Origin: a virus
Lineage: Duplodnaviria > Caudoviricetes
Strand: one strand, 5' to 3'
IMG/VR virus record: IMGVR_UViG_3300033153_003999
Location: 1-63,536 of that record
Length of the DNA stretch: 63,536 bases
Positions 1 through 63,536 of this stretch are shown here, one piece after another (the stretch's first letter is position 1; the number at the start of each line of letters is the position of its first letter). Under the pieces are notes generated by a model. The model worked only from the letters and a program-made list of their open reading frames with translations, did no database searches and had not been told where the DNA came from. Made by a program: the position numbers and the translations under genes.

Positions 1-4
1 CATA

Positions 5-575
5 ATGGCTGATAAATCAAAAATCGAATGGACTGAGGCCACCTGGAACCCTGTCACCGGCTGCACCAAGGTTAGTCAGGGCTGCAAGAACTGTTATGCC
101 GAACGTACCTGGAATCGCCTGTCTGCGAATCCGAAAACAGTTTACTACGGTCGCAAGTTTACCGACGTGCAATGTCACCCTGAGCGCTTGGATCAGCCTC
201 TACGCTGGAAGAAGCCGCGCAAGATCTTTGTTAACAGTATGAGCGATCTGTTTCACGAGGATGTGCCGTTTGAATTTATAGCTGATGTTTTTAATGTGAT
301 GGCAGAGGCCAAGCATCACATATTCCAAGTGCTGACAAAGCGACCAGAAAGGATGTTGGAATTTTTCAAATGGTGGAGCACGATTATTGATAATAAATTT
401 ATGCAAGAGGAATTCCCGCACGTCTGGCTCGGTGTTTCAGTCGAAGACCAGGAGACCGCCAACGAACGTATCCCGCTGTTACTACAAACACCAGCTGCCG
501 TGCGGTGGTTAAGCATGGAGCCATTACTGGGGCCGGTTAATATCTGTCCTAAATGCTTGGGTAAAATGCCGAAAA
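5..575 (+). CDS. DUF5131 (phage Gp37/Gp68) radical-SAM-like protein, 5' part, alternative allele; apparent stop at 589 is caused by the 49-bp duplication
   Basis: [24 protein letters not shown] (Cx6Cx2C), [27 protein letters not shown] motifs. Confidence 0.9.
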
Positions 576-624
576 CTGGGGCCGGTTAATATCTGTCCTA
601 AATGCTTGGGTAAAATGCCGAAAA
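527..624. repeat. 49-bp exact tandem duplication (527-575, 576-624); third copy forms the window end (63488-63536)
   Basis: ctggggccggttaatatctgtcctaaatgcttgggtaaaatgccgaaaa read three times. Confidence 0.97.
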
Positions 625-1013
625 ATCTTTGTAGAGGTGATGATCGAGACAAAGGACATTACATGCCTCGGCTCTGGGGATATTCAAGCGACTGTCGATT
701 TAGAATGCTTGATTGGGTAGTAGTCGGCGGCGAATCCGGACCCAAAGCCAGACCCATGCACCCTGACTGGGTGCGGTCATTACGCGATCAATGTCTTGCT
801 GCCAATGTGCCGTTCTTCTTTAAGCAGTGGGGAGAATGGTTGCCGGGAAGCCCGGGGCATCATAACTGGATTAATTGGCAAGACGGATCTCAAGACAACA
901 AAACAGGAGTCATGGCCCAAGGTTTCGTTGATGGGGAAACCGTTGCCGCGCGCGTCGGCAAAAAAGCCGCTGGCCGTTTACTGGATGGCTACACTTGGGA
1001 TGGGATGCCATGA
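576..1013 (+). CDS. DUF5131 protein, 3' part; joins in frame with 62909-63536 on circularisation, or with 5-526
   Basis: [51 protein letters not shown]. Confidence 0.9.
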
Positions 1014-1603
1014 ATAAGCCAATTCTCATAGAAGATGATCGGCTAACTCCAGACATGGGGCGCATCAGAAGCGGCAGCACTCAATTATTTAGACGAAAAG
1101 GTTTGGATAATAAATTTACTAGTACAGAAAATGCCGACGTCATTCTTGAGCCATCAAACAGGGAACTATATGCGGAGTTATTAGACGGCAAGTGGTATTG
1201 GATAAACGGTTGCGCTGAATGTAATGGCAAGCCACGAGACTGGACGACTTATATTGAATGTGAAAAACATAATGTCTGCCGAACGTGCAGCATTCCCAGA
1301 AAAGAATTAAAGGAACCCCCGTGGGGTGGAAAACATGGGTGGCAATGCAAACCCTGTGCCGATGTTGAGCGTAAAGCTAAAAAAATCGCAGCACTGGAGA
1401 CTATAGAAAAAAAAGAATACGACGCCTGGGATTACAAATATACAGACGAGGTTCTCTGTCCTCATTGTGGAACCGAGCAAAACACAGAATATGGTGATGG
1501 CGGGGAAAGAGAGTGCCGTCTGTGCAACGGTAAATTCTCTCTCGAAATTGATCATGCAGTAAAATATTCGACCGAAGTGATAGGCGACAGGATAATGCCA
1601 TGA
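1010..1603 (+). CDS. Cys-rich (zinc-ribbon) hypothetical phage protein
   Basis: Several CxxC pairs; ATGA coupling at both ends. Confidence 0.75.
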
Positions 1604-2283
1604 ACGACAAACCAATCCTATTCAACACCGATATGGTCTGCGCCCTATTGGATGGTCGGAAGACACAGACGCGGCGGATAGTTAAGCCGCAGCCAGAGCA
1701 TCGGGAAAATGAATCCTTGCCGGGAGAATTTGGCACATTCTTTCATGGTTGGAATCTAGATCATCCAGCCATGTCGATTAAAGACATCTTGCAGTATTGT
1801 CCCTACGGCAAACCCGGCGATCTGCTTTGGGTGCGGGAGAGCGCGATCAATCACAGCATCCTGAAGGCCCACGGTAGCAAGCGATATATGGACGTGAAAT
1901 ACGTCGCTGACGAATCAGTCACCAGAGACGTCCGCTATCCCAGCCGATTAGCTCGACCGATCCTTGACCACAAAATGCCCAATGGGTGCTACCGGGAGGC
2001 CTCACGCCTAACCCTTCGCATTACCAATGTAAGGGTGGAGCGGGTGCAGGATATATCCGAGGAAAATGCGAGGGCGGAAGGCGCTGAAAGTTATGACGTG
2101 AGCACGCTAAGCGACGACGAGATATTTCTGTTAGATGCTCCTGTCCTCAATCGATCTACGCCCTATAAAAATGGATTCTCGATGCTATGGGACTCAGTAA
2201 ATGGCCCCGACGCATGGGATCGCAACGACTGGGTATGGGTAATCGAATTTGAAGTGATAAAGCAGAATGTCGATGAAATATAA
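1600..2283 (+). CDS. ASCH/PUA-like phage protein
   Basis: PILFNTDMV..LDGRKTQTRR, CPYGKPGDLLWVRE, SRLTLRITNVRVERVQDISE, WVWVIEF. Confidence 0.8.
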   Translation: MNDKPILFNTDMVCALLDGRKTQTRRIVKPQPEHRENESLPGEFGTFFHGWNLDHPAMSIKDILQYCPYGKPGDLLWVRESAINHSILKAHGSKRYMDVKYVADESVTRDVRYPSRLARPILDHKMPNGCYREASRLTLRITNVRVERVQDISEENARAEGAESYDVSTLSDDEIFLLDAPVLNRSTPYKNGFSMLWDSVNGPDAWDRNDWVWVIEFEVIKQNVDEI

Positions 2284-2575
2284 CGACGACATCAACGACG
2301 AGACCGAGGGCGCTACGCACTTCTGCGAGATCTGCGGCCATGGCGATACCGCTGCCCAGGTTGGCGAGCACGTGCTCTGTCGCCGTCACAAACCGGTAGC
2401 CATTGAGGCGTGGAAAGCCGATGGCGCCATGACGTATGACCGGCGCGAGGCCAAGTGTGTCGAGGTCGCCAAAGCAGCTGGTCGTGAGGACTATGAGCAG
2501 GAGGACTGCGACAGCCCAGCGCAACCAAACTGGAAATGCCCGGGTTGTCCGTTCAAGCGGGGTTGGCATTATTAA
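2267..2575 (+). CDS. hypothetical protein
   Basis: ORF coupled to neighbours in the rightward operon. Confidence 0.55.
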   Translation: MSMKYNDDINDETEGATHFCEICGHGDTAAQVGEHVLCRRHKPVAIEAWKADGAMTYDRREAKCVEVAKAAGREDYEQEDCDSPAQPNWKCPGCPFKRGWHY

Positions 2576-2921
2576 CAACGATACGCTGCAGCCACGGGAG
2601 ATAGCAATGTTGTGGATCGACAGCAGGGGCAAACCAGAGGAGGAGCGCCGTGCATTACTCGAGGAACAGATCCAGCAATATGCGAATCCCGAGGGCTGTC
2701 GGGCGATGGTGCGGCACTATGTCAATCAATACGTGGCGGAGGAGAAGAAGCGTGGACAAAATACTTGAAATGTTGGACGAGATGATCGAAGGCGACCAGG
2801 AGGGCCTGACCGACTGGGAGAAAAAATTTATCAAGTCGGTCAATCGTCAGCGCAAGAAAGGCCTAACCGCCAGACAGAACATGCACATATCCCAGATCTG
2901 GGACAAGTGGAGAAAAATACA

Positions 2922-3215
2922 ATGAACAAGGTTGAGTATCTGCTTACAGTTCTTGGCGAGGAGTGTGCCGAGGTTATCCATCGCGCGTCGAAGGTGAAGC
3001 GGTTTGGTCTGCATGAAGTCGAGCCCGGGCAACACAAGACGAATGTTGAGAGGTTGAATCTGGAGGTCAACGATCTCATGGGTGCCATCGAAGAGCTGCA
3101 AGATGCTGGTGTGGACATCGTTTTTAACATCAAAGCGATAGAGCGGAAGCGGGCCAAGATCCGGAAGTACATGCGCTACTCCCGTAAGTGCGGCTGCCTG
3201 GAAGCCGATGGATAG
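2922..3215 (+). CDS. MazG-like nucleotide pyrophosphohydrolase-fold protein
   Basis: LGEECAEV...LNLEVNDL acidic helix motifs. Confidence 0.6.
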   Translation: MNKVEYLLTVLGEECAEVIHRASKVKRFGLHEVEPGQHKTNVERLNLEVNDLMGAIEELQDAGVDIVFNIKAIERKRAKIRKYMRYSRKCGCLEADG

Positions 3216-3364
3216 GATCCATTGCGTGGCTGTCTTGTTGGCGTATTTTGCCAGCGCACACATATTCGCGGTAGCGATGGTGAGGCACGATTTTTGGTTG
3301 GCCGCGCTCTGGCTGGTGATTGGCATGTTTTACGTTCGTCAAAAAACGCTGTTAGAGGGGAGAA

Positions 3365-3907
3365 ATGGCCGTCATAAATAAACCAGGGCGCGAGCCAATC
3401 AAGTGGAATGAGCACAAAGCTCAGAACGAGCTTGCGTCGTATTGTATCCAGCGCCAGCACCAGATCTATGTCCCCAATTTTCAGGCCTTCCCTTATTTCG
3501 AGAACGATCTGGCCTCGATCACGAAGGCCGGTCTCTCGCACGTGTTTGAGATTAAATGTAGTCGCAGCGATTTTCTTAAAGAGTTTGGGCCAGGACGAGC
3601 GAGCCGCATAAAAAGTGACAGGCTGAATCAGTACGAAAGGCGAGACTGTCGAGGTGCTAATTATTTTTGGCTGGTGTGCCCGGAGAATATTATCAAGTCC
3701 ATGGACGAAATACCGGAGTGGGCTGGCGTTATTTGGCTACACCCAGACCGGGATCCGCGTGATAGCTGGTGCCGAGATCACACCGTTGAACGCACGGCGC
3801 CGAGGCTGCACGGTGAGAAGGCGAACCCCGAGGTTATTCTCAAAATGGGGCATGGTCTTGGCATTAGATACTGGGATAAGCGGAGGTTCGATCAAATAAA
3901 TGGCTAA
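3365..3907 (+). CDS. PD-(D/E)xK nuclease-like protein (MmcB-like)
   Basis: ENDL...FEIKCSRSDF...ANYFWLVCP...EIPEWAGVI. Confidence 0.65.
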   Translation: MAVINKPGREPIKWNEHKAQNELASYCIQRQHQIYVPNFQAFPYFENDLASITKAGLSHVFEIKCSRSDFLKEFGPGRASRIKSDRLNQYERRDCRGANYFWLVCPENIIKSMDEIPEWAGVIWLHPDRDPRDSWCRDHTVERTAPRLHGEKANPEVILKMGHGLGIRYWDKRRFDQING

Positions 3908-4133
3908 GAGCACTATCACGCTGGCCTGTATGCCGGGTGAGATCAGAATTGGTGACGTGTTAACTGGGCTGAGCAGCGGTGAAGACGTGACCGTTTGGGA
4001 AATCACCAGCGAGACATCGTTTACGGTCAAGCCGTGGCGCTGGTATCACAAGTATCAGCTGGCGGTGCTGGCTGCTGGCTGGTGGTATTGGTTGTTGGCG
4101 GGTGTAATTTTTATCATGGAGAAACTGCAATGA
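3900..4133 (+). CDS. small membrane protein
   Basis: C-terminal hydrophobic helix; overlaps neighbours. Confidence 0.55.
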   Translation: MAKSTITLACMPGEIRIGDVLTGLSSGEDVTVWEITSETSFTVKPWRWYHKYQLAVLAAGWWYWLLAGVIFIMEKLQ

Positions 4134-4342
4134 GAAATATAGATTGGGAAACTTGGGGGCCGATGCTTGTCGCATTTGTGTTGGTGGTGCTGATGTTGAC
4201 CTATCTCGGGTCGTGGGCAAAGGCCGAGCGCAAATGCCTTGCTGCCGGTTACAAGTCTGGCAAGATTGATGTTCTGTTGACTGGCTACTGCATCAAGCGC
4301 GTAGACCAGACCGATGTCGTGGTACCGTTGAAAAAAATATAG
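4130..4342 (+). CDS. small membrane protein
   Basis: ATGA overlap, GGAG RBS, N-terminal TM helix. Confidence 0.55.
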   Translation: MRNIDWETWGPMLVAFVLVVLMLTYLGSWAKAERKCLAAGYKSGKIDVLLTGYCIKRVDQTDVVVPLKKI

Positions 4343-4353
4343 AGGAGACCGTT

Positions 4354-4611
4354 ATGGAATTACATGAGCGAATAATACAGGCCAATGATTTGGCAACCTT
4401 GTTAAAGGACACGAAAAGCAGGCGTGTTGGCGCGTCACGATGCGGCAATAAGAATAATGCTGTTAGTTTTGGTACGAGAACTTTTGGTACTGGTGAGCGC
4501 GCCCAAAAGGTAGCAGATGAAATTACCGCTATTGCCGAAAAATACAACGCTGAATATATCAATGAGCTTGAAGAGCAAGTGGCGAAAGCATTTGCTGGGG
4601 TGGAAAAATAG
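4354..4611 (+). CDS. hypothetical protein
   Basis: AGAGGAGAC RBS before ATG. Confidence 0.7.
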   Translation: MELHERIIQANDLATLLKDTKSRRVGASRCGNKNNAVSFGTRTFGTGERAQKVADEITAIAEKYNAEYINELEEQVAKAFAGVEK

Positions 4612-4931
4612 CCCTTGATGGTCGGCCGCCAACAGTTGCGGAACAAAGATGGCTGGATCGGATCTGCGAGCCTGACATTGGTTGTATCGTTTGCAGGCTG
4701 TACTTGCGGGTGTACTCGCCGGCAGAGCCGCACCACCCCGAGGGCAAGACCAAGCCGGGGGCGCACGCCATGGCGTTCCCGCTGTGCCCGAACCATCACC
4801 GCAATCCGGGTGAAGGCTATGAGACCCGGCACGGTAACAAGGCAAGGTTCGAGGCTGAGTACGGAACTGAAACCGAACTACTGGAGGCCACCAGGAAGCT
4901 GGTGAAGATAATGGATGACGTGCAGGCATAA
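4608..4931 (+). CDS. Ref-like (recombination enhancement) HNH-fold nuclease, probable ATA start
   Basis: Frame reads xALDGRPPTVAEQRWLDRI..GCIVC..PHH..PLCPNHHR..FEAEYGTETELL. Confidence 0.75.
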   Translation: MALDGRPPTVAEQRWLDRICEPDIGCIVCRLYLRVYSPAEPHHPEGKTKPGAHAMAFPLCPNHHRNPGEGYETRHGNKARFEAEYGTETELLEATRKLVKIMDDVQA

Positions 4932-5011
4932 GCGGCTGAAAGTGAAGGGCTGCAACACCATCCGATGTGGCCGGTGCGGTATCGTGATGGGATTCAAGAA
5001 GGAGACGAAAG

Positions 5012-5458
5012 ATGCGAGAGCGACCACTGTTGACCCAGGACGATCTAAGAAAGGCGGCAACGGATCTGATAAAGCTGGGCGAGCACCTGCCGCTGCTGAT
5101 GACCCTTACCGAGGGGAAGGAGACACGACGGGGTAAGCAGAACGCGCGGTACTGGGCGACGTTGTCTGACTGGCGGGAGATGATTGAGAATTCGATTATG
5201 ATTACATCGGTGCACACGGGTTATACGCCGCTCGAGGTCAGACGACTGGCGGCAGACAGGTTGCCGCACGAGCAGGCCGCGATCTTGTTCATTCGTAAGA
5301 GCGAGGGTGTGCACGATGTCTTGAAGGCCTGCGCCGGGATCCCGACCAGCACGCGCCTGGGCACGAAAGAGTTTAGTAAATTTGACGCTGAAATGGAGCG
5401 AGTAATGGCCGAGATCCTTGGCGAAGTAAACGCAGTACAGATGAAGGCCGGAGCATGA
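5012..5458 (+). CDS. NinB-like recombination protein
   Basis: R..KQNARYWA and STRLGTKEFSKF motifs. Confidence 0.65.
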   Translation: MRERPLLTQDDLRKAATDLIKLGEHLPLLMTLTEGKETRRGKQNARYWATLSDWREMIENSIMITSVHTGYTPLEVRRLAADRLPHEQAAILFIRKSEGVHDVLKACAGIPTSTRLGTKEFSKFDAEMERVMAEILGEVNAVQMKAGA

Positions 5459-5646
5459 CGGACACGCACAGGGATCCAACGCTGGAAGCCGCGCAGCGAT
5501 CCGAGATTAAGGCAAAGGGTTGTGCCGTTTGTCGGCGAAGAAAGAAAAGTTTCTGGGGCTACTTCACCTGCACCATCGGCAGGCGGTTCCCGAAGTGTAG
5601 GAGCGAAGGTAAGTTTAAGTTGATTGTTGAACCAGAGGAGGCGTGA
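5455..5646 (+). CDS. small Cys-rich protein
   Basis: ATGA overlap; CxxC. Confidence 0.55.
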   Translation: MTDTHRDPTLEAAQRSEIKAKGCAVCRRRKKSFWGYFTCTIGRRFPKCRSEGKFKLIVEPEEA

Positions 5647-5791
5647 TGTTCAAACCAGACAGGAAGATGCATAAATGTAGTGACTGCAAACGCAAGGCGA
5701 CGCACGTGCGATCGTGGTTTCACCGGATCTGGCTGTGCAAGTGGGAGTGCACGAAATGTGGCAAGCAGGTTTGGAGGTTGGTGTTGTGACT

Positions 5792-6172
5792 ATGTTCGTT
5801 TGTCCCAAGTGTGGTGGCACCTGTTGGGTTACGAAGAACTCGGGCGCGCCAGTAGAGGAATGGGTTCGTTATTGCAAGTCTCCGGACTGTGATTTCTCGT
5901 GGCCTATTGCGGAGGATTCCGTTTACCTGGATACCGAGGGGTCGGCCTGGACTTCTTTTAAAGAGAAGCTGCCTGCAATTGATGAAGTGTTCGATGTTTG
6001 GGTGACGCGCCGGGATGCTGTTACGAAAAGCGACAGCGGTTATCGGGTTTGTGATTGTTGGCCGATGGATCCCATGGGGATTGTGCACACCAACGCCAAG
6101 ACTGGTCAGGTAGAAGTTGTGTACGGCGCAACCCACTGGATGATGCGTCCAGACGGCCCGGAGGCAGGCTGA
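5792..6172 (+). CDS. zinc ribbon plus DUF551-like protein
   Basis: CPKCG; WTSFKEKLP...ATHWMMRP. Confidence 0.6.
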   Translation: MFVCPKCGGTCWVTKNSGAPVEEWVRYCKSPDCDFSWPIAEDSVYLDTEGSAWTSFKEKLPAIDEVFDVWVTRRDAVTKSDSGYRVCDCWPMDPMGIVHTNAKTGQVEVVYGATHWMMRPDGPEAG

Positions 6173-6377
6173 TGAACATGCTCGGATCGTACTTTGTTGC
6201 AGCTTATCGTCGAGCGATTAAGAAGCTGACGCCGCGCAAGCGAATTGAATTGCGTTATCTGACTTGGGCCGAGGCTGATGATTTAATCAAAGCGGATCCG
6301 CGTTGGCGTATCGCGCAAGAAGAGGATGATAACGCGACCATTGGCATGGTCTATCTCGAGCTGATGGAGGCCGACTG

Positions 6378-6566
6378 ATGGGCGATAAATCTATAATTTG
6401 GCGTGTCACCAGCGATCTGAGGTGGCGTCTTCATTACGCATCACCGACACAACATCACCACCAGCTGCAAGAGGTTCGTGTCCTCGAACAAAAATGGATT
6501 TCGGAGTCTGGTGAGGAAAGATGGGACGAGATCCCGACAGTTAATAGTGAAGGAAAGCCGGTCTGA
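6378..6566 (+). CDS. hypothetical protein
   Basis: GGAGG RBS, TGATG coupling. Confidence 0.6.
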   Translation: MGDKSIIWRVTSDLRWRLHYASPTQHHHQLQEVRVLEQKWISESGEERWDEIPTVNSEGKPV

Positions 6567-6997
6567 TGGCTGAATGGTGGGACAGTTTCGTTTCTTCTGG
6601 CGGGATCTGGTTCTGGGGTTTTATTCTTCTCGGGATAGCGGCTGCCTGCGAGCGCGACGAGTTTGAGAACCGTGGCTGGCCGAAGAAGCCCGATGAATAC
6701 TGGAAGCCACCGAAGCGATAGCCATGGAGAAGGAAGAAGAACACCCGCAAATGTCTTTACCTGGAATTACTGGAGGATTGATGCACACGATTGAATTGCA
6801 CTGGCACTCGCTGATGGCTGGCGTTGTGATGGGAGGCATGGCTGTGCTTCTTGGATGGTTTATTGATGACTACTTGGAAGATGTTGCAGCCAAGGCCAGC
6901 CTACGGAAAGAGACGCTGGCCGTGATCGAGAAGGATTTAGCCACGAACGGTTGTATTCGGAAAAAAATCGATAGCTACACAATTACGCAAGTGCAAT

Positions 6998-7456
6998 ATG
7001 GTATTGCGATGGTTGCGAACTGTGCCCATTGAGCGTGGCACGCCTGTCGTCATCACAGTACCCGAAGCAAGCCCGACCCTGAACCAGATTAAAGGCCTGC
7101 ACCACCAGGCTTACAAGCGGCTAAGGGACGGCTGGGCATGGAAGATCAAGGCCGCACTGATGAAGATGCGGTATCACGCGCCCGTCATCGAGTTCTGTTT
7201 CATTGATGTCGAGCGCTGGTCGTATCACTCGAGCGCCAAGAAACCGGACTGGGACGGTCTCTATGGTGGACTCAAGCCGGTGCTGGATTGTCTGGTGGTA
7301 GTCAGCAAGTCGAGTCCGAGTGGTCTCGGTGTTATCCGTGACGACGATCCATACCACATTATGTCGCTGACAGCTGAGCCATACCTTGCGGCAAAGGGCG
7401 AAAACAAGACCGTGATTACAATTACACCATTGATAACCGAGCAGGAGGAGACATGA
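6998..7456 (+). CDS. RusA-like Holliday junction resolvase
   Basis: PTLNQ...PDWDGL..GLKPVLDCL...GVIRDDD. Confidence 0.7.
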   Translation: MVLRWLRTVPIERGTPVVITVPEASPTLNQIKGLHHQAYKRLRDGWAWKIKAALMKMRYHAPVIEFCFIDVERWSYHSSAKKPDWDGLYGGLKPVLDCLVVVSKSSPSGLGVIRDDDPYHIMSLTAEPYLAAKGENKTVITITPLITEQEET

Positions 7457-7824
7457 GAGAGATTAAATTCAGGGCTTGGGATTCTTTACACAACGATATG
7501 TCGCTGCCATTCGATCTTGGGGAAGATTTCAACTTCTTTTGCGAAGAGCATAAAAAGCACACAGTCCCGCATAATTGTGTAGTGAACCAACAATTCACCG
7601 TCATGCAATACACCGGACTAAAAGACAAGAACAGTGTGGAGATATATGAAGGGGATATTGTAAAGCTCATAGGCTGGAATTATACGGGCTATGTGGTTTT
7701 TGAGCATTGCGAGTTCATTACAAAGAACAATAGTGAAAAGTCATATTCGCTCTCTCCGAAAGAAGGTGAACAGCTAGAAGTAATCGGAAACATCTACGAA
7801 AACCCGGAGCTGTTGGGTGATTGA
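7453..7824 (+). CDS. YopX family protein
   Basis: MREIKFRAWD...MQYTGLKDKN..EIYEGDIV...EVIGNIYENPELL. Confidence 0.93.
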   Translation: MREIKFRAWDSLHNDMSLPFDLGEDFNFFCEEHKKHTVPHNCVVNQQFTVMQYTGLKDKNSVEIYEGDIVKLIGWNYTGYVVFEHCEFITKNNSEKSYSLSPKEGEQLEVIGNIYENPELLGD

Positions 7825-8197
7825 GTGGGTGGACGATGAATTAAAGTCGTGGGCGCGCTGGGCCAGTCAACGCATTGACAGCGGTCTCGGCTACCCGAAC
7901 AAGACGCTCGAGGCCGAAATGATACGCATGGGCGGGATCCTGATAAGCGGGAGCGGCGCCTGGTCGTCACCGACTAACCCGCGAGCGGAGTTTGTGGAGC
8001 GGTGTATCAACAAGCTCGGTGAAAAGCATCGAGAGGTCGTGCTGGTCAGGTATCTGACGTTTGGGCCCCCGCTGGAAAAGGCCAAACAACTGCACTGCTC
8101 GGTCAAGCACTACTACCATCAGGTGCACAAGGCGCACCAGCGGATGGAGGAGATCTATTTCAAGCTGAAAACCCCGCTTGACGCCGTAGGTGAATGA
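7817..8197 (+). CDS. antitermination protein Q-like late regulator
   Basis: L..WARWA N-terminus and C-terminal HTH; last gene of the nin-like region. Confidence 0.7.
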   Translation: MIEWVDDELKSWARWASQRIDSGLGYPNKTLEAEMIRMGGILISGSGAWSSPTNPRAEFVERCINKLGEKHREVVLVRYLTFGPPLEKAKQLHCSVKHYYHQVHKAHQRMEEIYFKLKTPLDAVGE

Positions 8198-8206
8198 ATA
8201 TAGTCT
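8178..8206 (+). promoter_or_regulatory. sigma70-type promoter (pR'-like)
   Basis: TTGACG-17 bp-TAGTCT at the end of the Q-like gene, followed by a terminator. Confidence 0.6.
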
Positions 8207-8272
8207 TTTTCTCCAGGATAACGGTTCTGCCCCCGCGGGGCCGGGATCCGGAATACCCCTGATGATGATCTT

Positions 8273-8302
8273 AAAACTCCTCGCCTGCCGGGGAGTTTTT
8301 TT
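8273..8302 (+). terminator. intrinsic terminator (tR'-like)
   Basis: AAAACTCCTCG-CCTGC-CGGGGAGTTTTTTT. Confidence 0.8.
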
Positions 8303-8306
8303 ATGC

Positions 8307-8331
8307 AAAAAAAAGCCCGCCAGAGCGGGCT
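8307..8331 (-). terminator. intrinsic terminator of the leftward cluster
   Basis: AGCCCGC/GCGGGCT hairpin with T8 on the minus strand. Confidence 0.85.
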
Positions 8332-8343
8332 CAAGGTGAGCGG

Positions 8344-8541
8344 CTATCGCCGCAGCACAGAGGTTATGTCATCGGGATTGATCCAGATCTCTGACATGAG
8401 ATCGGTTACCCGGACTTTGGTTTTGCTGATGAAAGTCACAACTCCTTGCCGTTCAACGGCTGTGTTGTGGGTGTCACGGCCAAGTGGGTAAAACTTGACG
8501 CTGGATCCCATGCCGAAAGTGTTACCGGTATCAGGTTCCAT
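8344..8541 (-). CDS. hypothetical protein
   Basis: Last ORF before the minus-strand terminator. Confidence 0.55.
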   Translation of the reverse strand: MEPDTGNTFGMGSSVKFYPLGRDTHNTAVERQGVVTFISKTKVRVTDLMSEIWINPDDITSVLRR

Positions 8542-8800
8542 GATAGTGCTCCAGTATGTAGGCTTCGATTGCTTCTATCTGGTGGTGCGACAAAAGCGGA
8601 AAGATATCGATAACGACGTCGCTGAGTTCCACGGTAGCCGAGTCGAGATCCACTTTGGCTGGCTCTGCCGGTGATGTTTCCAGATCCCCTATGTGCCGGG
8701 TTGGTGGCAATGCCCTGTGATATTCATAGGATATGACAGCGTGCCATTCGCTGCCTTCACCCATGACATCAAGCTCAACGGTGACGGATGCGTTCATCAT
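8531..8800 (-). CDS. hypothetical protein
   Basis: Coupled ORF in the leftward cluster. Confidence 0.65.
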   Translation of the reverse strand: MMNASVTVELDVMGEGSEWHAVISYEYHRALPPTRHIGDLETSPAEPAKVDLDSATVELSDVVIDIFPLLSHHQIEAIEAYILEHYHGT

Positions 8801-9099
8801 AGCGAGAGCGCCTGTTGGCCGTGGCTTGTTTCAGACACGGCTGGCTCTTCGTTCTCCAAGGGCAGGATGTTATCGATCCGGGTATGGACGTTGATAACGA
8901 TCCAGCCACTATTCTGGAGTTCGATCATGCCGGAGTAGCCATCATAGAAACGAGACTCTTCGACTTCGCGCAGGATGCCGTCGAAGTTGCTGTTCTTCCA
9001 GTCGTCCACCTTGCGATTGAACCGTGCCGGTGGCTTGGGTGTGCCATCGCGTACTGATACGCGCTGACCGATCGCTGCTATTGCTTGTTCATGGTTCAT
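8797..9099 (-). CDS. hypothetical protein
   Basis: AGAGGAGAC RBS. Confidence 0.75.
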   Translation of the reverse strand: MNHEQAIAAIGQRVSVRDGTPKPPARFNRKVDDWKNSNFDGILREVEESRFYDGYSGMIELQNSGWIVINVHTRIDNILPLENEEPAVSETSHGQQALSL

Positions 9100-9160
9100 G
9101 GTCGTCTCCTCTGTGATTACGGGTTAGATCCGTATGCCCCCTCCGAGAGGCATAGAGATT

Positions 9161-9565
9161 TTATTCGTAGTGTGGCCGCTCTTTCGGATAGTTCTTACCA
9201 TGGTGAGATTCGATAGCGATTCGGTACTGGCCCATCGACGATACGGACGAGATGCTTGGACGACCTTCGTTCATTTCGACTTCACGCATTTTGCACTCGG
9301 CCCTCCAGTGAGGGTATGAGCCGCCAGCAGGTAGGGGCACGGAATCAACCAGCTCGCTGGTGTTGAAGTACCAGCCACCTTCCTCTGGCCCACCGTATGC
9401 GCGGTCGTCCAGATAGGTGTTGATGTACAAGGGCATGGCGCGGATCTCGAGATCGAGCAAATGCGCGACGTGAGAGAAGGCACCGGCGCCGAACGCGTTG
9501 ATCGCCACGGCACGGTTAAAGGTGAGATTGTTTAGGTATTGCTGCTGGTTCACGTCAGCCTCCAA
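9161..9565 (-). CDS. hypothetical phage protein (YGGPEEGGW motif); start may be GTG at 9553
   Basis: RAYGGPEEGGWYF; GGAGG lies before the GTG. Confidence 0.7.
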   Translation of the reverse strand: MEADVNQQQYLNNLTFNRAVAINAFGAGAFSHVAHLLDLEIRAMPLYINTYLDDRAYGGPEEGGWYFNTSELVDSVPLPAGGSYPHWRAECKMREVEMNEGRPSISSVSSMGQYRIAIESHHGKNYPKERPHYE

Positions 9566-9640
9566 AGGGGGCAGCGGCCAAGGCCACCACCACCCAAATG
9601 ATGATTGGGTAGAAATCTGCCCAGATTTTGCGGAGCGTGC

Positions 9641-9904
9641 TCATAAAGTCTCGAATACGCCGTTGTCATTCTCGTAATCGATGCGAGTACAGCCGGCATT
9701 GACCATGCCGAAATCATCGAGGGGATCGAATGCTTCCTCGGTGCACTGGCCTTGGTAGTACAGGATGTCGTCATCGTCATACATGCGGAAGCGATGCGGG
9801 TAGTTGTGCATCTTGTCTTCCTTTTTGGCGCCATTACTGTAGATGAAAGCCGGGCCTTCATCCTTGCAGGGGCCGTGGAAGTCGGTGATTATGAACTTAG
9901 CCAT
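9641..9904 (-). CDS. small acidic phage protein
   Basis: FRMYDDDDILYYQG...PLDDFG..NAGCTRI; AGAGGAGAC RBS. Confidence 0.75.
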   Translation of the reverse strand: MAKFIITDFHGPCKDEGPAFIYSNGAKKEDKMHNYPHRFRMYDDDDILYYQGQCTEEAFDPLDDFGMVNAGCTRIDYENDNGVFETL

Positions 9905-10029
9905 ATTGTCTCCTCTGTGTAGGGTATTATTACCCATGAGGTCATGTTGAACTTATTCCACAAGATAGTCAAGAGGAGACGCTATGCCTATAAATAGAGG
10001 GGTAAAAGCTAAATATCAGGAGAGGATCC

Positions 10030-10254
10030 ATGAGCGACAATCAGCCGGAGAGAGCATATAACATCCAGGTTGATGCTACCGTTGTGTCCAAGGATCTTGG
10101 CGAGGCTCTCGGTGAAATGCTAACAGCTGTTACTCGCCTCGCAGACGAGAAAGGATCCGAAGTCGGTAACTACACGCTTATCAATCATGGTGCTATCTGC
10201 GGTTACCTGGATGTGACCGAAACCCGAATGGATGACCGCGAGGGAATGAACTGA
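10030..10254 (+). CDS. hypothetical protein
   Basis: GGAGAGG RBS; TGATG coupled to terS. Confidence 0.65.
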   Translation: MSDNQPERAYNIQVDATVVSKDLGEALGEMLTAVTRLADEKGSEVGNYTLINHGAICGYLDVTETRMDDREGMN

Positions 10255-10787
10255 TGGCCGGCGGTCAACACCAGATACAGGACTTAACCTGTAAGGCAAA
10301 CATCAAGCTCACTCGTAGTGAGAAACGCTTCTGTGATCTATTGCGACTAAACCCAGGTTTACCACAGTACAAGGCCTATATGCAGGCCTTTCCCAGAACC
10401 AAGAAGGAAAACACAGCAAGTACGAGCGCTAACAAGCTTTTGAAGAAGCCTGAGATACACGCATATTTGCAGCTGAAGCTGCGAGAAGCCGAGGAAGCGA
10501 CTGATCTTGATGAAAAATGGGTGCTTCGCAGACTGCGAACTATCAGTGATCGTTGCATGGTTGCCGAAGCTGTTGAAGCGTTCGATCCCGACATGAAGAT
10601 GATGGTGCCCACTGGCGAGTATAAGTTTGATAGCAGTGGCGCCAACAAATCCACTGAGTTGATCGGCAAACACTTCAAGATGTTCACTGACAAGATCGAC
10701 GTGAATCAGAAGACTACCGTTCGCTTTGACCTGCATTTCGGTGGCGAGAAGCCAAAGAGCCCGAAGGATGCAAAATCCGATAAGTAA
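10254..10787 (+). CDS. terS: terminase small subunit
   Basis: LT..EKRFC..AY..A...A..LLKKPEI..YL; FDSSGANKSTELIGKHFKMFTDK. Confidence 0.88.
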   Translation: MAGGQHQIQDLTCKANIKLTRSEKRFCDLLRLNPGLPQYKAYMQAFPRTKKENTASTSANKLLKKPEIHAYLQLKLREAEEATDLDEKWVLRRLRTISDRCMVAEAVEAFDPDMKMMVPTGEYKFDSSGANKSTELIGKHFKMFTDKIDVNQKTTVRFDLHFGGEKPKSPKDAKSDK

Positions 10788-11238
10788 ACTCTGGTGCTGG
10801 TTGCTCGGCCATAACTGGGCCAAGCACACGCAGTACGATGGTCGCAACGGTTACGGTTTTCCAATAGCAAAAGTTACAAGGTATCGATGTCTCCGTTGCG
10901 GGGACTGTCGGTATGAATGAGTTATGTCCTCCCCGATGCGGATCAGCTTCCGTCTCCTCGGGGCAATTGGCGGAGGGGAGGGCTCCAGTTTTGATTCTGC
11001 GATTAATACACATACCGGCGGATAGGGCGTTCGGCCAGAGTCAATTCAGTTTTCCCCCATAGGATATGGTGAACGTGAAAAGATACACGGCATCGGGGGA
11101 AATTCAGAGGTGTTATGGGTAGGGTCTGGTTGAGATCGCGGCTTGTGCTCGCTCTCACGAGGTCGAAATCTATCAACATCACCGAAAAGAGCACAAATGC
11201 CCGTTATGGGCGACATTCACCAACAAAGGAGATCCGTT

Positions 11239-11658
11239 ATGGACTCAGGCTTACCACCAGAACTCAGCTTCTATGAAGAAGTGCAAAACAAGACTCCATG
11301 GTTTTCAGACCTGGATGACTGGCTCACCAACCTGGGCAAGTTTACTGCCGCAAATGATATTGAATACCTCGAGCGCGACACGCCGGACATCATCCGGTAC
11401 AGGATTTACACGGACAACAACAGGTACACAATCATGGCTTGCCGGCCATTCCCGGGTAAGAAGGGGTATCTCGGCTGCATTGCAAGCAACCGCAAGACCA
11501 GAGCCGGTGAGGACTGGCATCGTGGCAACGATCTGGCCGATGGTTTCTACCATCCGGATACGTGGCACGAGATCCTGGCCGACATCGTGTCGTATGAATT
11601 GGTTAAGGTGCACACGCCCAAGGAAGATGGGCCCGTCACTGAAAGCGCACAGGCCTAG
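11239..11658 (+). CDS. hypothetical phage protein
   Basis: AAGGAG RBS; GYLGCIASNRK.RAGEDWHRGNDLADG. Confidence 0.7.
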   Translation: MDSGLPPELSFYEEVQNKTPWFSDLDDWLTNLGKFTAANDIEYLERDTPDIIRYRIYTDNNRYTIMACRPFPGKKGYLGCIASNRKTRAGEDWHRGNDLADGFYHPDTWHEILADIVSYELVKVHTPKEDGPVTESAQA

Positions 11659-11703
11659 CCAACTGGCCTTTATTTAGCTGGCAACTACCGAGAGGAAAGA
11701 ATC

Positions 11704-11901
11704 ATGGGTAAATTCGATCAAATAGCTGGTGAGGAAATGCCAGTAATTGCTTTTGCAGACCTGGTTGCCGCTGCTGCCGCTAATATCGGCTATGTCGCAT
11801 GGTGTCCCACCGGCATTGCTGGCTCGGCTGGCCTGATTGTGTCTAATGGCACGAACTGGGTTCAGGTCGCAGACGGCACTACGACTGCCGCTGAATCCTA
11901 A
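11704..11901 (+). CDS. small putative virion protein
   Basis: GAGG RBS; VSNGTNWVQV fibre-like motif. Confidence 0.55.
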   Translation: MGKFDQIAGEEMPVIAFADLVAAAAANIGYVAWCPTGIAGSAGLIVSNGTNWVQVADGTTTAAES

Positions 11902-12004
11902 CTGATTGTCTGGATCTCGGGCAGGAGCCCGGATCTAGGCTGTTCCCGAAATCTATACTTAGTGGCCAGGGATGGCTGGTTAGCGACCTTTGGAGGACGC
12001 AGAT

Positions 12005-12433
12005 ATGTCATGGCGTGAAAATCTTAACGTAAATCAACTGACTCTCGGCAGTAACATGGTCAATCAATCAGACGGCCCCCAGGGTGTCGTTATGACGGTT
12101 GGTACTCAAGCTGCCGATGTCATTACCGTCGCATGTCAATTCAACGACGCGAACGGCAAAGCATTGGAAGTGCCGGGGGCTTTATCCTGGTATCTGGCTG
12201 ACGATGCTGCTGGATTGACTCCAACCGCTGCTGCACCTGATGTCGGCACTGCTGCCGGTACAGATGGAGCAATAATCGAAAACGTGGCGAATGTCGCTGG
12301 CGTGGCAGTAAGCGAGGTTGATGGTGACGTCGACATTGCTATTGAAGACGCCACCGGTACGCCGACGTGGTACTTAGTATTTATATTACCGACTGGCAAG
12401 CTCGCCATCTCGGACGCGATTACCTTCGCGTAA
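12005..12433 (+). CDS. putative virion decoration protein
   Basis: Acidic, Ala/Gly/Thr-rich beta protein; GGAGG RBS; followed by a terminator. Confidence 0.55.
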   Translation: MSWRENLNVNQLTLGSNMVNQSDGPQGVVMTVGTQAADVITVACQFNDANGKALEVPGALSWYLADDAAGLTPTAAAPDVGTAAGTDGAIIENVANVAGVAVSEVDGDVDIAIEDATGTPTWYLVFILPTGKLAISDAITFA

Positions 12434-12445
12434 GACTGACTGATT

Positions 12446-12470
12446 GCCCCCCCACAAGGGGGGCTTTCTT
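12446..12470 (+). terminator. intrinsic terminator
   Basis: GCCCCCC-CACAA-GGGGGGC-TTTCTT. Confidence 0.75.
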
Positions 12471-12684
12471 CATGGCGAGCTAACTCTCAAGAGGAGGTAG
12501 CCGCTATGAATGACGTACAGAAGGCACTTGTGCGCCTGGCACAGGACAAGAAAGTAGAAGTAGATACCCGACCAAAGGTCGTTACCTACATGGGCCAAGA
12601 TGGCAAAATGCACACCGTCAATGAGGGTGAGCGCGTGCCGGTTCTGCCTGTTCGTGACTGCCTGATAGTTTAAGAGGAGACGCT

Positions 12685-12894
12685 ATGGACGAAGTAATTG
12701 ACGTAACCGTTGTCAATTTCCCCGACGGAACTACGGTCTGGATCCAGACTGACGAGTACGAGGCCGATTACCTGGACAAATGCCTCGCTGCCTGGAAAGA
12801 GAGCAAGACCGAGCTTTACCTGATCGATCGTTTGCTCAAGATCGCAGAACGGGATCCGGTCATCATCAAGCACCCCGAGAGGAAGGTCGAATGA
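12685..12894 (+). CDS. hypothetical protein
   Basis: AGAGGAGAC RBS. Confidence 0.7.
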   Translation: MDEVIDVTVVNFPDGTTVWIQTDEYEADYLDKCLAAWKESKTELYLIDRLLKIAERDPVIIKHPERKVE

Positions 12895-13027
12895 GCGCCA
12901 TAATCCGGTGGTTCAAATCTATTCATGCCAATGACCCGGTACATGCCTGCCATTTCTACAAGAAAAATGGCTGTTCCCATGTTGATGGAATGTTATGTGA
13001 CATGGATACCTGCACGATGAGGAAGCT

Positions 13028-13375
13028 ATGAGCGGCTGGATAGGTGTAGATCTGGATGGCACGCTCGCCCACTACGACGAGTGGCGCGGTATCGAGCATA
13101 TTGGTGACCTGGTTGAGGCCATGCGGATCCGTGTCTTGCGTTGGTGTGCCGATGGCGTCGAGGTCAAGATCTTCACGGCTCGCGTTCACCCCGAAGATAC
13201 GAGGGAAGAGGTCATCGGCTACATTCATGCTTGGCTCGAGAAACATGGCATGCCAAAGCTGGAAGTCACCAACGTCAAGGACTTTGGCATGATCGAGCTA
13301 TGGGATGACCGCTGCGTGCAGGTGATCCCGAACCTGGGCTGCCCGGTGTCACCGATATACGCAGGCAGGAAGTAA
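13028..13375 (+). CDS. small HAD-superfamily phosphatase
   Basis: IGVDLDGTL (DxDGT), IFTAR, K..LWDDR. Confidence 0.85.
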   Translation: MSGWIGVDLDGTLAHYDEWRGIEHIGDLVEAMRIRVLRWCADGVEVKIFTARVHPEDTREEVIGYIHAWLEKHGMPKLEVTNVKDFGMIELWDDRCVQVIPNLGCPVSPIYAGRK

Positions 13376-13811
13376 ATGCCGGTCTATACCGACGAGACCT
13401 TTGCACAATGGCGAGCGAGGGCGACATGGCGAGACTGGATGGAAGAAGCCCTTTATTTCAACGTGTTATCGCTTTTTATCACCATGAGCGGGCTAATGAC
13501 CTATGTGCACGTAGGGGGATGACATGCGAACACCAGAAGAGATCTTGTCCAATATTAAGCAAGAGGTGGGGGCGGGGCTCCGCTTTCACGAGGCCACCGG
13601 TTTATGGTCAGAATATGTACAGTCCAGCTTCAAGGAGAATCTAGATGCACAAAACTACAAGCAAGAAAACAGAAGGCCCGCAGGCGAAGGCTGCCTCCCG
13701 GCCGAAGATGAAGCGCTTTCCCAATAACGATGGTCTCAAGGCCGTGACACCGGCTGGTAAGGTGGAAGAGACAGGCACCGGCAATCGTCGCGGTAACCCG
13801 AGTCTGAGCTA

Positions 13812-14243
13812 ATGGAGTTTGCTCAGGCTTTTCTCTGCGGCAAGCCGCATGACACCGACTTCGAGCCACCAATTCACTACAGATCGGCCAAGACCGGCGG
13901 TCTGGGGCGCAAGTACAATGGTGGTCGCAATCGATGGACGCCGGAAGAGAATCGGATCCTGGTCGAGAACTACCCGATCTCGGGCGTGGAGGGTTGTGTG
14001 CTGTTGCTACCGAATCGTAGCCCGCAGGCCATATCTGTCCAGGCCTGTAAGAAGCGGGTCACGAGCAGCTACAACAGTGGCGCCATTCGCGCGCCATGGT
14101 CAGTTCTTGAGAACGAGATCGTGGCCAAACACGATAGCCCGCAACTGGCCGTTGCCGAATTGGCTCGAGCCGGCTTCACCCGCAGTTACGCAGCCGTGAA
14201 TCAGCGCATAAGCCAGTACAGCAAAAAGCATGGCAATCGTTGA
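13812..14243 (+). CDS. Myb/HTH-repeat DNA-binding protein
   Basis: RWTPEENRIL..NRSPQAI and WSVLENEIV..TRSYAAV repeats. Confidence 0.6.
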   Translation: MEFAQAFLCGKPHDTDFEPPIHYRSAKTGGLGRKYNGGRNRWTPEENRILVENYPISGVEGCVLLLPNRSPQAISVQACKKRVTSSYNSGAIRAPWSVLENEIVAKHDSPQLAVAELARAGFTRSYAAVNQRISQYSKKHGNR

Positions 14244-15702
14244 GAACGAGGAAAACGAGGAGCACGTCGAATACTGGGCAGAGCCCACAATGGAGGCATT
14301 TCACGCGGATGATAGCTATGTCCGTGGACTGAGAGGCCCAATCGGTAGCGGCAAGTCCGTTGCCATGGTGTTCGAGTGTATTGGCCGCGGCAAGCGACAG
14401 GCGGCTGGGCCAGATGGTATCCGGCGTAGTCGCTGCGCGATCATACGAAACACGTATCCAGAGCTGAAAACCACGACGGTCAACACCTGGAAGGACTGGA
14501 TACCGGAGAATCATTACCCGATTAATTGGGGAACACCGATTACCTGCCGTGTCGTGGTGCCACTCAAGGACGGCACCACCATGGACATGGAGGTAGTTTT
14601 CCTTGCGCTGGACAGGCCAGCCGATATTAAGAAGCTGCTATCGCTTGAATTGACCTTTGCCTGGATCAATGAGGCACGGGAATTGCCGCACGAGATCGTG
14701 GAGGCGGTGACATCCCGACTCGGTCGTTTCCCGGGCAAGAAATATGGAGCTCCAATTACGTGGACGGGCCTGTTCATGGACACCAACCCACCGGATGACG
14801 ATCACTGGTGGTATCGCATGTTTGAAGTCGAGAAGCCGCGCAACTGGCGCCAATTCTCGCAGCCACCGGCTTTGATTAAGTACGGCGAAGACTACATGCC
14901 CAACCCGGATGCTGAGAACATCAAGAACCTGCAGCTGGGTTATGACTACTATCTCAACATGCTGGGCGGCAAGACCTATGACTGGATCAAGGTCTATATC
15001 ATGGGTCAGTACGGCACCGTCCAGGACGGCAAGCCCGTCTACCCCGAGTACGTGGATAGTCTGCACTGTGCCGAGGAAGAGCTTGAGCCCATACGGGGCT
15101 TGCCGCTGCGGCTTGGCTGGGACTTTGGGCTCACGCCGGCTGTAGCCATATTCCAGCAGACGCCCGGTGGCGGCATTATCGTTATCGAGGAAGTGGTCAG
15201 CGAGGACATGGGTATACGCCGGTTCTCGCGCGATATGGTCAAGCCCGTGCTCGCCAACCGGTATGAGGGCATGATTCTCGTCAGTACCGGTGATCCAGCC
15301 GGTACTCAGCGCGTCCAGACCGAAGAAAACACGTGCATGCAGGTGCTCATGGAAGAAGGCATTGCCACCCAGCCGGCACATACCCAGGAATATATCGCCA
15401 GACGTGAGTCTGTTGCCGACTTCCTGGTATCAACGGATATCGACGGCAAGCCAGCTTTCCAGCTCTCGCCCAGATGCCGGATCCTGAGAAAGGGCTTTAA
15501 CGGCGCCTACAAGTATGAGCGCATCCAAGCCGCAGGACAGGGCTACGAGGTCAGACACAAGGATCGCCCGGGTAAGAGCCGGTTCTCACACGTGCACGAA
15601 GGCCTCCAATATGGAGTTATGGAATTGACCCGGGGCTACAAGATCGAGCGTCCGAAATCGAGACAGGTTCAACGCAGGACAAGCCGCGGCTGGGCCGCAT
15701 AG
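14230..15702 (+). CDS. terL: terminase large subunit
   Basis: GPIGSGKS Walker A, WINEARE Walker B, DTNPP, LGWDFG nuclease. Confidence 0.96.
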   Translation: MAIVENEENEEHVEYWAEPTMEAFHADDSYVRGLRGPIGSGKSVAMVFECIGRGKRQAAGPDGIRRSRCAIIRNTYPELKTTTVNTWKDWIPENHYPINWGTPITCRVVVPLKDGTTMDMEVVFLALDRPADIKKLLSLELTFAWINEARELPHEIVEAVTSRLGRFPGKKYGAPITWTGLFMDTNPPDDDHWWYRMFEVEKPRNWRQFSQPPALIKYGEDYMPNPDAENIKNLQLGYDYYLNMLGGKTYDWIKVYIMGQYGTVQDGKPVYPEYVDSLHCAEEELEPIRGLPLRLGWDFGLTPAVAIFQQTPGGGIIVIEEVVSEDMGIRRFSRDMVKPVLANRYEGMILVSTGDPAGTQRVQTEENTCMQVLMEEGIATQPAHTQEYIARRESVADFLVSTDIDGKPAFQLSPRCRILRKGFNGAYKYERIQAAGQGYEVRHKDRPGKSRFSHVHEGLQYGVMELTRGYKIERPKSRQVQRRTSRGWAA

Positions 15703-16077
15703 TCAACGGAATCAAGAGGGCAAAAAATGGCTTACCCAGGTGAAAAAAAGCACACGCGTTACATCGATTACGCGACCAGTGAAAAAATGGAGGCCAGGCC
15801 TATGACCAAAAGCCAATGGTCGAAAGAACAGGCAGCTGCCGCCAAGGCAGCCAAAAAGGCGGCAAACAGCAAATGAAGCTCTTGAACGGAACCGTCGCCC
15901 ACGAGGCGCACAGCGGCCAGACCCATATCCGGCTGTATTTCAACAAAACCGGCGAATATACCGGTGAGCGGCATACGAGCGTGGACGGTGTCCTGTTTAA
16001 GGGCATGGGCCCAGCCGCGGCTGCGGCAATTTTGCGCGACATGGCCGACAAGATCGAAAAACTAGAGGAGACAGCCG

Positions 16078-16365
16078 TTGAAGCACTTTAAGAATATTGG
16101 CGTGCGCCCGATTGAGATGGAGCACGAGGAAACCGGGGAAAAGATTACGGGCGCGCTGCTGACCGTCATTTTCTCCGATACTGTCATTAAACCACCGGCT
16201 ACCAAGCTGGAAGAGCTGCCTCTGCACACGGCTATCCCGCAAGGGATTACTGCCGAGCAAATGGCAGATGTCTTTGAAGCATACGCGCAGGCGATCCGGG
16301 ATCAGGTGATAGACGAGCCTGTTCTCAAGCTGGCCGTAGACAACTCGGAACAAATAAATGGCTGA
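16078..16365 (+). CDS. hypothetical protein
   Basis: GAGGAGAC RBS before TTG; overlaps the portal start. Confidence 0.6.
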   Translation: MKHFKNIGVRPIEMEHEETGEKITGALLTVIFSDTVIKPPATKLEELPLHTAIPQGITAEQMADVFEAYAQAIRDQVIDEPVLKLAVDNSEQING

Positions 16366-18811
16366 AGCCCTCCCTTCCAGTAATGGCGCCGTTCTAGGCA
16401 AACCGAAATCGTCACTCATTCGCATCACCGGCAACAAAGAGCTGATGAAAATGGATGAAGATCTCGAAGTCCTGCAAGACGAGGAGATCACGGCCGGGTT
16501 GACGCGCATTGTCCAAAAGGCGTGGGAGATCAATCGACAGGCCAAGGAGCGGGTCGAGGACGAAATGCTTGACGCCCTGCGCCAGCGCAACGGTATTTAC
16601 GACACGCAGACGCTCACCAGCATCCGCGAGCAGGGCGGGAGCGAGATCTTTATGATGCTGACCAGCACCAAGGTCAGAGCCGCTATTGCCTGGATACGAG
16701 ACATTCTCATGCCTGCCGGCGACAAGCCGTGGGGTTTGACGCCGACACCTATCCCGGAGCTGCCAGATTGGGCAAATCAGGCCATTGCCCAACGCATTGC
16801 CCAGACCATGCCGGAAGGCATGTCCGATGACGACGTCATGGGCCGAGCGTCGACCATGCGTGACGAGGTTATGAAGGCCTTGGACGAGATCGCTCGCAAA
16901 GCTGCTGAGGGCATGGAGGAAAAGATCGAAGACCAGATGGCCGAAGGTGGCTGGGAAGATGCCTTCGACGAGTTTGTGGACGATTTCTGCACGTTTAGCG
17001 CCGCCTTTATGAAGGGGCCGGTACTGAAAAATAGCCGCACCCTGAAGTGGAATATGGGTATCAGCGGCGAAGTCAGTCCCGACGTGCAGATGGAGAAAAG
17101 GCTTGAATGGGAGCGTGTCTCGCCATTCGACATGTATCCGAGCCCGGAATCGAGCAAGATCAATGACGGCAACCTGATTGAGCGTATTCGCTACACCAGG
17201 GCGCAGATCTATAACCTGAAAGGCCTGAAAGGCTATTCAGACGAGAATATCGAGAAAGTGCTGGACGAATATGGTCGAGGCGGTCTCCGTGACTGGCTCT
17301 GGCGTGACTATGAGCGGGCACAGCTCGAAGGCAAGGAAAACTGGTGGCTCAGAGCAGATACCAACACTATCGATGGCATCCATTACTGGGGATCTGCCCA
17401 AGGCTTGACCTTGCTCGAGTGGGGCATGGATCCGAAGAAAATCCCGGACCCGCTCGCCGAGTACCATGTTGACGCCATTCTGGTCGGTCGTCACATTATC
17501 CGAGCCGTGGTCAATAACGACCCGCTCAAGCGCCGTCCCTACCACAAGACCAGCTTCCAGAACATACCGGGCGCCTTCTGGGGCGTGTCCGTTCCCTACC
17601 TTATGCGAGACCACCAGCGCATATGTAACGCTACCGCGCGCGCTCTGTCCAATAATCTCGGCATGGCATCCGGGCCACAGATCGAGGTCAATGTAGATCG
17701 CTTGCCCGAGGGCGAGGTCATCGAACAGCCTTATCCGTGGAAGATCTGGCAGACCACCAACGACAAGACCGGCCAAAGCAAGCCCGCCATCAACTTCTTC
17801 CAGCCCAGCTCAAACGCTGGCGAGCTTCTAGCCGTGTTCGATGCCTTCGAGAAAAAGGCCGACGACGCTACCAATATCCCGCGCTACGCCTACGGCAATG
17901 AAAAGATCGGTGGCGCCGGTAACACAGCTTCCGGCCTGTCCATGCTGATGAACGCAGCCAGCAAAGGCATAAAATTGGCGATTGCCAACGTGGACAAGGG
18001 CGCGATTAAGCCCAATATCGAAATGGCGTTCACCCACAACATGCTCTTCGACCCGGACAAGACCATCAAGGGTGATGCCAAGATCATTGCCCGCGGCAGT
18101 AATGCCCTGCTTATGAAGGAAACCCAGCAGATACGACGTAACGAGTTCCTGGGCATGACCAACAACCCGGTAGACCTGCAAATCATGGGGCCGGAAGGTC
18201 GCGCCGAGATCCTGCGCGAGACCGTCAAGAACCTGGACGTGGATCACGACAAGGTGGTGCCACCGCGCGACGAGTTCCTGGCGCGCATGAAGGAGCAGAG
18301 CCAGGACGAGGGGCCAAATCCGGACATGGCGAAGATCGAGCTGTTAAAAGAGCAGGGCCAGCAGAAGTTGGATCAGGACAAGGCCCAGCACAAGGAGCGC
18401 ATGGACTTCGAGTACGAGCGTACCGATCAGCAGGCCGAGCAGGTCGTGGAACAGAACAAGGACAAGCTCGCCATGGAAGAGCGGATCTCTCAGGCCCGTA
18501 TGGCCGAAGACAGACGCAAGGCCGACGAGCAGATGAAGCTCGAGCGCTATAAGGCCCGTCTATCGCATTTGCGCGATCTCAAGAAGATCAAGAACGAGGT
18601 CAGGGCTGTCGAGCGTCAGGATAAGCAGAGCAGTGCTGTCGAGGCCAAAGCAGCATCGGCTCCGGTTCAGCAACCGGCTCAAAACGTGATTATTCACGTC
18701 GATACCAAGACGGGGGCGGTGGAGAAGATTATCGACGTCACTGGCCGTGATGCCGGCGGCAAGATCAAGCAGGCAAAAATGACAGAAATCCCAGCAGAAG
18801 CAACAACTTAG
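16358..18811 (+). CDS. portal protein with long C-terminal coiled coil (P22-like barrel)
   Basis: Follows terL; RVSPFDMYP, FWG..VP, TASGLSMLM; charged helical C-terminus. Confidence 0.88.
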   Translation: MAEALPSSNGAVLGKPKSSLIRITGNKELMKMDEDLEVLQDEEITAGLTRIVQKAWEINRQAKERVEDEMLDALRQRNGIYDTQTLTSIREQGGSEIFMMLTSTKVRAAIAWIRDILMPAGDKPWGLTPTPIPELPDWANQAIAQRIAQTMPEGMSDDDVMGRASTMRDEVMKALDEIARKAAEGMEEKIEDQMAEGGWEDAFDEFVDDFCTFSAAFMKGPVLKNSRTLKWNMGISGEVSPDVQMEKRLEWERVSPFDMYPSPESSKINDGNLIERIRYTRAQIYNLKGLKGYSDENIEKVLDEYGRGGLRDWLWRDYERAQLEGKENWWLRADTNTIDGIHYWGSAQGLTLLEWGMDPKKIPDPLAEYHVDAILVGRHIIRAVVNNDPLKRRPYHKTSFQNIPGAFWGVSVPYLMRDHQRICNATARALSNNLGMASGPQIEVNVDRLPEGEVIEQPYPWKIWQTTNDKTGQSKPAINFFQPSSNAGELLAVFDAFEKKADDATNIPRYAYGNEKIGGAGNTASGLSMLMNAASKGIKLAIANVDKGAIKPNIEMAFTHNMLFDPDKTIKGDAKIIARGSNALLMKETQQIRRNEFLGMTNNPVDLQIMGPEGRAEILRETVKNLDVDHDKVVPPRDEFLARMKEQSQDEGPNPDMAKIELLKEQGQQKLDQDKAQHKERMDFEYERTDQQAEQVVEQNKDKLAMEERISQARMAEDRRKADEQMKLERYKARLSHLRDLKKIKNEVRAVERQDKQSSAVEAKAASAPVQQPAQNVIIHVDTKTGAVEKIIDVTGRDAGGKIKQAKMTEIPAEATT

Positions 18812-18840
18812 GTTCCACGTGGAACAAACGGAGAACAGTA

Positions 18841-19344
18841 ATGTCGATTAAAAACGTAATTCAAGAGCTTGATGTCGCCACTATCGGCTTCACGGCGCCG
18901 GATACTATTTCCGACAGCGCCGACGGGCTCGGCATCTTTGCCGTTGGTGACAAGCTTACGATCACGAACACAGCCAGTAACCAGATCACTGTCACTGTCT
19001 TGTCCGTGACCGATGGCGTCATTACTACCGTCGAGCAGACGATCACCACCGAGGCGGAAGGCACGGTCACGTTGCAGAGCAATCTCACGTCCGAATGGAT
19101 CCAGCCCGACCACCTTGACCTGCGGTCTCCCAAATTGCCGTCTATTGCTGGCGTTGGTACCTGGGGCAGCGGCACGTTGCACATGCAGGTCAGCTTCGAG
19201 CAGGACAAGAGCAACCCGTTTACGATCACGACCGGACTTACGGCTGACGGCATTGAGGCCACTGATTTTGCCGGTGCCAAGTGGGCGCGCCTGCTCTTTG
19301 CCGGTGCCACGGCTCCGGATCTCACCACCTACATGGGCTTCTAG
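18841..19344 (+). CDS. putative virion structural protein
   Basis: Thr/Gly/Asp-rich beta protein in the late operon. Confidence 0.55.
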   Translation: MSIKNVIQELDVATIGFTAPDTISDSADGLGIFAVGDKLTITNTASNQITVTVLSVTDGVITTVEQTITTEAEGTVTLQSNLTSEWIQPDHLDLRSPKLPSIAGVGTWGSGTLHMQVSFEQDKSNPFTITTGLTADGIEATDFAGAKWARLLFAGATAPDLTTYMGF

Positions 19345-19346
19345 TC

Positions 19347-19655
19347 ATGGTGAAATATGTCGCAAACATTCTTCGTGCCGTTGATTACCTCGGTAATGCA
19401 CTGGCTGGTGGCAACCCGCGCGAGACGATATCTAGTCGCGCCGGTCGCTGGGCTGCTAATCACGACAATGCTCTCGCTCATTTTGTTTGTGCCGTTCTGG
19501 ATCTGGTGGATCAGGGCCATTGCCGGCGAGCCGCAGCCAACCACGACAAGCCAACCGAGGCCTTCGATGACCGACCGGTTGCCGGACTGGTTCTATTAAT
19601 CATTGCGTGCGCTGTTGTGTACGTGCTGTACGGAAACTTATTGGGAGTTAAATAA
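19347..19655 (+). CDS. conserved small phage protein (ETISSR motif)
   Basis: D.LGNALAGG.P.ETISSRAG...LD..D.GHC; C-terminal TM. Confidence 0.7.
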   Translation: MVKYVANILRAVDYLGNALAGGNPRETISSRAGRWAANHDNALAHFVCAVLDLVDQGHCRRAAANHDKPTEAFDDRPVAGLVLLIIACAVVYVLYGNLLGVK

Positions 19656-22087
19656 TGGCATTAGTCACTAGCAGAACGTCGCTATCACAGGGAGATGTGC
19701 TCGGCGTTGCGAGCGCCATCTTTGCCACCGGTACGGGCGCCGACATACGCATCCATACCAGCGCGGCAAACAATCTACCAGCCCTTGCCGCGCTTGAGTA
19801 TTTCGAGGTACGAGACCACAGTCAGTCGGTCAACAACGGCCTGTATCAGGTCGTCACGGTCACGACTTCCACCGATGACTACGAGTGCGACAAGGTGACG
19901 CCGGGTACGCCTGTTGTAGCCGGTGCTGAGACCATCACCACCTTGGGCGCGACAGGCGCCAGCACAGAGAAATCTGTCCACCTGGATCTGGCTAATCTGG
20001 CGTGTTACGTCATCGAACAGGGCAACGCTGACTCGAATGGTGTCAATGGCGACGCCATGTATTCGTTCTTCATGCAGGAATGGAAGAACGACAACTACGT
20101 TATTGCTAACGCCCCCTTCCCTATGAATGCCATTGATAAGGACGCTGGCAAGTACATCATGGGTCAGGATTCATCCGGTAATAACAACGGGTGGACATGG
20201 GTAGATACAACCGCTTTTACCCCGAATATCCGTACCCGGAAATTGCTACGGAATATGGGCTGGGATGAGATTGACGCCAATGGAATAACGGTTGCACGTG
20301 AATTCTGCATGATTACGCTGGGCACGTTCGAGGACGCTGCCAACGACACTCCCTTTGGTCAGTTTGGTACTGACACAACTGTAGACGACACATTTGATCT
20401 GGATTTTGCTGGACCTGCCAACGAGGCTATCCGTTTCTACGAACAACAGGCACAGATCGATCTTGATATTACAGCAACCACGATCACTCGTGTCGGTGGG
20501 TCGTTTGTCACAGAAGGTTACAAGGTTGGCGGTCAGGTAAATATCAGGGCTGCGGAAGATGCTGGTAATGATGGTGACTGGACGTTGACAGCGGTCTCCG
20601 CTCTTGTGTTAACGACTTCTGGGCTTACGGCTAATGCTGCTGACACCGCAGCCAGATTATCTGTTAACAATGACAACGCTTTCCGAAATGGTATCCGGGT
20701 TCGGGATGGTGACGCTAACGGTAAGACATTCGGTGAATCCAACCTTGCCGGTGCTGGTAAAACTGCTCTCGGTAACTTCGTGTTCAGCTTCCCGCTGGCG
20801 AACGCAACCGATCTCAAGATCAGTGAGACCGACGCCAATATCGATGCCAATACGCCATACACCGGAATGAGTCTTACGTTCTATTCTTCTGGTCAATCCC
20901 GTGGTGGTCTGGTCGGTGGTCCGTACAACTTCGGCTTCATTATGGACGGCAACAACGGTACCAACATTGAGTGCTTCGAGTGGTTGCAACGCCAGTTGCG
21001 TAAACTGACCGACATCGATGCCGGAGCCGGGACTAACATGGGCAGAACCATTGAGTTGATGGCCAGGTTCAACGGCGATACCGCTGAGTTCGGTTCTGGT
21101 GACGGTGGTCTTAACTTCCCGACCAACCCGGAAGGGGGCGGCAGCGGTCTCTTTATCGACAGTCTGAACGCGGCCAGTGATAACGCCACCCAATTTTGGG
21201 ACAATACCGGTGCCCTGCGCTCCAAGCCAGAATCTATTGCGATCACGCTCGATGGTAACTCTATCGTCATCGATGACACCGCGTCTGAATACGATATGTA
21301 TTTTGACCGCACGATCCGCACCGCTCAAGCAACATTAACGGATCTGGTTATAGGCACAGCCGGCGGCGGACAATTTACTTCTGCGGGTAGCAATTTACCT
21401 AATAACTCCGAGCTTGGCGTAGGGTCTTATGTTCGCGTAGGCGGGTTGACAGGAGGCGATGACGCCATGAACGGAGTCTATCAAATCACCGCAGAGACCA
21501 CTCCCGGCAGTGATTGGACAGTCGTCAGATATGACGGGGCAACTATCGTCGCTGTCACCGCGACTGCGGCGGACATAGATCAAAACTGTGTTGATACACC
21601 AGACGCCCTTATCGTCCATACTAATGTCAGTGTGGCTACCAGTGCTGACGTTTCCTTTACTGCTACCGATACCATTACTTCTGCTGGTTCAGAGTTCGGC
21701 GTCTTTTCGGTTGGAGACCGTATCGAGATCGAAGGCTCGACATCAGGCCTGAATGATGGTCTTTGGGAAGTCCTGACTGCAAGCGCGACTACACTTACTG
21801 TCTCACCTGAGAGGGCAAGCCCGTCTGCGATCACGACGCAGGCCACAGGTCCGACCGTGACAATCACCACTCTGTTCTCCGGTGACTTCACGGCTGACAT
21901 CACTGCTAACTTTGCCTTTGATGACAATGTTCAGGGTGGCCGCACGGTTTCTACCACAACCTCTGTGAAGGCCAAGGCTATCGGCGCAAGTGGAGCGCAG
22001 TACATCGACTCACCTGTGTCCTCGATTGTTTCAGGAACACCGCTGACAATACCTCTCTTTAGTGCGACAGAGCGCAACTACTCATAA
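19655..22087 (+). CDS. large acidic virion structural protein (810 aa)
   Basis: Repeated N(N/D)GxY/W beta modules; Thr/Gly/Asp-rich. Confidence 0.7.
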   Translation: MALVTSRTSLSQGDVLGVASAIFATGTGADIRIHTSAANNLPALAALEYFEVRDHSQSVNNGLYQVVTVTTSTDDYECDKVTPGTPVVAGAETITTLGATGASTEKSVHLDLANLACYVIEQGNADSNGVNGDAMYSFFMQEWKNDNYVIANAPFPMNAIDKDAGKYIMGQDSSGNNNGWTWVDTTAFTPNIRTRKLLRNMGWDEIDANGITVAREFCMITLGTFEDAANDTPFGQFGTDTTVDDTFDLDFAGPANEAIRFYEQQAQIDLDITATTITRVGGSFVTEGYKVGGQVNIRAAEDAGNDGDWTLTAVSALVLTTSGLTANAADTAARLSVNNDNAFRNGIRVRDGDANGKTFGESNLAGAGKTALGNFVFSFPLANATDLKISETDANIDANTPYTGMSLTFYSSGQSRGGLVGGPYNFGFIMDGNNGTNIECFEWLQRQLRKLTDIDAGAGTNMGRTIELMARFNGDTAEFGSGDGGLNFPTNPEGGGSGLFIDSLNAASDNATQFWDNTGALRSKPESIAITLDGNSIVIDDTASEYDMYFDRTIRTAQATLTDLVIGTAGGGQFTSAGSNLPNNSELGVGSYVRVGGLTGGDDAMNGVYQITAETTPGSDWTVVRYDGATIVAVTATAADIDQNCVDTPDALIVHTNVSVATSADVSFTATDTITSAGSEFGVFSVGDRIEIEGSTSGLNDGLWEVLTASATTLTVSPERASPSAITTQATGPTVTITTLFSGDFTADITANFAFDDNVQGGRTVSTTTSVKAKAIGASGAQYIDSPVSSIVSGTPLTIPLFSATERNYS

Positions 22088-22103
22088 GCCGCCGAACGTA
22101 AAA

Positions 22104-22511
22104 ATGACTACCGTTATCTTTCACTGGGAGACCCCGAAAGGGTTTGATAACCCTCACGCGAGAAAAAAACTTCTCGCTCGATGGGGGTTAACTTGTAAGG
22201 CGTTCGGTATCCATACGCTCTACTGTGTGACGGACGAACCGTTAAAAATGTCCGATGCCGAAATCACATTCAAGACATTTTCCACACTGAAAAAGGCTCT
22301 TGGGAAAGCCGAGGGTGAGGTCGTTTATATTGAACAAGGTGGCAGATCACTGGAAAGTCTCAAACATCCTGAGAACGCAGTTTATGTATTTGGTTCCGAT
22401 TATGGTGGCCTTGATGTGAAAGACGCGATCTCAATCAATACGTTGACACCACTGCACGCCGAAGTTGCTGCCGGCATTGTTCTTCATCATAGGGCGAGTC
22501 AATGGCGTTAA
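22104..22511 (+). CDS. SPOUT (SpoU/TrmH-like) RNA methyltransferase, minimal
   Basis: VYIEQ..HPENAVYVFGSDYGGL...LHAEVAAGIVLHHR resembles the SPOUT knot motifs. Confidence 0.65.
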   Translation: MTTVIFHWETPKGFDNPHARKKLLARWGLTCKAFGIHTLYCVTDEPLKMSDAEITFKTFSTLKKALGKAEGEVVYIEQGGRSLESLKHPENAVYVFGSDYGGLDVKDAISINTLTPLHAEVAAGIVLHHRASQWR

Positions 22512-24169
22512 CAGTCGCAAATGGAATGACGGTTTATGCTACTCAAGATGGCAATGCCGCCGATTGGGATGAGGGTACAACCTCTGATTATACCGAAGGC
22601 CAGCGTGAAGGTACGGGTTATGTCGGTTATGACGTTGATATTGAGACTCTTTATAATTTCAACACTGTAGCCGCCCCGCCAGCGGATATGACTGGCTACC
22701 ACATAGGCGTCTGGCTTCGTATCTCTAATGCGGGTGACGTAGATACCAAAGCCAATGGCGGCATCCAGATTGCCATCCGAGACATCACCAACGGTTATGA
22801 GTCTTATTTCTATGTTGGTGGCAGTGATACCTACTCAGGTGGCTGGGCTTATTTTGTGGTGGATGTTGGCAGAACGCCTGACGCCAATAATGGAACCAAT
22901 GCAGATATTACGGATGTTGACGATCTTGGTGTTGGGTTCAAAATGCTTACCAAAACACTGGACGATAATTGTCATATTGATTTAATGCACTACGGCACGT
23001 CTGGTCTGGTTGTTACCGGCACACCCGATACCGGCACCTATGGCACCGATAACGCCACGCAAGAACTTTACGATCTGGTGGATGCCGCCAACCATGGGTT
23101 GCTGGATAAGCAGGCCGGGGTCTTTGTGGGAAAGGGGCCGATTCAGTTCAATGATGACGCGACCGCAGCGTGTACGTTCAATGACGCTGGTTCGACTTTC
23201 GTATGGGCAGATCTGCCAGTATCTTCATCATGGTACAAATTTAGCCTCGGTAGTTCCTCGGGTATAACCGCATTACGTTTAGGCACAGTTGTTGGCTCTG
23301 GTGATGACCGACAAGGAGTGAATGGCGGCTCTATCCTGACAGCAGGACAGGCATGGAACATAGATTTTGCTACTAATTTGGGTGGCAACGCCAGCAACGC
23401 TATCAAGCTATATGGTTTGACGATTACCGACGCACAGGAGGAGCTGTCGTTTGATGATAATGGCAAGACTTCTATTGTTTCTGCATCTTTCGTCACCAGT
23501 GGCGAGATTGATCTCGGTACGACAAATGGTGGGGCAGAACTATTAAACAGCTCGATCATTGATCCAACAGGGCCAACAAACAACTACGGTCTCAATTTTC
23601 CGCAGACGCCAAGCGCGGGAGTGCTAACGCATAACGCGAAGAATCTTAACTTTATTACGTCAGGGGCTCCTACGACACAGTACATGCTGGATTTCCCATA
23701 CACAGGGGATTATTCCGTTGATCTGGTGGGATTCAAATTCTTTGGCGACTATTCGTCTGGCACTATTTGGCACGGCATCAATTCCGGCACAAATGCTGAC
23801 ATAACAATAAATGCTTCCGGTGGTTCAGACCCGGTACAAGCAGAATTTTCTAATACAGCTAGCGGAACTGTATCGGTAGTAAATACGATCAACGTCACCT
23901 TCGACAAGATGAAGGACGATACCGAAGTACGTGTTTATAACGCTGGCACAAATACAGAGATTGCCGGTGTCGAGGACGCGACCGCAGGGTCGGCTGATAA
24001 CAGGAATTTTGCATGGTCAGCATCGGCAGGAACGGTTGTGGATTATGTAATTCACCACTGGAGCGGGGATGAACCGTTTTATCAGACAATCCGCAAGGAT
24101 GGCTACACTGTGCCGAGTGCGGACACAACGATTGAAATAAACCAATTAGTTAACAGGAATGCAACGTGA
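22502..24169 (+). CDS. acidic virion structural/fibre-like protein (555 aa)
   Basis: Composition and position in the late operon. Confidence 0.65.
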   Translation: MALTVANGMTVYATQDGNAADWDEGTTSDYTEGQREGTGYVGYDVDIETLYNFNTVAAPPADMTGYHIGVWLRISNAGDVDTKANGGIQIAIRDITNGYESYFYVGGSDTYSGGWAYFVVDVGRTPDANNGTNADITDVDDLGVGFKMLTKTLDDNCHIDLMHYGTSGLVVTGTPDTGTYGTDNATQELYDLVDAANHGLLDKQAGVFVGKGPIQFNDDATAACTFNDAGSTFVWADLPVSSSWYKFSLGSSSGITALRLGTVVGSGDDRQGVNGGSILTAGQAWNIDFATNLGGNASNAIKLYGLTITDAQEELSFDDNGKTSIVSASFVTSGEIDLGTTNGGAELLNSSIIDPTGPTNNYGLNFPQTPSAGVLTHNAKNLNFITSGAPTTQYMLDFPYTGDYSVDLVGFKFFGDYSSGTIWHGINSGTNADITINASGGSDPVQAEFSNTASGTVSVVNTINVTFDKMKDDTEVRVYNAGTNTEIAGVEDATAGSADNRNFAWSASAGTVVDYVIHHWSGDEPFYQTIRKDGYTVPSADTTIEINQLVNRNAT

Positions 24170-24708
24170 CAGCTACATTCAAAGACATTATTGGTTATGA
24201 GGGATTTTATCAAATTTCAGATACTGGTTTTGTAAAATCGGTTAAGAGAATTGATTGCAGGGGCAGAAAGGTTGGTGGAAATATATTAAAGGCTGGAAAT
24301 AAAACTCAAAACGGTAGAACTGTATCTACCCATGTATCTTTAGCTAAGGACAGGAAGAATAAAATAGCTAAAGTTCATAGACTTGTTGCTAATGCTTTTT
24401 TAGGTGACAACAATGGATTGCTTGTACTGCATAAAGATGGTGACGCAACAAACAACGATATAAATAATTTATATTATGGTTCTCATAAGGATAATGGTGA
24501 AGATGCAAAAAGGCATGGTTCAACACTTAGAGGAGAGAAACAGCATTTTGCGATTTTAACCGAAAAACAAGTATTAGAAATATTAAAATCAAACCATAAA
24601 TATGGAACCGGAATAAAGCTGGCAAGGAAATTTAATGTTAGTCAATCAACCATATCCTCCATCCGTAAAGGCAGGAATTGGGGGTGGATAAATGCCTGTC
24701 TCGTTTGA
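24166..24708 (+). CDS. NUMOD4-HNH homing endonuclease
   Basis: FKDIIGYEGFYQISDTG, VHRLVANAF, HKDGD..NN..NNL; AT-rich relative to flanks. Confidence 0.93.
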   Translation: MTATFKDIIGYEGFYQISDTGFVKSVKRIDCRGRKVGGNILKAGNKTQNGRTVSTHVSLAKDRKNKIAKVHRLVANAFLGDNNGLLVLHKDGDATNNDINNLYYGSHKDNGEDAKRHGSTLRGEKQHFAILTEKQVLEILKSNHKYGTGIKLARKFNVSQSTISSIRKGRNWGWINACLV

Positions 24709-25951
24709 CGGTGAAAATTTAATCATTACGCTTGAAGCAGGCGTAACAACTCTTGATGCCGAGAACGGGCTTTACGTGGCGTGGAAAAATTGGCAGCTTG
24801 CCGGGAACATGCGGTATCCGCAAGCCTTCCGCACTATTGGTGGTGATAGCCTGACTCCAGGCGTTGATGCCGGCGCTTATTTCTTTATTCAGAATGACCT
24901 TGGATGGAGGATCAAGCCGCCAGAAGAAGATATAGCTATTCTTCTTACTGGAAACTTGTCTCCAGAAGATTCATCACTGCCAATATTGATACCGACAACT
25001 GGCGCATTTACTGTGCTTGTTCAAGGTATACAGCCGATTACGCAGAACATCGATACCATTAAGACCACGCTGGAACTGGCCTCACTTAATGGTCAGGTCA
25101 TATACGACGAAGTGAACGGCGTACCGATTACCAGCGATCTGGCCGGCACCTATCTTGAGCCCGTCGCCAATATTACCGACGCCGTTACTGTGCTCGAAGC
25201 CCAGAATTTCGACACGATCAGGATCAAGGGAAGCGCTGGCTTCGATGCCACGAAGTCGCTCGATAACTACAAACTGATTGGCGATAACCAGTCTCAGACA
25301 GTTATTACCTTTACAAGTGCTGATACAGGCGATATGTCGGTTGAGGACGCCTGTATTCAGGGGTCAATGAGTGGTGCCCTGTTTGCCCACCATTGCGCTG
25401 TCAACGGCGTCACGGGCGTGGGCTGTACGACAAACATAAGCACATTTAAGGACGTGGTTTTCCTCGGAGATCTAACGCTCAGAGCCGACAACGATCAAGA
25501 TATTCATCTGCTTAGTACCGATAGTGGTGTTGCCGGCGTGACCACTTTCAGTCTTGACGTAAATGGAACGTCTGGAGATTTGATCGTGCATCATCACAAG
25601 GGCGGCATAAAGCTGCTCAACATCACGACGGCGATCAACGTCACCATCGATGGCACAGGTACGCATGTGACAATCGACGCCAGTTGTACGGCGACAGCAT
25701 CAAATATTGTAATACGCGGAGCGACCAAGATTACGAACAATTCATCAATAGAAGTTGTTGACCAGACAAGATTCACTACCCTGGAAAAACTGTTAAGAAA
25801 CAAGACTGTCACCGATCCAGTGACGGGCATTATGACTGTCTATGACGATGACGGTACGACCGTGCTCTACACTGCCAATATCTACGAGAACGTGGGCGGT
25901 ACAACGCCGTATCAGGGTAATGCCGTTAATCGCAGAGACAGGCTGGGCTAA
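24692..25951 (+). CDS. virion structural protein (419 aa)
   Basis: Beta-rich; TVYDDDGTT C-terminal motif. Confidence 0.65.
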   Translation: MPVSFDGENLIITLEAGVTTLDAENGLYVAWKNWQLAGNMRYPQAFRTIGGDSLTPGVDAGAYFFIQNDLGWRIKPPEEDIAILLTGNLSPEDSSLPILIPTTGAFTVLVQGIQPITQNIDTIKTTLELASLNGQVIYDEVNGVPITSDLAGTYLEPVANITDAVTVLEAQNFDTIRIKGSAGFDATKSLDNYKLIGDNQSQTVITFTSADTGDMSVEDACIQGSMSGALFAHHCAVNGVTGVGCTTNISTFKDVVFLGDLTLRADNDQDIHLLSTDSGVAGVTTFSLDVNGTSGDLIVHHHKGGIKLLNITTAINVTIDGTGTHVTIDASCTATASNIVIRGATKITNNSSIEVVDQTRFTTLEKLLRNKTVTDPVTGIMTVYDDDGTTVLYTANIYENVGGTTPYQGNAVNRRDRLG

Positions 25952-26448
25952 TGCTGACCACCAGGGGTCTTGGCCCCAGCTCAGCCCTGTGTACGTTTGG
26001 TCTCGGCCCCTACGTGGTGATAGCGGTCGAAGTCGAGGATGTGGCCGGTGTTGGTGGTGGCAAAGCCCAGTTTGAGGTCGCTGCACACAAGATTTGGATC
26101 AGAAAAAAGAAGGGGCCACCCACTTTCCGGGCGAAGGACGTATTTGTGCCTGTGGAGCGCGCTCCTGTCCCGGATAAGGTGCTGTTACGGATCGAAGGTG
26201 AAGAGTACGCGATCCTCGAGGGCAAGCCTCCTACGGCGTTTCAGGCGCTTAAACTGCTACCCAAGGCCGAGCTGGAAAAGCGGATAGACATGGCCAGGAA
26301 AGAGCTGGCGGTCGGCAGGAAGGCAGCACGCAAGGCGCTGGTGACGAGAGCGATCAAAGAGATCCGCGCAGCCGAGAGGTTGAGGCGCGAGCTTTTTGCC
26401 GATGATGAAGAATTTTTACTACTGGTGATGATGGCCGATGACGATTAG
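25951..26448 (+). CDS. hypothetical protein
   Basis: TAATG coupling; DDEEFLLL C-terminus. Confidence 0.65.
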   Translation: MLTTRGLGPSSALCTFGLGPYVVIAVEVEDVAGVGGGKAQFEVAAHKIWIRKKKGPPTFRAKDVFVPVERAPVPDKVLLRIEGEEYAILEGKPPTAFQALKLLPKAELEKRIDMARKELAVGRKAARKALVTRAIKEIRAAERLRRELFADDEEFLLLVMMADDD

Positions 26449-26656
26449 AAAAGCAGACGATCAGGTATTACGGGCATTGACCCAGGTAGATTCTCATATC
26501 GTGGAGTGGCTCCAGAAGTCACTCAACGATACCAGAATTGAAAATGACAACCAGCTTGATGAAGCTCTCTTGCGACAGGTCCAAGGCTCGGCGCAGACCC
26601 TTCAAGAGCTGTTGGACAAGATAGAGAAATCGAAAGAATTAGTGCATAGGCACTAG
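26438..26656 (+). CDS. small head-assembly protein (Bbp19-like)
   Basis: LRQVQG..Q.L.EL helix; precedes the scaffold gene. Confidence 0.55.
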   Translation: MTIRKADDQVLRALTQVDSHIVEWLQKSLNDTRIENDNQLDEALLRQVQGSAQTLQELLDKIEKSKELVHRH

Positions 26657-26801
26657 CTGATTTTTTCCGACCAGATCCCGTATGCGTTACACGCATAACG
26701 GCACTGGCTGGATGAAAAGGCGGCCTTCGGGCTTTATAGCAACTCCCGTCTGGTAGACCCGCGAAAGCGACCCCCAACCGAGACGGCCTTGCGAGGTTAT
26801 T

Positions 26802-27887
26802 ATGGCAACTCCAAAAAACGTAAAGAAACAAGCGAAAGAAGCTGCAAAATTGCAGGAAGATCTAGTCAAGGCACGCACACCGGAGGCCAAAGCCGGTGGA
26901 GCCCCTGAAGAGATCGACAAACAGAAGGCCCAGACAGGCTCCGAACCTGCCCCCGGTGAAGAAACCGGAGGTAAGCCCGCGACTGATGCTGGTGCCATCG
27001 AAGGTGAAGGCGTCAAGTCCAAGGAAGCTGAAGGCAAATTGCCGGAAGCCACTCAAGAGGACTGGCGCAAACGCTACGAAGGCATGAAGCGTAAGTACGA
27101 TGATACTGTCCCCCCTCTGCGTGAGCAGGCGAAAACCCAGCAAGCTAGGTTGGATACGCTGGAAACTGAACTAAACCAGCTGCGTGACCAGATCACCGAC
27201 GCTGCCGCTACTCCAAGTGCTGACGAATCTCGGAAAGTCGAGGTCACTGAAGCTGATGTGGACGAGTACGGTCAGAAGTTGATTGACCTGATTACGCGTG
27301 TGTCTGGTGGCGCCCAGGATCCGACTACCGACCTGGCAAAGCAGGTTATCGACCTGAAATCACAACTTGAATCAGTGCAGCGGTCTTTCAGCACTATCGA
27401 AGAGACGGCCACGAAAACGACGAAGCAGGAGTTTTACGAAGGTCTTGACGGTATTTGCGCCAATTGGCGCGAGGTAAACCGTCATCCCGGATTCTTAAGC
27501 TGGCTTGAGGAAGAACACGCAGGTACCGGCGAAATCCGACACGTATTTCTGCAAAAGGCGTTTAGCGATGGTGACGTTAATCGTACTGCGAAATTCTTTA
27601 CCGATTGGCTGGAGTCGCGCGAACAGAGTCCCTCTGTCACCGCGGCTGATCTGGAAGAACATGTGCACCAGGACACTGCTGGCGCTGGGCAACCGGTTGT
27701 TGGCGACGAAGAAGAAGTAATGGCGCGCATTTGGTACACCGACGAGATAACGCAGTTCTATCGCGATAAGCAGTCGGGTCTGTACAAAAAAACCAAAGAA
27801 GGAAAAGCCGAGGCTAAGAGGATTGAAAAAGACATTCTCGCAGCTGGCGCACAAGGGCGTGTACGCGAGAGACGACACGCCTCATAA
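26802..27887 (+). CDS. capsid scaffolding protein
   Basis: Acidic coiled coil, W..RY..M..KYD, I..A..QGRV end; directly before MCP. Confidence 0.75.
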   Translation: MATPKNVKKQAKEAAKLQEDLVKARTPEAKAGGAPEEIDKQKAQTGSEPAPGEETGGKPATDAGAIEGEGVKSKEAEGKLPEATQEDWRKRYEGMKRKYDDTVPPLREQAKTQQARLDTLETELNQLRDQITDAAATPSADESRKVEVTEADVDEYGQKLIDLITRVSGGAQDPTTDLAKQVIDLKSQLESVQRSFSTIEETATKTTKQEFYEGLDGICANWREVNRHPGFLSWLEEEHAGTGEIRHVFLQKAFSDGDVNRTAKFFTDWLESREQSPSVTAADLEEHVHQDTAGAGQPVVGDEEEVMARIWYTDEITQFYRDKQSGLYKKTKEGKAEAKRIEKDILAAGAQGRVRERRHAS

Positions 27888-27924
27888 AGACAGGCAGTTG
27901 CGGGACTAACCATGGAGAAATAAC

Positions 27925-29729
27925 ATGGCTGGTATTACTCGCAGTTCGGGTTACACAGACCTAAGCTCAGCCTCTTCTGGAAAATTTATTCCGGAAATTT
28001 GGGCGGGAAAACTTGTTGAGAAGTTTTATGACGCAACGGTTTTTGGGTCTATCGCCAACACTGACTTACCTAAATAGGTCACTTGAGGAGAAATCCTCTC
28101 GATTAAATTAGGTGAATTGCGGGAACCCTGAAATGGGAATCCGCAGCCAAGCCTTGAAAGAGGAAGGTTCAACGACTAATGTAATGGAATAAATACTCCA
28201 AGCCATGAGGTTGTTATGGAGCAAAGAAAGAAGGCGTTGCTAATCGCTTTAGTAATTGGTGATGGTTATATCCATATAGATAAACGCAGACCTAACGCAA
28301 AAAAGTTAGCTCTAAAATTATGTCACACAGCAAAACAAAGGGCATACCTTGAGCATAAGGTGTCCCTGCTACATTCTTTATTGGGTGGCAAAAAACCATC
28401 TATTGTTGATTGTAGGCATGTGTGGCCTGATGGCAGTTGGTATAACCAAGTAAGGGCTGAAAAGTCTCATAGGTATTTTAGGGTTCTTCGGAAATGGATG
28501 TATCCAGATAAATACAAACCAAGGATGCTTAAATATCTGACACCAGAAGCACTAGCAATATGGTATATGGATGATGGTTCAATTGTTGCGAACAACAAAT
28601 ACCTTGACGGTACCTGCAGTTCGGCAAGAACTAATATTCACTTGTGTTGCACTAAAGAAATCGCTGAGAATGTTTGTAAATATTTTAAAGATACATGGAG
28701 TATAAAATTTACAACATTTAAAGATAATGGGACTTACTCTATAAGATGTTTTCACAAAGAGGGTAAGAAATTCCATGAGATAGTGCATCCGTTTGTCATA
28801 CCAAGCATGTCTTATAAACAAAGATTCTATTACAACAAGAGCGCCTAACCCCATTATTGGGTGATGAGATAGTCTGAGCTTGCGGGAATTAAAACCGCAA
28901 GAACGTAAAGATAAAAAACTTTACGGATAACAAGACTGACGAAGGTGAAATCCGTAACATGGGCGACAACGTGGTGATTCGCACCACACCTACGATCACG
29001 ATTCGTGATTACACTATCGGTGGCACTTTGAACTACGAAGAGCCAACCAACCCAGCAGTCGAACTGCCTATCGATACAGGCAAGTACTTTGCCTTCCGCG
29101 TTGATAACGTGGACGAGATGCAGGCCGACATTGACATCATGGATGATTGGGCTGGTGATGCCGGTGAACAGATGAAGATCGCCGTAGACCTGGATGTACT
29201 TGCAGGTATCTACTCCGATGTTCATGCGGAAAATAAAGGCTTAACCGCTGGTCGCAAGTCCAGCAGCTACAACCTTGGCACAACCGGTTCTCCTGTTTCG
29301 CTGAACAAGGCCAACGTCCTCGATTACATCGTGGATATGGGCTCTGTTCTCGACGAGCAGAACGTGCCGGAAAGTGGCCGCTGGTTGGTGCTGCCGGCTT
29401 GGGTTTGCGGAATGATTAAGCAGTCTGACATCAAGGACGCAAGTCTTTCCGGTGACAGCACTTCTATTCTCCGTAACGGCCGTATTGGCATGGTTGATCG
29501 CTTCATGATCTACATGTCCAACAACATTGCGACGACCAGTGATGGAGGTACTGTTTACAACATTATCGCCGGTCACAAGGCTGGTCTGACCTTTGCTGCA
29601 CAGATGACCAAGATGGAAACATTGCCGAACCCGAACTCGTTCGGTCAGTTGATCCGTGGTCTGAACGTTTACGGTTTTAAAGTCGTAGAGGGAAAATACC
29701 TCACTCACCTCTATGCAAAAAAGGGCTGA
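27925..29729 (+). CDS. major capsid protein, spliced: exon 1 27925-28066 and exon 2 28939-29729 (310 aa)
   Basis: Exon 1 FIPEIWAGKLVEKFY..IANTD; splicing restores ANTD-Y-EGEIRNMGDNV in frame; exon 2 ends RGLNVYGFKV. Confidence 0.92.
28067..28938 (+). mobile_element. group I self-splicing intron (872 nt)
   Basis: Exon ends in U with P1 TGACT/GGTCA; core AATTGCGGGAA, AATCCGCAGC, TTCAACGACTA, GAGATAGTCT; terminal G at 28938. Confidence 0.92.
28216..28848 (+). CDS. intron-encoded LAGLIDADG homing endonuclease (two-motif type)
   Basis: LIALVIGDGYI and ALAIWYMDDGS motifs. Confidence 0.92.
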   Translation: MEQRKKALLIALVIGDGYIHIDKRRPNAKKLALKLCHTAKQRAYLEHKVSLLHSLLGGKKPSIVDCRHVWPDGSWYNQVRAEKSHRYFRVLRKWMYPDKYKPRMLKYLTPEALAIWYMDDGSIVANNKYLDGTCSSARTNIHLCCTKEIAENVCKYFKDTWSIKFTTFKDNGTYSIRCFHKEGKKFHEIVHPFVIPSMSYKQRFYYNKSA

Positions 29730-29749
29730 GTTAGGGTAAAATCCTGACC

Positions 29750-30295
29750 GTGAAAACGTGCAGTATATGTAAGAAAGTTCTTCCTCCCGCAGATTTTTGC
29801 GGGGGGAAGAGTTCTTATTCTTGTAAACCTTGCATGAAGACATACAAGCGTAAGAATCATTTGGCTAATAGAGAAAAGCGGAACGCTCAATCGAAAGCTA
29901 GCCATCAGCGCCGGATGCAAAATCCTGAGTATCGGGCCAAGCACAATGGTGCCAACAGCACAAAACAGTTTTTATCTTGGTACCACCGCAACAAAGATAA
30001 GGCCAGGGCCATTCGCGACCGTTATCGCGCCAAACCAGAAACGAAGATTATGCGCGCAGCGCATACTCGAAATCGGCAAGCGCAACTGATAAGCGCCCAA
30101 CCAAAATGGGCCAATACCAAATACATAGCTTTATTTTATAGGTTCGCAAAACTTGAGCAGGAACGTACAGGAAAGAAGGTTGAAGTAGATCATATCGTTC
30201 CTCTACAGCATTCAAGGGTTTGTGGATTACATTGTGAACACAACCTGCAATTACTAACGGCGCGAGCCAATAAAATAAAGAACAATACTTTTTAG
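29750..30295 (+). CDS. free-standing HNH endonuclease
   Basis: KTCSICK..CKPC; EVDHIVPL...VCGLHCEHNLQLL..N..K.N. Confidence 0.9.
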   Translation: MKTCSICKKVLPPADFCGGKSSYSCKPCMKTYKRKNHLANREKRNAQSKASHQRRMQNPEYRAKHNGANSTKQFLSWYHRNKDKARAIRDRYRAKPETKIMRAAHTRNRQAQLISAQPKWANTKYIALFYRFAKLEQERTGKKVEVDHIVPLQHSRVCGLHCEHNLQLLTARANKIKNNTF

Positions 30296-30296
30296 G

Positions 30297-30320
30297 CGGC
30301 TCCGTAGGGGCTTTTTTTAT
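30297..30320 (+). terminator. probable intrinsic terminator
   Basis: GGCTCC-GTA-GGGGCT followed by a T run. Confidence 0.55.
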
Positions 30321-30344
30321 ATCAACACAATAGAGGAGACAGAA

Positions 30345-30695
30345 ATGGCTCTAAGAAAACCTGAAGAAATGCCGGAGAAGACACCTTATTTGAAAGGGCC
30401 GGATGGTTATGTCTATGCGTGGACGGATTCGCTTGCAAAGCGTACTGACATGACGCCATGCCATGACGTGCCGGCATCACAAAACCCGAACCAGGAAGCG
30501 CCGGAAGCGCCAGTCGCAAAGAACAATATCAAGATGATGCGGAAAGACGATCTGATTGAATTTATGGCGGCTACCTATGATTTCAAACTGGATCCTGAAA
30601 ACAATTTGAACACGCTGCGACATCAGGCGCGTCAGATTGTTGACCAGCACAAGGAAGCAGCTGCCGCACTTACGGCAGGTAACGGAGAGGATTAA
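30345..30695 (+). CDS. hypothetical protein
   Basis: AGAGGAGAC RBS. Confidence 0.7.
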   Translation: MALRKPEEMPEKTPYLKGPDGYVYAWTDSLAKRTDMTPCHDVPASQNPNQEAPEAPVAKNNIKMMRKDDLIEFMAATYDFKLDPENNLNTLRHQARQIVDQHKEAAAALTAGNGED

Positions 30696-31364
30696 ATGAC
30701 GACAGCATCGGAAGTTATTATCCAGGTACAAGAAGAGCTGAACGATGATGACAAGGTCACGTGGGATGACGCGGACATGCTCCGCTACATCAACGCGGCT
30801 CAGCTCCAAGTCGTGCTTGTGCGCCCCGATGCGAACTCTGTTATCGAGAATGTGACACTGACCCCTGGCAACACAAGGCACTCGCTCGCCAGCGGTCAGT
30901 TACGCTTGCTTGATGTAATCCGAAACATGGGCGCAGACGGGCTCACGCCCGGGCGCCCCATCCGAATGGTGGATCGTGCCAGTCACGACCTGTTTAATCG
31001 TAATTGGCACTCGGCTGTGGGTAAGACTGTCATCCGTGAGGTCATGTATAACGAGAAGGTGCCAGCCTATTTTTATACAGATCCGGCTGCACACGCGATA
31101 ACGGCAGTCACCATCGAGGTAGCTGCATCGAAAGCGCCAACAGATGTGGCCGATGTCGATGCCGGCGTGCTTGGCATTGCCGATATTTATCAGCAACCCG
31201 TTCGTCAGTATATGCTGCACATGGCCTTCGCAAAGGAAGTCGAATCAAGAACGAGCGTGGCAAGATCACGCGGCTACTTACAGGATTTCTACAACAGCCT
31301 TGGCATCAAGACCAAGGTTGACGCCATGTACTCACCCAGTAAAGAGGTAAAGCCGAATGTCTAA
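30696..31364 (+). CDS. head-tail adaptor protein
   Basis: V..ELND...W....LRYINAAQ..V...RPDA. Confidence 0.75.
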   Translation: MTTASEVIIQVQEELNDDDKVTWDDADMLRYINAAQLQVVLVRPDANSVIENVTLTPGNTRHSLASGQLRLLDVIRNMGADGLTPGRPIRMVDRASHDLFNRNWHSAVGKTVIREVMYNEKVPAYFYTDPAAHAITAVTIEVAASKAPTDVADVDAGVLGIADIYQQPVRQYMLHMAFAKEVESRTSVARSRGYLQDFYNSLGIKTKVDAMYSPSKEVKPNV

Positions 31365-32016
31365 AAACTGGGAAGATTATCTGCCAGAGGTGTTGATCGA
31401 GGCCGACGGCTGCCCTGAACAGGTGGCAATCAACGCCGTCCGCAATGCTGCAATTGAGTTCTGCACCATGAGCGAGAGCTGGCGTGCAGAGCTGGATCCA
31501 CTCAATATTGCTGTCGATGAAGCCGAGTATCCGCTCGATATTCCTTCTGGGTCGCAGGTTATTATCTTGCGCTGGGGCAGGTTGATCGATGCCAATGGCG
31601 GCAAATCCAAGTTAACGACTACCGACGAGGATATGCTCGACGCCAGTGAAGGCCGGCTAGTCTGGCGCACGCTGACCGGCACAGTGGAGTGGATTTATAT
31701 GATCGACGAGTCCACGGCCAGAATTGTGCGGATACCGGAGACGGCTGTTACCAACGGCTTGATTGTAGGCGTTACGCTTGCGCCGACGCGCGATAGCTAT
31801 GAAGGCCCGGACTATCTCTATAACAAATGGGTGGAGGAGATCGCGCACGGCGCCAAGATGCGGCTCCTAAACATGAAAACGCGTGACTGGTATAACGCGC
31901 CTGCAGCTGCACAGTGCAAGACCGCGTTTTATCGTGGAGTGAATCGGGCCAAGATTCGCGCCAGTCGTAATAGCACGAAAGGCAGACGTCAAGCTGCCAT
32001 GAGGCCTATCGCATGA
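31357..32016 (+). CDS. second adaptor-like virion protein
   Basis: GCP...A..AVR.AAIEFC..S..WR; IAHGAK.RL. Confidence 0.7.
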   Translation: MSKNWEDYLPEVLIEADGCPEQVAINAVRNAAIEFCTMSESWRAELDPLNIAVDEAEYPLDIPSGSQVIILRWGRLIDANGGKSKLTTTDEDMLDASEGRLVWRTLTGTVEWIYMIDESTARIVRIPETAVTNGLIVGVTLAPTRDSYEGPDYLYNKWVEEIAHGAKMRLLNMKTRDWYNAPAAAQCKTAFYRGVNRAKIRASRNSTKGRRQAAMRPIA

Positions 32017-32372
32017 GTGAAGTAATTGAGCTTGTACAGGGTGACGCGCTTCCGAGTCTCGAGCTTACTCTGAAAGATGCCAATACCGGCGATCCTTCTG
32101 ATCCTGATAGCTGGGATCCTATTGATCTGTCTGCCGGCACCACGACTGTTAACGTACTTTTCCGTGCGCGCAATAGCGATGTCCTTCTTTCCACGATGCC
32201 TTGCACCAAGGTTGGCGGCGGATCCACCGGCCAGTTGACAATGCCCTGGCCTGCCGGCGTACTGGATAATGATGTCGGTCGTTATGAAGGTCAGATCGAG
32301 ATCGATTTCGATGGTGATACGCAGACCGTTCCCGAGGAGCTTGAGTTTAAGATAATCGAAAGTTTTAACTAA
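32013..32372 (+). CDS. BppU N-terminal-like Ig-fold virion protein
   Basis: QGD.LP.L..TL.D..PIDLS...G.YEGQIEI.F...QTVP. Confidence 0.7.
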   Translation: MSEVIELVQGDALPSLELTLKDANTGDPSDPDSWDPIDLSAGTTTVNVLFRARNSDVLLSTMPCTKVGGGSTGQLTMPWPAGVLDNDVGRYEGQIEIDFDGDTQTVPEELEFKIIESFN

Positions 32373-32968
32373 TGATTTCAGCGTCCGCATCCTATGTTAG
32401 ACCAAGAGCGGTTGATGTAAACCAGGATCCGATTTCACCAAACAATTATAAGGCTGTTGTTAATTATCAGAAGCCACGGCCTGTCAACGTATCTCTGGCA
32501 CAAAACAGTCTGAATTATCGACTGATATTAAATTATGTGAATCCTGCATTTGAAGCGACTTATCGTAAGTTGTTTGCCGAAGTATATGCAGATTACGACA
32601 GCAGGCATCGTTCGTTTTCAGATGATGCGGTATTGCTAGAACAGGTTGCAAAAACCTTCACCAAAATTATTCAGGATTCGGTGGATCCTGTTGATACGCT
32701 GTATTTCAATTTAACCAGTTTTCCCGATGATTATGCCGGGGCATCTGACGCTATCGTATTCACGATAAGCTGGTTCCGGTCATTTGATGATTCGGTGGCA
32801 GGAGTCGATCAGATTGCAAAGAACTTCAACAAAGAACTGGACGACACAGTTACACCATCAGACGGTATAAGCAGCATGGTTCTGAGTGAATCCGGTGCCG
32901 GTGCCGTCAACGGTAGTTTTGTTAATCGCTTGCCAGTAAACGGAAGCAAGCAAGAGGTAATAATATGA
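32372..32968 (+). CDS. putative tail protein
   Basis: Internal D-x(4)-D repeats; position. Confidence 0.55.
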   Translation: MISASASYVRPRAVDVNQDPISPNNYKAVVNYQKPRPVNVSLAQNSLNYRLILNYVNPAFEATYRKLFAEVYADYDSRHRSFSDDAVLLEQVAKTFTKIIQDSVDPVDTLYFNLTSFPDDYAGASDAIVFTISWFRSFDDSVAGVDQIAKNFNKELDDTVTPSDGISSMVLSESGAGAVNGSFVNRLPVNGSKQEVII

Positions 32969-33423
32969 GAAACAGATCAAAAGTAGTCGAGAGCGTTCGC
33001 ATGAAGGGTGCGCCCAGGATCCGGCTTTACGATCCTTATGGTGAACTGAAAGAGGACATTCTCGCCACAAACCTTGTCGTTACTGCCGGTAAGGCTTGGA
33101 TCGCGCAGCGCATCGATGACGATACAGACCCGGCAGACATGTCTCACATGGCGGTTGGTACCGGTACCACTTCTCCGGTGGTGGGTAATACCGCTCTCGA
33201 GACAGAGAGCGCGCGCGAGGCCCTAGATTCAACTGGCGTGGCTTCTGCCACCACGACATACACGGCTACGTTCGGGCCGGGAGTTGGAACAGGTGCTCTG
33301 ACTGAGGCCGGGATCTTTAATGATCCAAGTGCAGGAGAGATGCTTGCTCGCGTCACTTTCAGTGTCGTTAACAAAGGTGCCCTCGATACGATGGTCATTG
33401 ACTGGGATGTTTCCATTACTTAG
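32965..33423 (+). CDS. tail fibre-associated structural protein
   Basis: NLVVTAG..MAVGTG..T.L..E..R...LTEAGIFN..MLAR..F. Confidence 0.75.
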   Translation: MRNRSKVVESVRMKGAPRIRLYDPYGELKEDILATNLVVTAGKAWIAQRIDDDTDPADMSHMAVGTGTTSPVVGNTALETESAREALDSTGVASATTTYTATFGPGVGTGALTEAGIFNDPSAGEMLARVTFSVVNKGALDTMVIDWDVSIT

Positions 33424-33431
33424 GTGAAACC

Positions 33432-34283
33432 ATGACTGATAAATTCTTAATTAATAATCGGGCGTTTACGACCCTCAACGGGGCGCATGACGACACGACA
33501 ACCACCATCAATGTTAATCCCGGCGATGGCACATTGTTCCCGTCACCAGGAGCCAATGAACATTTCGCCATTACTATTCAGAAGTCGGATGGTACTGCCG
33601 AGGTTTGTTACTGTACTGGCCGATCTGTTGATGCGCTGACCGTTGTTCGTGGGCAGGAAACTGCTCTTGGCGCTCCTGCGGCACAGACCTATGTTGGCGG
33701 TGAAGCAGTTGAGCTTCGAGTTACGGCAGGGCTGCTAACTGAGTTCAGCCAGAAAACAGTCGCGGAAACGATCTCTGGCGAGAAAGACTTTACCGGCGGG
33801 GTTAAGATAGGCGGGACATTACTTACATCAACTGCCGCCGAGTTGAATAACATCGATGGTGCTACCGGCATGTCGTCTACCGGTAATAAAATTGATGCCA
33901 TTGATACCGGTACGTTGGCTGTGTGGCAACAGACTGCCGCACCAACGGGCTGGACGAAAGAAACCACTCACAACGATAAATCGCTTCGTGTCGTTAGCGG
34001 GGCAGCTGGATCAGGTGGTGCAACTGCATTTAATAGTGTGTTTGGCTCTGGTAAAGTGGTTGGTGCCCGGTCATTGTCAGTTGCACAATTGGCGGCACAT
34101 ACTCACGCTATTTTAGTTCGTACCACTTCTGACAGTAGTACTTCTGTTGCTATACAGGATTTGTATAATACAGCATGGTCTACTTCTTATAGTGGAAGTC
34201 AGGGTAGCGGCAATACCCATGACCATACTCTGTCTCTTGATCTGCAATATGTCGATTTAATTATCGCCTCGAAGGACGCTTAA
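33432..34283 (+). CDS. tail fibre protein
   Basis: LTVVRGQE head-binding-like N-terminus; QTAAPTGWTK collar; HTH metal-knot tip. Confidence 0.8.
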   Translation: MTDKFLINNRAFTTLNGAHDDTTTTINVNPGDGTLFPSPGANEHFAITIQKSDGTAEVCYCTGRSVDALTVVRGQETALGAPAAQTYVGGEAVELRVTAGLLTEFSQKTVAETISGEKDFTGGVKIGGTLLTSTAAELNNIDGATGMSSTGNKIDAIDTGTLAVWQQTAAPTGWTKETTHNDKSLRVVSGAAGSGGATAFNSVFGSGKVVGARSLSVAQLAAHTHAILVRTTSDSSTSVAIQDLYNTAWSTSYSGSQGSGNTHDHTLSLDLQYVDLIIASKDA

Positions 34284-34284
34284 T

Positions 34285-34716
34285 ATGAAAATTACAATTA
34301 TTCCAGAAGATGACATGGTAACAATTGATGGTGAAAGTCGTGCCGTTGATTGTTCTTCTTTACCGCCGAATATCCACGCCGTTCAATATGATTCTGTAGC
34401 CGAAGAAGGCATGATTGAACTGAAAAATGTTGATGCTGTAACCAAGCATTTTGAGCGTCCCATTAAAAATGCGGGTCAGTTTCAATTATTTCAAAGCATG
34501 GTCGCTGCCTGGGAGACAACAACTCTTGAAACTCCTCCCTCTCCAGCCAAAAATCCTTCCAAGGATGTTAATTTGGGTAATGCCGAAGCTCAATATATTT
34601 CCAATCCGGTTGTTCGCGGGATAGTTATGTATATAGCGAAGAAAGAAGGGCGGCCAACGCTGGATGTCTGGAGTGACATCAAAGACGAAATTTCAACCTG
34701 GGTTGACACGGTGTAA
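34285..34716 (+). CDS. tail fibre chaperone-like protein
   Basis: MKITIIPED...IHAVQY...G.IE; follows the fibre gene. Confidence 0.55.
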   Translation: MKITIIPEDDMVTIDGESRAVDCSSLPPNIHAVQYDSVAEEGMIELKNVDAVTKHFERPIKNAGQFQLFQSMVAAWETTTLETPPSPAKNPSKDVNLGNAEAQYISNPVVRGIVMYIAKKEGRPTLDVWSDIKDEISTWVDTV

Positions 34717-34718
34717 AT

Positions 34719-35024
34719 ATGAAAAGAGTAATAGGGCAATGCCCGTTGGGCAGTAAGTGTGAAGAAGCGGGCGAAGTAAATGGCGAGCAAGTGCTTATTG
34801 TTTGCCCATGGTACATACAATTGCGTGGTAAAAATCCGCAATCCACAGAGGAGATAGACGAGTTTGGATGCGCAATATCTTGGGGGCCAGTTCTAACGAT
34901 TGAGAATACTCAAATGCAGCGCCAGACCGGTGCAGCAGTTGAGTCTTTGCGAAACAATATTGTTAAAGAAAGCCAGCGGCTTTCCAGTAAAGGTGGGCCT
35001 AAAAAGGAAATTGTTTCTGGCTAA
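34719..35024 (+). CDS. conserved Cys-rich phage protein
   Basis: CPW..LRGKNPQ..DEFGCAI..RQTGAAVESLRN. Confidence 0.7.
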   Translation: MKRVIGQCPLGSKCEEAGEVNGEQVLIVCPWYIQLRGKNPQSTEEIDEFGCAISWGPVLTIENTQMQRQTGAAVESLRNNIVKESQRLSSKGGPKKEIVSG

Positions 35025-35055
35025 TAACAGTTAACAATCAAACAAGGATAATTTT

Positions 35056-35292
35056 ATGGGTGGGAAAAAATACGATGGCCCTGAACGGAGGCATTATCAT
35101 GAAATCCCGGACGAATTCATTGAAATTATTGCCGAACGAGCGGCAGACAAAGCCGCCGACAAAGCCGCCGATAAAGTTTTCAACAAAATCTACCAAGAAG
35201 TCGGCCGTAGTGTCCTTAGAAAGCTGGCTTGGGCAGTCGGTATTACGGTTATTGCTATAGCGGTCTGGTTCACTGACGGGAAGATAGGATGA
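35056..35292 (+). CDS. small membrane protein (holin/antiholin candidate)
   Basis: C-terminal TM; directly upstream of the endolysin. Confidence 0.55.
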   Translation: MGGKKYDGPERRHYHEIPDEFIEIIAERAADKAADKAADKVFNKIYQEVGRSVLRKLAWAVGITVIAIAVWFTDGKIG

Positions 35293-35813
35293 TTGAAATC
35301 ATTCCAGATATACTTCCGCTAAAATGCTGGAGTCAGGAAACACTCGATCCCACGAGCATCACTATTCACGCGATCTCGGCACGCAACACCAACAGGGAAG
35401 ATCCATATAACTATGCCTCGATCCGCAAGATACTTGTTGATTACGGATTCAGTGCCCACTTCGGCGGTATGCGTAATGGCAAAATCATTCGCTGGGTGCC
35501 AGAGGATAAGATCGCCTTTCATGCTGGCCGGTCTCGGTTCAGAGACGAGAGCGGTCTCAATGATTCATCGATTGGTATTGAGATCTTTGGCATGGACGAT
35601 ACCCCGTTTGAGGACATTCAATACCACTCTGCCGCACAGCTGGTGGCCGAACTCATGCAAAGGTACAACATGAAATCAGATGTCTGCCGGATGCACAGCG
35701 AAGTCTCGAGCCACTTGGTTCGCAAGGACCCAAAATGGGATCCCGGTCTGTATTTCGACTGGGTTTACTTCGGTTACTTGGTAATGACATACAGGATGAA
35801 ATTGGCGGCATAA
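35289..35813 (+). CDS. endolysin, N-acetylmuramoyl-L-alanine amidase (Amidase_2/AmpD-like)
   Basis: ITIH, SAHF, AFHAG.S, N..SIGIE, HS...RK.PKWDPG..FDW. Confidence 0.92.
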   Translation: MIEIIPDILPLKCWSQETLDPTSITIHAISARNTNREDPYNYASIRKILVDYGFSAHFGGMRNGKIIRWVPEDKIAFHAGRSRFRDESGLNDSSIGIEIFGMDDTPFEDIQYHSAAQLVAELMQRYNMKSDVCRMHSEVSSHLVRKDPKWDPGLYFDWVYFGYLVMTYRMKLAA

Positions 35814-36028
35814 TGGATCCTAAAAAATTAGATGAATGGCGGATAGTCCCGCGCCTGATGGTCATCCTTTATGGTTGCCTGATGTGGTCTGTCACATACT
35901 GGTTCATGGGTCTCGTTGCTCCAACCAATTCACAAGCTGCTTTCGTGTCTACGATTGTTGGTGCTGCTAGCATGATCTTCGGTTTCTATGTGAACAGCGG
36001 TAATAAAGGTGGTGGTAACGGGCCATGA
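35813..36028 (+). CDS. holin-like two-TM protein
   Basis: LDEWRIVPRL plus two TM helices, coupled to the endolysin. Confidence 0.65.
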   Translation: MDPKKLDEWRIVPRLMVILYGCLMWSVTYWFMGLVAPTNSQAAFVSTIVGAASMIFGFYVNSGNKGGGNGP

Positions 36029-36155
36029 AGGACATTCCAAAATACCTGTTCTATGCCTTCGTTGTCGCCATGATGGCCTATGGATTTCAAGCCGGCTGGT
36101 TCAAACAATTCGGCGGCAAACTCAGTAAAGACTCGATAGAGATTGGAGTAAAAAG

Positions 36156-36494
36156 ATGATCGGCGCCCTATTTTCAAAATTCAAGATCTATATTATTGCT
36201 GCCGCGATTGTTGGTGCTTTTGCCGGTGGCGTCACTGTGACCAACTGGTATCACAAGGCACAGAAGGCGTCTGCCCTGGAGAAGGTAATCAAGAAGCACG
36301 GCGCCGAAGTGGGGCGACTGGAGGCTGTGATTGCCGTATCCGCTACCGAAAAGAAAGGGATTAAATTGAAATTCCGCAACCTGAACAAGAGGCTCACCAA
36401 TGTTAAAGCTACCTGCTCTATTCCTTACGATAGTGATGTTATCCGCGTGTGGGACGACTCCGGTAACTGGGCCGGTGGAGCAAAAACCGATTAG
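36156..36494 (+). CDS. i-spanin (Rz-like)
   Basis: N-terminal TM, coiled coil, C-terminal Cys. Confidence 0.75.
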   Translation: MIGALFSKFKIYIIAAAIVGAFAGGVTVTNWYHKAQKASALEKVIKKHGAEVGRLEAVIAVSATEKKGIKLKFRNLNKRLTNVKATCSIPYDSDVIRVWDDSGNWAGGAKTD

Positions 36495-36654
36495 CTGTAT
36501 GGACGAGTGCATCAAGCCGGCGCCGCTCCCGAAAAAGCCGTTTATTACTGAAAAGGATCTGACCTCCAACCACAAAGATGCGATGGAGGATTATCAGGTG
36601 TGCGCTACCGACAAAAAATGCTTGGTTGACTGGATCAATAAGAGGGACAGGTAG
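36400..36654 (+). CDS. o-spanin lipoprotein (Rz1-like), overlapping the i-spanin
   Basis: Lipobox LSAC, Pro-rich, GAGG RBS inside the i-spanin. Confidence 0.8.
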   Translation: MLKLPALFLTIVMLSACGTTPVTGPVEQKPISCMDECIKPAPLPKKPFITEKDLTSNHKDAMEDYQVCATDKKCLVDWINKRDR

Positions 36655-38694
36655 TTGCCAACAATAGACATCACATCCTTTCGCGGTATTCGGCCAAGAG
36701 CCAGCTCAAGACATATTAAAAATGAACAGGCACAAATAGCGCAAAATTGTCGCATTACTTCCGGTGCCGTAGAGGCATGGCGTAATAAAAAACTTATTTC
36801 CACTCTTACCCTTGCTGGTGAGATTAAGACGATCTACCAGTTTCCTGATGGAAAATGGCTACAGTGGAATGAGGAAGTTGATGTTGTTGAGGCGCCTGTT
36901 GCTGGCGACACGACAGATCGTATTTATTTCACCGGTCTGGATAAACCGAGGGTAACAAACAGCACGCTTGTTGATGTCAGTGCTCCTACGACCGGATCTA
37001 TTACTGGCGCCAGTAAGGCCAGCCCTTGTGTAATTACTGACGTGGCTCACGGCCTATCATCCGGAATGTTTGTCGATATTGCCGGCGTTGGTGGCATGGT
37101 TGAGCTGAACGATCTTCGTTACAAGATCACTGTAATTGATGCCGACTCTTTCTCTCTGGATGGTATCGATAGCACGACGTTCACCACTTATACTTCTGGC
37201 GGTACCTGGACTCGTGTCGAGAATATTTATCCAGAAGATTCCTACGTTGTTGGTGTCCCTGCTCCTGTGACTGCTCCAACAGCAGCTTTAGTTAGCACAC
37301 ATACTACCCCTGAAAATACGGCCTACGTTTATACCTATGTGAACGCGTGGGGAGAAGAAGGCCCGCCTTCGCCGGCATCAAACATTGTGTTGGCTGATTT
37401 TTCTACCGGTTCGGTGGATCTCACGACCATGGATGCGGCCCCCGCTGATTATCTGGATTATGTCCCGATAACAAAATGGCGCATTTATCGTGTGGCAACT
37501 GGCACGGCTGGCGCCGATTATCAATTCGTGGCTGAGGTCACGATTAACGTCAGCAGTCCGCAATATAATGACGCCATTCTGACTGCCAACCTGGGCGAGA
37601 TTCTTTCGACCACGGATTATGATGTTCCGCCTGCCGGCCTCATGGGCATAAAGTCTATGGCGAACGGTATCGTTGCCGGCTTTACCGGGAACACAATCTA
37701 TTTCTGTGAACCATTCCTGCCGTATGCGTGGCCTGACAAGTACACGCTGGTAACCGATTTCGAGATCGTCGGCCTCGGTACGTTTGGTAATTCGCTTGTT
37801 ATTACGACTGAGGGGCCACCTTATTTAGCAACCGGTACTTCTCCTGATGCCATGAGCATGGATAAGTTGCCTCACCCGCAACCCTGTATCCAGAAGCGCG
37901 GCATAGTCGATGTCCAGGGCGGGGTGCTTTATCCAACATCAAATGGCCTGTTCTTTATCGGTGATGGTGGCGCACGACTGGCCACTGAGAAATATTATAC
38001 TCGTCGTGAATGGCAGGACATGGCGCCCAATACCATGGTCGCCATCTGGTATGACAACCGGTATTTTGCCTATCTTCCCACCGAACAGTATGTGCTTGAG
38101 TATCAGCCTCAAGAAGATGAATTAACCACCATCAACATGAATGGTGCCGTAACAGCTTTTTACCTAGATCAAATAAGCGATTATCTATATTTCTGCCAGC
38201 AAGAAAACGGTGACAACGATATATATCAATTTGCGGCAGAAGCTACGCGCATGACTTTTCTCTGGCGCTCAAAGAAATTTGAAATGCCAATGAATTTGAC
38301 TCTTACTGCTGCGAGAGTGGTGGGAGATTTTGAAGCGGCTTTAACTCAAGACGAACTTGATGCGCTGACAGCGGCGAGAACGACAGCACTTGCCAACAAT
38401 GCTGCAAAAATAGCTGCTGGCACTGTTGGCGGATCAGTCAACTCATTTGCTGTGAATGTTCAGGAAGTGAATGGCGACGATCTTGAGATCGTTCCACCGT
38501 TACCAGAGGATACGAAGTATTCTTTCCATTTAATCGTGGATGGCGTAAGCAGATATGATGGTTACTTTACTGATAACGAGCCAATGAGATTGCCGGCTGG
38601 CTATCGTGGTCGAACTGTTGAAATTGAAGTTGATGGCAGCTTTCCGCTGCATAGAGTAATTTTAGGAACATCGGTTCAGGACGTGATGCGATGA
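36655..38694 (+). CDS. tail nozzle/stabilisation protein with FCCH-like insert
   Basis: F.GI.PR...AQ.A.NC; YVYTYVN.WGEEGPPS; FCEP..PYAWP..Y; WRSKKF. Confidence 0.8.
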   Translation: MPTIDITSFRGIRPRASSRHIKNEQAQIAQNCRITSGAVEAWRNKKLISTLTLAGEIKTIYQFPDGKWLQWNEEVDVVEAPVAGDTTDRIYFTGLDKPRVTNSTLVDVSAPTTGSITGASKASPCVITDVAHGLSSGMFVDIAGVGGMVELNDLRYKITVIDADSFSLDGIDSTTFTTYTSGGTWTRVENIYPEDSYVVGVPAPVTAPTAALVSTHTTPENTAYVYTYVNAWGEEGPPSPASNIVLADFSTGSVDLTTMDAAPADYLDYVPITKWRIYRVATGTAGADYQFVAEVTINVSSPQYNDAILTANLGEILSTTDYDVPPAGLMGIKSMANGIVAGFTGNTIYFCEPFLPYAWPDKYTLVTDFEIVGLGTFGNSLVITTEGPPYLATGTSPDAMSMDKLPHPQPCIQKRGIVDVQGGVLYPTSNGLFFIGDGGARLATEKYYTRREWQDMAPNTMVAIWYDNRYFAYLPTEQYVLEYQPQEDELTTINMNGAVTAFYLDQISDYLYFCQQENGDNDIYQFAAEATRMTFLWRSKKFEMPMNLTLTAARVVGDFEAALTQDELDALTAARTTALANNAAKIAAGTVGGSVNSFAVNVQEVNGDDLEIVPPLPEDTKYSFHLIVDGVSRYDGYFTDNEPMRLPAGYRGRTVEIEVDGSFPLHRVILGTSVQDVMR

Positions 38695-38885
38695 GATCCA
38701 TTCCATCGATTGATTTAACTGCCCCGGCATGGTTTCGCAGCTGGGCTCTTGCTGTTAAGGAAATGCTGGAGACACGTGAGAACACGATCCCGAACGGTGA
38801 CATCAGGAAAAAGACTGTTACCTATCAAGAACTAATTGACCTTGGCCTTATTACCAAGGATGACCTGCCCTCTTAGGAGCAAACA

Positions 38886-39671
38886 ATGTTAAAGCCACAC
38901 AATATAATGCGGAAACTGCTTTGCCCCTGGGAGCTGTACCTGTTTCCATTTTGGGGGCAAATTATCGGCAGTGCGCTTAGCGCGCTTGGCAGCGCTGAAT
39001 CAGGACGCAAGGCCGGTGAGGCCCATGCAACCGGAAAAGAGTTCCTGAAAAAATACGAAGGCAATCTCGAGTCAATGAACCAGATTGCTGACACGTGGAT
39101 GAAGCGCTATCAGGATCTCGGTTACGGTGAGATCGAGGAAGGTTTGGCCGAACGCGTACGCGAAGGCCCGGACATAGCCGGTGCTGAAGGCGAGGCCGCT
39201 GCAGACGTGGCCCAGGTCTACGACAAAGAGGCGGGCATGCGTGAGCGCAGGCTCAAACGATACGGTATCGATCCCGGGTCTGGGCGGTTCCGTGGCGGCA
39301 TGCGTGAAATAGGTCTTGACCGGGCCAAGGCTGAAGTCATGGCCAGGAACAAGGCGCGCGAGGAAGCCAAGGATAAAGACTGGTCGCGGAAACTGGCGTT
39401 TACCCAGATGGGTCGCGGCCTGGAAGCTGGCAGCGCAGATCTCTATGGATCCGCCGGCAAGGGTTATCAGGCCATTGGTGACGAATATTCCGGCATGTCC
39501 GGCGATTACGCCAAGAGCGCAGGCCGTGGCATGGCTACGGCGGGCAAATTATTTAGTGGTGCCATGTCCAGCTGGGGTGGCGGTGGTGGTGGTGGCAGTA
39601 CAGCCATACCAGATCCGACGCAGACGCCGGAAGGCATGCAGGCCTTTTATGAAGAAGGCGCGAATCTTTAA
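38886..39671 (+). CDS. ejection (internal virion) protein
   Basis: Gly/Ala-rich; RYGIDPGSGRF motif. Confidence 0.7.
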   Translation: MLKPHNIMRKLLCPWELYLFPFWGQIIGSALSALGSAESGRKAGEAHATGKEFLKKYEGNLESMNQIADTWMKRYQDLGYGEIEEGLAERVREGPDIAGAEGEAAADVAQVYDKEAGMRERRLKRYGIDPGSGRFRGGMREIGLDRAKAEVMARNKAREEAKDKDWSRKLAFTQMGRGLEAGSADLYGSAGKGYQAIGDEYSGMSGDYAKSAGRGMATAGKLFSGAMSSWGGGGGGGSTAIPDPTQTPEGMQAFYEEGANL

Positions 39672-39683
39672 CGGAGACACGAT

Positions 39684-40652
39684 ATGCCAGAGTACGGAAT
39701 AGCGGATACGATGGCCGACCTCGAGGGCGGCGTCCAGGCTGGTCGAGAGCAGACGGCCAGAAATGAGGCGACCGACCAGGCCTTGCAGGGTGGGCGCAAC
39801 AAGCTCGCGCAGGAAGGCATGAAGGAAAGCCTTCAACGTCTTGTCATGGGCGATCCACAGGGCGCCATGGATACCTGGAACAAGACCGGCAAGCAGCGTA
39901 TGTCCGAACCGCCGTCCTACGATAAAGAGACTGGCATGGTGTCATGGCTGGAAGAAGGTGATGACGAGCCTACGCAGGCACCGCTCCGCATGATGGCCTC
40001 CATGGTTGGACTCAAGCTGCCTGAGGGCGGTGAATGGAAGCACGGCTATCGTGGGCAGTATTACAAGAGCGATACCGGTGAGACCCGCGGTATTCCTGCT
40101 CCTGAGAGCGGTGGCGCCGGCCAGCAACGACAGAGCTATAAAGCTGTTACCGACGAACTTGCGCGCCAGATGGGCGGTACCATGGACGCCATGGGCAAGT
40201 GGTCGCTACCTGCCGGTAATCAGGAAAAGTACGGCATGTTTGCGTCGATAGCCCAGCAGATTGAACAACAGGTACCTGGACGTTATCCTCCTGCCCGTAT
40301 TGCTCAGCTGGTGATGAAAGCCGGCAAAGGTTTTATCTCCGAGAAAGAGGCGCTGAAACAGGCCCGCGCTGAGGCAAAGAAGAAGGCCGGCGTGCTTACT
40401 ACCGATAAACAAGATTTCGGCATGCCGCGTGACCAGTGGGCGCAGCAACGTGCAAAAGAGATCATGCAGACTTCCAGACAGGATCTCATGCAGAAGGTCA
40501 TGGGCCAGATGGGCGCCAAACCCAAGGCTAAAGCTAAGGCCGAGAAATTGCCGCCACGCGCCATGAAGCTGCTGAAAGAAGGCAAACAAACCAGATTCCA
40601 GAACGGTCAGGTCTGGACTCTCAAAAACGGTAAAGCCGTAAAGGTTAAATAA
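39684..40652 (+). CDS. ejection (internal virion) protein
   Basis: Gln/Met/Gly-rich helical protein before the giant gene. Confidence 0.65.
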   Translation: MPEYGIADTMADLEGGVQAGREQTARNEATDQALQGGRNKLAQEGMKESLQRLVMGDPQGAMDTWNKTGKQRMSEPPSYDKETGMVSWLEEGDDEPTQAPLRMMASMVGLKLPEGGEWKHGYRGQYYKSDTGETRGIPAPESGGAGQQRQSYKAVTDELARQMGGTMDAMGKWSLPAGNQEKYGMFASIAQQIEQQVPGRYPPARIAQLVMKAGKGFISEKEALKQARAEAKKKAGVLTTDKQDFGMPRDQWAQQRAKEIMQTSRQDLMQKVMGQMGAKPKAKAKAEKLPPRAMKLLKEGKQTRFQNGQVWTLKNGKAVKVK

Positions 40653-43600
40653 TGGCGCAAGATCCATGGGCAGTTGTTACCGATGAGGGGCAAGACGATC
40701 CATGGGCTGTGGTCGTAGAAGAGAAGCCTGCCGCCGAACCCCTATCTCTATCCTTCGATCAAGGCGAAGCCGTCACCCCTGCCGGTGAAGAAAAGGTACC
40801 GTTTGGTGTCGTCCCCACTGGCTACAAAGAAGAAGTCCCCTATCTCCCGTCTGGCGAGACCATTGGAAAGGTGATCTCGACTGAAGGCGACCCCATCGGC
40901 ACCACCATCCAGAAGTCACTCACCCAAATTCCTCCACTATTACAGGCCACGGCTGGCGGCCAACTCCAAGCCCTTGGCGAGGACGTTCCCGATATTGAGC
41001 GCCTGACCGCGATTGATGTTGCTGGTGATGGAGACGAGTTCGAGATCCCTGACTATTTGCAAGACAAGCCTTCCGTAGATGCGGCTGAGTTGCTGCGCGA
41101 GACCGGCAGAAAGACCTATATGGCCGGGATGAAGGAAGCAGGGCGTCGAGCTCCAAACGTGCCGGAGGGGTCGTTCAAAAAATATGTTGCTGACGTGACG
41201 GTTGCGACAGGCCTTATGTTGCCTTCGCTCGCGGCCGGCGTTGTCACCAAGAACCCTAACGTGGCGCTGGCCGTCATGTATCCGCAGGTAGCAGGGCAGG
41301 AATACGGTCGCCAGCGGGCTGAAGGCCAAGACCGTGACGTTGCCCATGCCAGAGCCCTGGTTATCTCGTTATCAGAGATCGTCACCGAAAAGCTGCCGTT
41401 CGACCAGTTTATTAAAGGCAAGGGCAAGAACATCCTTGGCCGTATATTTAAGGCCATAGGGCTTGAGGGCGGGCAGGAGTATGTCCAGGCCGGTGTCGAG
41501 GTGTTGGTTGATGAAGGCCTGCTCGAGTGGGATATGCCTGCTGCCGAGGCTCTGAGCAAGATAGGTCAGCTCCTTGCCGACCCTGAGAATCAGAAGAAGA
41601 TGCTGTATCAGGCTCTTGTCGGCGCCGGCATGGGCGGTGTTCTCGGTACCCCCGCTGCCATTGCACAGGGTTTCCAAAAGCCGGGAGAGGCCATACCAGA
41701 TGACGTGGAGCCAATACCGGGCTTTAAGGCCGAGGATTTGTTTGGTGCCGTGGAAGAGGAAGAGGTTGCCCCGGCCCCTGAACTTGAAGCACCTGTTGAC
41801 GAGTGGGCGGAAGAAGAACCGCCAGCTCCGGAAGAGGACTACACCGAGCCAGAGCCCAGCTACGGGATCCCCGAACCAGAGGCAGTGGCGCCGCCAGAGC
41901 CGGAGATCGTGGAGCCAGCTGCAGAGGAGCGTGCTCCAACCATCAAACCGTGGAAGGGTAGAAAGCGGTATGGTATGCAGCCGGTAGACGCGCGCTATGA
42001 CGACCTTCTTGCCGTTGCTGCCAAGAGTGGCGGTATCAATATCGACGCCGCTACCAGCGAGGGCATAGATCCTGCCATCTTGCGAGACCGCTTGGGCGGC
42101 GGCAAGATGCCGGTATTCCGCAAGGAAGGCGGAATGACTATCGATTCCTTGGCTGAAAAACTGGAAGAGCTGGGCTTTATCGATGAACGTGACGCCAATG
42201 CGGCGCTCGATGTTCTGACCGACGCCGTGACCAAGGAGGCTGCTGGCGAACGCGTGTACTCGAATCAGGTCGATGCCGACATGCTGGCCGAGACCAGGAA
42301 AGAGCCGACCCCGGAAGAGGAGGCCTTCGAGCCCACCGACGTTAAGCAGGATCTCGACGATCTCATGGAGCAGGCCCAGGAAGCGGCCACCACGCAGGAG
42401 CAAGAGCTTAGGCTCGAGCGCATATTGTCCCGCGACATCGAGACTCCTGACGCCGAAATGCAGCAGGCTCTCGCCGACTTTATCGACGAGACCCGCACCC
42501 TGGCACCAAAGGCGTCAACTACCGCTATCCCTGAACAGGAAAGCCGTCGTCGTAATATCGCCTACCGGAAAGATCTTGAGCAGTTGACGCCTGACGAAAT
42601 GCGCGAGGCCGTTGCTAAATTGCGCGAGGACGCGACCCGCGATCCCATGACTGGGGCGCGCTCGTTCTCAGCTTTTGAGGATGATGCCGACCTGGGCTGG
42701 GAATATGTTGGCGCTGCCGACATGGACGGCATGGGCTGGTACAACGATAACTGGGGCCATCAGGCCACCAACGATCTGCTTAAATCTGTGGCAGACGCTA
42801 TGAATACAGTGGAAACGGAGCAAGTGCGTTTCTACCGGCTGCATGGTGACGAGTTTGCCGTGCGAGCCACCAGCGAGGAATTTGCCCGGTCTGCACTGGA
42901 AGAGGTACAGAAATTGCTTGCCTCTTCACCCGTGGAAGTGAGCGGGCTCAATGAAAAAGGTGAGCGCCAGACTTTCAAAACGGAAGGATTAGGCATAACC
43001 TACGGTGTAGCGAAGAGCTACGAGGAGGCTGATAGTGAAGCAAATGAATGGAAGCAAAAGCGCCAGCAGCGCGGCAAGCGGGCTGCAAAAGGTAAGGAAC
43101 CTGTTGGTCTGGGCAAAAAGCCTGCCGCCGTTGAAAAACGTCCGCGTGAAGGTATCCCTACCGAAGAAGGCGTAGCCGACACCGAGATCACAAAACAGGT
43201 AGACGCTAAGAAGAAAAAGAAGGTTGTATCAAGGCCGGCACAAAGGAAAGCCAAGGTCTACCAGCCTATTAGTGATGGTGTTCTTACTCACACCAAGCTC
43301 TTTGGCGATAGCTCTGGTGCTAAGTCCTTGAAGTCTCAAAGTTTTAAGTCTCTCAAGAGGGACGAACAACATGTGGTGCTCACGAAGATGAGAGCTGCGT
43401 TTAACGACGACAAGATTTTCAGGGCTGTTATCAATACCATTCCCGTTGATATGATGAACGTCCTCATCGGGAAGAAGTGGTCTACCAAGGATCTCCTCCA
43501 TAACAAGTCTATGCTCACCAATAGGCTTACCGTCTCGCGTAACGTACCGATAACGAAGTCCATAATCAGCGTCATCGATGAGCTTTCTGCCGCGATCGAA

Positions 43601-46600
43601 GGTAGACCTACACAGGCGGTTACAAAAAAACCTAGTTTGCGTGGCCGCCCTAGCCTTGTTGAGCTTCCTGGTGACAGGGGTGCCGCAGTTAAGGCAATTA
43701 GCGGTGATATTTGGCATGGAAAAATAGCTGGTCAAGAAGTAGAAGTTGACCTTAACCCAACAGAAGCACAAAAGGAAGCAGGGAATTATTCCAAAGGGGC
43801 AATCTCAATTCAAGGCCTAGACATTACCATTGAGAACCCGAAGGGCAGCCGGCGCCGTCCCGAGTGGCCGGAACTCACAGCCCATTATGGTTACATCAAG
43901 CGCACCGAAGGCGCTGACGGAGACCATGTCGATGTGTTCCTTGGCGACAATGCCGAGACTGCTGGCACCCTGTTTATCATCGACCAGAACGACCCCAAGA
44001 CAGGCAAGTTTGACGAGCACAAGGTCGTCATCGGCCCGTTCAATGAGGTCGATGCGGTCAATCTGTACAACTCAAATTATGAGAAAGGCTGGCGTGGTGC
44101 CGAGGCCGTCAATGAACTGGATATTGCTGACTTCAAGGTATGGCTGGAGAAGGGCGATACCACCAAACCATTCGCAGACCAGGCAAATGCCGCATGGTCG
44201 CAGGAGAAGCCCACAAAATACGATAAATATGCCGATGAACTGAAAACTTTGATTCGCGTGGAAGGCATTAAGGAAGCTGCCCTGGCGCTGATTAAGAGTG
44301 GCAAGGATCCGCGCACGATGACGAAGCCAAAGGCTTTGTCTGATTCGCTTAACAATCAGTCGGTGTTGAGTTATGTCTTTGAGCAGAGCGAAAAAGCCAT
44401 CGAGACCGAGCTGGATAAGGTTGAGAAAAAAGAGGGCAAAGCCTTTGCAGATGAAATGCAGCGGCACGTTGTCGCTACTTTTCTCGAAAGCACTGAACCA
44501 ACCATGCTCAGCGGCGAAAATCTGCGCCTATTGGTGAAGGAGTATGAAGCTGCGCTGGTCAAGATAGATCTTGTTGAGCCGGAGGTTATTGCAAAACCAG
44601 AAGCGGTCGCACCAGAAGGAAGCGAGGAAATTTATACCAGGATCCGCGCCTACAACGAGAAAGACTTCCAACAGGAGCGCGTGGAAAATCTGCGCCTGAT
44701 GGCTAAAGCACTCGGTTTCAGCAAAGTATCCACCAAGCCAAAACAGGATCTCATTAAGGAACTGACGATCTGGCGTGATGCCAGCGCGATCAGCAAACTG
44801 CCAATCCCTGGCGATATAACCCTAATTCAGGAGGACCAGGAAACGATTGCCGGAGAAGCTATCACCCTGGTTACCGTGCCAGAAGGCACTAAACCCGAAA
44901 CCGTTGAAAAGCTGGAAATAATCTCCAGGCATTTCGGTGGAACAGGCTATACTGAGAGCAAGGCAGTCAAGGGAAGCACTGAAAAGGGGCTCCGGTTCCG
45001 TGATAGAACCGGCCTCGATAACTTCCTCGACTACGTGGAGACCGCCCATGAACCTACAGAACTGGAAAGACCAAGCCCGCGACCACTGGAAGGAGCACCT
45101 GCCGAAAAGGTACAAGGCGTTGCTCCAGAAAGGGGCGCTCGAGGCGTCACTGAACGAGGCCGTGATCGCGACAGAGCGCGAGATGAACGCGCTGACGAAC
45201 GCGGGCCAGGAAGAGTGGGAGGCGTGGGAGCAGGTCAGGCAGAGCTATCTCTTCCTGTCGCCCGAGCAGACACCGGCCACGACTACGTAATTACTGCCGA
45301 AGACAGTCTCGGTGCCGGTGGCGCCAAGACCAAGGCCGCGGCCAACATCGAGGCAATTCGCCTCCTCAAACAAATCGAAGTCGAACAACGTCAGGCCACG
45401 CCCGAAGAGCAGGCTGCCCTCGTTAAGTACGTGGGCTGGGGCGGAATCCCGCAGATCTTCGACAAAGACAACACTGGATGGGCCAATGAATATTTCGAGC
45501 TGAAGAACACGCTGACAAGCGAAGAGTATGCTGCTGCCCGTCGTTCTACCCAGGACGCGCACTACACGTCACCGACTGTGGTTAAGGGCATATTCGACGC
45601 CCTGCACCGGTTCGGGTTCAAGCATGGTCGCATCCTCGAGCCATCAATGGGCACCGGCAACTTCTTCGGCATGATGCCGGTCGAGGTTCGCGGCAAGTCC
45701 AAAATGACCGGCGTCGAGCTGGATCACATCACTGGCGGTATCGCCAAACTCCTGTACCCCACCTACGATATTCACTCTCCCAAGGGATTCCAGGAAGTAG
45801 ACGTTCCCGAGGGCTACTTCGATATTGCTATCGGCAATCCTCCCTTTGGATCCCAGAAGGTGTTCGATGCCAAGCACAAGGATATTTCCGAGTTCTCGAT
45901 CCACAACTATTTCTTCGCCAAGTCGCTGCTGAGTGTGCGGCGGGGTGGCGTTATCGCCATGGTGGTCAGCAACTCCCTGCTGGACAAGTTCGGTGGCGCC
46001 CAGCGTGCGTGGCTGGCAGAGCGGGCTAGATTCCTTGGCGCCATTCGTTTGCCGAACAACGCCTTTAAGAAAAATGCGGGCACAGAAGTCACGACCGACA
46101 TCATCTTCCTGCAACGCAAGGCCAGTATCGGAGCACCGACAAAGGGTAAGAGCTGGGCAGACATCAACGACACTGTTTCGGATCCGGCGACCGGCAAGCC
46201 GATACCGATGAACGAGTATTTTGTTGCGCGCCCGGAAATGATGCTTGGCGAAATGACGCTCGGCGGCACGATGTATCGTGGCGAAATGGCGGCATTGATC
46301 GCGCCCGAAGGCCAGAACCTTGAGAAGGCGCTTGCCGACGCTGTCAAAAACCTGCCTGAGTTTATCTACGAGGAAAGCCATGGTCGGGTAGCGGAGATTA
46401 CGGAAGCTGATTCCGTCATGCCGCTGGACGAGATCAAGGTCTACAGCTACTTCGTAAACGAGAAGGGTGAGGTCAGTCGCCGTCTGCCGGATCAGATGGA
46501 CAAGGCGCAGATGGAGGTCATGGATTTATCGCCAACGGTGTCGGCCCGCATGAAGGGGTTGGTCAAATTGCGGGATCTCGTCCGTCGTCAGATGCACGAC

Positions 46601-49600
46601 GAAATGAGCGTCGATGCCACGGAGAAGAACCTGGACGGCTTCCGTATGCGATTGAATCTTGAGTACGATCGCTTCACCAAGAAGTACGGCGCCATCCACG
46701 CCGAGGGCAACAAGCGCGCCTTCCGTGACGACCCGGATTATGGTCTGTTGCAGGCGCTTGAAGTCGATTATGACAAAGGCATAAGCAAGGCCGTTGCCAA
46801 AAAATCTGGTGTCGAGGCCGTTAAGCCCAGCTGGAAAAAGGCTGACATATTTACCAAGCGCGTGCTCGTACCTTACAAGCCCGTCGATTCTGCCGAGACA
46901 GCCGAAGATGCGTTGCTCGTCACCCTGGCTGAGAAGGGTTTTGTCGATATTGAGCACATGGCGAAGCTGACCGGGCAGGAAGAGGTTGATCTTGTTGCCG
47001 AACTAAAAGGCATCATTTTTAATGATCCCGAGCTGGGGTGGACGACAGCTGATGATTATTTGTCTGGCAATGTTAAGCATAAGCTCAAAATTGCACGTGA
47101 AGCCGGGTTATCAGACTACGCAGAAGCTCTTGAGAAAGTGCAGCCAGAAGATACTGAGGCTATCGACATCGATGCCAGCATGGGTGCCCCGTGGGTGCCT
47201 GCTGCTGACGTGAAAGCCTTTGTGAAGGAATTGCTCGACGTTGATGCAGCCCTGTCATATCAGCCTACTGTCGGCGCATGGTTCGCCAAGATCCCGACCG
47301 CCTACGGTGTGGCCGGTACCGAGGTATGGGGTACACCGAAAGCCAACGCCAGCTATCTGATTGAGCAGGCGCTCAAGGGCAAGAACGTGGTCGTGCGCGA
47401 CAAGGTCAAAGGCCCGGACGGTGATATTTCCGTTATCAACCAGCCCAAGACTGCTGCGGCACAGCTGAAAATGAAAGAGATCAAGCGCGAGTTTGCTGAC
47501 TGGCTCTGGCACGATCAGGCAAGGCGCACCCGCTTGGCGAAGTATTACAACGACACGTATAACACTAACCGCGTGCGTGAGTTCAAGGATCCTGGCCTGC
47601 AATTCCCGGGCATGAACCCAGCCATTACCTTGCGGCCGCACCAGAGAGATTTGGTTTGGCGTATTATTCAAGAAGGCCGGGGATTGCTCGATCACGTTGT
47701 CGGCGCGGGCAAAACTTTTGCCGCTATCGCTGCCGTTATGGAAATGCGTCGCATGGGTCTCGTTCGTAAGCCGATAATTACGGTGCCGAATCATTTAGTG
47801 ACCCAGTGGGCAGGTGACTTCCATCAGCTCTACCCGGGGGCCAAGATCCTGGCAGCTACCAAGAAGGATTTCCAGAAGGCTAATCGTCAACGCCTGTTCG
47901 CCCGCATTACTACCGGTGACTGGGACGCGATTATTGTCGCTCACTCCAGTTTCGAGCGTGTGCCGGTTCCACCTGAGTTCGAGGCCGAGCTGTTAAAGCA
48001 ACAGATCACCGACATTGATGCTGCCATGACCTCCCTCAAGGAAGAAACCGGCGACCGGATCTCGGTCAAGCAGCTCGAGAAACAGAAGGATCGAGTCAAG
48101 GAAAAGATGGAGCGCGCTGCCAAGGGCAAGGAAAAGGACACGGGCGTTAACTTCGCTGAAATGGGTATCGATCAGCTTATCGTGGACGAGAGCCACGTGT
48201 TTAAGAACCTGTTCTTCTCCACCAGCAAGACTCGTGTCGCCGGCATTGGCGACGGTACCGGCAGTCAGCGTGCCTTCGATATGTTCGTGAAGAATCGTTA
48301 CCTGCAAAAACTGAACAACGGTAAGGGCACGATCTTCCTTACCGGTACGCCTATCAGCAACACGATTGCCGAGATGTACACCGTTCAACGCTATCTCCAG
48401 TACGACGAGCTTGCCAGTCGTGGTCTCGCCCACTTCGATGCCTGGGCCAACGTATTCGGCAATGTCGTCAGCGGGTGGGAGCTGGATGCTACCGGCGTGA
48501 ATTACAAGATGAACAGCAGGTTTGCCGAGTTCGTCAACATGCCGGAATTGATGACGCTCTATCGCAGCGTGGCCGACGTCGTGAATCAGGAAGATCTCAA
48601 GCGTCAGGCTAAGGCTGCCGGCAATGTCTGGCCGGTTCCAGACATTAAAGGCGGCAAGCCTGAGTCCGTGATCGCGCCCAGGTCGGACTATCAGACAAGG
48701 TATATGATGGACATCGTTCACCGCGCTGAGAATATGCCGACGGATTCCAGCATAGACAATATGCTCAAGGTCACGAACGACGCCAGAAAGATGGCGCTCG
48801 ACATGCGTCTTATCGATCCCGTGGCTGAGGACTTCCCGGACAGCAAGGTCAACAAGGCTGTTGATCGTGTCTACGATATTTATAAGAAATGGGATAGTCG
48901 TAAAGGCACGCAATTGATCTTCTCGGATCTGTCCACACCGAAGGGGGCCAAGAAAGTTGTGGTCATTACCGGCGAAGAGGTCGAGACCGAAGGCCTGTCC
49001 ATGGACGATATCCTCGCAGCTGGCTCTAAATTCGATGTCTATAACGACATTAAAGCCAAGCTGATTAAGAAGGGTATCCCCGAAGCCCAGATCAGGTTTA
49101 TCCACGACGCCAACACCGATCTGCAAAAAGATCAGCTATTCAAGGACATGAACACCGGCAAGGCGCGCGTGCTCATAGGATCCACGGAGAAGATGGGCAC
49201 TGGCACGAATGTACAGCGCAGACTCGTTGCCCTTCATCACCTGGACGCGCCTTGGCGGCCGTCAGATATTGAACAGCGCGAAGGCCGTATCGTGCGCCAG
49301 GGCAATGAATTCTTTATGCAGGCGCTCGAGGCCGGGGATCCTTCCAGCTTTGAGGTCGAGGTATTGCGCTACGCCACCGAGCGAACCTATGACGCTCGCA
49401 TGTGGCAGACCCTTGAGGTTAAGGCCAAGTTCATCGAACAGCTTCGCAAGGGAGACACCAGCCTGCGTAAAGTCGAGGACGTGGCCGGCGAGGCTGCCAA
49501 CTTTGCTGACCTGAAAGCTGCTGCTACTGGCAACCCGCTTATATTGGAGCAGGTCAAACTCGCTGCCCAGGTGCAGAAGTACGACCAACTCAACACCCAG

Positions 49601-52600
49601 CACAAGCGCAAGATCATGCGCCTGCAAGACACGGTCTCACGATTGGCTGATTTTGATTCTCGTTTCGATGCTGACCTTGCCAACGTGCAGGCCGACATAA
49701 AGACAAGGGACGACAATACGGCGAAGGATTTCGACGACAAGGGCTTTGTGGTCACGATCAAGGGCAAGAAAGTTACGGACAAGGCCGAGGCCGCCAAGCG
49801 TCTCGAGGTCGAGGCCGTGAAGTTCATTAAAGTGGCTCCGATTATGATGCACGTCGGTACCTATCGCGGGTTCCCAATGGAGTTTGAGAAAGGCGTGTTC
49901 GGCTTCAAGGTTCTGCTGGACGGCAAGGGCCACGACTATGTCTCCTCTTACAAAGTGACGGACAAGATCAGCGGCAGCGGCATGCTTACGCGCTTGAACA
50001 ACCGGCTCGACGAGATCGACAAACGGGAGGACTGGCTCAAGGATCGCCGCGACCAGGAAGCCATCAACTATAAAAAAGCGCAGGCAGAGGTCGAGAAACC
50101 GTTTAGCGAACAGGCTGAAATGGACAGGGTCAATAAGCAGTTTGGCTACGTCATGGCTGAGCTGGAACGGATGAAGGATCCGAAATACGATCCACAGGAC
50201 ATGGAGACCGTGCTGGAAGGCAAGGTGCCCGAGAAACCAGAGGGGCCGATTCTGTACGCCAATCCGCTGCCGCTGATCGTGAAAGAAATGTGGAAGCAGG
50301 CGAAGAAGGGGCAACCGCTCGAGCGCTTCATGCGGATCCCGTTTCATATCATTGGTCACATCGATCCCAAGGGTGTGTGGCATGCGCCGCTATCAATTCA
50401 GAAAGCTGCCGGCGCTGCCCGTGGCGCTATCGATGCCGCTGCCAAGGCGACCGGGGAAAAGATCCCGTGGCTGGCGCACCAGGTCGAGAACGCGAGGGTC
50501 GGGCTGATTGATCGCTATGGCCTGCCCGAGGACTATAAGAAACGAGACATCGAGCGCGAGACCCAGGAGCGCGAGCTTTTGATTACTGCTCGTGACTTCA
50601 TTCAGGAAATGGAGCGCCGTGGCATGGATGCCAGAGAGGCGGAAGTCTTTCACTCCATGGTCACTGGCGAGGATATTCCGAGCGAGAAGTGGAACGATCT
50701 TTCTGACGAGATCCGGCTCGCCATCGATGAAATGGGCCGCGAGGCTGTGCACCTGGGCCTGATCTCGGAAGAGTCGTACCAGAAGAATAAAGGCGCCTAC
50801 CTGCATCGTGTCTATCTCAAGCACGAAGGCGGTGGCGGCAAATTGATGCGCTGGGCTCACGGTCTCGAGACAGTCAAACGCAAAAAGTTTATCGGCAACG
50901 AACTCAAGGGCCGCGGCATCGACATGGAGGTAACCATGGAGAAGCTGCTGACGCTCATGCCGCAGGACTGGTGGGGTCGGAAGATGCAGAAGGAAGAGGC
51001 TGACGCTGCCTTGCGTGGAATGAAATTCCACGTGTTCGACCGTCTGTCAAAACCGAAGGGTGAGACCAAGCGCAAGATCGTAGAACGTGTTTACTGGCCG
51101 TCAACCAAGCCGGTGCCGATTAGGTTCGACGCCTGGGAGAGTCGCGGCGAGTACGAGGTCAGATCCGTTGGCAAGAAGGTGCGGCTCTGGCGTGACTTCA
51201 CCAAGGCTGAGCGTGAATCCATGGGCGAGATCTTGGACGCACGCTACACCATTGGCAAGACGTTCATGCTTATGTCGCACGATCTGGCTGTTGGCAGGTT
51301 CTATCGTGACATCGCGCTTAATGAGGCGTGGTCTCGCAAGGATCCTCCGCCTCCCATGGATGACGGACACCCGAGCTGGACGACGCCGAGACACCGTAAC
51401 GCTACCTACACCGATGTTGAGTGGGTGCTCGTGCCCAGCGACAAGATCCCGGGCGCTGCAGCTGCCAAGTGGGGCGGCATGGCCGGCATGTACGTGCGCA
51501 AAGAGATCTGGATGGATCTCAACCAGCTGGACATTATGAACACACCGGCTTTCTGGCGCCGGCTAATGACCATGTGGAAGGTCAATAAGACTGCCCGCAG
51601 CCCGGTCGTGCACATGAATAACGTGATGTCGAACTTCGTCTTTATGGATATGGCCGATATTAGATTCCGTGATCTGGTCAAAGGCCTCCGGGAATATGTG
51701 AAGAAGGGCAAGCACTACGAGGACGTCAAACTCCATGGCGGTTTCGGTGGATCCTTCGCCGACCAGGAACTACGCCGGGAAGTGCTCGAGCCCATTCTCC
51801 GGGATCTGCTCAAGAGCATGGAAGGCGAACTTGTTGCCGGCGATCAAGGCCCGAGAAACGCCATGGGCGTGATGTGGAAGTTCTTGGATGATGCCTACCG
51901 CATGCTGAGAAAGGTCGATAATAAATTCATTGATCTATATCAACTCGAGGACGAAGTTTTCAGGATGGCTACCTATATGCGCCGCATCGATCTCGGCGAC
52001 ATACCGTCTGAGGCCGCGATCACGGCCAGGGATCAATTCCTGAACTACGACATCAGGGCGCCATGGGTTAACACGGCTAGATCTACCGTGCTGCCGTTCA
52101 TCGGTTACACCTATCGAGCTGTGCCCGTGATCGCCAAGAGTCTGGCCCAGAGGCCGTGGAAGCTCGCCAAGTACGCGACCGTGGCTTGGATGGCAAACTA
52201 CCTGGGATACATGTTCGCGCCAGGTGACGAGGACGAGGAGCGCAGATCCATGCGCGAGGAAGTCGCTGGCCGGACATGGCTCGGCACCTATCGCATGATT
52301 CGCATGCCGTATCGTGACGCCTATGGTAATCCGGTGTTTCTCGACGTCCGTCGCTGGATCCCGGCCGGCGATATTTTTGATACGAATCAGGGACAGGTCT
52401 CGTTCATACCGGCGCCGCTGCAATTTGGCGGGCCGCTGATGATCGCCGCCGAATTCCATTTGAATAAGGTGGCCTTCACCGGGCGCGAGATCGTGAACCC
52501 GGACGTTGATTCCGGCATGGAGCAGGCCGCCAACTACGCGGACTGGCTCTGGAAGTCGTGGATGCCGTCGGCGCCATGGGTTCCAGGTGGCTGGTACTGG

Positions 52601-52921
52601 GATAAGATTGGCCGTTCCGTCAGAGGTGGCCGGGACATGATGGGCCGCCCCTACAGCTTGCCACAGGCCGGCCTGTCATCATTTGGCATTAAAGTGCAGC
52701 CGCACGATGTCCAGATGGGTCTCCAGTTCCATGGCCGTCGCTACAAGAAGGAAGAGTCTGCGCTCGATTTCCAGATGCGGAGGGCTAGTGGCGACCGCGA
52801 TCGCGGGATCATTAGCGAGAATGAGTACCTGAAAATTAAGAACTCGAACGAGAAGAAGCGCCAGCGCTTAATGCGGCGTGCAGCTAAGACCTTTGGTCAG
52901 GGCGCTGTTGCCAATGATTGA
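40652..52921 (+). CDS. giant polyvalent DarB-like ejection protein (4089 aa): GGDEF-like, InPase-like, N6-adenine methyltransferase, SNF2 helicase, helical C-terminus
   Basis: RLHGDEF; PTEAQKEAGNY.KG..HYGYI..GADGDHVD; LEPSMGTG and GNPPF; DHVVGAGKT, VDESH, TGTP, QREGRIVRQGN. Confidence 0.92.
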   Translation: MAQDPWAVVTDEGQDDPWAVVVEEKPAAEPLSLSFDQGEAVTPAGEEKVPFGVVPTGYKEEVPYLPSGETIGKVISTEGDPIGTTIQKSLTQIPPLLQATAGGQLQALGEDVPDIERLTAIDVAGDGDEFEIPDYLQDKPSVDAAELLRETGRKTYMAGMKEAGRRAPNVPEGSFKKYVADVTVATGLMLPSLAAGVVTKNPNVALAVMYPQVAGQEYGRQRAEGQDRDVAHARALVISLSEIVTEKLPFDQFIKGKGKNILGRIFKAIGLEGGQEYVQAGVEVLVDEGLLEWDMPAAEALSKIGQLLADPENQKKMLYQALVGAGMGGVLGTPAAIAQGFQKPGEAIPDDVEPIPGFKAEDLFGAVEEEEVAPAPELEAPVDEWAEEEPPAPEEDYTEPEPSYGIPEPEAVAPPEPEIVEPAAEERAPTIKPWKGRKRYGMQPVDARYDDLLAVAAKSGGINIDAATSEGIDPAILRDRLGGGKMPVFRKEGGMTIDSLAEKLEELGFIDERDANAALDVLTDAVTKEAAGERVYSNQVDADMLAETRKEPTPEEEAFEPTDVKQDLDDLMEQAQEAATTQEQELRLERILSRDIETPDAEMQQALADFIDETRTLAPKASTTAIPEQESRRRNIAYRKDLEQLTPDEMREAVAKLREDATRDPMTGARSFSAFEDDADLGWEYVGAADMDGMGWYNDNWGHQATNDLLKSVADAMNTVETEQVRFYRLHGDEFAVRATSEEFARSALEEVQKLLASSPVEVSGLNEKGERQTFKTEGLGITYGVAKSYEEADSEANEWKQKRQQRGKRAAKGKEPVGLGKKPAAVEKRPREGIPTEEGVADTEITKQVDAKKKKKVVSRPAQRKAKVYQPISDGVLTHTKLFGDSSGAKSLKSQSFKSLKRDEQHVVLTKMRAAFNDDKIFRAVINTIPVDMMNVLIGKKWSTKDLLHNKSMLTNRLTVSRNVPITKSIISVIDELSAAIEGRPTQAVTKKPSLRGRPSLVELPGDRGAAVKAISGDIWHGKIAGQEVEVDLNPTEAQKEAGNYSKGAISIQGLDITIENPKGSRRRPEWPELTAHYGYIKRTEGADGDHVDVFLGDNAETAGTLFIIDQNDPKTGKFDEHKVVIGPFNEVDAVNLYNSNYEKGWRGAEAVNELDIADFKVWLEKGDTTKPFADQANAAWSQEKPTKYDKYADELKTLIRVEGIKEAALALIKSGKDPRTMTKPKALSDSLNNQSVLSYVFEQSEKAIETELDKVEKKEGKAFADEMQRHVVATFLESTEPTMLSGENLRLLVKEYEAALVKIDLVEPEVIAKPEAVAPEGSEEIYTRIRAYNEKDFQQERVENLRLMAKALGFSKVSTKPKQDLIKELTIWRDASAISKLPIPGDITLIQEDQETIAGEAITLVTVPEGTKPETVEKLEIISRHFGGTGYTESKAVKGSTEKGLRFRDRTGLDNFLDYVETAHEPTELERPSPRPLEGAPAEKVQGVAPERGARGVTERGRDRDRARDERADERGPGRVGGVGAGQAELSLPVARADTGHDYVITAEDSLGAGGAKTKAAANIEAIRLLKQIEVEQRQATPEEQAALVKYVGWGGIPQIFDKDNTGWANEYFELKNTLTSEEYAAARRSTQDAHYTSPTVVKGIFDALHRFGFKHGRILEPSMGTGNFFGMMPVEVRGKSKMTGVELDHITGGIAKLLYPTYDIHSPKGFQEVDVPEGYFDIAIGNPPFGSQKVFDAKHKDISEFSIHNYFFAKSLLSVRRGGVIAMVVSNSLLDKFGGAQRAWLAERARFLGAIRLPNNAFKKNAGTEVTTDIIFLQRKASIGAPTKGKSWADINDTVSDPATGKPIPMNEYFVARPEMMLGEMTLGGTMYRGEMAALIAPEGQNLEKALADAVKNLPEFIYEESHGRVAEITEADSVMPLDEIKVYSYFVNEKGEVSRRLPDQMDKAQMEVMDLSPTVSARMKGLVKLRDLVRRQMHDEMSVDATEKNLDGFRMRLNLEYDRFTKKYGAIHAEGNKRAFRDDPDYGLLQALEVDYDKGISKAVAKKSGVEAVKPSWKKADIFTKRVLVPYKPVDSAETAEDALLVTLAEKGFVDIEHMAKLTGQEEVDLVAELKGIIFNDPELGWTTADDYLSGNVKHKLKIAREAGLSDYAEALEKVQPEDTEAIDIDASMGAPWVPAADVKAFVKELLDVDAALSYQPTVGAWFAKIPTAYGVAGTEVWGTPKANASYLIEQALKGKNVVVRDKVKGPDGDISVINQPKTAAAQLKMKEIKREFADWLWHDQARRTRLAKYYNDTYNTNRVREFKDPGLQFPGMNPAITLRPHQRDLVWRIIQEGRGLLDHVVGAGKTFAAIAAVMEMRRMGLVRKPIITVPNHLVTQWAGDFHQLYPGAKILAATKKDFQKANRQRLFARITTGDWDAIIVAHSSFERVPVPPEFEAELLKQQITDIDAAMTSLKEETGDRISVKQLEKQKDRVKEKMERAAKGKEKDTGVNFAEMGIDQLIVDESHVFKNLFFSTSKTRVAGIGDGTGSQRAFDMFVKNRYLQKLNNGKGTIFLTGTPISNTIAEMYTVQRYLQYDELASRGLAHFDAWANVFGNVVSGWELDATGVNYKMNSRFAEFVNMPELMTLYRSVADVVNQEDLKRQAKAAGNVWPVPDIKGGKPESVIAPRSDYQTRYMMDIVHRAENMPTDSSIDNMLKVTNDARKMALDMRLIDPVAEDFPDSKVNKAVDRVYDIYKKWDSRKGTQLIFSDLSTPKGAKKVVVITGEEVETEGLSMDDILAAGSKFDVYNDIKAKLIKKGIPEAQIRFIHDANTDLQKDQLFKDMNTGKARVLIGSTEKMGTGTNVQRRLVALHHLDAPWRPSDIEQREGRIVRQGNEFFMQALEAGDPSSFEVEVLRYATERTYDARMWQTLEVKAKFIEQLRKGDTSLRKVEDVAGEAANFADLKAAATGNPLILEQVKLAAQVQKYDQLNTQHKRKIMRLQDTVSRLADFDSRFDADLANVQADIKTRDDNTAKDFDDKGFVVTIKGKKVTDKAEAAKRLEVEAVKFIKVAPIMMHVGTYRGFPMEFEKGVFGFKVLLDGKGHDYVSSYKVTDKISGSGMLTRLNNRLDEIDKREDWLKDRRDQEAINYKKAQAEVEKPFSEQAEMDRVNKQFGYVMAELERMKDPKYDPQDMETVLEGKVPEKPEGPILYANPLPLIVKEMWKQAKKGQPLERFMRIPFHIIGHIDPKGVWHAPLSIQKAAGAARGAIDAAAKATGEKIPWLAHQVENARVGLIDRYGLPEDYKKRDIERETQERELLITARDFIQEMERRGMDAREAEVFHSMVTGEDIPSEKWNDLSDEIRLAIDEMGREAVHLGLISEESYQKNKGAYLHRVYLKHEGGGGKLMRWAHGLETVKRKKFIGNELKGRGIDMEVTMEKLLTLMPQDWWGRKMQKEEADAALRGMKFHVFDRLSKPKGETKRKIVERVYWPSTKPVPIRFDAWESRGEYEVRSVGKKVRLWRDFTKAERESMGEILDARYTIGKTFMLMSHDLAVGRFYRDIALNEAWSRKDPPPPMDDGHPSWTTPRHRNATYTDVEWVLVPSDKIPGAAAAKWGGMAGMYVRKEIWMDLNQLDIMNTPAFWRRLMTMWKVNKTARSPVVHMNNVMSNFVFMDMADIRFRDLVKGLREYVKKGKHYEDVKLHGGFGGSFADQELRREVLEPILRDLLKSMEGELVAGDQGPRNAMGVMWKFLDDAYRMLRKVDNKFIDLYQLEDEVFRMATYMRRIDLGDIPSEAAITARDQFLNYDIRAPWVNTARSTVLPFIGYTYRAVPVIAKSLAQRPWKLAKYATVAWMANYLGYMFAPGDEDEERRSMREEVAGRTWLGTYRMIRMPYRDAYGNPVFLDVRRWIPAGDIFDTNQGQVSFIPAPLQFGGPLMIAAEFHLNKVAFTGREIVNPDVDSGMEQAANYADWLWKSWMPSAPWVPGGWYWDKIGRSVRGGRDMMGRPYSLPQAGLSSFGIKVQPHDVQMGLQFHGRRYKKEESALDFQMRRASGDRDRGIISENEYLKIKNSNEKKRQRLMRRAAKTFGQGAVAND
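43229..43717 (-). CDS. HNH homing endonuclease nested antisense in the giant ORF
   Basis: CLNCG..FCNRLC; EHRLVMEEILGRPL.P.EDVHHING...DNSPENL..H...H; C-terminal HTH. Confidence 0.88.
   Translation of the reverse strand: MPNITANCLNCGTPVTRKLNKARAATQTRFFCNRLCRSTFDRGRKLIDDADYGLRYRYVTRDGKPIGEHRLVMEEILGRPLLPDEDVHHINGNGIDNSPENLVVVKRSSHLREHHMLFVPLERLKTLRLQGLSTRAIAKELGVSKNTITNRLVDLGFPLCRP
45048..45290 (+). CDS. overprinted +1-frame gene, TnpV-like small helical protein (80 aa)
   Basis: GGAGAC RBS before ATG; ARDHWKEHLPKRYKALLQKGALEASL...EAWEQVR..YL. Confidence 0.65.
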   Translation: MNLQNWKDQARDHWKEHLPKRYKALLQKGALEASLNEAVIATEREMNALTNAGQEEWEAWEQVRQSYLFLSPEQTPATTT

Positions 52922-53125
52922 CATTATGACGGTGGTGGTGGCGAGGGCGAGGATCATGGCAACGCCTTCGTAGGCCAGTCGCCGGTTGTGGTGCTCGGGG
53001 CCGGCATACCGGTGCCCGATCAATTTGCTCAACGACAGGAACACGATCAGGCCGACGCCGGCAGAGGGAATTATAATTATCGCCGTCTGGGTAAACTCAA
53101 GAACAGATATGCTGAAGTTGCTCAT
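52868..53125 (-). CDS. small two-TM membrane protein
   Basis: Two hydrophobic segments; converges on the giant gene. Confidence 0.45.
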   Translation of the reverse strand: MSNFSISVLEFTQTAIIIIPSAGVGLIVFLSLSKLIGHRYAGPEHHNRRLAYEGVAMILALATTTVIMSIIGNSALTKGLSCTPH

Positions 53126-53183
53126 TGTGCTGCAATTCATCCACTAATATTAAAAGAAAGGGGCGCGCTTGCCCCCACGAAAT

Positions 53184-53426
53184 TTACTTTGTAACCTGTT
53201 CTTTTCTCTCGGCTTCTGCTTTTCTCGCCTCTTCCACTTCCTCGTCAGTGTAGATATAACGGTGCACTGGCGCCTCGCCTTCTGCTTCCCTGCCAAACGA
53301 AACCATCCAGGCCGGCACATCATCGAAATTGCTGTAGGCCTCCTTCACCAGCGTTGCCTCGCCTTCAATAATGACGTTGCCGTTAAGGTCTTGGTTCAAG
53401 ATTGTTTTCTTGTCGCCTGCTTTCAT
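53184..53426 (-). CDS. hypothetical protein
   Basis: GAGGAGAC RBS. Confidence 0.7.
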   Translation of the reverse strand: MKAGDKKTILNQDLNGNVIIEGEATLVKEAYSNFDDVPAWMVSFGREAEGEAPVHRYIYTDEEVEEARKAEAERKEQVTK

Positions 53427-53559
53427 AGCTGTCTCCTCGTTGTTGGAATCCCCATTGTACCAAACGGCTTTTTGAGAATTTCAAAATCTCCCTATGGCTA
53501 TAGCGTTTGCGGAAAGCCGGGCATTGATTTCATTAAGAAAAGAAAATGCTTGGCGGGAT

Positions 53560-53772
53560 TTACGGCATTGAGAGCACGCCCATTACGAGAGCGCCATTCC
53601 ACTTGGAGTGAACCTTCCCGTCCTTGATAACCTCGAACCATGGAACGCCGGCCATTTGTCCGTTTTCCATGACGACAACGATCATGTCGCAAGTTTTGCC
53701 GGCCTCAAGCTCCCCGCCGTCCGGAAAGACTACTGCCTTCACTAAATCGCCTTCTTTAAATCTTTCGTGCAT
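53560..53772 (-). CDS. hypothetical protein
   Basis: GGAGGAG RBS before MHERF; ENGQMAGVPWF. Confidence 0.65.
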   Translation of the reverse strand: MHERFKEGDLVKAVVFPDGGELEAGKTCDMIVVVMENGQMAGVPWFEVIKDGKVHSKWNGALVMGVLSMP

Positions 53773-54004
53773 AACTCCTCCTACCAGATCCGGTGCTTGT
53801 ACATGTAAACCCATGGCCGTGGCGGCCATGGATGGCCCAGCGTCAGCAGCTCGTCTTTGACGTTGACCAGCTCTTCCCGGATCCTGTTCATAAACGGATC
53901 GGGATCGTTGATGTCGGTGCCGCGCTCGATAGCGGTATCGATCAAATAGAGAAATAATTTGCGATACCGCCATGTGAGCTTGGATGTGGCTGGATCGATG
54001 CCTG

Positions 54005-54655
54005 TCACCTGATGACGGCTTGCTCGTCATTCCAGATTTTAATGCCGGGGATCTCGCGCACGCCGCTCTTGATCGCAGCCTTTACGGCAGACTCATTTAC
54101 CATGAGGTATTTACTCGGTATGAGATCCGGATCCAAGACTTCATGCACCCAGTTTGCCCGCATGGAAGTCGAAGACCCAAGGCCTCCTCGAGCAATCGTC
54201 TTTTCCTGCGGTTTGCTCGTAACTTCGGCAGCCGTCTCAAGAATGGCGTTAGCCGTAGCGTCGTCGCCCTTGTCCTCAGCCTTCGTGGCCGCATCCAGGG
54301 CAATTTTCTCCGCCTTGCGAGTTTCCTCAGCAGCTTCTTCTTCCTTGCGTTTTTTCTCTGCTCTAAGGAAGGTCGAGATCTTCTCTTTAATGAGGGCTTT
54401 GGCTTTTTCAAGGGGAGCGCTCCTTTCTTTGAACATGGTGTTCAGGCGCGTGACCTGACCGTTCAGCGGCTTGACCCAACTCTTCCGTTCTTCCTCCAGC
54501 TTTTTAAGCTGGGTTTGGATCAGCTTGCCAAGATCGCCGGCCTTCTCGCAGATCTCCATGGTGCCGATCTCGGCCTTGCCTGATTGGGTGACCAGACTTT
54601 TAATCTTTTCGTCGAAGCCGGCCAGCTTCTCGATTACTGCAATTTCATTTTCCAT
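54005..54655 (-). CDS. Gp157-like coiled-coil protein
   Basis: C-terminal IPSKYL.VNESAVKAAIKSGVREIPG; AAGGAG RBS. Confidence 0.65.
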   Translation of the reverse strand: MENEIAVIEKLAGFDEKIKSLVTQSGKAEIGTMEICEKAGDLGKLIQTQLKKLEEERKSWVKPLNGQVTRLNTMFKERSAPLEKAKALIKEKISTFLRAEKKRKEEEAAEETRKAEKIALDAATKAEDKGDDATANAILETAAEVTSKPQEKTIARGGLGSSTSMRANWVHEVLDPDLIPSKYLMVNESAVKAAIKSGVREIPGIKIWNDEQAVIR

Positions 54656-54871
54656 CGTGCTCTCCTTATCCCCAGACAAGATCGTCGGGATTGGTTGATT
54701 GAACTGTTCGGCCCTTGCAATACAAGACCATTACCGAGGTCACTCTGATTTCCACGATAACGCCTTGCTCACAATCTTCATGGCCGGCGTTGCCATTCGC
54801 GTGGCTCGGAACATAGGTGACAGGATCGAGATAATGCTTATCGATATTCAGCGTAGTGTTTTGTATGTCCA

Positions 54872-55540
54872 TCAGAATAGCTCCGGTACTTTGTCGCTGT
54901 TGAGGTCGAATCGCTCCCCGCTCTCCAACATGCCGAGGAACATCGTTATCTTGCTTTCCATTTCATGGATATAGACCGGGTCTGCCTTGACCGGGATCAC
55001 GACAATGCGCTTGTCTGGATCCGGGTAACGTCGGTCGAACGAAACGAAGTCACACTCATGCGACATCGTTATCATGTTGCCGAACTGCATCTGTGGCTGG
55101 TAATCCTTTACGCCCTGTCTGTAGAGCACGTTGGCGCCATGGTTTACTGTACGGTACGGGCATTTGATCTCCACCAGCCTGCCATATTGCGGCAGGGGCC
55201 AGCGCCCGTCAGGACTGTAACCGCAGCCTGGGTAAGCCGAGTTGGTGATAAATGCTGGCGTATCGAGTTCGATGTTGTACATCAGCTCGTAGGTAGCTTT
55301 CGCTATCGGCTCGTATTTGCGCCCCCAGCTGAGAGAAGCCGCGTCTATCTGTTTGGCGGCAAGCTCGGCGCCGGTCATGGTCTTTTCCTTCGCCAGCTTG
55401 TTGAGCATGGTATTCCATGCGCGAGGGCCACCATTGACCACTGTCGCTACACGGGATCCGGTAATGAGACCGCGACGGGCCTCGAACCATTCTTCGTCGA
55501 GTTGTTTCATTTTTTCCTCGGATAGTATCGCCGGCCACAC
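54872..55540 (-). CDS. YqaJ/lambda-exonuclease family protein
   Basis: EEWFEARRGLITGS, WG..YEP.A, YSPDG, EIKCP, YQPQMQ. Confidence 0.92.
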   Translation of the reverse strand: MWPAILSEEKMKQLDEEWFEARRGLITGSRVATVVNGGPRAWNTMLNKLAKEKTMTGAELAAKQIDAASLSWGRKYEPIAKATYELMYNIELDTPAFITNSAYPGCGYSPDGRWPLPQYGRLVEIKCPYRTVNHGANVLYRQGVKDYQPQMQFGNMITMSHECDFVSFDRRYPDPDKRIVVIPVKADPVYIHEMESKITMFLGMLESGERFDLNSDKVPELF

Positions 55541-55841
55541 TTAGTGCAGTAATAGCGTGGGGGCTTCCCTCTTCGGTATCGTGGCTTAAATACATGTTTT
55601 TTCATTTTCTGTTCCACCGTTTCAATGAACCATATTTAGGTAATAATTTACCGTCTGATTGATAAACAGACTTTCTGTTAATAGTTTTTACCTCAACCCA
55701 CCCAGCAGGTATTGGTTCGTCTGGATGAAGTCTCATTAAATACTTATATCCTTCAAGAGAAGATTTATGCTTCCCCCCTTCTTTTGCAATCAACTTATAC
55801 ATAAAAGGATCTCTTGAACACATGGCTATCCAATCCTTGAG

Positions 55842-57464
55842 TTATGGGAAAAGGCTCTCGCTGGCAACAATGTTATTTCTGTTTACCCTGATTAATTCTG
55901 GTTTTTTCAGGTCGCCAAGGTAGGTTGTAAACGTCCCGCTGGTGACGGATATATTTGCCGCATCAGCTATCTCGTTTCGTGTGATTCCTTCCGGGCCAGC
56001 ATCAACGATGGCCTGCAACATACGGCAGGCGCCGGCTCGCAGTTTCCTTTTCCACTGGCTCATAATCTCGTCGTGCGTTGCTGGCTTGCTTGGAATATCG
56101 GATCCAAGATATTCAATGCCGGCGTCGTTTGTTGCTATGCCGGGGCCGCTCTCATACAGATAGCCAAGCGCGCGAATATCTCCCAGATAGGTTGTAAATG
56201 TTCCGGAAGTTGGGCTGATGTCGGCCAGCATGCCGAGCTGGTTGCGTGTCAAACTGTCTGGATAGGCTGCGGCCAGCTGTTGAAGCATGCGGCGCGCGCC
56301 TTTTCTAAGAGTGGTGTCAGTTACCACGCTTTCCCGTTTAACCTGTTTTTCTTCCTGCCCTGCTTTTTGCCGGTGTCTGGCAAGAACCCGCTCTACTTCG
56401 TTGATTAGTTTTTTGCTATCACCAGGAATTACCACCTTTTCCCGTTTGATCTTAGCCACGGCTTTGGCAATTCTTTTCTGGACTTCCTGCTCTGGTATAC
56501 CAGTCTTATCGGCCTTTCTGAGGGCTATTGTCAGATCGCGCCTGATCCTCGCGTTTTCTGTTTTGAGTTCGGCAAGGGATTTGGCCTCACGCTCCGCTTC
56601 TTTTGGGAGATCAGCCAGTTTTGCCAGCACCTTCTTGATTTTGGCAGAGGGCGCGGGAGGGGTTTCTATCAGGCGTTGACCGACTTTCGGGTGTCTGGTT
56701 ACGACCGGGCCGACAAGAATCCTGGTGACTTCCCGGGTAAAGGCTGGGCCAAAAACAAAAAACTCGCCTTCGTTGAAATTGCGTAAAGTTTGCGTGGCTT
56801 CTTTTGGTGACATGCCCAGCTCGTCGGCTGCTCGTTTTACGTCAATATCCAAGCCTGTGCGCCCAATCAGCTTGTTTATACACTCTGCGGCAACATCTTT
56901 GTGCAGCTTGGATAGTCTCTGAGTGGCCGTTATCAGGCATTGGCCGCGCTTGCGACCACGGGTGGCGACATCTATCACGGCGCCAGTGCTTTCAGATTTC
57001 CCCTTCTCCGGGGCGTAGACATGGGCCTCGTCGAGGATAATGCAGACCGGGCGCCATAATTTTTTGGGGGCGTTCACCAGGGCGTCGAGGAAAAGCCTGA
57101 CAAATGCTTGCCGCTCGTGGGCTTTGAGATCATAAATATCAAGGACTGCCGAGACGCCGGTTTCCAGTAGACGCTTTGCCAGCATGGCCGCCGTTCTCGG
57201 GTGCGCCAGGGCGTCGCCATCGTGCTGGGAGCAAATTACGAAGTCGTATTTCTCGCGCAGTGTGCTGAATTCTCCCTCTGGATCTATAACCAATACCTGC
57301 ACATGATTTACTATCTGCTCGATAATCCGGCGCAATGTCCAGGACTTGCCGCCACCAGAGTTAGCCTGAATCAATAGACGTGTTTCCAGTAGGCGCGGTA
57401 TATCGATAGATACTTTTATCTTTTCTTTTGCTGGCCCTACGGTACCTATGAATGGTTTAGTCAT
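55842..57464 (-). CDS. HerA/FtsK-like (DUF87) ATPase with tandem C-terminal winged helices
   Basis: ANSGGGKS, IDPEGEF, ILDEAH, RGRKRG, ATQR. Confidence 0.85.
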   Translation of the reverse strand: MTKPFIGTVGPAKEKIKVSIDIPRLLETRLLIQANSGGGKSWTLRRIIEQIVNHVQVLVIDPEGEFSTLREKYDFVICSQHDGDALAHPRTAAMLAKRLLETGVSAVLDIYDLKAHERQAFVRLFLDALVNAPKKLWRPVCIILDEAHVYAPEKGKSESTGAVIDVATRGRKRGQCLITATQRLSKLHKDVAAECINKLIGRTGLDIDVKRAADELGMSPKEATQTLRNFNEGEFFVFGPAFTREVTRILVGPVVTRHPKVGQRLIETPPAPSAKIKKVLAKLADLPKEAEREAKSLAELKTENARIRRDLTIALRKADKTGIPEQEVQKRIAKAVAKIKREKVVIPGDSKKLINEVERVLARHRQKAGQEEKQVKRESVVTDTTLRKGARRMLQQLAAAYPDSLTRNQLGMLADISPTSGTFTTYLGDIRALGYLYESGPGIATNDAGIEYLGSDIPSKPATHDEIMSQWKRKLRAGACRMLQAIVDAGPEGITRNEIADAANISVTSGTFTTYLGDLKKPELIRVNRNNIVASESLFP

Positions 57465-57742
57465 TTTGTCCCTTGTCTATTGCGGTTCTTAACCGCTATG
57501 TACGATATGTCTGATGCTGGGAACTTTCGTTCTTTTCCGGTTTTGGTGTTTGTTTCATGGACATATGTAGGATCGCACCACCAGCTTTCGCTATATCCGG
57601 TTATTTGTATAAGCAGGTTCCGGCCCCCGAGGGAAACCGACACGGTACTGTATATGGGATACTGCTCCTTGATCACAGACATTAAATGCTCTGCAGTGTC
57701 TTGGTGTTTCTTTTCGGCACGTTCGATTGTTTTATTCATCAC
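57461..57742 (-). CDS. hypothetical protein
   Basis: ATGA coupling at both ends. Confidence 0.6.
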   Translation of the reverse strand: MMNKTIERAEKKHQDTAEHLMSVIKEQYPIYSTVSVSLGGRNLLIQITGYSESWWCDPTYVHETNTKTGKERKFPASDISYIAVKNRNRQGTK

Positions 57743-58515
57743 TTCTCCCCTGGCATATGTGATAACAATGGTTGCTGGCTTTCTATCGCCTTAATGACGT
57801 TGTCCTCGTCACCAAAGAAAGTCTCAATCTTGTGCGCCATTTGGCAAATGTTCATCATCACGTTGTAGAAAAACTTGGCGGCCTCTTCGGTGTATGGCAT
57901 TTCCATGAAACTGTCTGGCAGGGATGCCCCTACAAGGCTGTTGAGCATTTCGCCATAGAGCCGATCATCGTCGAATTGTTGCGTCTCGTACTTGACGCTC
58001 TCGTATGATGCTCGCTTGTAGACAATCTTTTTGCGCACTTCGGCGTTGATCCCTATCGAGAAGTGACTGCTGGTATTAAAGTGGCTGCCGCGCCGAAGCG
58101 TGCCAATCCATTCGCTCTCGCCGCCGTTATAGTTTTTGGAGTAGTTCCCGTTTGGGAAAAGCTCGCCAGTAGCTTTGTTTCTGACGCACGCGTATTGAAC
58201 CTTATGGCTGTATGCGATAACGATTGACTCGGTGGTTTCACAATCCATGTGATCCTTCATGGCAGCACTGATAAATATTTCTATTTTTCTCAGGTCTTTG
58301 CTGGAGATCCGTTTCTTCATCTTCGTGTCGTTTCCCCAAACCTCTGACGTATCTATTTCCTTGTTTCTAAATCTTGCCACAACAGTGCTCCCTAGCTCGT
58401 CCGGGTATGACACACTAAAAACACCGTCATTTAATACCGTTACTTCTGACATGAACTCATAAAGCTCGCCGGCTTCGTTCCTGTGAGAAAACCCTTGCGA
58501 TTTTAGTTTTGGCAT
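57739..58515 (-). CDS. hypothetical protein
   Basis: 258-aa ORF coupled to recT. Confidence 0.7.
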   Translation of the reverse strand: MPKLKSQGFSHRNEAGELYEFMSEVTVLNDGVFSVSYPDELGSTVVARFRNKEIDTSEVWGNDTKMKKRISSKDLRKIEIFISAAMKDHMDCETTESIVIAYSHKVQYACVRNKATGELFPNGNYSKNYNGGESEWIGTLRRGSHFNTSSHFSIGINAEVRKKIVYKRASYESVKYETQQFDDDRLYGEMLNSLVGASLPDSFMEMPYTEEAAKFFYNVMMNICQMAHKIETFFGDEDNVIKAIESQQPLLSHMPGEK

Positions 58516-59552
58516 TATTGTTTCGCCAGACAGGAATCGCAGGTATCGACGCCCTGCTCCACTTCAACCGGGTTAACGCCGCAGAGGGTACACATACCGG
58601 GCGGGATCTCTGCCGGTGGCTCTTCTTGTTCTGCCTCAACGGCCGCGACCTCGGGCTTTGACTGGATTGTGATCGCGTCGTTGAGTCGGGCCACGCACTC
58701 GTCGTAATCAGTTTTTGCCAGATCCGACAGGCTCTCGATCTCGAAGGCGGACAGTATCTTGTCGGGAGCGACTCTGGCACGCAGCACCAGATCTGTGATG
58801 TTGTTGAGTTGCTCCTCGCCAATGACTTCCACGACATCGTCAGTGATGTCGTGCGTAATGCCTTCATGCTGGTTGAGCACGTCGATAGCCGTGTCCAGGC
58901 GGGGGCTGCCGCTCGAGCGCGGCCACAACTTGGCAGCGCGCTTGACCAGCGTTTTTTTCATCATCTGGATGGTGTGGTCTACCCACGGGCCGGCTTTCTT
59001 CCTTTTGTAGTACTCGGATTTGTCCCGGATCCGGTACAGCTCGTCAACGCCCATGCGGGTTGCCATCACGGATCCGTCCTGCAAGATGGCGACAACGTAA
59101 CCGCCCTTAATGCTGTCCACGCTGTCATCCCATGGATCGGCAACAGCGTGTTTGGGATAGGTGAAGCCGTCGATCCATTCAAAAGCGTCGGCCTCGCGCA
59201 CCATTTCCACAGTCAGCGTCTTGAGAACGCCGCTATCGGTAGCGAGCTTGTACAGTCCCTTGTATGAAATATCGAGACAGCACTTGCCGTCACGAGGTAC
59301 GAGGTAGGTCAGGGCTTCGGCTGGGTTGAGCGTGAGACCAATGGCAGCCACGTTGGTAATGGCGTCGATGATCGTCTCCTGCGGCATGCCGGCGAGATAA
59401 TCGTTTCCCCTCATTATCTGCATGGCGAAATTGGACTCTGTTCGCCAGTCAACGAGGTCGCCGCTCTTGTGCGCGATCTGTATAAATTTCGGTTCTGCCT
59501 GCTGGACAAGACCTGAAACCACAGCCATTTGATTACTGCTTGTTTTCGCCAT
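58515..59552 (-). CDS. recT: RecT-family single-strand annealing recombinase
   Basis: A.IGLTLNPA...YLVPR...LDISYKGL..LA; GPW....QMMKKTLVKRAAKLWP. Confidence 0.9.
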   Translation of the reverse strand: MAKTSSNQMAVVSGLVQQAEPKFIQIAHKSGDLVDWRTESNFAMQIMRGNDYLAGMPQETIIDAITNVAAIGLTLNPAEALTYLVPRDGKCCLDISYKGLYKLATDSGVLKTLTVEMVREADAFEWIDGFTYPKHAVADPWDDSVDSIKGGYVVAILQDGSVMATRMGVDELYRIRDKSEYYKRKKAGPWVDHTIQMMKKTLVKRAAKLWPRSSGSPRLDTAIDVLNQHEGITHDITDDVVEVIGEEQLNNITDLVLRARVAPDKILSAFEIESLSDLAKTDYDECVARLNDAITIQSKPEVAAVEAEQEEPPAEIPPGMCTLCGVNPVEVEQGVDTCDSCLAKQ

Positions 59553-59784
59553 TATCGTCTCCTCGATAGAATTAGTTTCGGGCGAAGGGAGATTCCCCTC
59601 CCAAGCGCCCTCCCGGCTTTGTTCAGCATCACGGCCTTGGCTTACCGTACCGGTATGGATCGTCTACCTTACTCCGATGGATTGTTCTTCGGAGCGTGCC
59701 AGCGTTCTGTGCCTACTCGTGTGTCCAGGCCGGGTCTTCCTCCGGCAAGGCAGATCTAACAACGACACACTTTCGGCAAATCGG

Positions 59785-59890
59785 TGGACAGGGCAGGACT
59801 CGAACCTGCAAATGTCATGGTATCCGGGCGTATTCGCCCCATGCGGCTAGTGCACGACCCCGGAGCGTTTTCCAATTTCACCACCTGTCC
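59785..59890 (-). ncRNA. tRNA-like element (106 nt) with expanded anticodon/variable region
   Basis: Acceptor GGACAGG/CCTGTCC-A, Leu-type D arm GTGAAATTGGAAAAC, T arm GCAGG-TTCGAGT-CCTGC. Confidence 0.7.
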
Positions 59891-59995
59891 ATAAATAAAT
59901 ATCTTGCAAAGCAGCCTCCTGGCCTGAGATCCCGTCGTCTGTCTACGGGCAACCCAATATCTCTACTGGGAGCAGCCTCTAAGGAGGATTTTCAA

Positions 59996-60059
59996 TTACC
60001 TTTGACCGTTCAGGGTTCAGAGTTGAAAAATTGAGGTTTCAATTTTTAGCTTTGAACTT
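59996..60059 (-). repeat. nine degenerate ANNNTNA units (one is 8 nt)
   Basis: AAGTTCA AAGCTAA AAATTGA AACCTCA ATTTTTCA ACTCTGA ACCCTGA ACGGTCA AAGGTAA. Confidence 0.75.
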
Positions 60060-60073
60060 CTTACTCGGCCTAT

Positions 60074-60149
60074 TGGCTTTTCCAATGGGAATCGAACCCA
60101 CGACATTACGCCTAAACGCGTATGCTCTAACCAGCTGAGCTATGGAAAG
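60074..60149 (-). tRNA. atypical tRNA (76 nt, encoded CCA, 6-nt anticodon loop, C1xA72 mismatch); isotype undetermined
   Basis: CTTTCCA TA GCTC AGCTGGTTA GAGC A TACGC GTTTAG GCGTA ATGTC GTGGG TTCGATT CCCAT TGGAAAA G CCA. Confidence 0.85.
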
Positions 60150-60213
60150 GTGCAGGTAAGCGACCTGCGCGCACAAACATTATTCTCACTTCGCTAGACA
60201 AGATAAAACCTTT

Positions 60214-60753
60214 CTAAAATAGATAGTTGTCGATGCTGGTCGTAGCATTGGTCATGGACAGCATGCCATCCAGCTGACCCAAGGTCTCAACCATGTCCTC
60301 AACCTCACAAACGAGATCGCGCTCGTTAATGTTGATGATGACGTTTTCCGGGTTTTCCGTCTCTTTATCGGAGACAGGGGCACCTTTGTTGATTGCTTCC
60401 TGACGGATCTTGCGAATACTGTTCTGCATTCCGGTCAGGTTTGCCTGTACCCGTGGCGCAATGTCTCGGCGCCAGACAATCCACTCAGAAATTGAGCGAT
60501 CAACGCCGTTTATGGTGATCCTGTTGCTCTCGTTGGCGCGATTGATGGCGATCCGGAGTTTCAGGGCGCGGTCATTGAGGTCGTCCATGGCCTGACGTTC
60601 TCTTTTAATCTCGCCGGCCTGGCCGCCCTCTTTAATGAAGGGGTCGGAGAATTTTTCCTGGCGGTACAGGTGCTCGTTAACAAAGCTGGCCTTCTTTTTC
60701 AGCCGTTTGCCGATGGTTTTAATCTCGGCCAGAGCTTCAGTGATAGTGCTCAT
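60214..60753 (-). CDS. DIP1984-like coiled-coil protein
   Basis: TITEALAEIK.I.KRL..K; LR.AINRAN...I.ING...SISEWI..R; LDG.LS..NATT.I; GAGGAGAC RBS. Confidence 0.7.
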   Translation of the reverse strand: MSTITEALAEIKTIGKRLKKKASFVNEHLYRQEKFSDPFIKEGGQAGEIKRERQAMDDLNDRALKLRIAINRANESNRITINGVDRSISEWIVWRRDIAPRVQANLTGMQNSIRKIRQEAINKGAPVSDKETENPENVIININERDLVCEVEDMVETLGQLDGMLSMTNATTSIDNYLF

Positions 60754-60792
60754 GTCGTCTCCTCGGTTTTAGTTGAACTTTGATGGTTGTTG

Positions 60793-60821
60793 AGGTTAAA
60801 CTCCATCGCAGACAAATGCAA
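60793..60821 (-). promoter_or_regulatory. sigma70-type leftward promoter
   Basis: TTGCAT-17 bp-TAACCT on the minus strand, upstream of 60753. Confidence 0.6.
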
Positions 60822-60831
60822 GGGGATCTCG

Positions 60832-61107
60832 ATGCGAGGAAGAAGCAGGAACGCCGTCAAATTGGAGGCGATCTATAAACGTAATAGAAAGGTGCTTGTC
60901 GATGCCGTCAAGAAATTCCCGAGAGGGTGGGCTGGTCTGGCAGACGGTCTAAATACCTGCGGCTTTAAGGGTATAGGACGTGACAATTGTCACTCATGGA
61001 GCAAAACACAGGGTACGCCACTGGAATACCTGGAAATGGTCGAAGCCCTGCTCCGGATTCCGAGAGAGAAGCTGCGCCAAGACGTACCCTGGAGGCAGCA
61101 CCCTTAA
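60832..61107 (+). CDS. Cro/YdaS-like HTH regulator
   Basis: First rightward gene; G.AGLA..L...W....P....VE....IPREKLR.D. Confidence 0.55.
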   Translation: MRGRSRNAVKLEAIYKRNRKVLVDAVKKFPRGWAGLADGLNTCGFKGIGRDNCHSWSKTQGTPLEYLEMVEALLRIPREKLRQDVPWRQHP

Positions 61108-61919
61108 TGTATGGGAAGGTATTTGAAACTATCTATGAATCCACGGTAGCTGATGACTGGCGGTCGTTAATCACCATGATTCAGTTGATTGTTCTGGCCG
61201 ATCACCGTGGCGAGGTGCATCACAGTATACGTGGCCTGCACCGGATCACCGGGATTCCACTTGAGCACCTCAAGGCCGGCATTGAAATGCTTGAGTCACC
61301 AGATCCCGAGAGCCAATCAAAAACAGAGGAAGGTAGGCGAATTATCAGGTTCCCAGAGGTTGATGGTCGTCAACCCGTAGGCTGGAAGCTCGTCAATTAT
61401 GAGTATTACCGAGACCTGGGCTCACGATACGAAAACAAGGAAAAGGCAGCGGCCAGACAAAGAAGGAAAAGAATCAGAGATGGTGACAAGTCACAGAAAA
61501 ACACAAATAAGCGTGACACGTCACAAGCTGTCACGGACAGTCACGCATGTCACGGTGATACAGATACAGATACAGATTTTAATAATATATGGGTTCATTA
61601 CCCAAAAAGGGCAGGATCAAATCCGAAGAAACGAGCCCGTAAAGCGTTTAGCGCCAGAATTACAGAGGGCTCCACTTTTGATGGAATCTCACAGGGAGTA
61701 GACCGTTACTATGCCTACTGTGAAGCTACGGGAAAACTCAACACCGAGTACGTCATGCAGGCCGTTACTTTTTTTGGGCCTGAACACCATTATGCGAACA
61801 AATGGGAGTTACCCAATGAAACACGCGGGAAACTATCTGCCCCAGAAAGGGTTGAAGCAGCAATCCGGAGGAGAGATGGGGAAAAACCAATCGAAGGAGA
61901 GTTTGGGCCAGATAACTGA
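61107..61919 (+). CDS. replication initiator (O-like)
   Basis: YGKVF..IYEST, GW.LVNYEYYR, DTDTDTD linker, F..W..YPKR, YV.QA.TFFG. Confidence 0.8.
   Translation: MYGKVFETIYESTVADDWRSLITMIQLIVLADHRGEVHHSIRGLHRITGIPLEHLKAGIEMLESPDPESQSKTEEGRRIIRFPEVDGRQPVGWKLVNYEYYRDLGSRYENKEKAAARQRRKRIRDGDKSQKNTNKRDTSQAVTDSHACHGDTDTDTDFNNIWVHYPKRAGSNPKKRARKAFSARITEGSTFDGISQGVDRYYAYCEATGKLNTEYVMQAVTFFGPEHHYANKWELPNETRGKLSAPERVEAAIRRRDGEKPIEGEFGPDN
61483..61577. repeat. putative replication origin iterons within the initiator gene
   Basis: GTCAC at 61490, 61520, 61530, 61540 and 61549; inverted GTGAC at 61483 and 61513; (GATACA)3. Confidence 0.6.
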
Positions 61920-62412
61920 GAAACATATCGACGAGCTGTGGCGCAAGATGACCAAGATGTACGGCGCCACGTTCACCAACCAGTACGGTGAGATCGATGA
62001 CGGTACTTGGTTGCGGGCGCTGAAAAACCTGACGCCACAGGAGTTGGGTATAGGGCTCGATAAATGTTTGGACAGGGACAGCGAATTTCCTCCTGGACTG
62101 GGAGTTTTTCGCCGGCTCTGCCGACCAAAGCAGTATTCGTACCACCAGATTTATCGGGCACTGCCGAGTCCGCCGCCAGATATTGAAATGGGATCCGCGG
62201 CGCTGACCGAGATACGAAACATTCTTAAACGAGGAGACGTTTATGAAAAAGGCAAAAAAGAAGCTATCGAACCGGGAAGCGATCCGGCGACTGATGATGT
62301 CGGGCAAGTGGTGGACGATTCCACAACTGCGGGCGACGCTGAAGCTCAGGCACCGCCTGCGTCCGATGGAGACCACAGTCTCGGCCAAGATCCGGGATCT
62401 CAGGAAGAGTGA
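61876..62412 (+). CDS. replication protein P-like (helicase loader)
   Basis: LWRKMTKMYG..FT.QYG...W...L..LT..ELG.GL..C....FPP.L..F..LC. Confidence 0.65.
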   Translation: MGKNQSKESLGQITEKHIDELWRKMTKMYGATFTNQYGEIDDGTWLRALKNLTPQELGIGLDKCLDRDSEFPPGLGVFRRLCRPKQYSYHQIYRALPSPPPDIEMGSAALTEIRNILKRGDVYEKGKKEAIEPGSDPATDDVGQVVDDSTTAGDAEAQAPPASDGDHSLGQDPGSQEE

Positions 62413-62485
62413 GTACGGCGGCTACAACATCAAACGCCAGTCTGTGCCCGGTAGCAAGTTGCGTCGTTACAGGATGGTGTCGTAA
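62243..62485 (+). CDS. small winged-helix DNA-binding protein
   Basis: GAGGAGAC RBS; SAKIRDLRK..YGG..I.R. Confidence 0.7.
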   Translation: MKKAKKKLSNREAIRRLMMSGKWWTIPQLRATLKLRHRLRPMETTVSAKIRDLRKSEYGGYNIKRQSVPGSKLRRYRMVS

Positions 62486-62919
62486 TGGCTGATAAATCAA
62501 AAATTGAATGGACTGAGGCCACAAAGTGGTGCACAGCCTGTAAAACTGAGCATCCCGTTTCAAAGTTCGGCAAAGATATATCTCGCGGCGATGGGTTAGC
62601 TGCTTGTTGTCTCGCTTCCCGTAGAGTGAAGGTACGCAAACCGCAACTCGGTAGCTTAGGTCGCAGAAAATGGCTTGTTCCTACTCGCGATGGAGATAAA
62701 AAACAGGCTCGTAGACGGGTCAATTACCTTGTTGAGCAAGGAAGAATTCCGCGTCCAGATGATCTGCCGTGCATGGATTGTCTTGATGAAGTTTATGTCA
62801 ACCAATACCGGCATGAATACGATCACGCCAAAGGATATGACGGTGAGAATCAGCTTTATGTAGAAGCTGTTTGCTCTCGTTGCCACCACAACCGAGAGGA
62901 CGCACGCCATGCCGGGTAA
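62485..62919 (+). CDS. HNH-like endonuclease fused to the first 13 codons of the DUF5131 gene
   Basis: [13 protein letters not shown] then KWCTACK..CMDC..HEYDH...VEAVCSRCH. Confidence 0.8.
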   Translation: MADKSKIEWTEATKWCTACKTEHPVSKFGKDISRGDGLAACCLASRRVKVRKPQLGSLGRRKWLVPTRDGDKKQARRRVNYLVEQGRIPRPDDLPCMDCLDEVYVNQYRHEYDHAKGYDGENQLYVEAVCSRCHHNREDARHAG

Positions 62920-63536
62920 AACAAAGATTGAATGGGCTACCGATTCATGGAATCCGATTACCGGCTGCTCAAAAGTTAGTCAAGGCTGCAAGCACTGTTA
63001 CGCCGAACGTGACTGGGCGCGACTGTCTGCGAATCCGAAAACAGTTTACTACGGTCGCAAGTTTACCGACGTGCAGTGTCACCCAGAGCGACTAGATCAA
63101 CCACTACGCTGGAAGAAACCGCGCCGGATCTTCGTAAACAGCATGAGTGATCTGTTTCACGAGGATGTGCCGGATGATTTTATCCAAGAAGTGTTTGCTG
63201 TTATGGCATTAGCAAACAATCACGTATTCCAAGTCCTCACTAAGCGGCCAGGGCGCATGCGTGATTTCATGGCAAATTTGATGAACAGCGCGATGGCCGA
63301 GGGTATGGCGCAACGCCGGTACTTCGAGAAAACCGGGGAAGATCCGTCGATGTGGCTGGCAGTAAATTTCCCTCTTCCTAACGTCTGGCTCGGCGTATCT
63401 GTTGAAGACCAGGAGACCGCAGACGAACGTATCCCGCTGTTACTACAAACACCAGCTGCCGTGCGGTGGTTAAGCATGGAGCCATTACTGGGGCCGGTTA
63501 ATATCTGTCCTAAATGCTTGGGTAAAATGCCGAAAA
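62909..63536 (+). CDS. DUF5131 (Gp37/Gp68) protein, 5' part; continues at 625-1013 in the circle
   Basis: MPGKTKIEWATDSWNPITGCSKVSQGCKHCYA; open to the window end; GAGAGG RBS. Confidence 0.9.
   Translation, partial: MPGKTKIEWATDSWNPITGCSKVSQGCKHCYAERDWARLSANPKTVYYGRKFTDVQCHPERLDQPLRWKKPRRIFVNSMSDLFHEDVPDDFIQEVFAVMALANNHVFQVLTKRPGRMRDFMANLMNSAMAEGMAQRRYFEKTGEDPSMWLAVNFPLPNVWLGVSVEDQETADERIPLLLQTPAAVRWLSMEPLLGPVNICPKCLGKMPK

What the first reader, a model, noticed from the sequence alone, without database searches (positions are those of the whole stretch)
43229..43717. Intact HNH endonuclease hidden antisense inside an open giant ORF
Seen: a complete zinc finger-HNH-HTH gene (162 aa) lies on the minus strand, codon-aligned with the giant ORF, which stays open across it. 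The HNH therefore never uses TTA, CTA or TCA despite ~20 Leu codons. The plus-strand peptide sits between the GGDEF and InPase domains and resembles no domain I recognise. No intron or intein signals are evident. Inference: a splicing-free way to invade a gene, tolerated as a linker.
Basis: partly seen in the sequence, partly recalled or inferred. Interest (0 to 1): 0.8.

Follow-up and report, generated by a model that had tools for sequence, protein, structure and literature searches.

The report
Backwards HNH gene inside giant gene
A complete, probably selfish HNH DNA-cutting gene lies backwards, codon for codon, inside a phage's 4,089-codon injected-protein gene, which stays readable across it, so the host protein is most likely made straight through the invader without any splicing.

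Summary
Window 43229-43717 (minus strand) encodes an intact 162-aa zinc-ribbon + HNH_3 + HTH endonuclease. It is codon-aligned with the 4,089-aa polyvalent-protein ORF (40652-52921, plus strand), which stays open across it, between the GGDEF and InPase domains.

This is not chance. The HNH uses no TTA, CTA or TCA codons, which would put stops in the host frame. It also uses no ACA or GCA codons, which would put Cys there, and the host protein has 0 Cys in 4,089 residues.

- **Recurrence:** nineteen other viral contigs carry relatives in the same antisense, codon-aligned layout inside giant ORFs, next to different domains. All 20 fall in one 22-row group of the HNH tree.
- **Spread:** a profile of the plus-strand "shadow" peptide hits 1,247 protein-cluster representatives. 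Of the best 150, 126 are at least 1,000 aa long.
- **Selection:** substitution patterns show the HNH frame is the more strongly conserved one, with a weaker extra constraint on the host frame.
- **Mobility:** for the host gene of the nearest HNH relative, 57 of 58 related loci lack the insert.
- **Splicing:** I found no intron or intein signal.

The closest published case is the same-strand, out-of-frame "ShiLan" hidden HNH (PMC11855218). My searches found no paper on the antisense form. This scan has already noted the same layout on at least 19 other genomes.

Not shown: expression of this copy (it has no Shine-Dalgarno sequence) and its cutting activity.

The parts
40652..52921 (+). Host gene: a 4,089-aa polyvalent protein (GGDEF, InPase, Eco57I-type methylase, SNF2/ResIII helicase). 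It follows the internal-virion-protein genes and contains 0 Cys.
   Evidence: ORF list; Pfam; PHROGs on neighbouring genes, where 36655-38694 matches phrog_511 'internal virion protein'; Cys count
42719..43039 (+). GGDEF domain of the host protein (aa 690-796), upstream of the insert
   Evidence: Pfam PF00990, E 1.4e-8
43229..43717 (-). HNH endonuclease gene: 162 codons plus a TGA stop, antisense to the host ORF and codon-aligned with it
   Evidence: Translation; Pfam HNH_3 and HTH_38; 20 invariant columns shared with 7 relatives; AlphaFold2 model with mean pLDDT 77; best Foldseek PDB hit is I-HmuI, 1u3e
43610..43696 (-). N-terminal zinc ribbon of the HNH protein (C8, C11 ... C32, C36)
   Evidence: All four Cys are invariant in alignment A3
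43385..43513 (-). HNH_3 catalytic core (aa 69-111: EHR ... VHHINGNGIDN ... ENL ... H)
   Evidence: Pfam; invariant E68, H69, R70, H88, H89, N97, N101, H110; pLDDT 84-94 over residues 61-110
43268..43354 (-). C-terminal helix-turn-helix of the HNH protein (aa 122-150)
   Evidence: Pfam HTH_38, E 2.6e-6, plus other HTH families
43229..43729 (+). The insert as read in the host frame (host aa 860 to about 1026): a Cys-free, Lys/Ser-rich spacer. The ends are predicted disordered and the middle is helical at modest confidence.
   Evidence: The left limit is the HNH stop codon. Similarity to P0006, whose upstream context is unrelated, starts at aa 862-863. The right limit is the lead-in 'GQEV..NPT', which also occurs in the insert-free InPase protein of L002. 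Similarity to 12 of 14 other host proteins near this site is confined to about aa 829-1035. AlphaFold2 mean pLDDT 52.5.
43763..44149 (+). InPase domain of the host protein (aa 1038-1166), directly downstream of the insert
   Evidence: Pfam PF18823, E 1.3e-41
43785..43813 (-). Weak sigma-70-like promoter match (TTGAAT, 17 nt, AATAAT, with a TG) 68 nt upstream of the HNH ATG. It lies in the antisense of the InPase-coding sequence. Consensus match only.
   Evidence: Pattern scan: 3 sites found against 0.8 +/- 0.8 in shuffles
43060..43072 (-). Weak terminator-like hairpin plus T-run about 155 nt downstream of the HNH stop. Consensus match only.
   Evidence: Pattern scan: 3 found against 1.8 +/- 1.4 in shuffles

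Best explanation
A compact mobile HNH homing-endonuclease gene (zinc ribbon + HNH_3 + HTH, I-HmuI-like) has settled in the linker between the GGDEF and InPase domains of the phage's giant, probably virion-delivered polyvalent protein. It lies on the opposite strand, codon on codon.

In this register, antisense stops arise only from the sense codons TTA, CTA and TCA. The HNH can therefore keep the host frame open by synonymous codon choice alone, and it does. It likewise avoids ACA and GCA, which would put Cys into a host protein that has none. The host ribosome therefore reads straight through the reverse complement of the HNH gene. This adds a spacer of about 165 residues, with no RNA or protein splicing.

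The HNH itself is made from a minus-strand transcript. It is inferred to cut insert-free alleles during co-infection, so that repair copies the element in.

- **Shown:** the anatomy, the codon avoidance, recurrence in one HNH clade, stronger conservation of the HNH frame, and presence/absence among close relatives of another host gene.
- **Inferred:** transcription, translation of both frames, cleavage, and homing.
For: 1. **The gene is real and intact.** Pfam HNH_3 at E 2.6e-9 and HTH_38 at E 2.6e-6. Twenty columns are invariant across 8 relatives, including all four Cys and the His/Asn catalytic residues. The AlphaFold2 model has mean pLDDT 77, with 84-94 over residues 61-110, which hold most of the HNH_3 match. 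The best PDB fold hit is the homing endonuclease I-HmuI, probability 0.95.

2. **The layout recurs.**
- 7 of 8 loci found with the plus-strand peptide have both frames open.
- 19 of 80 loci found with the HNH profile lie antisense in open frames of 645 to 3,299 aa, at locus G+C from 0.33 to 0.69.
- All 20 embedded genes, the window's included, fall in one 22-row group of the HNH tree (SH-aLRT 84). The label needs 3 changes on the tree against 17.6 in shuffles, and 0 of 500 shuffles were as low.

3. **It is widespread.** The plus-strand 'shadow' profile hits 1,247 representatives at E up to 1e-3 and 376 at E up to 1e-10. Of the best 150, 126 are at least 1,000 aa long.

4. **The HNH frame is selected.**
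- Amino-acid identity is higher in the HNH frame than in the host frame in 28 of 28 pairs and 190 of 190 pairs.
- Among single-base codon differences, 608 are silent in the HNH frame only and 216 are silent in the host frame only.
- In 155 shadow segments, the host residues opposite H69, H88, H89, N97, N101 and H110 are the only ones compatible with those codons in 154-155 of 154-155 cases.

5. **The host frame is translated.**
- There are zero antisense stops and zero antisense Cys codons in 20 embedded genes. The 22 G+C-matched free relatives have 1.7% stops and 2.3% Cys.
- The window's host protein has 0 Cys in 4,089 residues, while nine other phage proteins have 26.
- At matched HNH identity, embedded genes show lower third-position divergence and higher host-frame identity than free ones.

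6. **It is mobile.**
- Neighbouring host domains differ: InPase, ART-PolyVal, ddrB-ParB, Acb1, RadC. In P0013 and P0048 the insert lies inside InPase.
- Host-frame similarity to other hosts near this site is confined to the insert in 10 of the 12 hosts that matched, of 14 compared; in L112 and L117 it runs on into InPase.
- For the host gene of the nearest HNH relative (L100/L180), 57 of 58 related loci lack the HNH. L181-L183 match at 83% over the best segment but lack the roughly 186-codon insert. The left junction is exactly the HNH stop codon.

7. **No intron or intein signal**.
Against: - This copy has no Shine-Dalgarno sequence before its ATG, although 21 of 37 plus-strand ORFs in the window have one.
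- Only about 12 nt separate the ATG from host InPase sequence, so the element seems to carry no promoter of its own. The only promoter-like site is a 9-of-12 consensus match in host sequence.
- No close relative of this phage was found in any collection. Filled-versus-empty alleles and nucleotide-exact junctions are therefore not shown for this window.
- For the window alone the codon-avoidance statistics are modest (P 0.038 for stops, 0.0019 with Cys added).
- The pairwise substitution counts are not phylogenetically independent.
- The embedded group in the tree has SH-aLRT 84, is not starred, and holds 2 free-standing rows.
- The plus-strand peptide is not fully disordered. Residues 41-100 have pLDDT of about 67-74 and are helical, so it may be more than a passive linker.
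- No expression data exist.
Confidence: 0.75

Rival explanations
1. The antisense HNH is no longer mobile. It is a domesticated or vertically inherited gene that travels with shuffled polyvalent-protein modules and serves the phage, for example by excluding competing phages or cutting host DNA. The different neighbouring domains would then reflect domain shuffling, not homing.
For: - Polyvalent proteins are strongly shuffled. Neighbouring domains differ among loci, and in P0006 and L112 the insert sits next to InPase just as in the window.
- No empty allele of this phage itself was found.
- The window's copy seems to carry no expression signals of its own.
Against: - 57 of 58 relatives of the L100/L180 host segment lack the HNH, including alleles 83% identical in the best-matching segment. 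The junction falls exactly at the HNH stop codon.
- Between L084 and L087 the insert is 53% identical, while the immediate flanks do not match and distant host parts are 29% identical.
- Some hosts carry two shadow copies.
Confidence: 0.13
2. The segment is removed after all, by an unrecognised intron, an intein-like element or translational bypassing. The host protein would then lack these residues.
For: Homing endonuclease genes usually live in introns or inteins. Rfam holds only described families, so an unknown ribozyme would be missed.
Against: - No Rfam match at E up to 1 on either strand and no Hint or intein Pfam domain.
- A spliced or bypassed segment would not need to stay free of stops and Cys in the host frame. 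It does in 20 of 20 embedded genes, against 1.7% stops and 2.3% Cys in free relatives.
- The plus-strand peptide has no Cys at all, so the usual Cys splice nucleophile is not available.
Confidence: 0.05
3. The plus-strand peptide is the real, selected domain of polyvalent proteins. The minus-strand HNH frame is a fossil or a by-product of that conservation.
For: - The plus-strand peptide is found in over a thousand protein clusters.
- Its middle is predicted helical at pLDDT of about 70.
- Embedded genes show some extra constraint on the host frame.
Against: - HNH-frame identity exceeds host-frame identity in 190 of 190 pairs.
- Differences silent only in the HNH frame outnumber those silent only in the host frame, 608 to 216.
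- Host residues opposite the catalytic His are only M or V in 155 of 155 segments, never I, L or A. This is the footprint of His codons on the other strand.
- A free-standing HNH (L091) matches the plus-strand peptide through its antisense frame, although that frame is closed there.
- 9 of the 19 copies examined have a Shine-Dalgarno sequence 5-9 nt before a start codon.
Confidence: 0.04
4. This is a chance antisense ORF in a G+C-rich gene, with no biological meaning.
For: Long antisense ORFs are common inside this giant gene, for example 343 aa at 41372-42403 and 377 aa at 47993-49126.
Against: Significant Pfam matches to HNH_3 and HTH, 169 confirmed HNH relatives in viral contigs, and local G+C of only 0.45-0.50.
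Confidence: 0.01

Closest known systems
ShiLan domain and the Pacc40 gp60 insert: 'hidden' out-of-frame HNH insertion elements in mycobacteriophage DNA methylase genes (Arsenault, Gosselin and Gogarten 2025, PMC11855218; I read the outline with abstract, search passages and section 3.6)
   Same: An HNH gene with zinc fingers sits inside a phage coding gene. The host frame has no stop across it, no intron or intein can be detected, the host-frame product has no known domain, and the element is sporadic among related genes. The insert is little more than the ORF: in ShiLan the start is 18 bp in and the stop lies in the last 4 bases. Here the left limit is the stop codon and the ATG is within about 12 nt of the right limit.
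   Different: [quoted passage not shown] Here it is on the opposite strand and codon-aligned. The words antisense, reverse, opposite, complement and orientation do not occur in that paper's main text. The host here is a giant Cys-free polyvalent protein, not a methylase. The codon constraints differ (avoidance of TTA, CTA, TCA and of ACA, GCA). Expression needs a separate minus-strand transcript rather than internal initiation on the host mRNA.
I-HmuI-type HNH homing endonucleases of phage group I introns (PDB 1u3e)
   Same: An HNH catalytic core with a flanking C-terminal helix-turn-helix DNA-binding module. It is the best fold match to the model.
   Different: I-HmuI lies in a self-splicing intron and is read on the host strand. 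Here Rfam finds no intron. The fold match is weak (E 0.016, TM 0.35). The profile search of PDB sequences did not return I-HmuI.
Inteins with homing-endonuclease domains
   Same: A selfish endonuclease is translated in frame with its host protein, which stays open.
   Different: An intein endonuclease is part of the host-frame polypeptide and is excised by Hint-domain splicing. Here the nuclease is encoded on the other strand, no Hint domain is found, and the host-frame peptide has no Cys.
Free-standing phage homing endonuclease genes that split or sit beside target genes (recalled from memory: T4 seg/mob genes, and the mobE insertion that splits the Aeh1 ribonucleotide reductase gene; I read no paper on these here)
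   Same: No intron or intein is involved, and the nuclease gene has its own start.
   Different: Those lie between genes or break the host gene into pieces. Here the host ORF stays whole.
Polyvalent proteins of phages and conjugative elements (Iyer et al. 2017, PMC5512222; search passages only)
   Same: The host gene has the described architecture, with InPase and, in relatives, ART-PolyVal, ddrB-ParB and RadC domains. [quoted passage not shown]
   Different: That paper's main text does not mention antisense genes, homing, inteins or cysteine. Its supplements could not be seen.

Membership tests
HNH_3 / I-HmuI-like HNH homing endonucleases | HNH (beta-beta-alpha-metal) motif with catalytic His, Asn and His | tested here: met
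   Pfam PF13392, E 2.6e-9, 37 bits against a cut-off of 24.8. H88, H89, N97, N101 and H110 are invariant in 8 relatives.
HNH_3 / I-HmuI-like HNH homing endonucleases | Flanking DNA-binding modules (zinc ribbon and/or HTH) | tested here: met
   C8, C11, C32 and C36 are invariant. HTH_38 scores 27.5 bits against a cut-off of 27.
HNH_3 / I-HmuI-like HNH homing endonucleases | Fold like a solved HNH homing endonuclease | tested here: inconclusive
   Foldseek top hit is 1u3e (I-HmuI) at probability 0.95, but E is 0.016 and TM 0.35, and no hit reaches E 0.001. The PDB sequence-profile search gave only HTH-region hits.
HNH_3 / I-HmuI-like HNH homing endonucleases | Sporadic presence/absence among close relatives of the host gene (mobility) | tested here: inconclusive
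   Met for the nearest HNH relative's host gene: 1 of 58 related loci carries the HNH. For the window's own host gene no close relative exists in the collections.
HNH_3 / I-HmuI-like HNH homing endonucleases | Site-specific cleavage of the empty allele | not testable with these tools
   Needs biochemistry.
ShiLan-type hidden HNH insertion elements | HNH ORF nested in a host coding gene whose frame stays open across the insert | tested here: met
ShiLan-type hidden HNH insertion elements | No detectable intron or intein | tested here: met
   Rfam found nothing. Pfam found no Hint or intein domain.
ShiLan-type hidden HNH insertion elements | HNH read on the same strand in an alternative frame of the host mRNA | tested here: not met
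   The HNH is on the opposite strand and codon-aligned. The paper describes the third frame of the same strand.
Inteins | Hint splicing domain and nucleophilic junction residues in the host frame | tested here: not met
   No Hint or intein Pfam hit at E up to 0.01. The host-frame insert has 0 Cys. The exact junction residues could not be fixed.
Group I / group II intron-borne endonuclease genes | Ribozyme core around the ORF | tested here: not met
   No Rfam match at E up to 1 in 42500-44500 on either strand. An undescribed ribozyme cannot be excluded.
Polyvalent proteins (host gene) | A giant multidomain phage protein that combines conflict-related domains such as InPase | tested here: met
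   GGDEF, InPase, Eco57I methylase, SNF2/ResIII and Helicase_C in one 4,089-aa ORF. The gene lies after the internal-virion-protein genes.

The most novel reading that the evidence does not exclude
One clade of HNH homing endonucleases may have become a specialist of a fourth way of living in genes, beside introns, inteins and intergenic sites. It resides antisense and codon on codon inside giant, Cys-free, virion-delivered phage proteins. Its codon usage is tuned so that the host ribosome reads through a harmless spacer with no stops, no Cys and few aromatic residues. Both strands of the same roughly 500 bp are then under selection in more than a thousand protein clusters. The helical core of the spacer may even have been taken over as a structural spacer by the host proteins.
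Probability: 0.5. Interest if true: 0.85.

Novelty: new variant of a known kind. Interest (0 to 1): 0.74.

Why it matters
Selfish endonuclease genes are thought to survive inside essential coding DNA only by being spliced out, as introns or inteins, or by sitting between genes. This case, with its many relatives, suggests they can also hide on the opposite strand, using only synonymous codon choice to leave the host frame open and chemically harmless.

- **Long antisense dual coding.** It is a natural, widespread and old example of about 160 codons coding on both strands. It offers a test bed for how two proteins share one DNA stretch.
- **Annotation.** Gene callers report only the giant ORF, so these nuclease genes are missed and the 'shadow' peptide could be mistaken for a new domain.
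- **Cys-free host proteins.** The finding exposes an unexplained rule, that the giant polyvalent proteins contain no Cys, and the invader obeys it.
- **Testable.** It gives a direct system for intron-less homing between filled and empty alleles, such as the L180 and L181 types.

Tried and rejected
**Searches for close relatives of the window, to fix junctions and find an empty allele**
- blastn against phages found only two short InPase-region hits. blastn against plasmids found none.
- The protein-guided scan of viral contigs found 2 loci that match in InPase only. The scan of metagenome contigs found 8 loci, at best 60% identical and in InPase only.
- The word-indexed protein search found the window's own protein and otherwise only distant relatives.
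- Nucleotide-exact junctions for this window were therefore not obtained.

**Expression data**
- The look-up of sequencing runs listed no run, so no RNA holder was listed.

**Repeats at the insert borders**
- A 14-nt direct repeat (43238-43251 and 43766-43779, 12 of 14 matching) brackets the insert. My estimate is that about one such pair is expected by chance in 851 nt, so I rejected it as a target-site duplication.

**Minus-strand expression signals**
- There is no Shine-Dalgarno sequence before the window's ATG.
- The GGTATTT and TGGTACAAT motifs upstream of some relatives are confined to subclades. I did not take them as shown promoters.

**Structure**
- The Foldseek PDB search gave no hit at E up to 0.001.
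- The PDB sequence-profile search gave only hits to the helix-turn-helix region.

**Readings rejected**
- Chance antisense ORF, rejected.
- The idea that the insert always accompanies InPase, rejected.

**Literature**
- Searches found no paper on an antisense HNH inside a coding gene. Only the library described in those calls was searched, and supplements were closed.

Full report
**Observation.** The window is a complete 63,536-bp virus record. Its longest ORF, 40652-52921 on the plus strand, encodes 4,089 aa. Pfam finds GGDEF (aa 690-796), InPase (1038-1166), an Eco57I-type methylase, and SNF2/ResIII and Helicase_C domains. That is the make-up of a phage "polyvalent protein". The gene follows genes that match internal virion proteins.

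On the minus strand, 43229-43717 gives 162 aa plus a stop. This product matches HNH_3 (E 2.6e-9) and HTH_38 (E 2.6e-6). It has a four-Cys zinc ribbon that is invariant among relatives. Both frames start at positions that are 2 mod 3, so they are codon-aligned. The HNH covers host residues 860-1022. Local G+C drops to 0.45-0.50 from about 0.55-0.60 in the flanks.

**More than chance.** The HNH has 21 Leu and 6 Ser codons, none of them TTA, CTA or TCA, and 14 of the 21 Leu codons are CTT. Resampling synonymous codons from the phage's own usage gives P 0.038 for no antisense stop. It gives P 0.0019 for also having no ACA or GCA, which would read as Cys on the host strand.

The stronger argument is comparative. 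Among 80 HNH relatives fetched by protein similarity, only 5 lack antisense stops, and all 5 have G+C of at least 0.58. Those with G+C of 0.43-0.52 have 3 to 16.

**The same layout elsewhere.** BLASTP showed that the plus-strand peptite over the insert has look-alikes in other giant proteins: P0006 at 42% identity, and P0010, P0013 and P0048. Two scans of viral contigs followed.
- A scan with an alignment of these peptides gave 8 loci. In 7 of them a giant plus frame and the codon-aligned antisense frame are both open, and the antisense frame encodes an intact zinc-ribbon HNH. The eighth (L091) is a free-standing HNH whose antisense frame is closed, so the plus-strand similarity is a shadow of the HNH.
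- A scan with the HNH profile gave 80 loci. Of these, 19 lie antisense in open frames of 645-3,299 aa, at locus G+C of 0.33-0.69. Seven are the contigs already seen.

I built a tree of 72 distinct HNH proteins; 9 identical duplicates were dropped. All 20 embedded genes, the window's included, fall in one 22-row group (SH-aLRT 84, not starred) together with 2 free-standing rows. The label needs 3 changes on the tree against 17.6 in shuffles, and 0 of 500 shuffles were as low. The window's nearest relative is L100, at 43% identity.

A profile of the plus-strand peptide, run against 1.84 billion representatives, found 1,247 proteins at E up to 1e-3, 376 at E up to 1e-10 and 36 at E up to 1e-30. 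Of the best 150, 126 are at least 1,000 aa long and 91 at least 2,000 aa.

**Which strand is selected.** In the codon-aligned register, HNH position 3 faces host position 1.
- Over 148 ungapped codons in 8 genes, HNH-frame identity exceeds host-frame identity in 28 of 28 pairs (means 0.41 and 0.29). Single-base codon differences that are silent only in the HNH frame number 608, against 216 silent only in the host frame.
- With 20 genes, the HNH frame wins in 190 of 190 pairs.
- Without DNA, the 155 shadow segments of the best 150 hits carry the footprint of the HNH. Opposite H69, H88 and H89 there is only M or V (155 of 155 each). Opposite N97 and N101 there is only I or V (155 of 155). Opposite H110 there is M or V (154 of 154). 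Opposite C36 there is A or T (145 of 146). The column for C32 is poorly aligned, at 56 of 139.

The pairs are not independent, so these counts are descriptive.

**Evidence that the host frame is really read.**
- In the 20 embedded genes the host-frame translation has 0.0% stops and 0.0% Cys, because ACA and GCA are never used. The 22 G+C-matched free relatives (of 53 free) have 1.7% stops and 2.3% Cys. Trp, Tyr, Phe and His are also depleted, and Asp, Gly, Lys, Asn and Ser are enriched.
- The window's host protein has 0 Cys in 4,089 residues, while nine other proteins of the phage have 26 Cys in about 5,700 residues.
- The best 150 shadow-bearing proteins hold 0.03% Cys overall, and their shadow segments hold 5 Cys in 22,264 residues.

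The insert therefore obeys a rule of its host protein. That makes sense only if it is part of that protein.

At matched HNH identity, embedded genes also show lower third-position divergence than free ones (for example 0.61 against 0.68-0.70). They also show higher host-frame identity (0.24-0.49 against 0.17-0.36). This points to some extra constraint on the host frame.

AlphaFold2 gives the HNH frame a mean pLDDT of 77 (84-94 over residues 61-110). It gives the host frame 52.5, with disordered ends and a helical middle near 70.

**Not spliced, as far as can be seen.** Rfam finds nothing at E up to 1 on either strand of 42500-44500. At gathering thresholds it finds only a tRNA in the whole window. 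Pfam finds no Hint or intein domain.

**Borders.**
- Insert-free proteins with the same GGDEF-InPase order (P0007-P0009) have only a short low-complexity linker here.
- Similarity to P0006, whose upstream context is unrelated, begins at host aa 862-863, two to three codons after the codon that is the HNH stop.
- The InPase lead-in 'GQEV..NPT' is shared with the insert-free L002 and starts about 4 codons after the HNH ATG.
- Similarity to 12 of 14 other hosts near this site is confined to about aa 829-1035; the other two gave no BLASTP match.

The insert is therefore about 43229-43729, hardly more than the ORF.

**Mobility.**
- Neighbouring host domains differ: ART-PolyVal, ddrB-ParB, Acb1, RadC and InPase.
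- In P0013 and P0048 the insert splits InPase between 'HYGYI(R/K)' and 'TEGADGDHVD'.
- In L114, InPase lies more than 1,000 aa away from the insert.
- L087 and L103 carry two shadow copies.
- For the host gene of L100, the scan returned 58 related loci. A six-frame search with the HNH profile found the HNH in only one, the same contig. L181-L183 match at 83% identity over the best segment but are about 140 aa shorter. The alignment shows a linker of about 40 aa in place of about 186 codons. In L180 the shared sequence ends at '...KVE', and the next codon is the HNH stop. The downstream flank of L180 resembles a different set of insert-free alleles (L185, L186), which suggests a recombination joint at the insert.

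**Expression: the weak point for this copy.** Nine of the 19 copies examined (18 other loci and the window) have AGGA, AGGAG, GGAG or GGAGG 5-9 nt before a start codon that lies 3-6 codons before the first Cys. The window's ATG has none, although 21 of 37 plus-strand ORFs in the window do. The only promoter-like site (43813-43785, 9 of 12 matches, with a TG) lies in host InPase sequence. No sequencing run was listed.

**Comparison with what is known.** The nearest published case is the ShiLan domain and the Pacc40 insert (PMC11855218). Those are HNH genes hidden inside mycobacteriophage methylase genes that stay open, with no intron or intein, but they are read on the same strand in another frame. 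The words antisense, reverse, opposite, complement and orientation are absent from that paper's main text.

The paper that defined polyvalent proteins (PMC5512222) does not mention antisense, homing, intein or cysteine in its main text. Four further searches found no description of an antisense form. Supplements were closed.

This scan's own notebook shows that the same antisense layout was already reported on at least 19 other genomes. Those notes gave me the lead to the ShiLan paper and to the Cys test, both of which I then checked myself.

**Verdict.** The finding is a real, intact member of a widespread clade of antisense, codon-aligned HNH inserts in giant phage proteins. It is most likely a splicing-free selfish element read through as a spacer. 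I class it as a new variant of a known kind, the hidden HNH insertion element. My confidence in the main reading is 0.75. Expression and activity remain untested.

Noticed in passing
window 40652-52921 (+): The 4,089-aa polyvalent protein contains no cysteine at all, while nine other proteins of the phage have 26 Cys in about 5,700 residues. The 150 best shadow-bearing giant proteins hold 0.03% Cys overall. The word 'cysteine' does not occur in the main text of the polyvalent-protein paper. The reason is unknown; passage through the tail or exposure to oxidising conditions are guesses.
   Followed up: partly
L087 (host aa about 722-889) and L103 (host aa about 1185-1329): A second shadow-like segment lies in the same giant host gene, so some hosts carry two antisense HNH inserts or remnants. 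Several representatives also show 2-3 matched stretches.
   Followed up: no
P0013 aa 946-1355 and P0048 aa 537-848: Here the insert lies inside the InPase domain, between 'HYGYI(R/K)' and 'TEGADGDHVD', rather than in a linker. Whether that InPase still works is unknown.
   Followed up: no
L180 against L181-L186: The upstream flank of the filled allele resembles one group of empty alleles (L181, L184, L233), and its downstream flank resembles another (L185, L186, L227). This looks like a recombination joint at the insert.
   Followed up: partly
L104:3651-6800 (-), host aa 814-957: An anti-CBASS Acb1 domain (PF23474, E 3.4e-39) sits inside a giant polyvalent-type ORF, about 215 aa downstream of an antisense HNH insert.
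   Followed up: no
window 55842-57464 (-): A second gene with a partial terminase-large-subunit match (phrog_2666, E 1.5e-20) lies on the minus strand, besides the TerL-like gene at 14230-15702.
   Followed up: no
window 60074-60149 (-): ARAGORN reports a tRNA with an odd two-base 'anticodon (tt)'. Rfam calls it a tRNA at 50 bits.
   Followed up: no
window 27925-29729: An earlier first-reader note (e1-6241003) proposes a group I intron with a LAGLIDADG gene in the capsid gene. The whole-window Rfam scan at gathering thresholds found no intron family there. I did not look further.
   Followed up: partly
window 43238-43251 and 43766-43779: An imperfect 14-nt direct repeat (12 of 14 matching) brackets the insert. 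My estimate is that about one such pair is expected by chance in this stretch.
   Followed up: partly

What the first reader, a model, noticed from the sequence alone, without database searches (positions are those of the whole stretch)
45048..45290. Second hidden gene overprinted in +1 frame just before the methyltransferase domain
Seen: an ATG preceded by the phage's GGAGAC RBS opens an 80-aa amphipathic helical protein. The giant frame over the same bases is a low-complexity R/G/E linker (ERGRDRDRARDERADERGPGRVGG). Its sequence recalls TnpV-like small proteins (recollection, not a search result). Inference: a dedicated partner of the methylase-helicase, such as a chaperone, inhibitor or packaging factor.
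Basis: partly seen in the sequence, partly recalled or inferred. Interest (0 to 1): 0.7.

Follow-up and report, generated by a model that had tools for sequence, protein, structure and literature searches.

The report
Hidden small gene inside giant phage gene
A small, well-folded helical protein is encoded in a shifted reading frame inside the floppy spacer of a giant phage anti-restriction gene, and the same unannotated gene-within-a-gene sits at the same spot in many distantly related phages.

Summary
At 45048-45290 an 80-codon ORF lies in the +1 frame of the 4089-aa DarB-like giant ORF (40652-52921). GGAG sits 7 nt before its ATG.

Length alone is not remarkable: the +1 frame stays open 26% of the time given the giant protein. 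Comparison makes it real.
- Homologues at 35-57% identity lie in the same +1 position in 10 of 11 named phages and in 79 of 80 viral contigs. None of the 11 records annotates it.
- The start codon is ATG, GTG or TTG in 81 of 81. A Shine-Dalgarno-like 4-mer precedes it in 76 of 81, against 8-11% background.
- Changes silent in the small frame but not in the giant frame are 2.64x over-represented; the reverse class is 0.5x.
- The giant frame is nevertheless open in 60 of 60, where 3.4 were expected.
- AlphaFold gives the small protein four helices at pLDDT 88.8. The giant-frame peptide over the same bases is coil at block means of 48-64.

The TnpV likeness is weak but consistent, and below Pfam's cut-off. 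The function, a helper of the methylase-helicase, is inference only. Three targeted searches found no paper describing this gene.

The parts
45037..45042 (+). Shine-Dalgarno-like GGAGAC; GGAG ends 7 nt before the ATG
   Evidence: Read. An AGGA, GGAG or GAGG 4-mer lies at -17..-5 in 76 of 81 homologous loci. The background is 7.8% at other ATGs (554 of 7090) and 11% at all positions.
45048..45290 (+). Embedded small gene: 80 codons plus TAA, +1 frame of the giant ORF, four-helix TnpV-like protein
   Evidence: Translation. phrog_938 E 4.2e-18. tblastn found 21 phage records, equal to 11 phages, and the scan found 80 viral contigs. Frame analysis. Selection. AF2 pLDDT 88.8 and pTM 0.70.
45047..45280 (+). 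Giant-frame spacer (giant residues 1466-1543): R/G/E/D/A-rich, predicted disordered, kept open across the small gene
   Evidence: AF2 with a 57-row alignment gives coil with 10-residue-block pLDDT means of 48-64 over the overlap, and 87-97 in the methylase N-terminus. The frame is open in 60 of 60 against 3.4 expected. T at the risky third position occurs 0 of 1267 times against 11.3% elsewhere.
45281..47581 (+). Start of the adenine-methyltransferase part of the giant protein (giant residues 1544-2310), directly after the small gene's stop
   Evidence: Pfam Eco57I at 1708-1796. phrog_10089 'DarB-like antirestriction' at 1497-3177. Alignment A3 has 39-49% identity to relatives.
40652..52921 (+). 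Host gene: 4089-aa polyvalent DarB-like protein (GGDEF-like 690-796, InPase 1038-1166, methyltransferase, SNF2 helicase 2325-2884)

Best explanation
45048-45290 is a genuine protein-coding gene nested in the +1 frame of the giant DarB-like gene. Ribosomes most likely start at its own SD and ATG on the giant gene's mRNA. No promoter-like site was found within the ~750 bases upstream. The product is a free 80-aa, mildly acidic, four-helix protein that is distantly TnpV-like.

Shown:
- The small frame is the one under amino-acid selection.
- The giant frame over the same bases is a disordered spacer whose sequence drifts but which is kept free of stops, so the N-terminal modules stay joined to the methylase-helicase.

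Inferred, not shown:
- Translation itself.
- That the small gene is the older reading and the spacer the secondary one.
- That the protein works with the methylase-helicase module, for example as a folding, packaging or docking helper or as a regulator. The grounds are that it always lies at that module's 5' edge, and that in PBC5 it is fused to the end of the preceding protein. P0146 likewise carries the domain at the end of a 956-aa protein, but its neighbouring genes could not be seen.
For: Homology and position:
- The small protein matches the C-terminal end (positions 2084-2161 of 2185) of phrog_938 at E 4.2e-18.
- tblastn finds it in 21 phage records, equal to 11 phages of Pseudomonas, Erwinia, Klebsiella, Vibrio, Agrobacterium, Sinorhizobium, Ochrobactrum and Microcystis, at 44-53% identity.
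- In 10 of those 11 it lies +1 inside a giant frame with no stop over 3.2 kb.
- In 79 of 80 IMG/VR contigs the giant frame is open from at least 268 nt upstream to the 3' end of the locus. In 62 of 80 it is open over the whole locus.

Start signals:
- Start codons are ATG 78, GTG 2 and TTG 1 of 81. SD-like 4-mers occur in 76 of 81 against 8-11% background, while the giant-frame residues there vary.
- An in-frame stop lies 30 nt or less before the start in 23 of 81.

Selection:
- In 60 non-redundant sequences, conserved small-frame columns show nucleotide diversity of 0.119, 0.049 and 0.380 at codon positions 1, 2 and 3. The methylase control shows 0.075, 0.041 and 0.506.
- Amino-acid diversity is 0.517 in the small frame and 0.661 in the giant frame.
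- In 21 independent close pairs with 477 differences, small-synonymous/giant-nonsynonymous changes make up 50.7% of observed against 19.2% of possible changes. The reverse class makes up 14.7% against 29.4%.

Fold and family:
- AF2 gives pLDDT 88.8 for the small protein, and coil over the same bases in the giant frame.
- The domain exists in-frame in other proteins (P0146, P0161, P0023, P0028), so it is a real protein module.
Against: - There is no direct evidence of translation: no Ribo-seq or peptides.
- ORF length alone is unremarkable.
- Third-position diversity in the overlap (0.38-0.475) is lower than in the control (0.506-0.581). The giant frame therefore adds some constraint, and at least part of that is stop avoidance.
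- In PBC5 the domain is read in-frame with the upstream protein, so a free small protein is not the only way the domain is delivered.
- Most small database proteins of this family come from contigs under 2 kb. They do not show a stand-alone gene.
- Fold searches gave no functional lead: Foldseek PDB found nothing at E<=0.001, and the best VIA hit was 2apl_A at Z 7.2.
- L035 keeps the small ORF beside a decayed methylase gene. Fused forms also occur outside this context. Both weaken 'dedicated to the methylase'.
Confidence: 0.8

Rival explanations
1. The +1 ORF is not started on its own. It is reached by a programmed +1 (or -2) ribosomal shift from the giant frame. That would give a shorter product, N-terminal modules plus the four-helix domain ending at 45290, beside the full-length protein.
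For: In PBC5 the upstream body is in the same frame as the domain and the protein ends 25 codons after it. phrog_938 and P0146 carry the domain as a C-terminal end. An SD-like element can also stimulate shifting; this point is from general knowledge of prfB and dnaX, not tested here.
Against: A start codon is conserved in 81 of 81 at the first aligned residue, which a shift does not need. In-frame stops lie 6 nt or less upstream in 8 of 81 and 30 nt or less in 23 of 81. X_XXY_YYZ heptamers occur in 2 of 81. The bases just upstream are not conserved apart from the SD. I did not scan for +1-specific shift motifs beyond this.
Confidence: 0.08
2. The ORF is a silent relic. A former in-frame domain or separate gene was knocked out of frame and is no longer translated, and its apparent conservation is a by-product of constraint on the giant frame.
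For: Homologous domains exist in-frame elsewhere. Both frames show some conservation.
Against: The relic would have to stay intact, with start codon and SD, in 80 of 80 contigs at 35-57% identity. Substitutions favour the small frame over the giant frame about 5-fold, taking 2.64 against 0.5. The giant-frame third position is the least variable one, the reverse of a coding pattern.
Confidence: 0.04
3. It is an assembly or sequencing artefact. The domain is really in-frame and two compensating indels in this record create the apparent overlap.
For: The record is a metagenome-derived virus genome. One old record, PBC5, shows a different frame relation.
Against: The same +1 relation holds in 10 of 11 independently sequenced isolates and 79 of 80 contigs. 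The small ORF ends in a stop in all 78 loci that reach its 3' end (L039 and L084 end first), while the giant frame continues.
Confidence: 0.02
4. It is a chance ORF in a moderately GC-rich gene.
For: P(open) is 0.26 and there are several similar +1 stretches in the giant gene.
Against: All the homology, start-signal, selection and fold evidence above.
Confidence: 0.01

Closest known systems
Embedded out-of-frame phage genes: Rz1 inside Rz (lambda and many phages), E inside D and K across A/C in phiX174
   Same: A complete small gene with its own SD and start lies inside a larger gene in the +1 frame, and both readings are kept. The Rz/Rz1 'embedded class' is described for Bcep22-like phage JC1 in PMC9144972 (passages seen). 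The phiX174 examples are recalled.
   Different: The host gene here is a roughly 4000-aa virion-delivered polyvalent protein. The overlapped host segment is only a disordered spacer. The product is a soluble four-helix protein, not a lipoprotein or lysis protein. The embedded frame, not the host frame, carries the amino-acid constraint.
TnpV (Pfam PF14198), small protein of Tn4451-type mobilisable transposons
   Same: Both are small helical proteins with the same run of motifs. 40 of 58 family members hit the profile at E<=0.1, with the window's residues 3-62 aligned to profile positions 23-82. An Atlas cluster with 11% TnpV members scores 0.84.
   Different: The window's protein scores below the curated cut-off (16 against 27 bits). 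No serine recombinase lies next to it. It is nested in a phage gene. [quoted passage not shown]
C-terminal domain of PBC5 gp22/orf33 (phrog_938) and other in-frame copies of the same domain in polyvalent or unknown proteins
   Same: Clear homologues: E 4.2e-18 to phrog_938, and BFVD model Q8W6J4_2 at TM 0.90 and 50% identity. The identification of Q8W6J4 as PBC5's protein is inferred. The position before the methylase gene is the same.
   Different: There the domain is the in-frame end of a 2180-aa protein. In the window and most relatives it is a separate +1 ORF.
P1 DarB and DarB-like / polyvalent proteins (Iyer et al. 2017, PMC5512222)
   Same: The host gene is of this kind: methyltransferase plus SNF2 helicase with extra modules.
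   Different: The paper's main text holds no 'frameshift', 'overlapping', 'PBC5' or 'TnpV'. The embedded gene is not part of the described architecture.

Membership tests
Embedded +1-frame phage gene (Rz1-in-Rz type arrangement) | The whole ORF lies inside a larger ORF on the same strand in another frame | tested here: met
   45048-45290 lies inside 40652-52921, frame +1.
Embedded +1-frame phage gene (Rz1-in-Rz type arrangement) | Own start codon with a ribosome-binding site, conserved among relatives | tested here: met
   ATG, GTG or TTG in 81 of 81. SD-like 4-mer in 76 of 81 against 8-11% background.
Embedded +1-frame phage gene (Rz1-in-Rz type arrangement) | Both reading frames maintained by selection | tested here: met
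   Small frame. Giant frame open in 60 of 60 against 3.4 expected.
Embedded +1-frame phage gene (Rz1-in-Rz type arrangement) | Product shown to be made | not testable with these tools
   No ribosome profiling or proteomics was available.
TnpV (PF14198) | Score at or above Pfam's gathering cut-off (27 bits) | tested here: not met
   The window's protein scores 16.0 bits at E 0.012. 40 of 58 relatives hit at E<=0.1, best 3.6e-5. This is a consistent but sub-threshold likeness.
TnpV (PF14198) | Stand-alone small gene on a transposon or ICE next to a large serine recombinase (TnpX) | tested here: not met
   It is nested in a phage structural-region gene, and no recombinase adjoins it. The ORF map is; the context of TnpV is taken from PMC3158075.
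TnpV (PF14198) | Role in excision (Xis-like) | not testable with these tools
   This is only postulated in the literature. The predicted fold is a four-helix bundle.
Programmed ribosomal frameshift product | Conserved shift site, and no need for its own start | tested here: not met
   X_XXY_YYZ in 2 of 81. Upstream in-frame stops 30 nt or less away in 23 of 81. Start codon conserved in 81 of 81.
In-frame module of a polyvalent protein (as in phrog_938 / PBC5 gp22) | Domain read in the same frame as the large protein | tested here: not met
   Homologous at E 4.2e-18, but +1 in the window, in 10 of 11 phages and in 79 of 80 contigs.

The most novel reading that the evidence does not exclude
Every DarB-like giant gene of this large phage group carries an obligatory two-in-one cassette. 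An ancient small helper gene comes first, and the giant protein's spacer is a secondary reading laid over it, which welds the N-terminal modules to the methylase-helicase. Bcep22-like and Ralstonia phages would be included: they have their own +1 ORF with a perfect AGGAGG at the same spot. On this reading the small protein is needed to fold, dock, package or restrain the injected methylase-helicase. Where the giant gene is split, as in PBC5, the same domain fused to the upstream half would serve as the non-covalent link between the halves.
Probability: 0.3. Interest if true: 0.78.

Novelty: new variant of a known kind. Interest (0 to 1): 0.68.

Why it matters
DarB-like giant proteins take up about a fifth of many phage genomes. 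They are annotated as one gene, and none of the 11 records opened for this family, nor the 5 more distant ones that also hold such a +1 ORF, lists the small ORF. A conserved, structured extra protein hidden in them has several consequences.
- It adds an unrecognised player to phage anti-restriction and ejection biology.
- It explains the odd R/G-rich 'linker' before the methylase as the shadow of another gene.
- It offers a clean natural case in which the embedded frame is the constrained one and the host frame only has to stay open.
- It warns that gene callers systematically miss such genes.
- It can be tested directly with one base change that is silent in the giant frame.

Tried and rejected
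Searches that found nothing or gave no lead:
- The word-index search with the 80-aa protein found nothing in the 44-140 aa range. The single-sequence scan of viral contigs confirmed none of 8 pattern matches. The alignment-based scan then worked.
- NCBIfam gave no family for P0001. The PDB sequence profile search returned only designed helical repeats, best E 0.0013. Foldseek PDB gave nothing at E<=0.001. BFVD returned only the PBC5 protein. In the VIA wide search the best hit was 2apl_A at Z 7.2, rmsd 3.0, 73 residues aligned, a protein of unknown function. By the tool's own note that is within the range common for helical bundles.
- The Atlas gave only unnamed clusters at 0.87, plus one with 11% TnpV at 0.84. 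These are leads only.
- The promoter scan of 44300-45500 found 0 sites.
- tblastn against plasmids found 1 record, a 59-kb Brucella pseudintermedia replicon, under a PLxRFG giant protein.

Other steps:
- Complex prediction with the methylase part (A3, 767 aa) and the small protein (A2) returned 'no answer' (score 0.00, mark 0.32, collected). I count this neither for nor against binding.
- hhalign of A2 against the Bcep22, Gervaise and 8P +1 ORFs aligned the same motif, but at probabilities of 36.9%, 4.4% and 0.5%. Homology between the two sets of embedded ORFs is therefore not shown.
- I did not test whether the giant-frame spacer is conserved beyond stop avoidance and shared ancestry.
- Literature searches were made, with passages read. 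None mentions an embedded gene in DarB-like genes. Of these, only asked for it directly.
Full report
WHAT IS THERE

The window is a complete 63.5-kb virus record. A single ORF of 4089 codons runs from 40652 to 52921. Pfam finds:
- a GGDEF-like domain at 690-796;
- InPase at 1038-1166;
- an Eco57I-type adenine methyltransferase around 1708-1796;
- an SNF2 helicase at 2325-2884.

PHROGs places residues 1497-3177 in phrog_10089, 'DarB-like antirestriction'.

ATG 45048 opens an 80-codon ORF that ends with TAA at 45288-45290. It is shifted by +1 against the giant frame. GGAGAC lies at 45037-45042, so GGAG ends 7 nt before the ATG. The giant frame over these bases is R/G/E/D/A-rich. The methyltransferase part begins (DYVITAEDSLGAGG) directly after the small ORF's stop.

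IS IT MORE THAN CHANCE?

Not by length. With the giant protein held fixed and synonymous codons randomised, the +1 frame stays open over these 80 codons in 26% of trials. The giant gene also contains +1 stop-to-stop stretches of 151, 140, 140, 122 and 118 codons. The case rests on comparison with relatives.

HOMOLOGUES AND THEIR FRAME

The small protein matches the last part (positions 2084-2161 of 2185) of phrog_938 at E 4.2e-18.

tblastn against 50,697 phage records finds 21 records, equal to 11 distinct phages, at 44-53% identity. All hits lie under a giant DarB-like CDS, or, in Itty13, under CDSs annotated on the other strand. None of the 11 records annotates the small ORF.

In 10 of the 11 the giant frame has no stop over the whole 3.2-kb locus. 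The homologue lies in the +1 frame as a short ORF bounded by stops. The exception is PBC5. There the upstream body is in the same frame as the domain and the protein ends 25 codons later, while the methylase frame is open from 268 nt upstream.

An alignment-based scan of IMG/VR gave 85 relatives, of which 80 were kept. A few duplicate the named phages, judged by equal record lengths: L015 is PBC5, L054 is VvAW1, L081 is LASTA or SJM3 (both 62,420 bases) and L083 is SopranoGao.
- In 79 of 80 the giant frame is open from at least 268 nt upstream to the 3' end of the locus.
- In 62 of 80 it is open across the whole locus.
- L035 is a decayed 241-codon remnant of the methylase gene with an intact small ORF.
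- In L044 and L046 the methylase-helicase gene starts only 310 and 625 nt before the small ORF. The small gene therefore travels with the methylase end, not with the N-terminal modules.

START SIGNALS

Across the 80 loci plus the window, the codon aligned to residue 1 or just before it is ATG in 78, GTG in 2 and TTG in 1. An AGGA, GGAG or GAGG 4-mer lies at -17..-5 in 76 of 81. The background is 7.8% at other ATGs (554 of 7090) and 11% at all positions in the same loci.

The giant-frame residues encoded by these bases differ between lineages. The signal is therefore not a by-product of a conserved giant-frame peptide.

An in-frame stop lies 6 nt or less before the start in 8 of 81, and 30 nt or less in 23 of 81. 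Classical slippery heptamers occur in 2 of 81. No sigma-70-like promoter was found in 44300-45500. This favours internal initiation on the giant gene's mRNA over frameshifting.

WHICH FRAME IS SELECTED?

After removing sequences at 90% nucleotide identity or more, 60 of 81 remain.

| Measure | Position 1 | Position 2 | Position 3 |
|---|---|---|---|
| Nucleotide diversity, small frame, all columns | 0.382 | 0.364 | 0.475 |
| Small frame, best-conserved columns | 0.119 | 0.049 | 0.380 |
| Methylase control, equally conserved columns | 0.075 | 0.041 | 0.506 |

The giant frame's third position is the small frame's second, and it is the least variable. That is the reverse of a coding pattern. Amino-acid diversity is 0.517 in the small frame and 0.661 in the giant frame.

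In 21 independent pairs at 80-98.5% identity there are 477 single-base differences:

| Class of change | Count | Observed share | Share of possible changes | Ratio |
|---|---|---|---|---|
| Silent in small frame, replacing in giant frame | 242 | 50.7% | 19.2% | 2.64 |
| Replacing in small frame, silent in giant frame | 70 | 14.7% | 29.4% | 0.5 |

The giant frame is nevertheless actively kept open. Given the small proteins and random synonymous codons, it would be open in 5.6% of cases on average, and in 3.1% for the window. That is 3.4 expected of 60, while 60 of 60 are open. T at the small frame's third position before AA, AG or GA occurs 0 of 1267 times, against 11.3% elsewhere. This is true dual coding with unequal constraint.

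FOLD

With a 58-row alignment, AlphaFold2 gives the small protein a mean pLDDT of 88.8 and pTM of 0.70, with helices at 3-17, 19-28, 31-51 and 56-67.

A matched control used the giant-frame peptide, giant residues 1430-1640, with a 57-row alignment. Over the overlap it is coil, with 10-residue-block pLDDT means of 48-64. The methylase N-terminus that follows scores 87-97.

The family is mildly acidic, with median pI 5.0.

FAMILY

- Pfam TnpV is the only recurrent match. The window's protein scores E 0.012 and 16 bits against a 27-bit cut-off. 40 of 58 relatives match at E<=0.1, best 3.6e-5.
- A profile search of 1.84 billion representative proteins gives 1438 hits at E<=0.001 and 524 at E<=1e-10.
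- Most of the 150 listed hits are 73-185 aa. The five small ones I looked up (P0008, P0009, P0010, P0029, P0014) come from contigs of 570-1945 bases, where a gene caller can pick the small ORF because the giant one is cut. They do not prove stand-alone genes.
- Longer hits show the domain in-frame in other settings: at the end of a 956-aa protein (P0146) and a 312-aa protein (P0161), and at the start of proteins with hydrophobic segments (P0023, P0040/P0165, P0014) or with a module also seen upstream in PBC5 (P0028).
- Structure searches gave no functional lead.
- TnpV itself was only 'postulated' to act in excision (PMC3158075, passages seen).

A WIDER PATTERN

The window's methylase part has relatives in 90 phage records. 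I opened six that lack a detectable homologue of the small protein.
- Bcep22, Gervaise, 8P, PalP_Y7 and BKO1-TP3 all have an R/G-rich giant-frame stretch before the methylase. All five also have a +1 ORF of 87-107 codons from an ATG at the same place.
- I read the bases before three of these ATGs. AGGAGG precedes it in Bcep22 and Gervaise, and GAAGGG in 8P.
- The Streptococcus phage has neither the R/G-rich stretch nor such an ORF.
- The Bcep22 ORF recurs in 41 records, 10 Burkholderia and 31 Ralstonia, at 36-100% identity, each under the giant CDS. I checked frames only for Bcep22 and Gervaise.
- Homology to the window's family is suggestive only: hmmsearch E 0.00096 and 0.018, and hhalign probabilities of 37%, 4% and 0.5% over the same motif.

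MECHANISM AND FUNCTION

Shown: the anatomy, the conserved start signals, the frame-specific selection and the fold.

Inferred:
- that ribosomes start at the internal SD and ATG and make a free protein;
- that the small gene is the older reading and the spacer secondary, because the small frame belongs to a wider domain family and the spacer is disordered and drifts;
- that the protein acts with the methylase-helicase.

The single complex prediction gave no answer and counts neither way. It is recorded under Tried and rejected.

NOVELTY

Embedded +1 genes are a known kind in phages. Rz1 in Rz is described for the Bcep22-like phage JC1 in PMC9144972. The searches run were made, of which asked directly for an overlapping or embedded gene. 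The passages read came from Iyer et al. 2017, the JC1 paper and PMC3158075. None turned up an embedded gene in DarB-like or polyvalent genes. The paper library is incomplete and supplements were closed, so this is not proof of absence.

VERDICT

'Hidden gene' is strongly supported. 'TnpV-like' is weakly supported. 'Partner of the methylase-helicase' is plausible but untested.

Noticed in passing
L092 1127-1447 (Bcep22), L093 1142-1462 (Gervaise), L094 1115-1384 (8P), L095 1139-1432 (PalP_Y7), L097 1154-1414 (BKO1-TP3): More distant DarB-like giant genes carry their own +1 ORF of 87-107 codons at the same place before the methylase. AGGAGG precedes the ATG in Bcep22 and Gervaise, and GAAGGG in 8P. 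The Bcep22 ORF recurs in 41 Burkholderia and Ralstonia phage records. Homology to the window's small protein is not shown.
   Followed up: partly
L002 / L015 (Sinorhizobium phage PBC5), about 40 nt before the small ORF's ATG: PBC5 alone has the upstream protein in the same frame as the domain, giving a 2180-aa protein that ends with it. Compared with Atu_ph08 the frame changes near 'AAEVE'. RefSeq annotates nothing over the methylase part that follows. This is either a real split-and-fused arrangement or an indel in a 2002 record.
   Followed up: partly
L001 (Pseudomonas phage Itty13, MW460249.1 5006-11419): The two CDSs annotated in the record lie on the strand opposite to a frame that is open over the whole 3.2-kb locus and encodes the DarB-like protein. 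The giant gene seems to be unannotated there and replaced by antisense ORFs.
   Followed up: no
L035 2982-3707: One viral contig keeps an intact 112-codon small ORF inside a decayed 241-codon remnant of the methylase gene. The remnant's frame is lost after the LFTIAPATIGQGGKK... start.
   Followed up: partly
window 43229-43771 (- strand): A 180-codon ORF lies antisense inside the giant gene. Another first-reader note calls it an intact HNH endonuclease. I did not examine it.
   Followed up: no
window 41574-41987, 42273-42587, 43830-44243, 49209-49514, 51087-51539 (+ strand): Five further same-strand out-of-frame ORFs of 101-150 codons lie inside the giant gene. They were not tested for conservation and may be chance, given.
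   Followed up: no
P0023, P0040/P0165, P0014, P0161, P0028 (database proteins): The same four-helix domain occurs in-frame at the start of proteins with hydrophobic, membrane-like segments and at the end of a 312-aa protein held by NCBI. It is therefore a mobile module used outside DarB-like genes. The contexts could not be fetched.
   Followed up: partly

What the first reader, a model, noticed from the sequence alone, without database searches (positions are those of the whole stretch)
59900..60753. Candidate new ribonucleoprotein system: DIP1984-like coiled-coil protein plus a repeat-bearing structured RNA with an embedded tRNA
Seen: the first gene under the leftward promoter encodes a 179-aa coiled-coil protein. 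A ~306-nt region begins 8 nt after its stop and is closed by TATCTTG..AGC/GCT..CAAGATA. It contains, in order, a GCAGGT/ACCTGC hairpin, a whole atypical tRNA, and a GGCCGAG/CTCAGGCC helix. That helix encloses nine ANNNTNA units, AAAATCC and three hairpins (one GAGA tetraloop); GAGGCTGCT occurs twice. Known: DIP1984-like proteins have no function that I know of, and periodic ssRNA repeats are how oligomeric proteins such as TRAP bind RNA. Inference: the oligomer binds one heptad per subunit to form an early RNP displaying a tRNA domain; candidate roles are anti-defence decoy, toxin-antitoxin-like pair or translation control.
Basis: partly seen in the sequence, partly recalled or inferred. Interest (0 to 1): 0.88.

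Follow-up and report, generated by a model that had tools for sequence, protein, structure and literature searches.

The report
Phage helical-protein gene with partner RNA
Right behind a small phage gene of unknown function lies a conserved, knotted 306-base RNA that carries a built-in tRNA and a row of eleven 7-base units; gene and RNA travel together in many phages, including T5, and probably form an undescribed protein-RNA particle.

Summary
On the minus strand a 179-aa helical protein gene (60753-60214) is followed, 8 nt after its stop, by a 306-nt RNA (60205-59900). A closing helix, a pseudoknot and four inner helices are backed by covariation in 37 phage sequences. The RNA carries a tRNA(-like) module, a 76-nt array of about eleven 7-nt units and a conserved AAAAUCC. 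A covariance model of its 3' domain hit once, beside the gene, in each of 54 viral sources and in 13 of 13 MAG loci that keep DNA after the gene. No Rfam family except tRNA matches, and no other neighbouring gene is conserved.

New here: the tRNA part belongs to the RNA family. It is a standard tRNA in 16 of 55 loci and a circularly permuted one in at least 8, and the anticodons differ.

The protein is DIP1984-like by fold only and is predicted to form a symmetric dimer. Binding to the RNA is inferred, not shown, and the function is unknown. Phage T5 gene T5.085 is followed by an RNA of the same build.

This scan reported the same module before on other DNA (54 notes); I re-tested its core claims here.

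The parts
60214..60753 (-). Gene for a 179-aa helical protein (four long helices and short beta hairpins). It belongs to a large, mostly viral family. It is a distant DIP1984/DUF6847-like fold and matches PHROG 1491.
   Evidence: ORF. 156 homologues. 584 cluster representatives at E<=0.001. AF2 pLDDT 95.6. Foldseek top hit 3KDQ. phrog_1491 at 2.3e-10.
59900..60205 (-). The whole 306-nt structured RNA, from the 5' strand of closing helix P1 to its 3' strand.
   Evidence: Alignment A2. Pair counts: 90.6% of cells paired against 65.4% shuffled, and 31 of 37 pairs change on both sides. Model R1 scores 74.3 bits, E 5.6e-14, in the window.
60193..60205 (-). P1 5' strand: UAUCUUG at 60205-60199 (P1a) and UAGC at 60196-60193 (P1b).
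   Evidence: Six of the 7 P1a pairs show changes on both sides.
60184..60188 (-). Pseudoknot 5' strand UGAGA, inside the conserved joint GAAGUGAGA(R)AA.
   Evidence: 94.6% paired and 4 of 5 pairs change on both sides. It crosses P2 and P3.
60152..60168 (-). Hairpin A of the variable module (GCAGGU/ACCUGC).
60074..60149 (-). Embedded tRNA with a 6-nt anticodon loop GUUUAG, a C1xA72 mismatch, discriminator G and an encoded CCA.
   Evidence: ARAGORN. Rfam tRNA 50 bits.
59987..60062 (-). Array of about eleven 7-nt units (76 nt). The family consensus unit is UNAAAGN, with a +1 phase slip in unit 5.
   Evidence: 32 of 37 arrays are 75-79 nt long, and lag-7 autocorrelation is 0.204 against -0.013 +/- 0.017 shuffled.
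59986..59992 (-). Conserved AAAAUCC at the end of the array. Its last C opens P2.
   Evidence: Invariant columns A, A, A and C in A2.
59983..59986 (-). P2 5' strand (CUCC). It pairs with GGAG at 59919-59916.
   Evidence: the 3 core pairs are 100% paired and all change on both sides.
59974..59977 (-). P3 5' strand (GGCU). It pairs with GGCC at 59924-59921.
   Evidence: 93% paired and 4 of 4 pairs change on both sides.
59952..59971 (-). P4 hairpin with a GAGA loop.
   Evidence: 8 of 8 pairs change on both sides.
59930..59951 (-). P5 hairpin.
   Evidence: 5 of 5 pairs change on both sides.
59925..59929 (-). Pseudoknot 3' strand UCUCA.
59900..59924 (-). 3' strands of P3, P2 and P1 in direct succession (GGCC, GGAG, GCUG, then CAAGAUA).
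59785..59890 (-). Second tRNA-like gene, 10 nt after the RNA, with about 30 extra nt in the anticodon arm. It may set the 3' end of the RNA through RNase P cleavage (inference).
   Evidence: Rfam tRNA 39.5 bits. ARAGORN did not call it.

Best explanation
This is a self-contained two-part phage cassette. The first part is a gene for a small all-helical protein. It is predicted to form a symmetric dimer, has a distant DIP1984/DUF6847-like fold and matches the same PHROG (1491) as T5 gene T5.085. The second part lies directly behind the gene on the same strand: a dedicated 306-nt non-coding RNA.

The RNA is closed by a long-range helix, P1. A pseudoknot (UGAGA/UCUCA) and helices P2 to P5 form a compact core. 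That core pinches off a large loop with two features. One is a tRNA or tRNA-like module. The other is a single-stranded array of fixed length, about eleven 7-nt units ending in AAAAUCC.

Most likely mechanism (inferred, not shown): the RNA is made together with the gene and trimmed at its tRNA parts by the host's tRNA-processing enzymes. Several protein dimers then bind the periodic array. The array length sets how many bind, and the folded core sets where binding starts and stops. The resulting particle displays a tRNA-shaped domain.

What the particle does is unknown. The tRNA-shaped domain points to host factors that recognise tRNA shape: processing or modification enzymes, tRNA-cutting defence nucleases, or the ribosome.
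For: Shown:
1. RNA structure. On 37 sequences, 90.6% of cells pair, against 65.4% after shuffling (0 of 500 shuffles reach it) and 40-46% with the partners slid. The covariation score is 0.687 against 0.218. 31 of 37 pairs change on both sides.
2. Strand. Frequent G-U pairs (for example 32 of 37 at columns 12/489 and 27 at 401/460) make the fold specific to the gene's sense strand. It therefore acts as RNA.
3. Linkage. Model R1 gave exactly one hit per source in 54 of 54 viral sources (440 kb, both strands, E 5.9e-22 to 0.0075), on the gene's strand. It hit 13 of 14 MAG loci; the 14th is cut at the gene's end. Of 57 loci fished with a 15-mer of the RNA, the 3 with an R1 hit above chance (E <= 1e-14) are the same 3 that hold the gene.
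4. Autonomy. Apart from the gene and its antisense shadow ORF, no gene cluster recurs in more than 6 of 69 loci.
5. Ruler-like array. 32 of 37 arrays are 75-79 nt long, with 7-nt periodicity.
6. tRNA module. A tRNA at Rfam gathering score lies inside the element in the window and in 15 of 54 other viral loci. Permuted tRNA-like domains occur in 8 loci. After in-silico rotation ARAGORN made 10-183 calls of 200, against mostly 0 (maximum 52) in shuffled controls.
7. Protein. AF2 pLDDT is 95.6. The homodimer score is 0.76 against a best of 0.00 in 3 controls. That mark was reached by 20 of 30 proteins solved as pairs of one chain and by 1 of 23 solved as single chains. The runs agree in at least 98% of contacts and the partner's pLDDT is at least 91. 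The pass may come from memory of the multi-chain crystal 3KDQ. The invariant N-terminal (TITEALAEIKT.GKR) and C-terminal (LDG.LSL.NAT) segments lie outside the predicted dimer interface.
8. Distant recurrence. T5.085 matches phrog_1491 at 3.3e-82 and aligns to A1 by hhalign at 59% probability, E 9e-5. It is followed by an unannotated ~360-nt stretch with a closing duplex of -32.3 kcal/mol (0 of 200 shuffles as good), a periodic A-rich array and AAACCC.

Inferred: protein-RNA binding, stoichiometry, processing and function.
Against: - No tool here tests protein-RNA binding, so adjacency and co-inheritance are the only link.
- The predicted interface is a closed symmetric dimer, not a ring or filament interface. 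A 'one subunit per heptad' register therefore has no direct support.
- In 2 of 54 viral sources (L011, L048) the RNA lies upstream of the gene, 46 and about 690 nt away. The order is not fixed.
- No RNA sequencing data could be laid, so expression and RNA ends are unknown.
- Five of 15 standard embedded tRNAs, counting the window's, encode CCA after the discriminator (my reading of the sequences printed). Most have normal 7-nt anticodon loops. These could be working tRNA genes riding in a permissive loop rather than a displayed mimic.
- The single-sequence folding energy of the window element is not exceptional (z = -1.36).
- Sequence-level membership in DUF6847/DIP1984 is below threshold.
Confidence: 0.5

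Rival explanations
1. RNA-only machine. The RNA works on its own, perhaps as a multimer, like the ornate phage RNAs ROOL and GOLLD that sit near tRNA islands. The neighbouring protein is merely co-expressed, or is a chaperone or regulator of the RNA.
For: The core is intricate and pseudoknotted, with strong covariation. The element lies in or beside tRNA clusters in several loci, for example L010, L030, L054 and T5. [quoted passage not shown]
Against: ROOL and GOLLD have no dedicated neighbouring protein gene. Here the gene is adjacent in every locus examined that retains DNA beside the gene. A 76-nt unstructured periodic array of fixed length suggests a protein-binding track rather than an RNA-RNA interface. 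No Rfam hit to ROOL or GOLLD.
Confidence: 0.2
2. Processing or 3'-UTR element. The structure mainly governs the fate of the transcript: it stabilises the upstream mRNA and delivers or punctuates tRNAs through RNase P and RNase Z cleavage. The embedded tRNAs are ordinary working tRNAs.
For: The RNA starts 2-25 nt after the stop in most loci. Standard tRNAs with normal loops, and with encoded CCA in 5 of 15, lie inside it. Further tRNAs directly follow it in the window, L044/L045 and L049 (within 10 nt) and lie about 50-130 nt after it in L033 and L023.
Against: - At least 8 loci carry permuted tRNA-like domains whose acceptor end is closed by a loop.
- 'Tyr' and 'Ser' anticodons sit on short-variable-arm bodies (L044, L033).
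- Many loci have only fragments of a tRNA.
- A processing signal does not need a 130-nt covarying pseudoknot core or an eleven-unit array of fixed length.
- The RNA lies upstream of the gene in L011 and L048.
Confidence: 0.12
3. Toxin-antitoxin-like pair. The RNA repeats neutralise the protein, or the reverse, as in type III systems such as ToxIN.
For: A protein gene sits next to a repeat-bearing RNA, and the cassette is autonomous and mobile among unrelated phages.
Against: The protein is an all-helical bundle, not an endoribonuclease fold. The units are 7 nt with variable cores, not 30-40-nt exact repeats that are cut into monomers (recalled knowledge of ToxIN). I did not scan the PADLOC defence library, so a defence-system match is untested.
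Confidence: 0.05
4. DNA-level element. The 7-bp units are binding sites on DNA (iterons, an origin or a partition site) for the neighbouring protein or a replication protein.
For: Periodic short units next to replication and recombination genes in this window: RecT at 59552-58515 and a DnaD-like loader at 60987-61919.
Against: The array is embedded in a strand-specific fold with many G-U pairs. A 7-bp period does not keep sites on one face of duplex DNA. The genomic context varies among loci.
Confidence: 0.03

Closest known systems
Ro60/Rsr with Y RNA (YrlA) of bacteria and phages
   Same: A protein gene has its partner non-coding RNA encoded next to it, in bacteria and phages, and the RNA contains a domain that mimics tRNA. 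YrlA is modified by tRNA enzymes, and the M. smegmatis YrlA is cut by RNase P and receives CCA (PMC4201824; abstract and passages read).
   Different: The protein here is a helical bundle, not a Ro60/TROVE ring. The RNA is about three times longer. It has a pseudoknotted core and a heptad array that Y RNAs lack. No Rfam family other than tRNA matches it, so no Y RNA family does. Binding is proven for Ro60 but not here.
ROOL and GOLLD ornate phage RNAs
   Same: [quoted passage not shown]
   Different: No sequence or structure match in Rfam. This RNA is smaller (about 250-365 nt), always lies beside one protein family, and has a periodic single-stranded array.
TRAP with the trp leader, HutP with the hut leader, CsrA with CsrB (recalled, not tested here)
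   Same: Oligomeric proteins that read evenly spaced short motifs on single-stranded RNA. The HutP sites have a 7-nt period and TRAP has 11 sites (recalled).
   Different: No homology to any of them. The predicted oligomer here is a symmetric dimer. The array sits in a stable non-coding RNA rather than a leader, and the units are UNAAAGN.
DIP1984 family / Pfam DUF6847 (crystal structure 3KDQ) and PHROG 1491 (T5.085)
   Same: - 3KDQ is the best and only notable Foldseek match: E 5e-3, probability 1.0, TM 0.51/0.59 over the full length.
- The Atlas structure row for DIP1984/DUF6847 has TM 0.57/0.66.
- phrog_1491 matches the window protein at 2.3e-10 and T5.085 at 3.3e-82.
   Different: - Profile hits are far below the curated cut-offs. 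NF038048 gives E 0.029 and 14.5 bits against 70. It matches 9 of 29 relatives at E<=1.
- PF20935 gives E 0.13 and matches 5 of 29.
- Sequence searches of the PDB did not find 3KDQ.
- None of these families has a known function. The PHROG label 'tail fiber protein' has no support here.
Siphovirus Gp157 family (structure lead only)
   Same: An Atlas structure neighbour at TM 0.68/0.70. In the window the gene sits just upstream of RecT, a position Gp157-type genes often hold in recombination modules (recalled).
   Different: No sequence match, and RecT is not a conserved neighbour across loci. Not followed up.

Membership tests
Rfam tRNA (RF00005), for the embedded module | Score at or above the gathering score (29 bits) with a full cloverleaf. 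| tested here: met
   50 bits over model positions 1-71 at 60149-60077. ARAGORN also calls it.
Working decoder tRNA | A 7-nt anticodon loop with U33 and a purine at position 37. | tested here: not met
   The loop is the 6-nt GUUUAG, and ARAGORN reports a two-base 'anticodon'.
Any other Rfam 15 family (ROOL, GOLLD, Y RNA, tmRNA, RNase P, riboswitches and the rest) | A covariance-model match. | tested here: not met
   At E<=1 over 59400-60900 there are only two tRNA hits and three chance-level hits on the other strand. At gathering score over 54 related loci (387 kb) there are only tRNAs, plus one tmRNA elsewhere in L039.
DIP1984 family (NCBIfam NF038048) / Pfam DUF6847 (PF20935) | Profile score above the curated cut-off. 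| tested here: not met
   NF038048 gives 14.5 bits against 70. PF20935 gives 12.7 bits against 27. There were no hits at E<=0.01.
DIP1984 family / DUF6847 | Same fold as the solved member 3KDQ. | tested here: inconclusive
   It is the top Foldseek hit (E 5e-3, probability 1.0), but TM is 0.51/0.59 and rmsd 9 A. The Atlas gives TM 0.57/0.66.
PHROG 1491 | A profile match. | tested here: met
   E 2.3e-10 over residues 3-130. The genome search gives E 4.1e-11. T5.085 matches full-length at 3.3e-82.
TRAP/HutP-type periodic RNA binders | A ring oligomer with one RNA site per subunit. | not testable with these tools
   Only a symmetric dimer was predicted. Protein-RNA complexes cannot be modelled here.
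Ro60-Y RNA particles | A TROVE/Ro60 ring protein next to the RNA. | tested here: not met
   The Pfam scans gave no hit at E<=0.01 and listed no Ro60/TROVE family at E<=1. The AF2 model is a four-helix bundle.
Type III toxin-antitoxin (ToxIN-like) | An endoribonuclease toxin plus tandem exact RNA repeats of about 30-40 nt. | tested here: not met
   The fold is helical. The units are 7 nt with variable cores. The family definition is recalled.

The most novel reading that the evidence does not exclude
A new class of phage ribonucleoprotein. Dimers of a helical protein line up on an eleven-unit RNA 'ruler' held by a pseudoknotted core. The particle presents a tRNA-shaped domain that evolution has wired in either the standard or the circularly permuted topology. 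Its job would be to capture, decoy or redirect host machinery that recognises tRNA shape, such as anticodon-cutting defence nucleases, RNase P or other tRNA enzymes, or the ribosome. The varying anticodon loops would reflect an arms race.
Probability: 0.15. Interest if true: 0.92.

Novelty: categorically new. Interest (0 to 1): 0.8.

Why it matters
If gene and RNA do form a particle, this is a widespread phage protein-RNA system that is not catalogued.

- **Spread.** There are 584 protein cluster representatives at 50% identity. Copies lie on contigs of MAGs assigned to at least six bacterial phyla. A distant copy is in phage T5.
- **Status in databases and print.** It has no Rfam family. My searches found no paper on it.
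- **RNA biology.** The RNA gives a natural case of one tRNA-shaped domain joined to its host RNA in different circular permutations. It also carries a single-stranded array of fixed length that looks like a molecular ruler.
- **Testability.** T5 carries a version, so ordinary phage genetics and biochemistry in laboratory E. coli can test the question directly.

Even on the most sober reading, this is a new large structured RNA class. It sits alongside ROOL and GOLLD, but with a dedicated protein partner gene.

Tried and rejected
- **Close relatives by single protein.** The search for related loci with the single window protein found none in viral contigs. A profile of homologues was needed.
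- **Cultured phages.** blastn of the 1.2-kb region and tblastn of the protein against 50,697 records gave no match.
- **PDB by sequence.** phmmer gave nothing. The profile gave two chance hits and no 3KDQ.
- **Folding energies.** Neither the 661-nt gap (z = -0.41) nor the element (z = -1.36) is significant.
- **Promoter and terminator scan.** No minus-strand promoter-like site and no terminator-like site. The 'leftward promoter' stays unverified.
- **15-mer AGCGAAGTGAGAGAA.** It matched 57 viral loci. 54 of these have neither the gene nor an R1 hit above chance (two weak hits, E 0.17 and 0.89) and are chance matches. This is only a weak reverse test of linkage.
- **3' pattern.** It matched a single contig that I already held.
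- **R1 on T5.** R1 does not detect the T5 element (best E 1.1, elsewhere in the stretch). The T5 case rests on my reading of the sequence and on the script.
- **T5.081 with RNAX.** I first considered this as the T5 counterpart. Pfam showed nothing for T5.081, and I did not pursue it.
I rejected the GGCCGAG/CUCAGGCC helix and the local CCUC/GAGG hairpin in favour of the covarying PK, P3 and P2.
- **Rows dropped.** Alignment A2 uses 36 of 53 viral loci. I left out L003, L009, L012 and L050 (P1 3' strand mislocated, or contig cut), L045 and L053 (near-duplicates of L044 and L005), and 11 loci where a regex with up to 4 mismatches did not find the 5' joint (L011, L022, L023, L024, L026, L027, L028, L035, L040, L048, L052). 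A3 also drops L042. All of these were still searched with R1, and all gave a hit.
- **Sequencing runs.** None was listed, and no RNA holder was listed.
- **Literature.**
  - 'DIP1984': 1 unrelated paper.
  - 'DUF6847/PF20935/3KDQ': 2 unrelated.
  - 'T5.085/T5p083/AAS77131': 0.
  - 'permuted tRNA' with bacteriophage: 6 papers held, 5 listed, none on this judging by title and abstract.
  - T5 transcriptome and stable RNA: none relevant in the listing.
  - PMC10690425 reports 10,006 candidate structured RNAs from IMG/VR and RNA viruses, some only sometimes overlapping tRNA predictions (passages read).
Full report
**What is in the window.** The window is a complete 63,536-bp IMG/VR virus record. 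On the minus strand a 179-aa ORF (60753-60214) is followed by 661 non-coding bases and then a RecT gene at 59552-58515. ARAGORN finds one tRNA, at 60149-60074, with an abnormal anticodon loop. Rfam at E<=1 over 59400-60900 finds that tRNA (50 bits) and a second tRNA-like element at 59890-59785 (39.5 bits). Nothing else rises above chance.

**The protein.** It has no Pfam or NCBIfam hit at E<=0.01. It belongs to a large family:
- 156 relatives among 205 candidates in the 90% clusters, the best non-self at 51% identity.
- 584 representatives at E<=0.001 in the 50% clusters, 484 at <=1e-10.

The Atlas clusters nearest to it are mostly viral. An alignment of 29 members (A1) has 37 invariant columns, concentrated at the N terminus (TITEALAEIKT.GKR), around DW..WR, and at the C terminus (LDG.LSL.NAT).

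AF2 on A1 gives a confident model (pLDDT 95.6, pTM 0.80) of four long helices with short beta hairpins. Foldseek against the PDB puts 3KDQ, the unknown-function protein of Corynebacterium diphtheriae, first: E 5e-3, probability 1.0, TM 0.51/0.59. The next entry is at E 0.48.

Profile matches to DIP1984 (NF038048) and DUF6847 are sub-threshold. They match 9 of 29 and 5 of 29 members at E<=1. 'DIP1984-like' is therefore a fold-level statement.

A two-copy prediction passed. The score was 0.76 against a best of 0.00 in 3 controls. That mark was reached by 20 of 30 proteins solved as pairs of one chain and by 1 of 23 solved as single chains. The runs agree in at least 98% of contacts, and the partner's pLDDT is at least 91. 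The same residues touch on both copies, so this is a symmetric dimer. The pass may reflect memory of the multi-chain crystal 3KDQ.

**The RNA is conserved.** A profile scan of viral contigs returned 53 loci. Reading the DNA behind each stop showed the same order of features in most of them:
1. A joint like GCGAAGUGAGAGAA.
2. A variable stretch.
3. AAGAAGCU followed by A-rich 7-nt units.
4. AAAUCC.
5. Hairpins with GAGA- or GAAA-type loops.
6. UUCUCAGG, then GGUGGCUGC.
7. A stretch complementary to the bases just before the joint.

RNAduplex located this long-range closing helix at 250-370 nt in most of the 44 loci tested. The sequences differ widely but remain complementary.

On a MAFFT alignment of the window plus 36 loci (A2) I defined these helices:

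| Helix | A2 columns |
|---|---|
| P1a | 7-13 with 488-494 |
| P1b | 16-19 with 478-481 |
| Pseudoknot (PK) | 24-28 with 455-459 |
| P2 | 389-392 with 464 and 475-477 |
| P3 | 398-401 with 460-463 |
| P4 | 404-411 with 418-425 |
| P5 | 426-430 with 450-454 |

The counts:
- 90.6% of 1,346 cells pair, against 65.4% +/- 0.9 in 500 shuffles (none reaches it) and 40-46% with the partners slid by 1-3 columns.
- The covariation score is 0.687, against 0.218 shuffled and 0.12-0.16 slid.
- 31 of 37 pairs change on both sides.

I derived the helices from this same alignment, so the slid control flatters them somewhat. The double changes in every helix except the nearly invariant P1b do not depend on that. 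PK crosses P2 and P3, so the core is a true pseudoknot. Many positions are dominated by G-U pairs, which fixes the strand and means the fold exists as RNA.

**The heptad array.** Between AAGAAGCU and AAAUCC, 32 of 37 arrays are 75-79 nt long; the other five are 84-109 nt. The column consensus reads as about eleven units of UNAAAGN, with a one-base phase slip in unit 5. The lag-7 autocorrelation of A is 0.204, against -0.013 +/- 0.017 in shuffles (maximum 0.032). A fixed length with a free inner sequence is what a protein-binding register would give. That reading is an inference.

**Linkage to the gene.** A covariance model of the 3' domain (R1: 36 sequences, 128 positions, 21 pairs) gave 54 hits in 54 sources. 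These were the window and L002-L054, 440 kb, both strands. There was one hit per source, always on the gene's strand, with E from 5.9e-22 to 0.0075 and no second hit anywhere.
- In 52 sources the hit is downstream of the gene. In L011 and L048 it is upstream, ending about 690 and 46 nt before the gene's start, and only one family gene is present there.
- In 14 loci from MAGs, R1 hit 13. These MAGs are labelled Gemmataceae, Alphaproteobacteria, Chloroflexota (several), Chitinophagales, Gemmatimonadaceae, Vicinamibacterales and Emcibacteraceae. The 14th locus ends with the gene.
- A 15-mer of the joint matched 57 viral loci. Only 3 carry the gene by hmmsearch, and the same 3 carry a strong R1 hit. 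Two further loci gave only chance-level R1 hits (E 0.17 and 0.89).
- Clustering all ORFs of 80 aa or more from 69 loci showed no other family in more than 6 loci, apart from the antisense shadow of the gene itself.

The cassette is therefore the gene plus the RNA and nothing else.

**The tRNA module: what this window adds.** At Rfam's gathering score a tRNA lies inside the element in the window and in 15 of 54 other viral loci: L004, L009, L010, L013, L015, L017, L022, L031, L032, L033, L035, L037, L038, L044 and L045. ARAGORN assigns them different anticodons: Ile, Lys, Arg, His, Gln and Val, plus 'Tyr' and 'Ser' on bodies too short for bacterial class II tRNAs, and two more odd loops.

In at least 8 loci the parts of a tRNA occur in circularly permuted order (L006, L011, L014, L019, L023, L049, L054 and L116). 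The order is T arm, acceptor 3' strand, a closing loop, acceptor 5' strand, then D arm. The anticodon arm comes before or after this block. After in-silico rotation ARAGORN called a tRNA in 10-183 of 200 rotations per locus. In 10 shuffled controls per locus it mostly called 0, with a maximum of 52. L011 is the weakest case, at 10 against 0-1.

Hairpins of tRNA type (5 bp, loop YU-NNN-R-N) occur in 21 of 37 variable modules, against 1.0 +/- 0.96 after shuffling. This count includes T arms.

One tRNA-shaped domain joined to the host RNA at different points argues that the shape matters in cis. On the other side, five of 15 standard copies, counting the window's, encode CCA, and most have normal loops (my reading of the sequences). 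Release of working tRNAs cannot be excluded. The window's own copy, with its 6-nt loop, cannot decode normally.

**Phage T5.** Earlier notes of this scan said that T5 carries the module, and I checked this. In AY543070, gene T5.085 (212 aa, hypothetical) matches phrog_1491 full-length at 3.3e-82. This is the PHROG that the window protein matches at 2.3e-10. T5.085 aligns to A1 by hhalign at 59% probability and E 9e-5, with the N-terminal and N..T.V.I landmarks in register.

Behind T5.085 lie about 360 unannotated bases. They have:
- A closing duplex of -32.3 kcal/mol between positions 10-44 and 327-369 after the stop (0 of 200 shuffles as good).
- An A-rich array of about 109 nt, periodic at lag 7-8 (lag 7: 1 of 500 shuffles as high).
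- AAACCC.

R1 itself does not reach the T5 element. The likeness is one of architecture, not of sequence.

**Comparison with known systems.** No Rfam family fits. The closest working analogy is Ro60/Rsr with Y RNA. There the partner RNA is encoded next to the protein gene in more than 250 bacterial and phage species and contains a tRNA-mimicking domain (PMC4201824). The protein fold, RNA size, core and array all differ here.

ROOL and GOLLD share the phage setting, the ornate fold and the nearness to tRNA islands (PMC12286853). They have no partner gene and no periodic array. TRAP, HutP and CsrA/CsrB are analogies for reading periodic RNA sites (recalled).

My literature searches found no description of this module. 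The catalogue of 10,006 viral candidate RNAs (PMC10690425) may contain it unnamed, but its supplements were closed.

**Verdict.**
- A real, uncatalogued structured RNA family is near certain.
- That the RNA is the dedicated partner of the neighbouring helical-protein family is well supported by linkage.
- That the two form a particle on the heptad array is the most likely reading, about even odds, but is not shown.
- The function is open.

This scan had already flagged the same module on other genomes (54 notes). Those notes were leads. I re-derived the structure, linkage and T5 claims independently, and added the finding that the tRNA domain is integral to the family and sometimes permuted.

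Noticed in passing
window 59785-59890 (-): A second tRNA-like gene lies 10 nt after the RNA. It has a good acceptor stem, D arm and T arm, but about 30 extra nt in the anticodon arm and no encoded CCA. Rfam scores it at 39.5 bits and ARAGORN misses it.
   Followed up: partly
window 59553-59784 (-): About 230 further non-coding bases lie between the second tRNA-like gene and RecT. They contain GC-rich hairpins and match no Rfam family. Their role is unknown.
   Followed up: no
L128 (T5, AY543070) record 43142-43504 and 40848-41566: The ~360 nt behind T5.085 are unannotated but have the same RNA architecture. Separately, the T5 record lists several 'stable RNAs with unknown functions' (RNAX of 719 nt next to tRNA-Arg, RNA1, RNA2, RNA2H and others). 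I did not analyse these.
   Followed up: partly
L011 2673-2799 and L048 3314-3440: In these two viral loci the RNA lies upstream of the family gene instead of downstream. In L048 an ordinary tRNA-Ala follows the gene.
   Followed up: partly
L113 2830-3528 and 3788-4600: A Gemmataceae MAG contig carries two family genes flanking one RNA (gene, RNA, paralogue).
   Followed up: no
L049 3387-4132: Here the family gene is split into two overlapping ORFs (an apparent frameshift), while the RNA behind it is intact (R1 98.9 bits).
   Followed up: no
L039 923-1284: A full tmRNA gene (Rfam 132.7 bits) sits on a viral contig about 2.2 kb upstream of the cassette.
   Followed up: no
variable modules of L008, L012, L018, L030, L041, L051: The same hairpin loop, CUUGAAA, recurs in otherwise dissimilar variable modules. 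It may be a conserved loop motif rather than a drifting 'anticodon'.
   Followed up: no
window 60214-60753 (-): The Atlas structure search lists a 'Siphovirus Gp157 family' cluster at TM 0.68/0.70. In this window the gene sits just upstream of RecT. This hints at a link to phage recombination modules, but RecT is not a conserved neighbour elsewhere.
   Followed up: no
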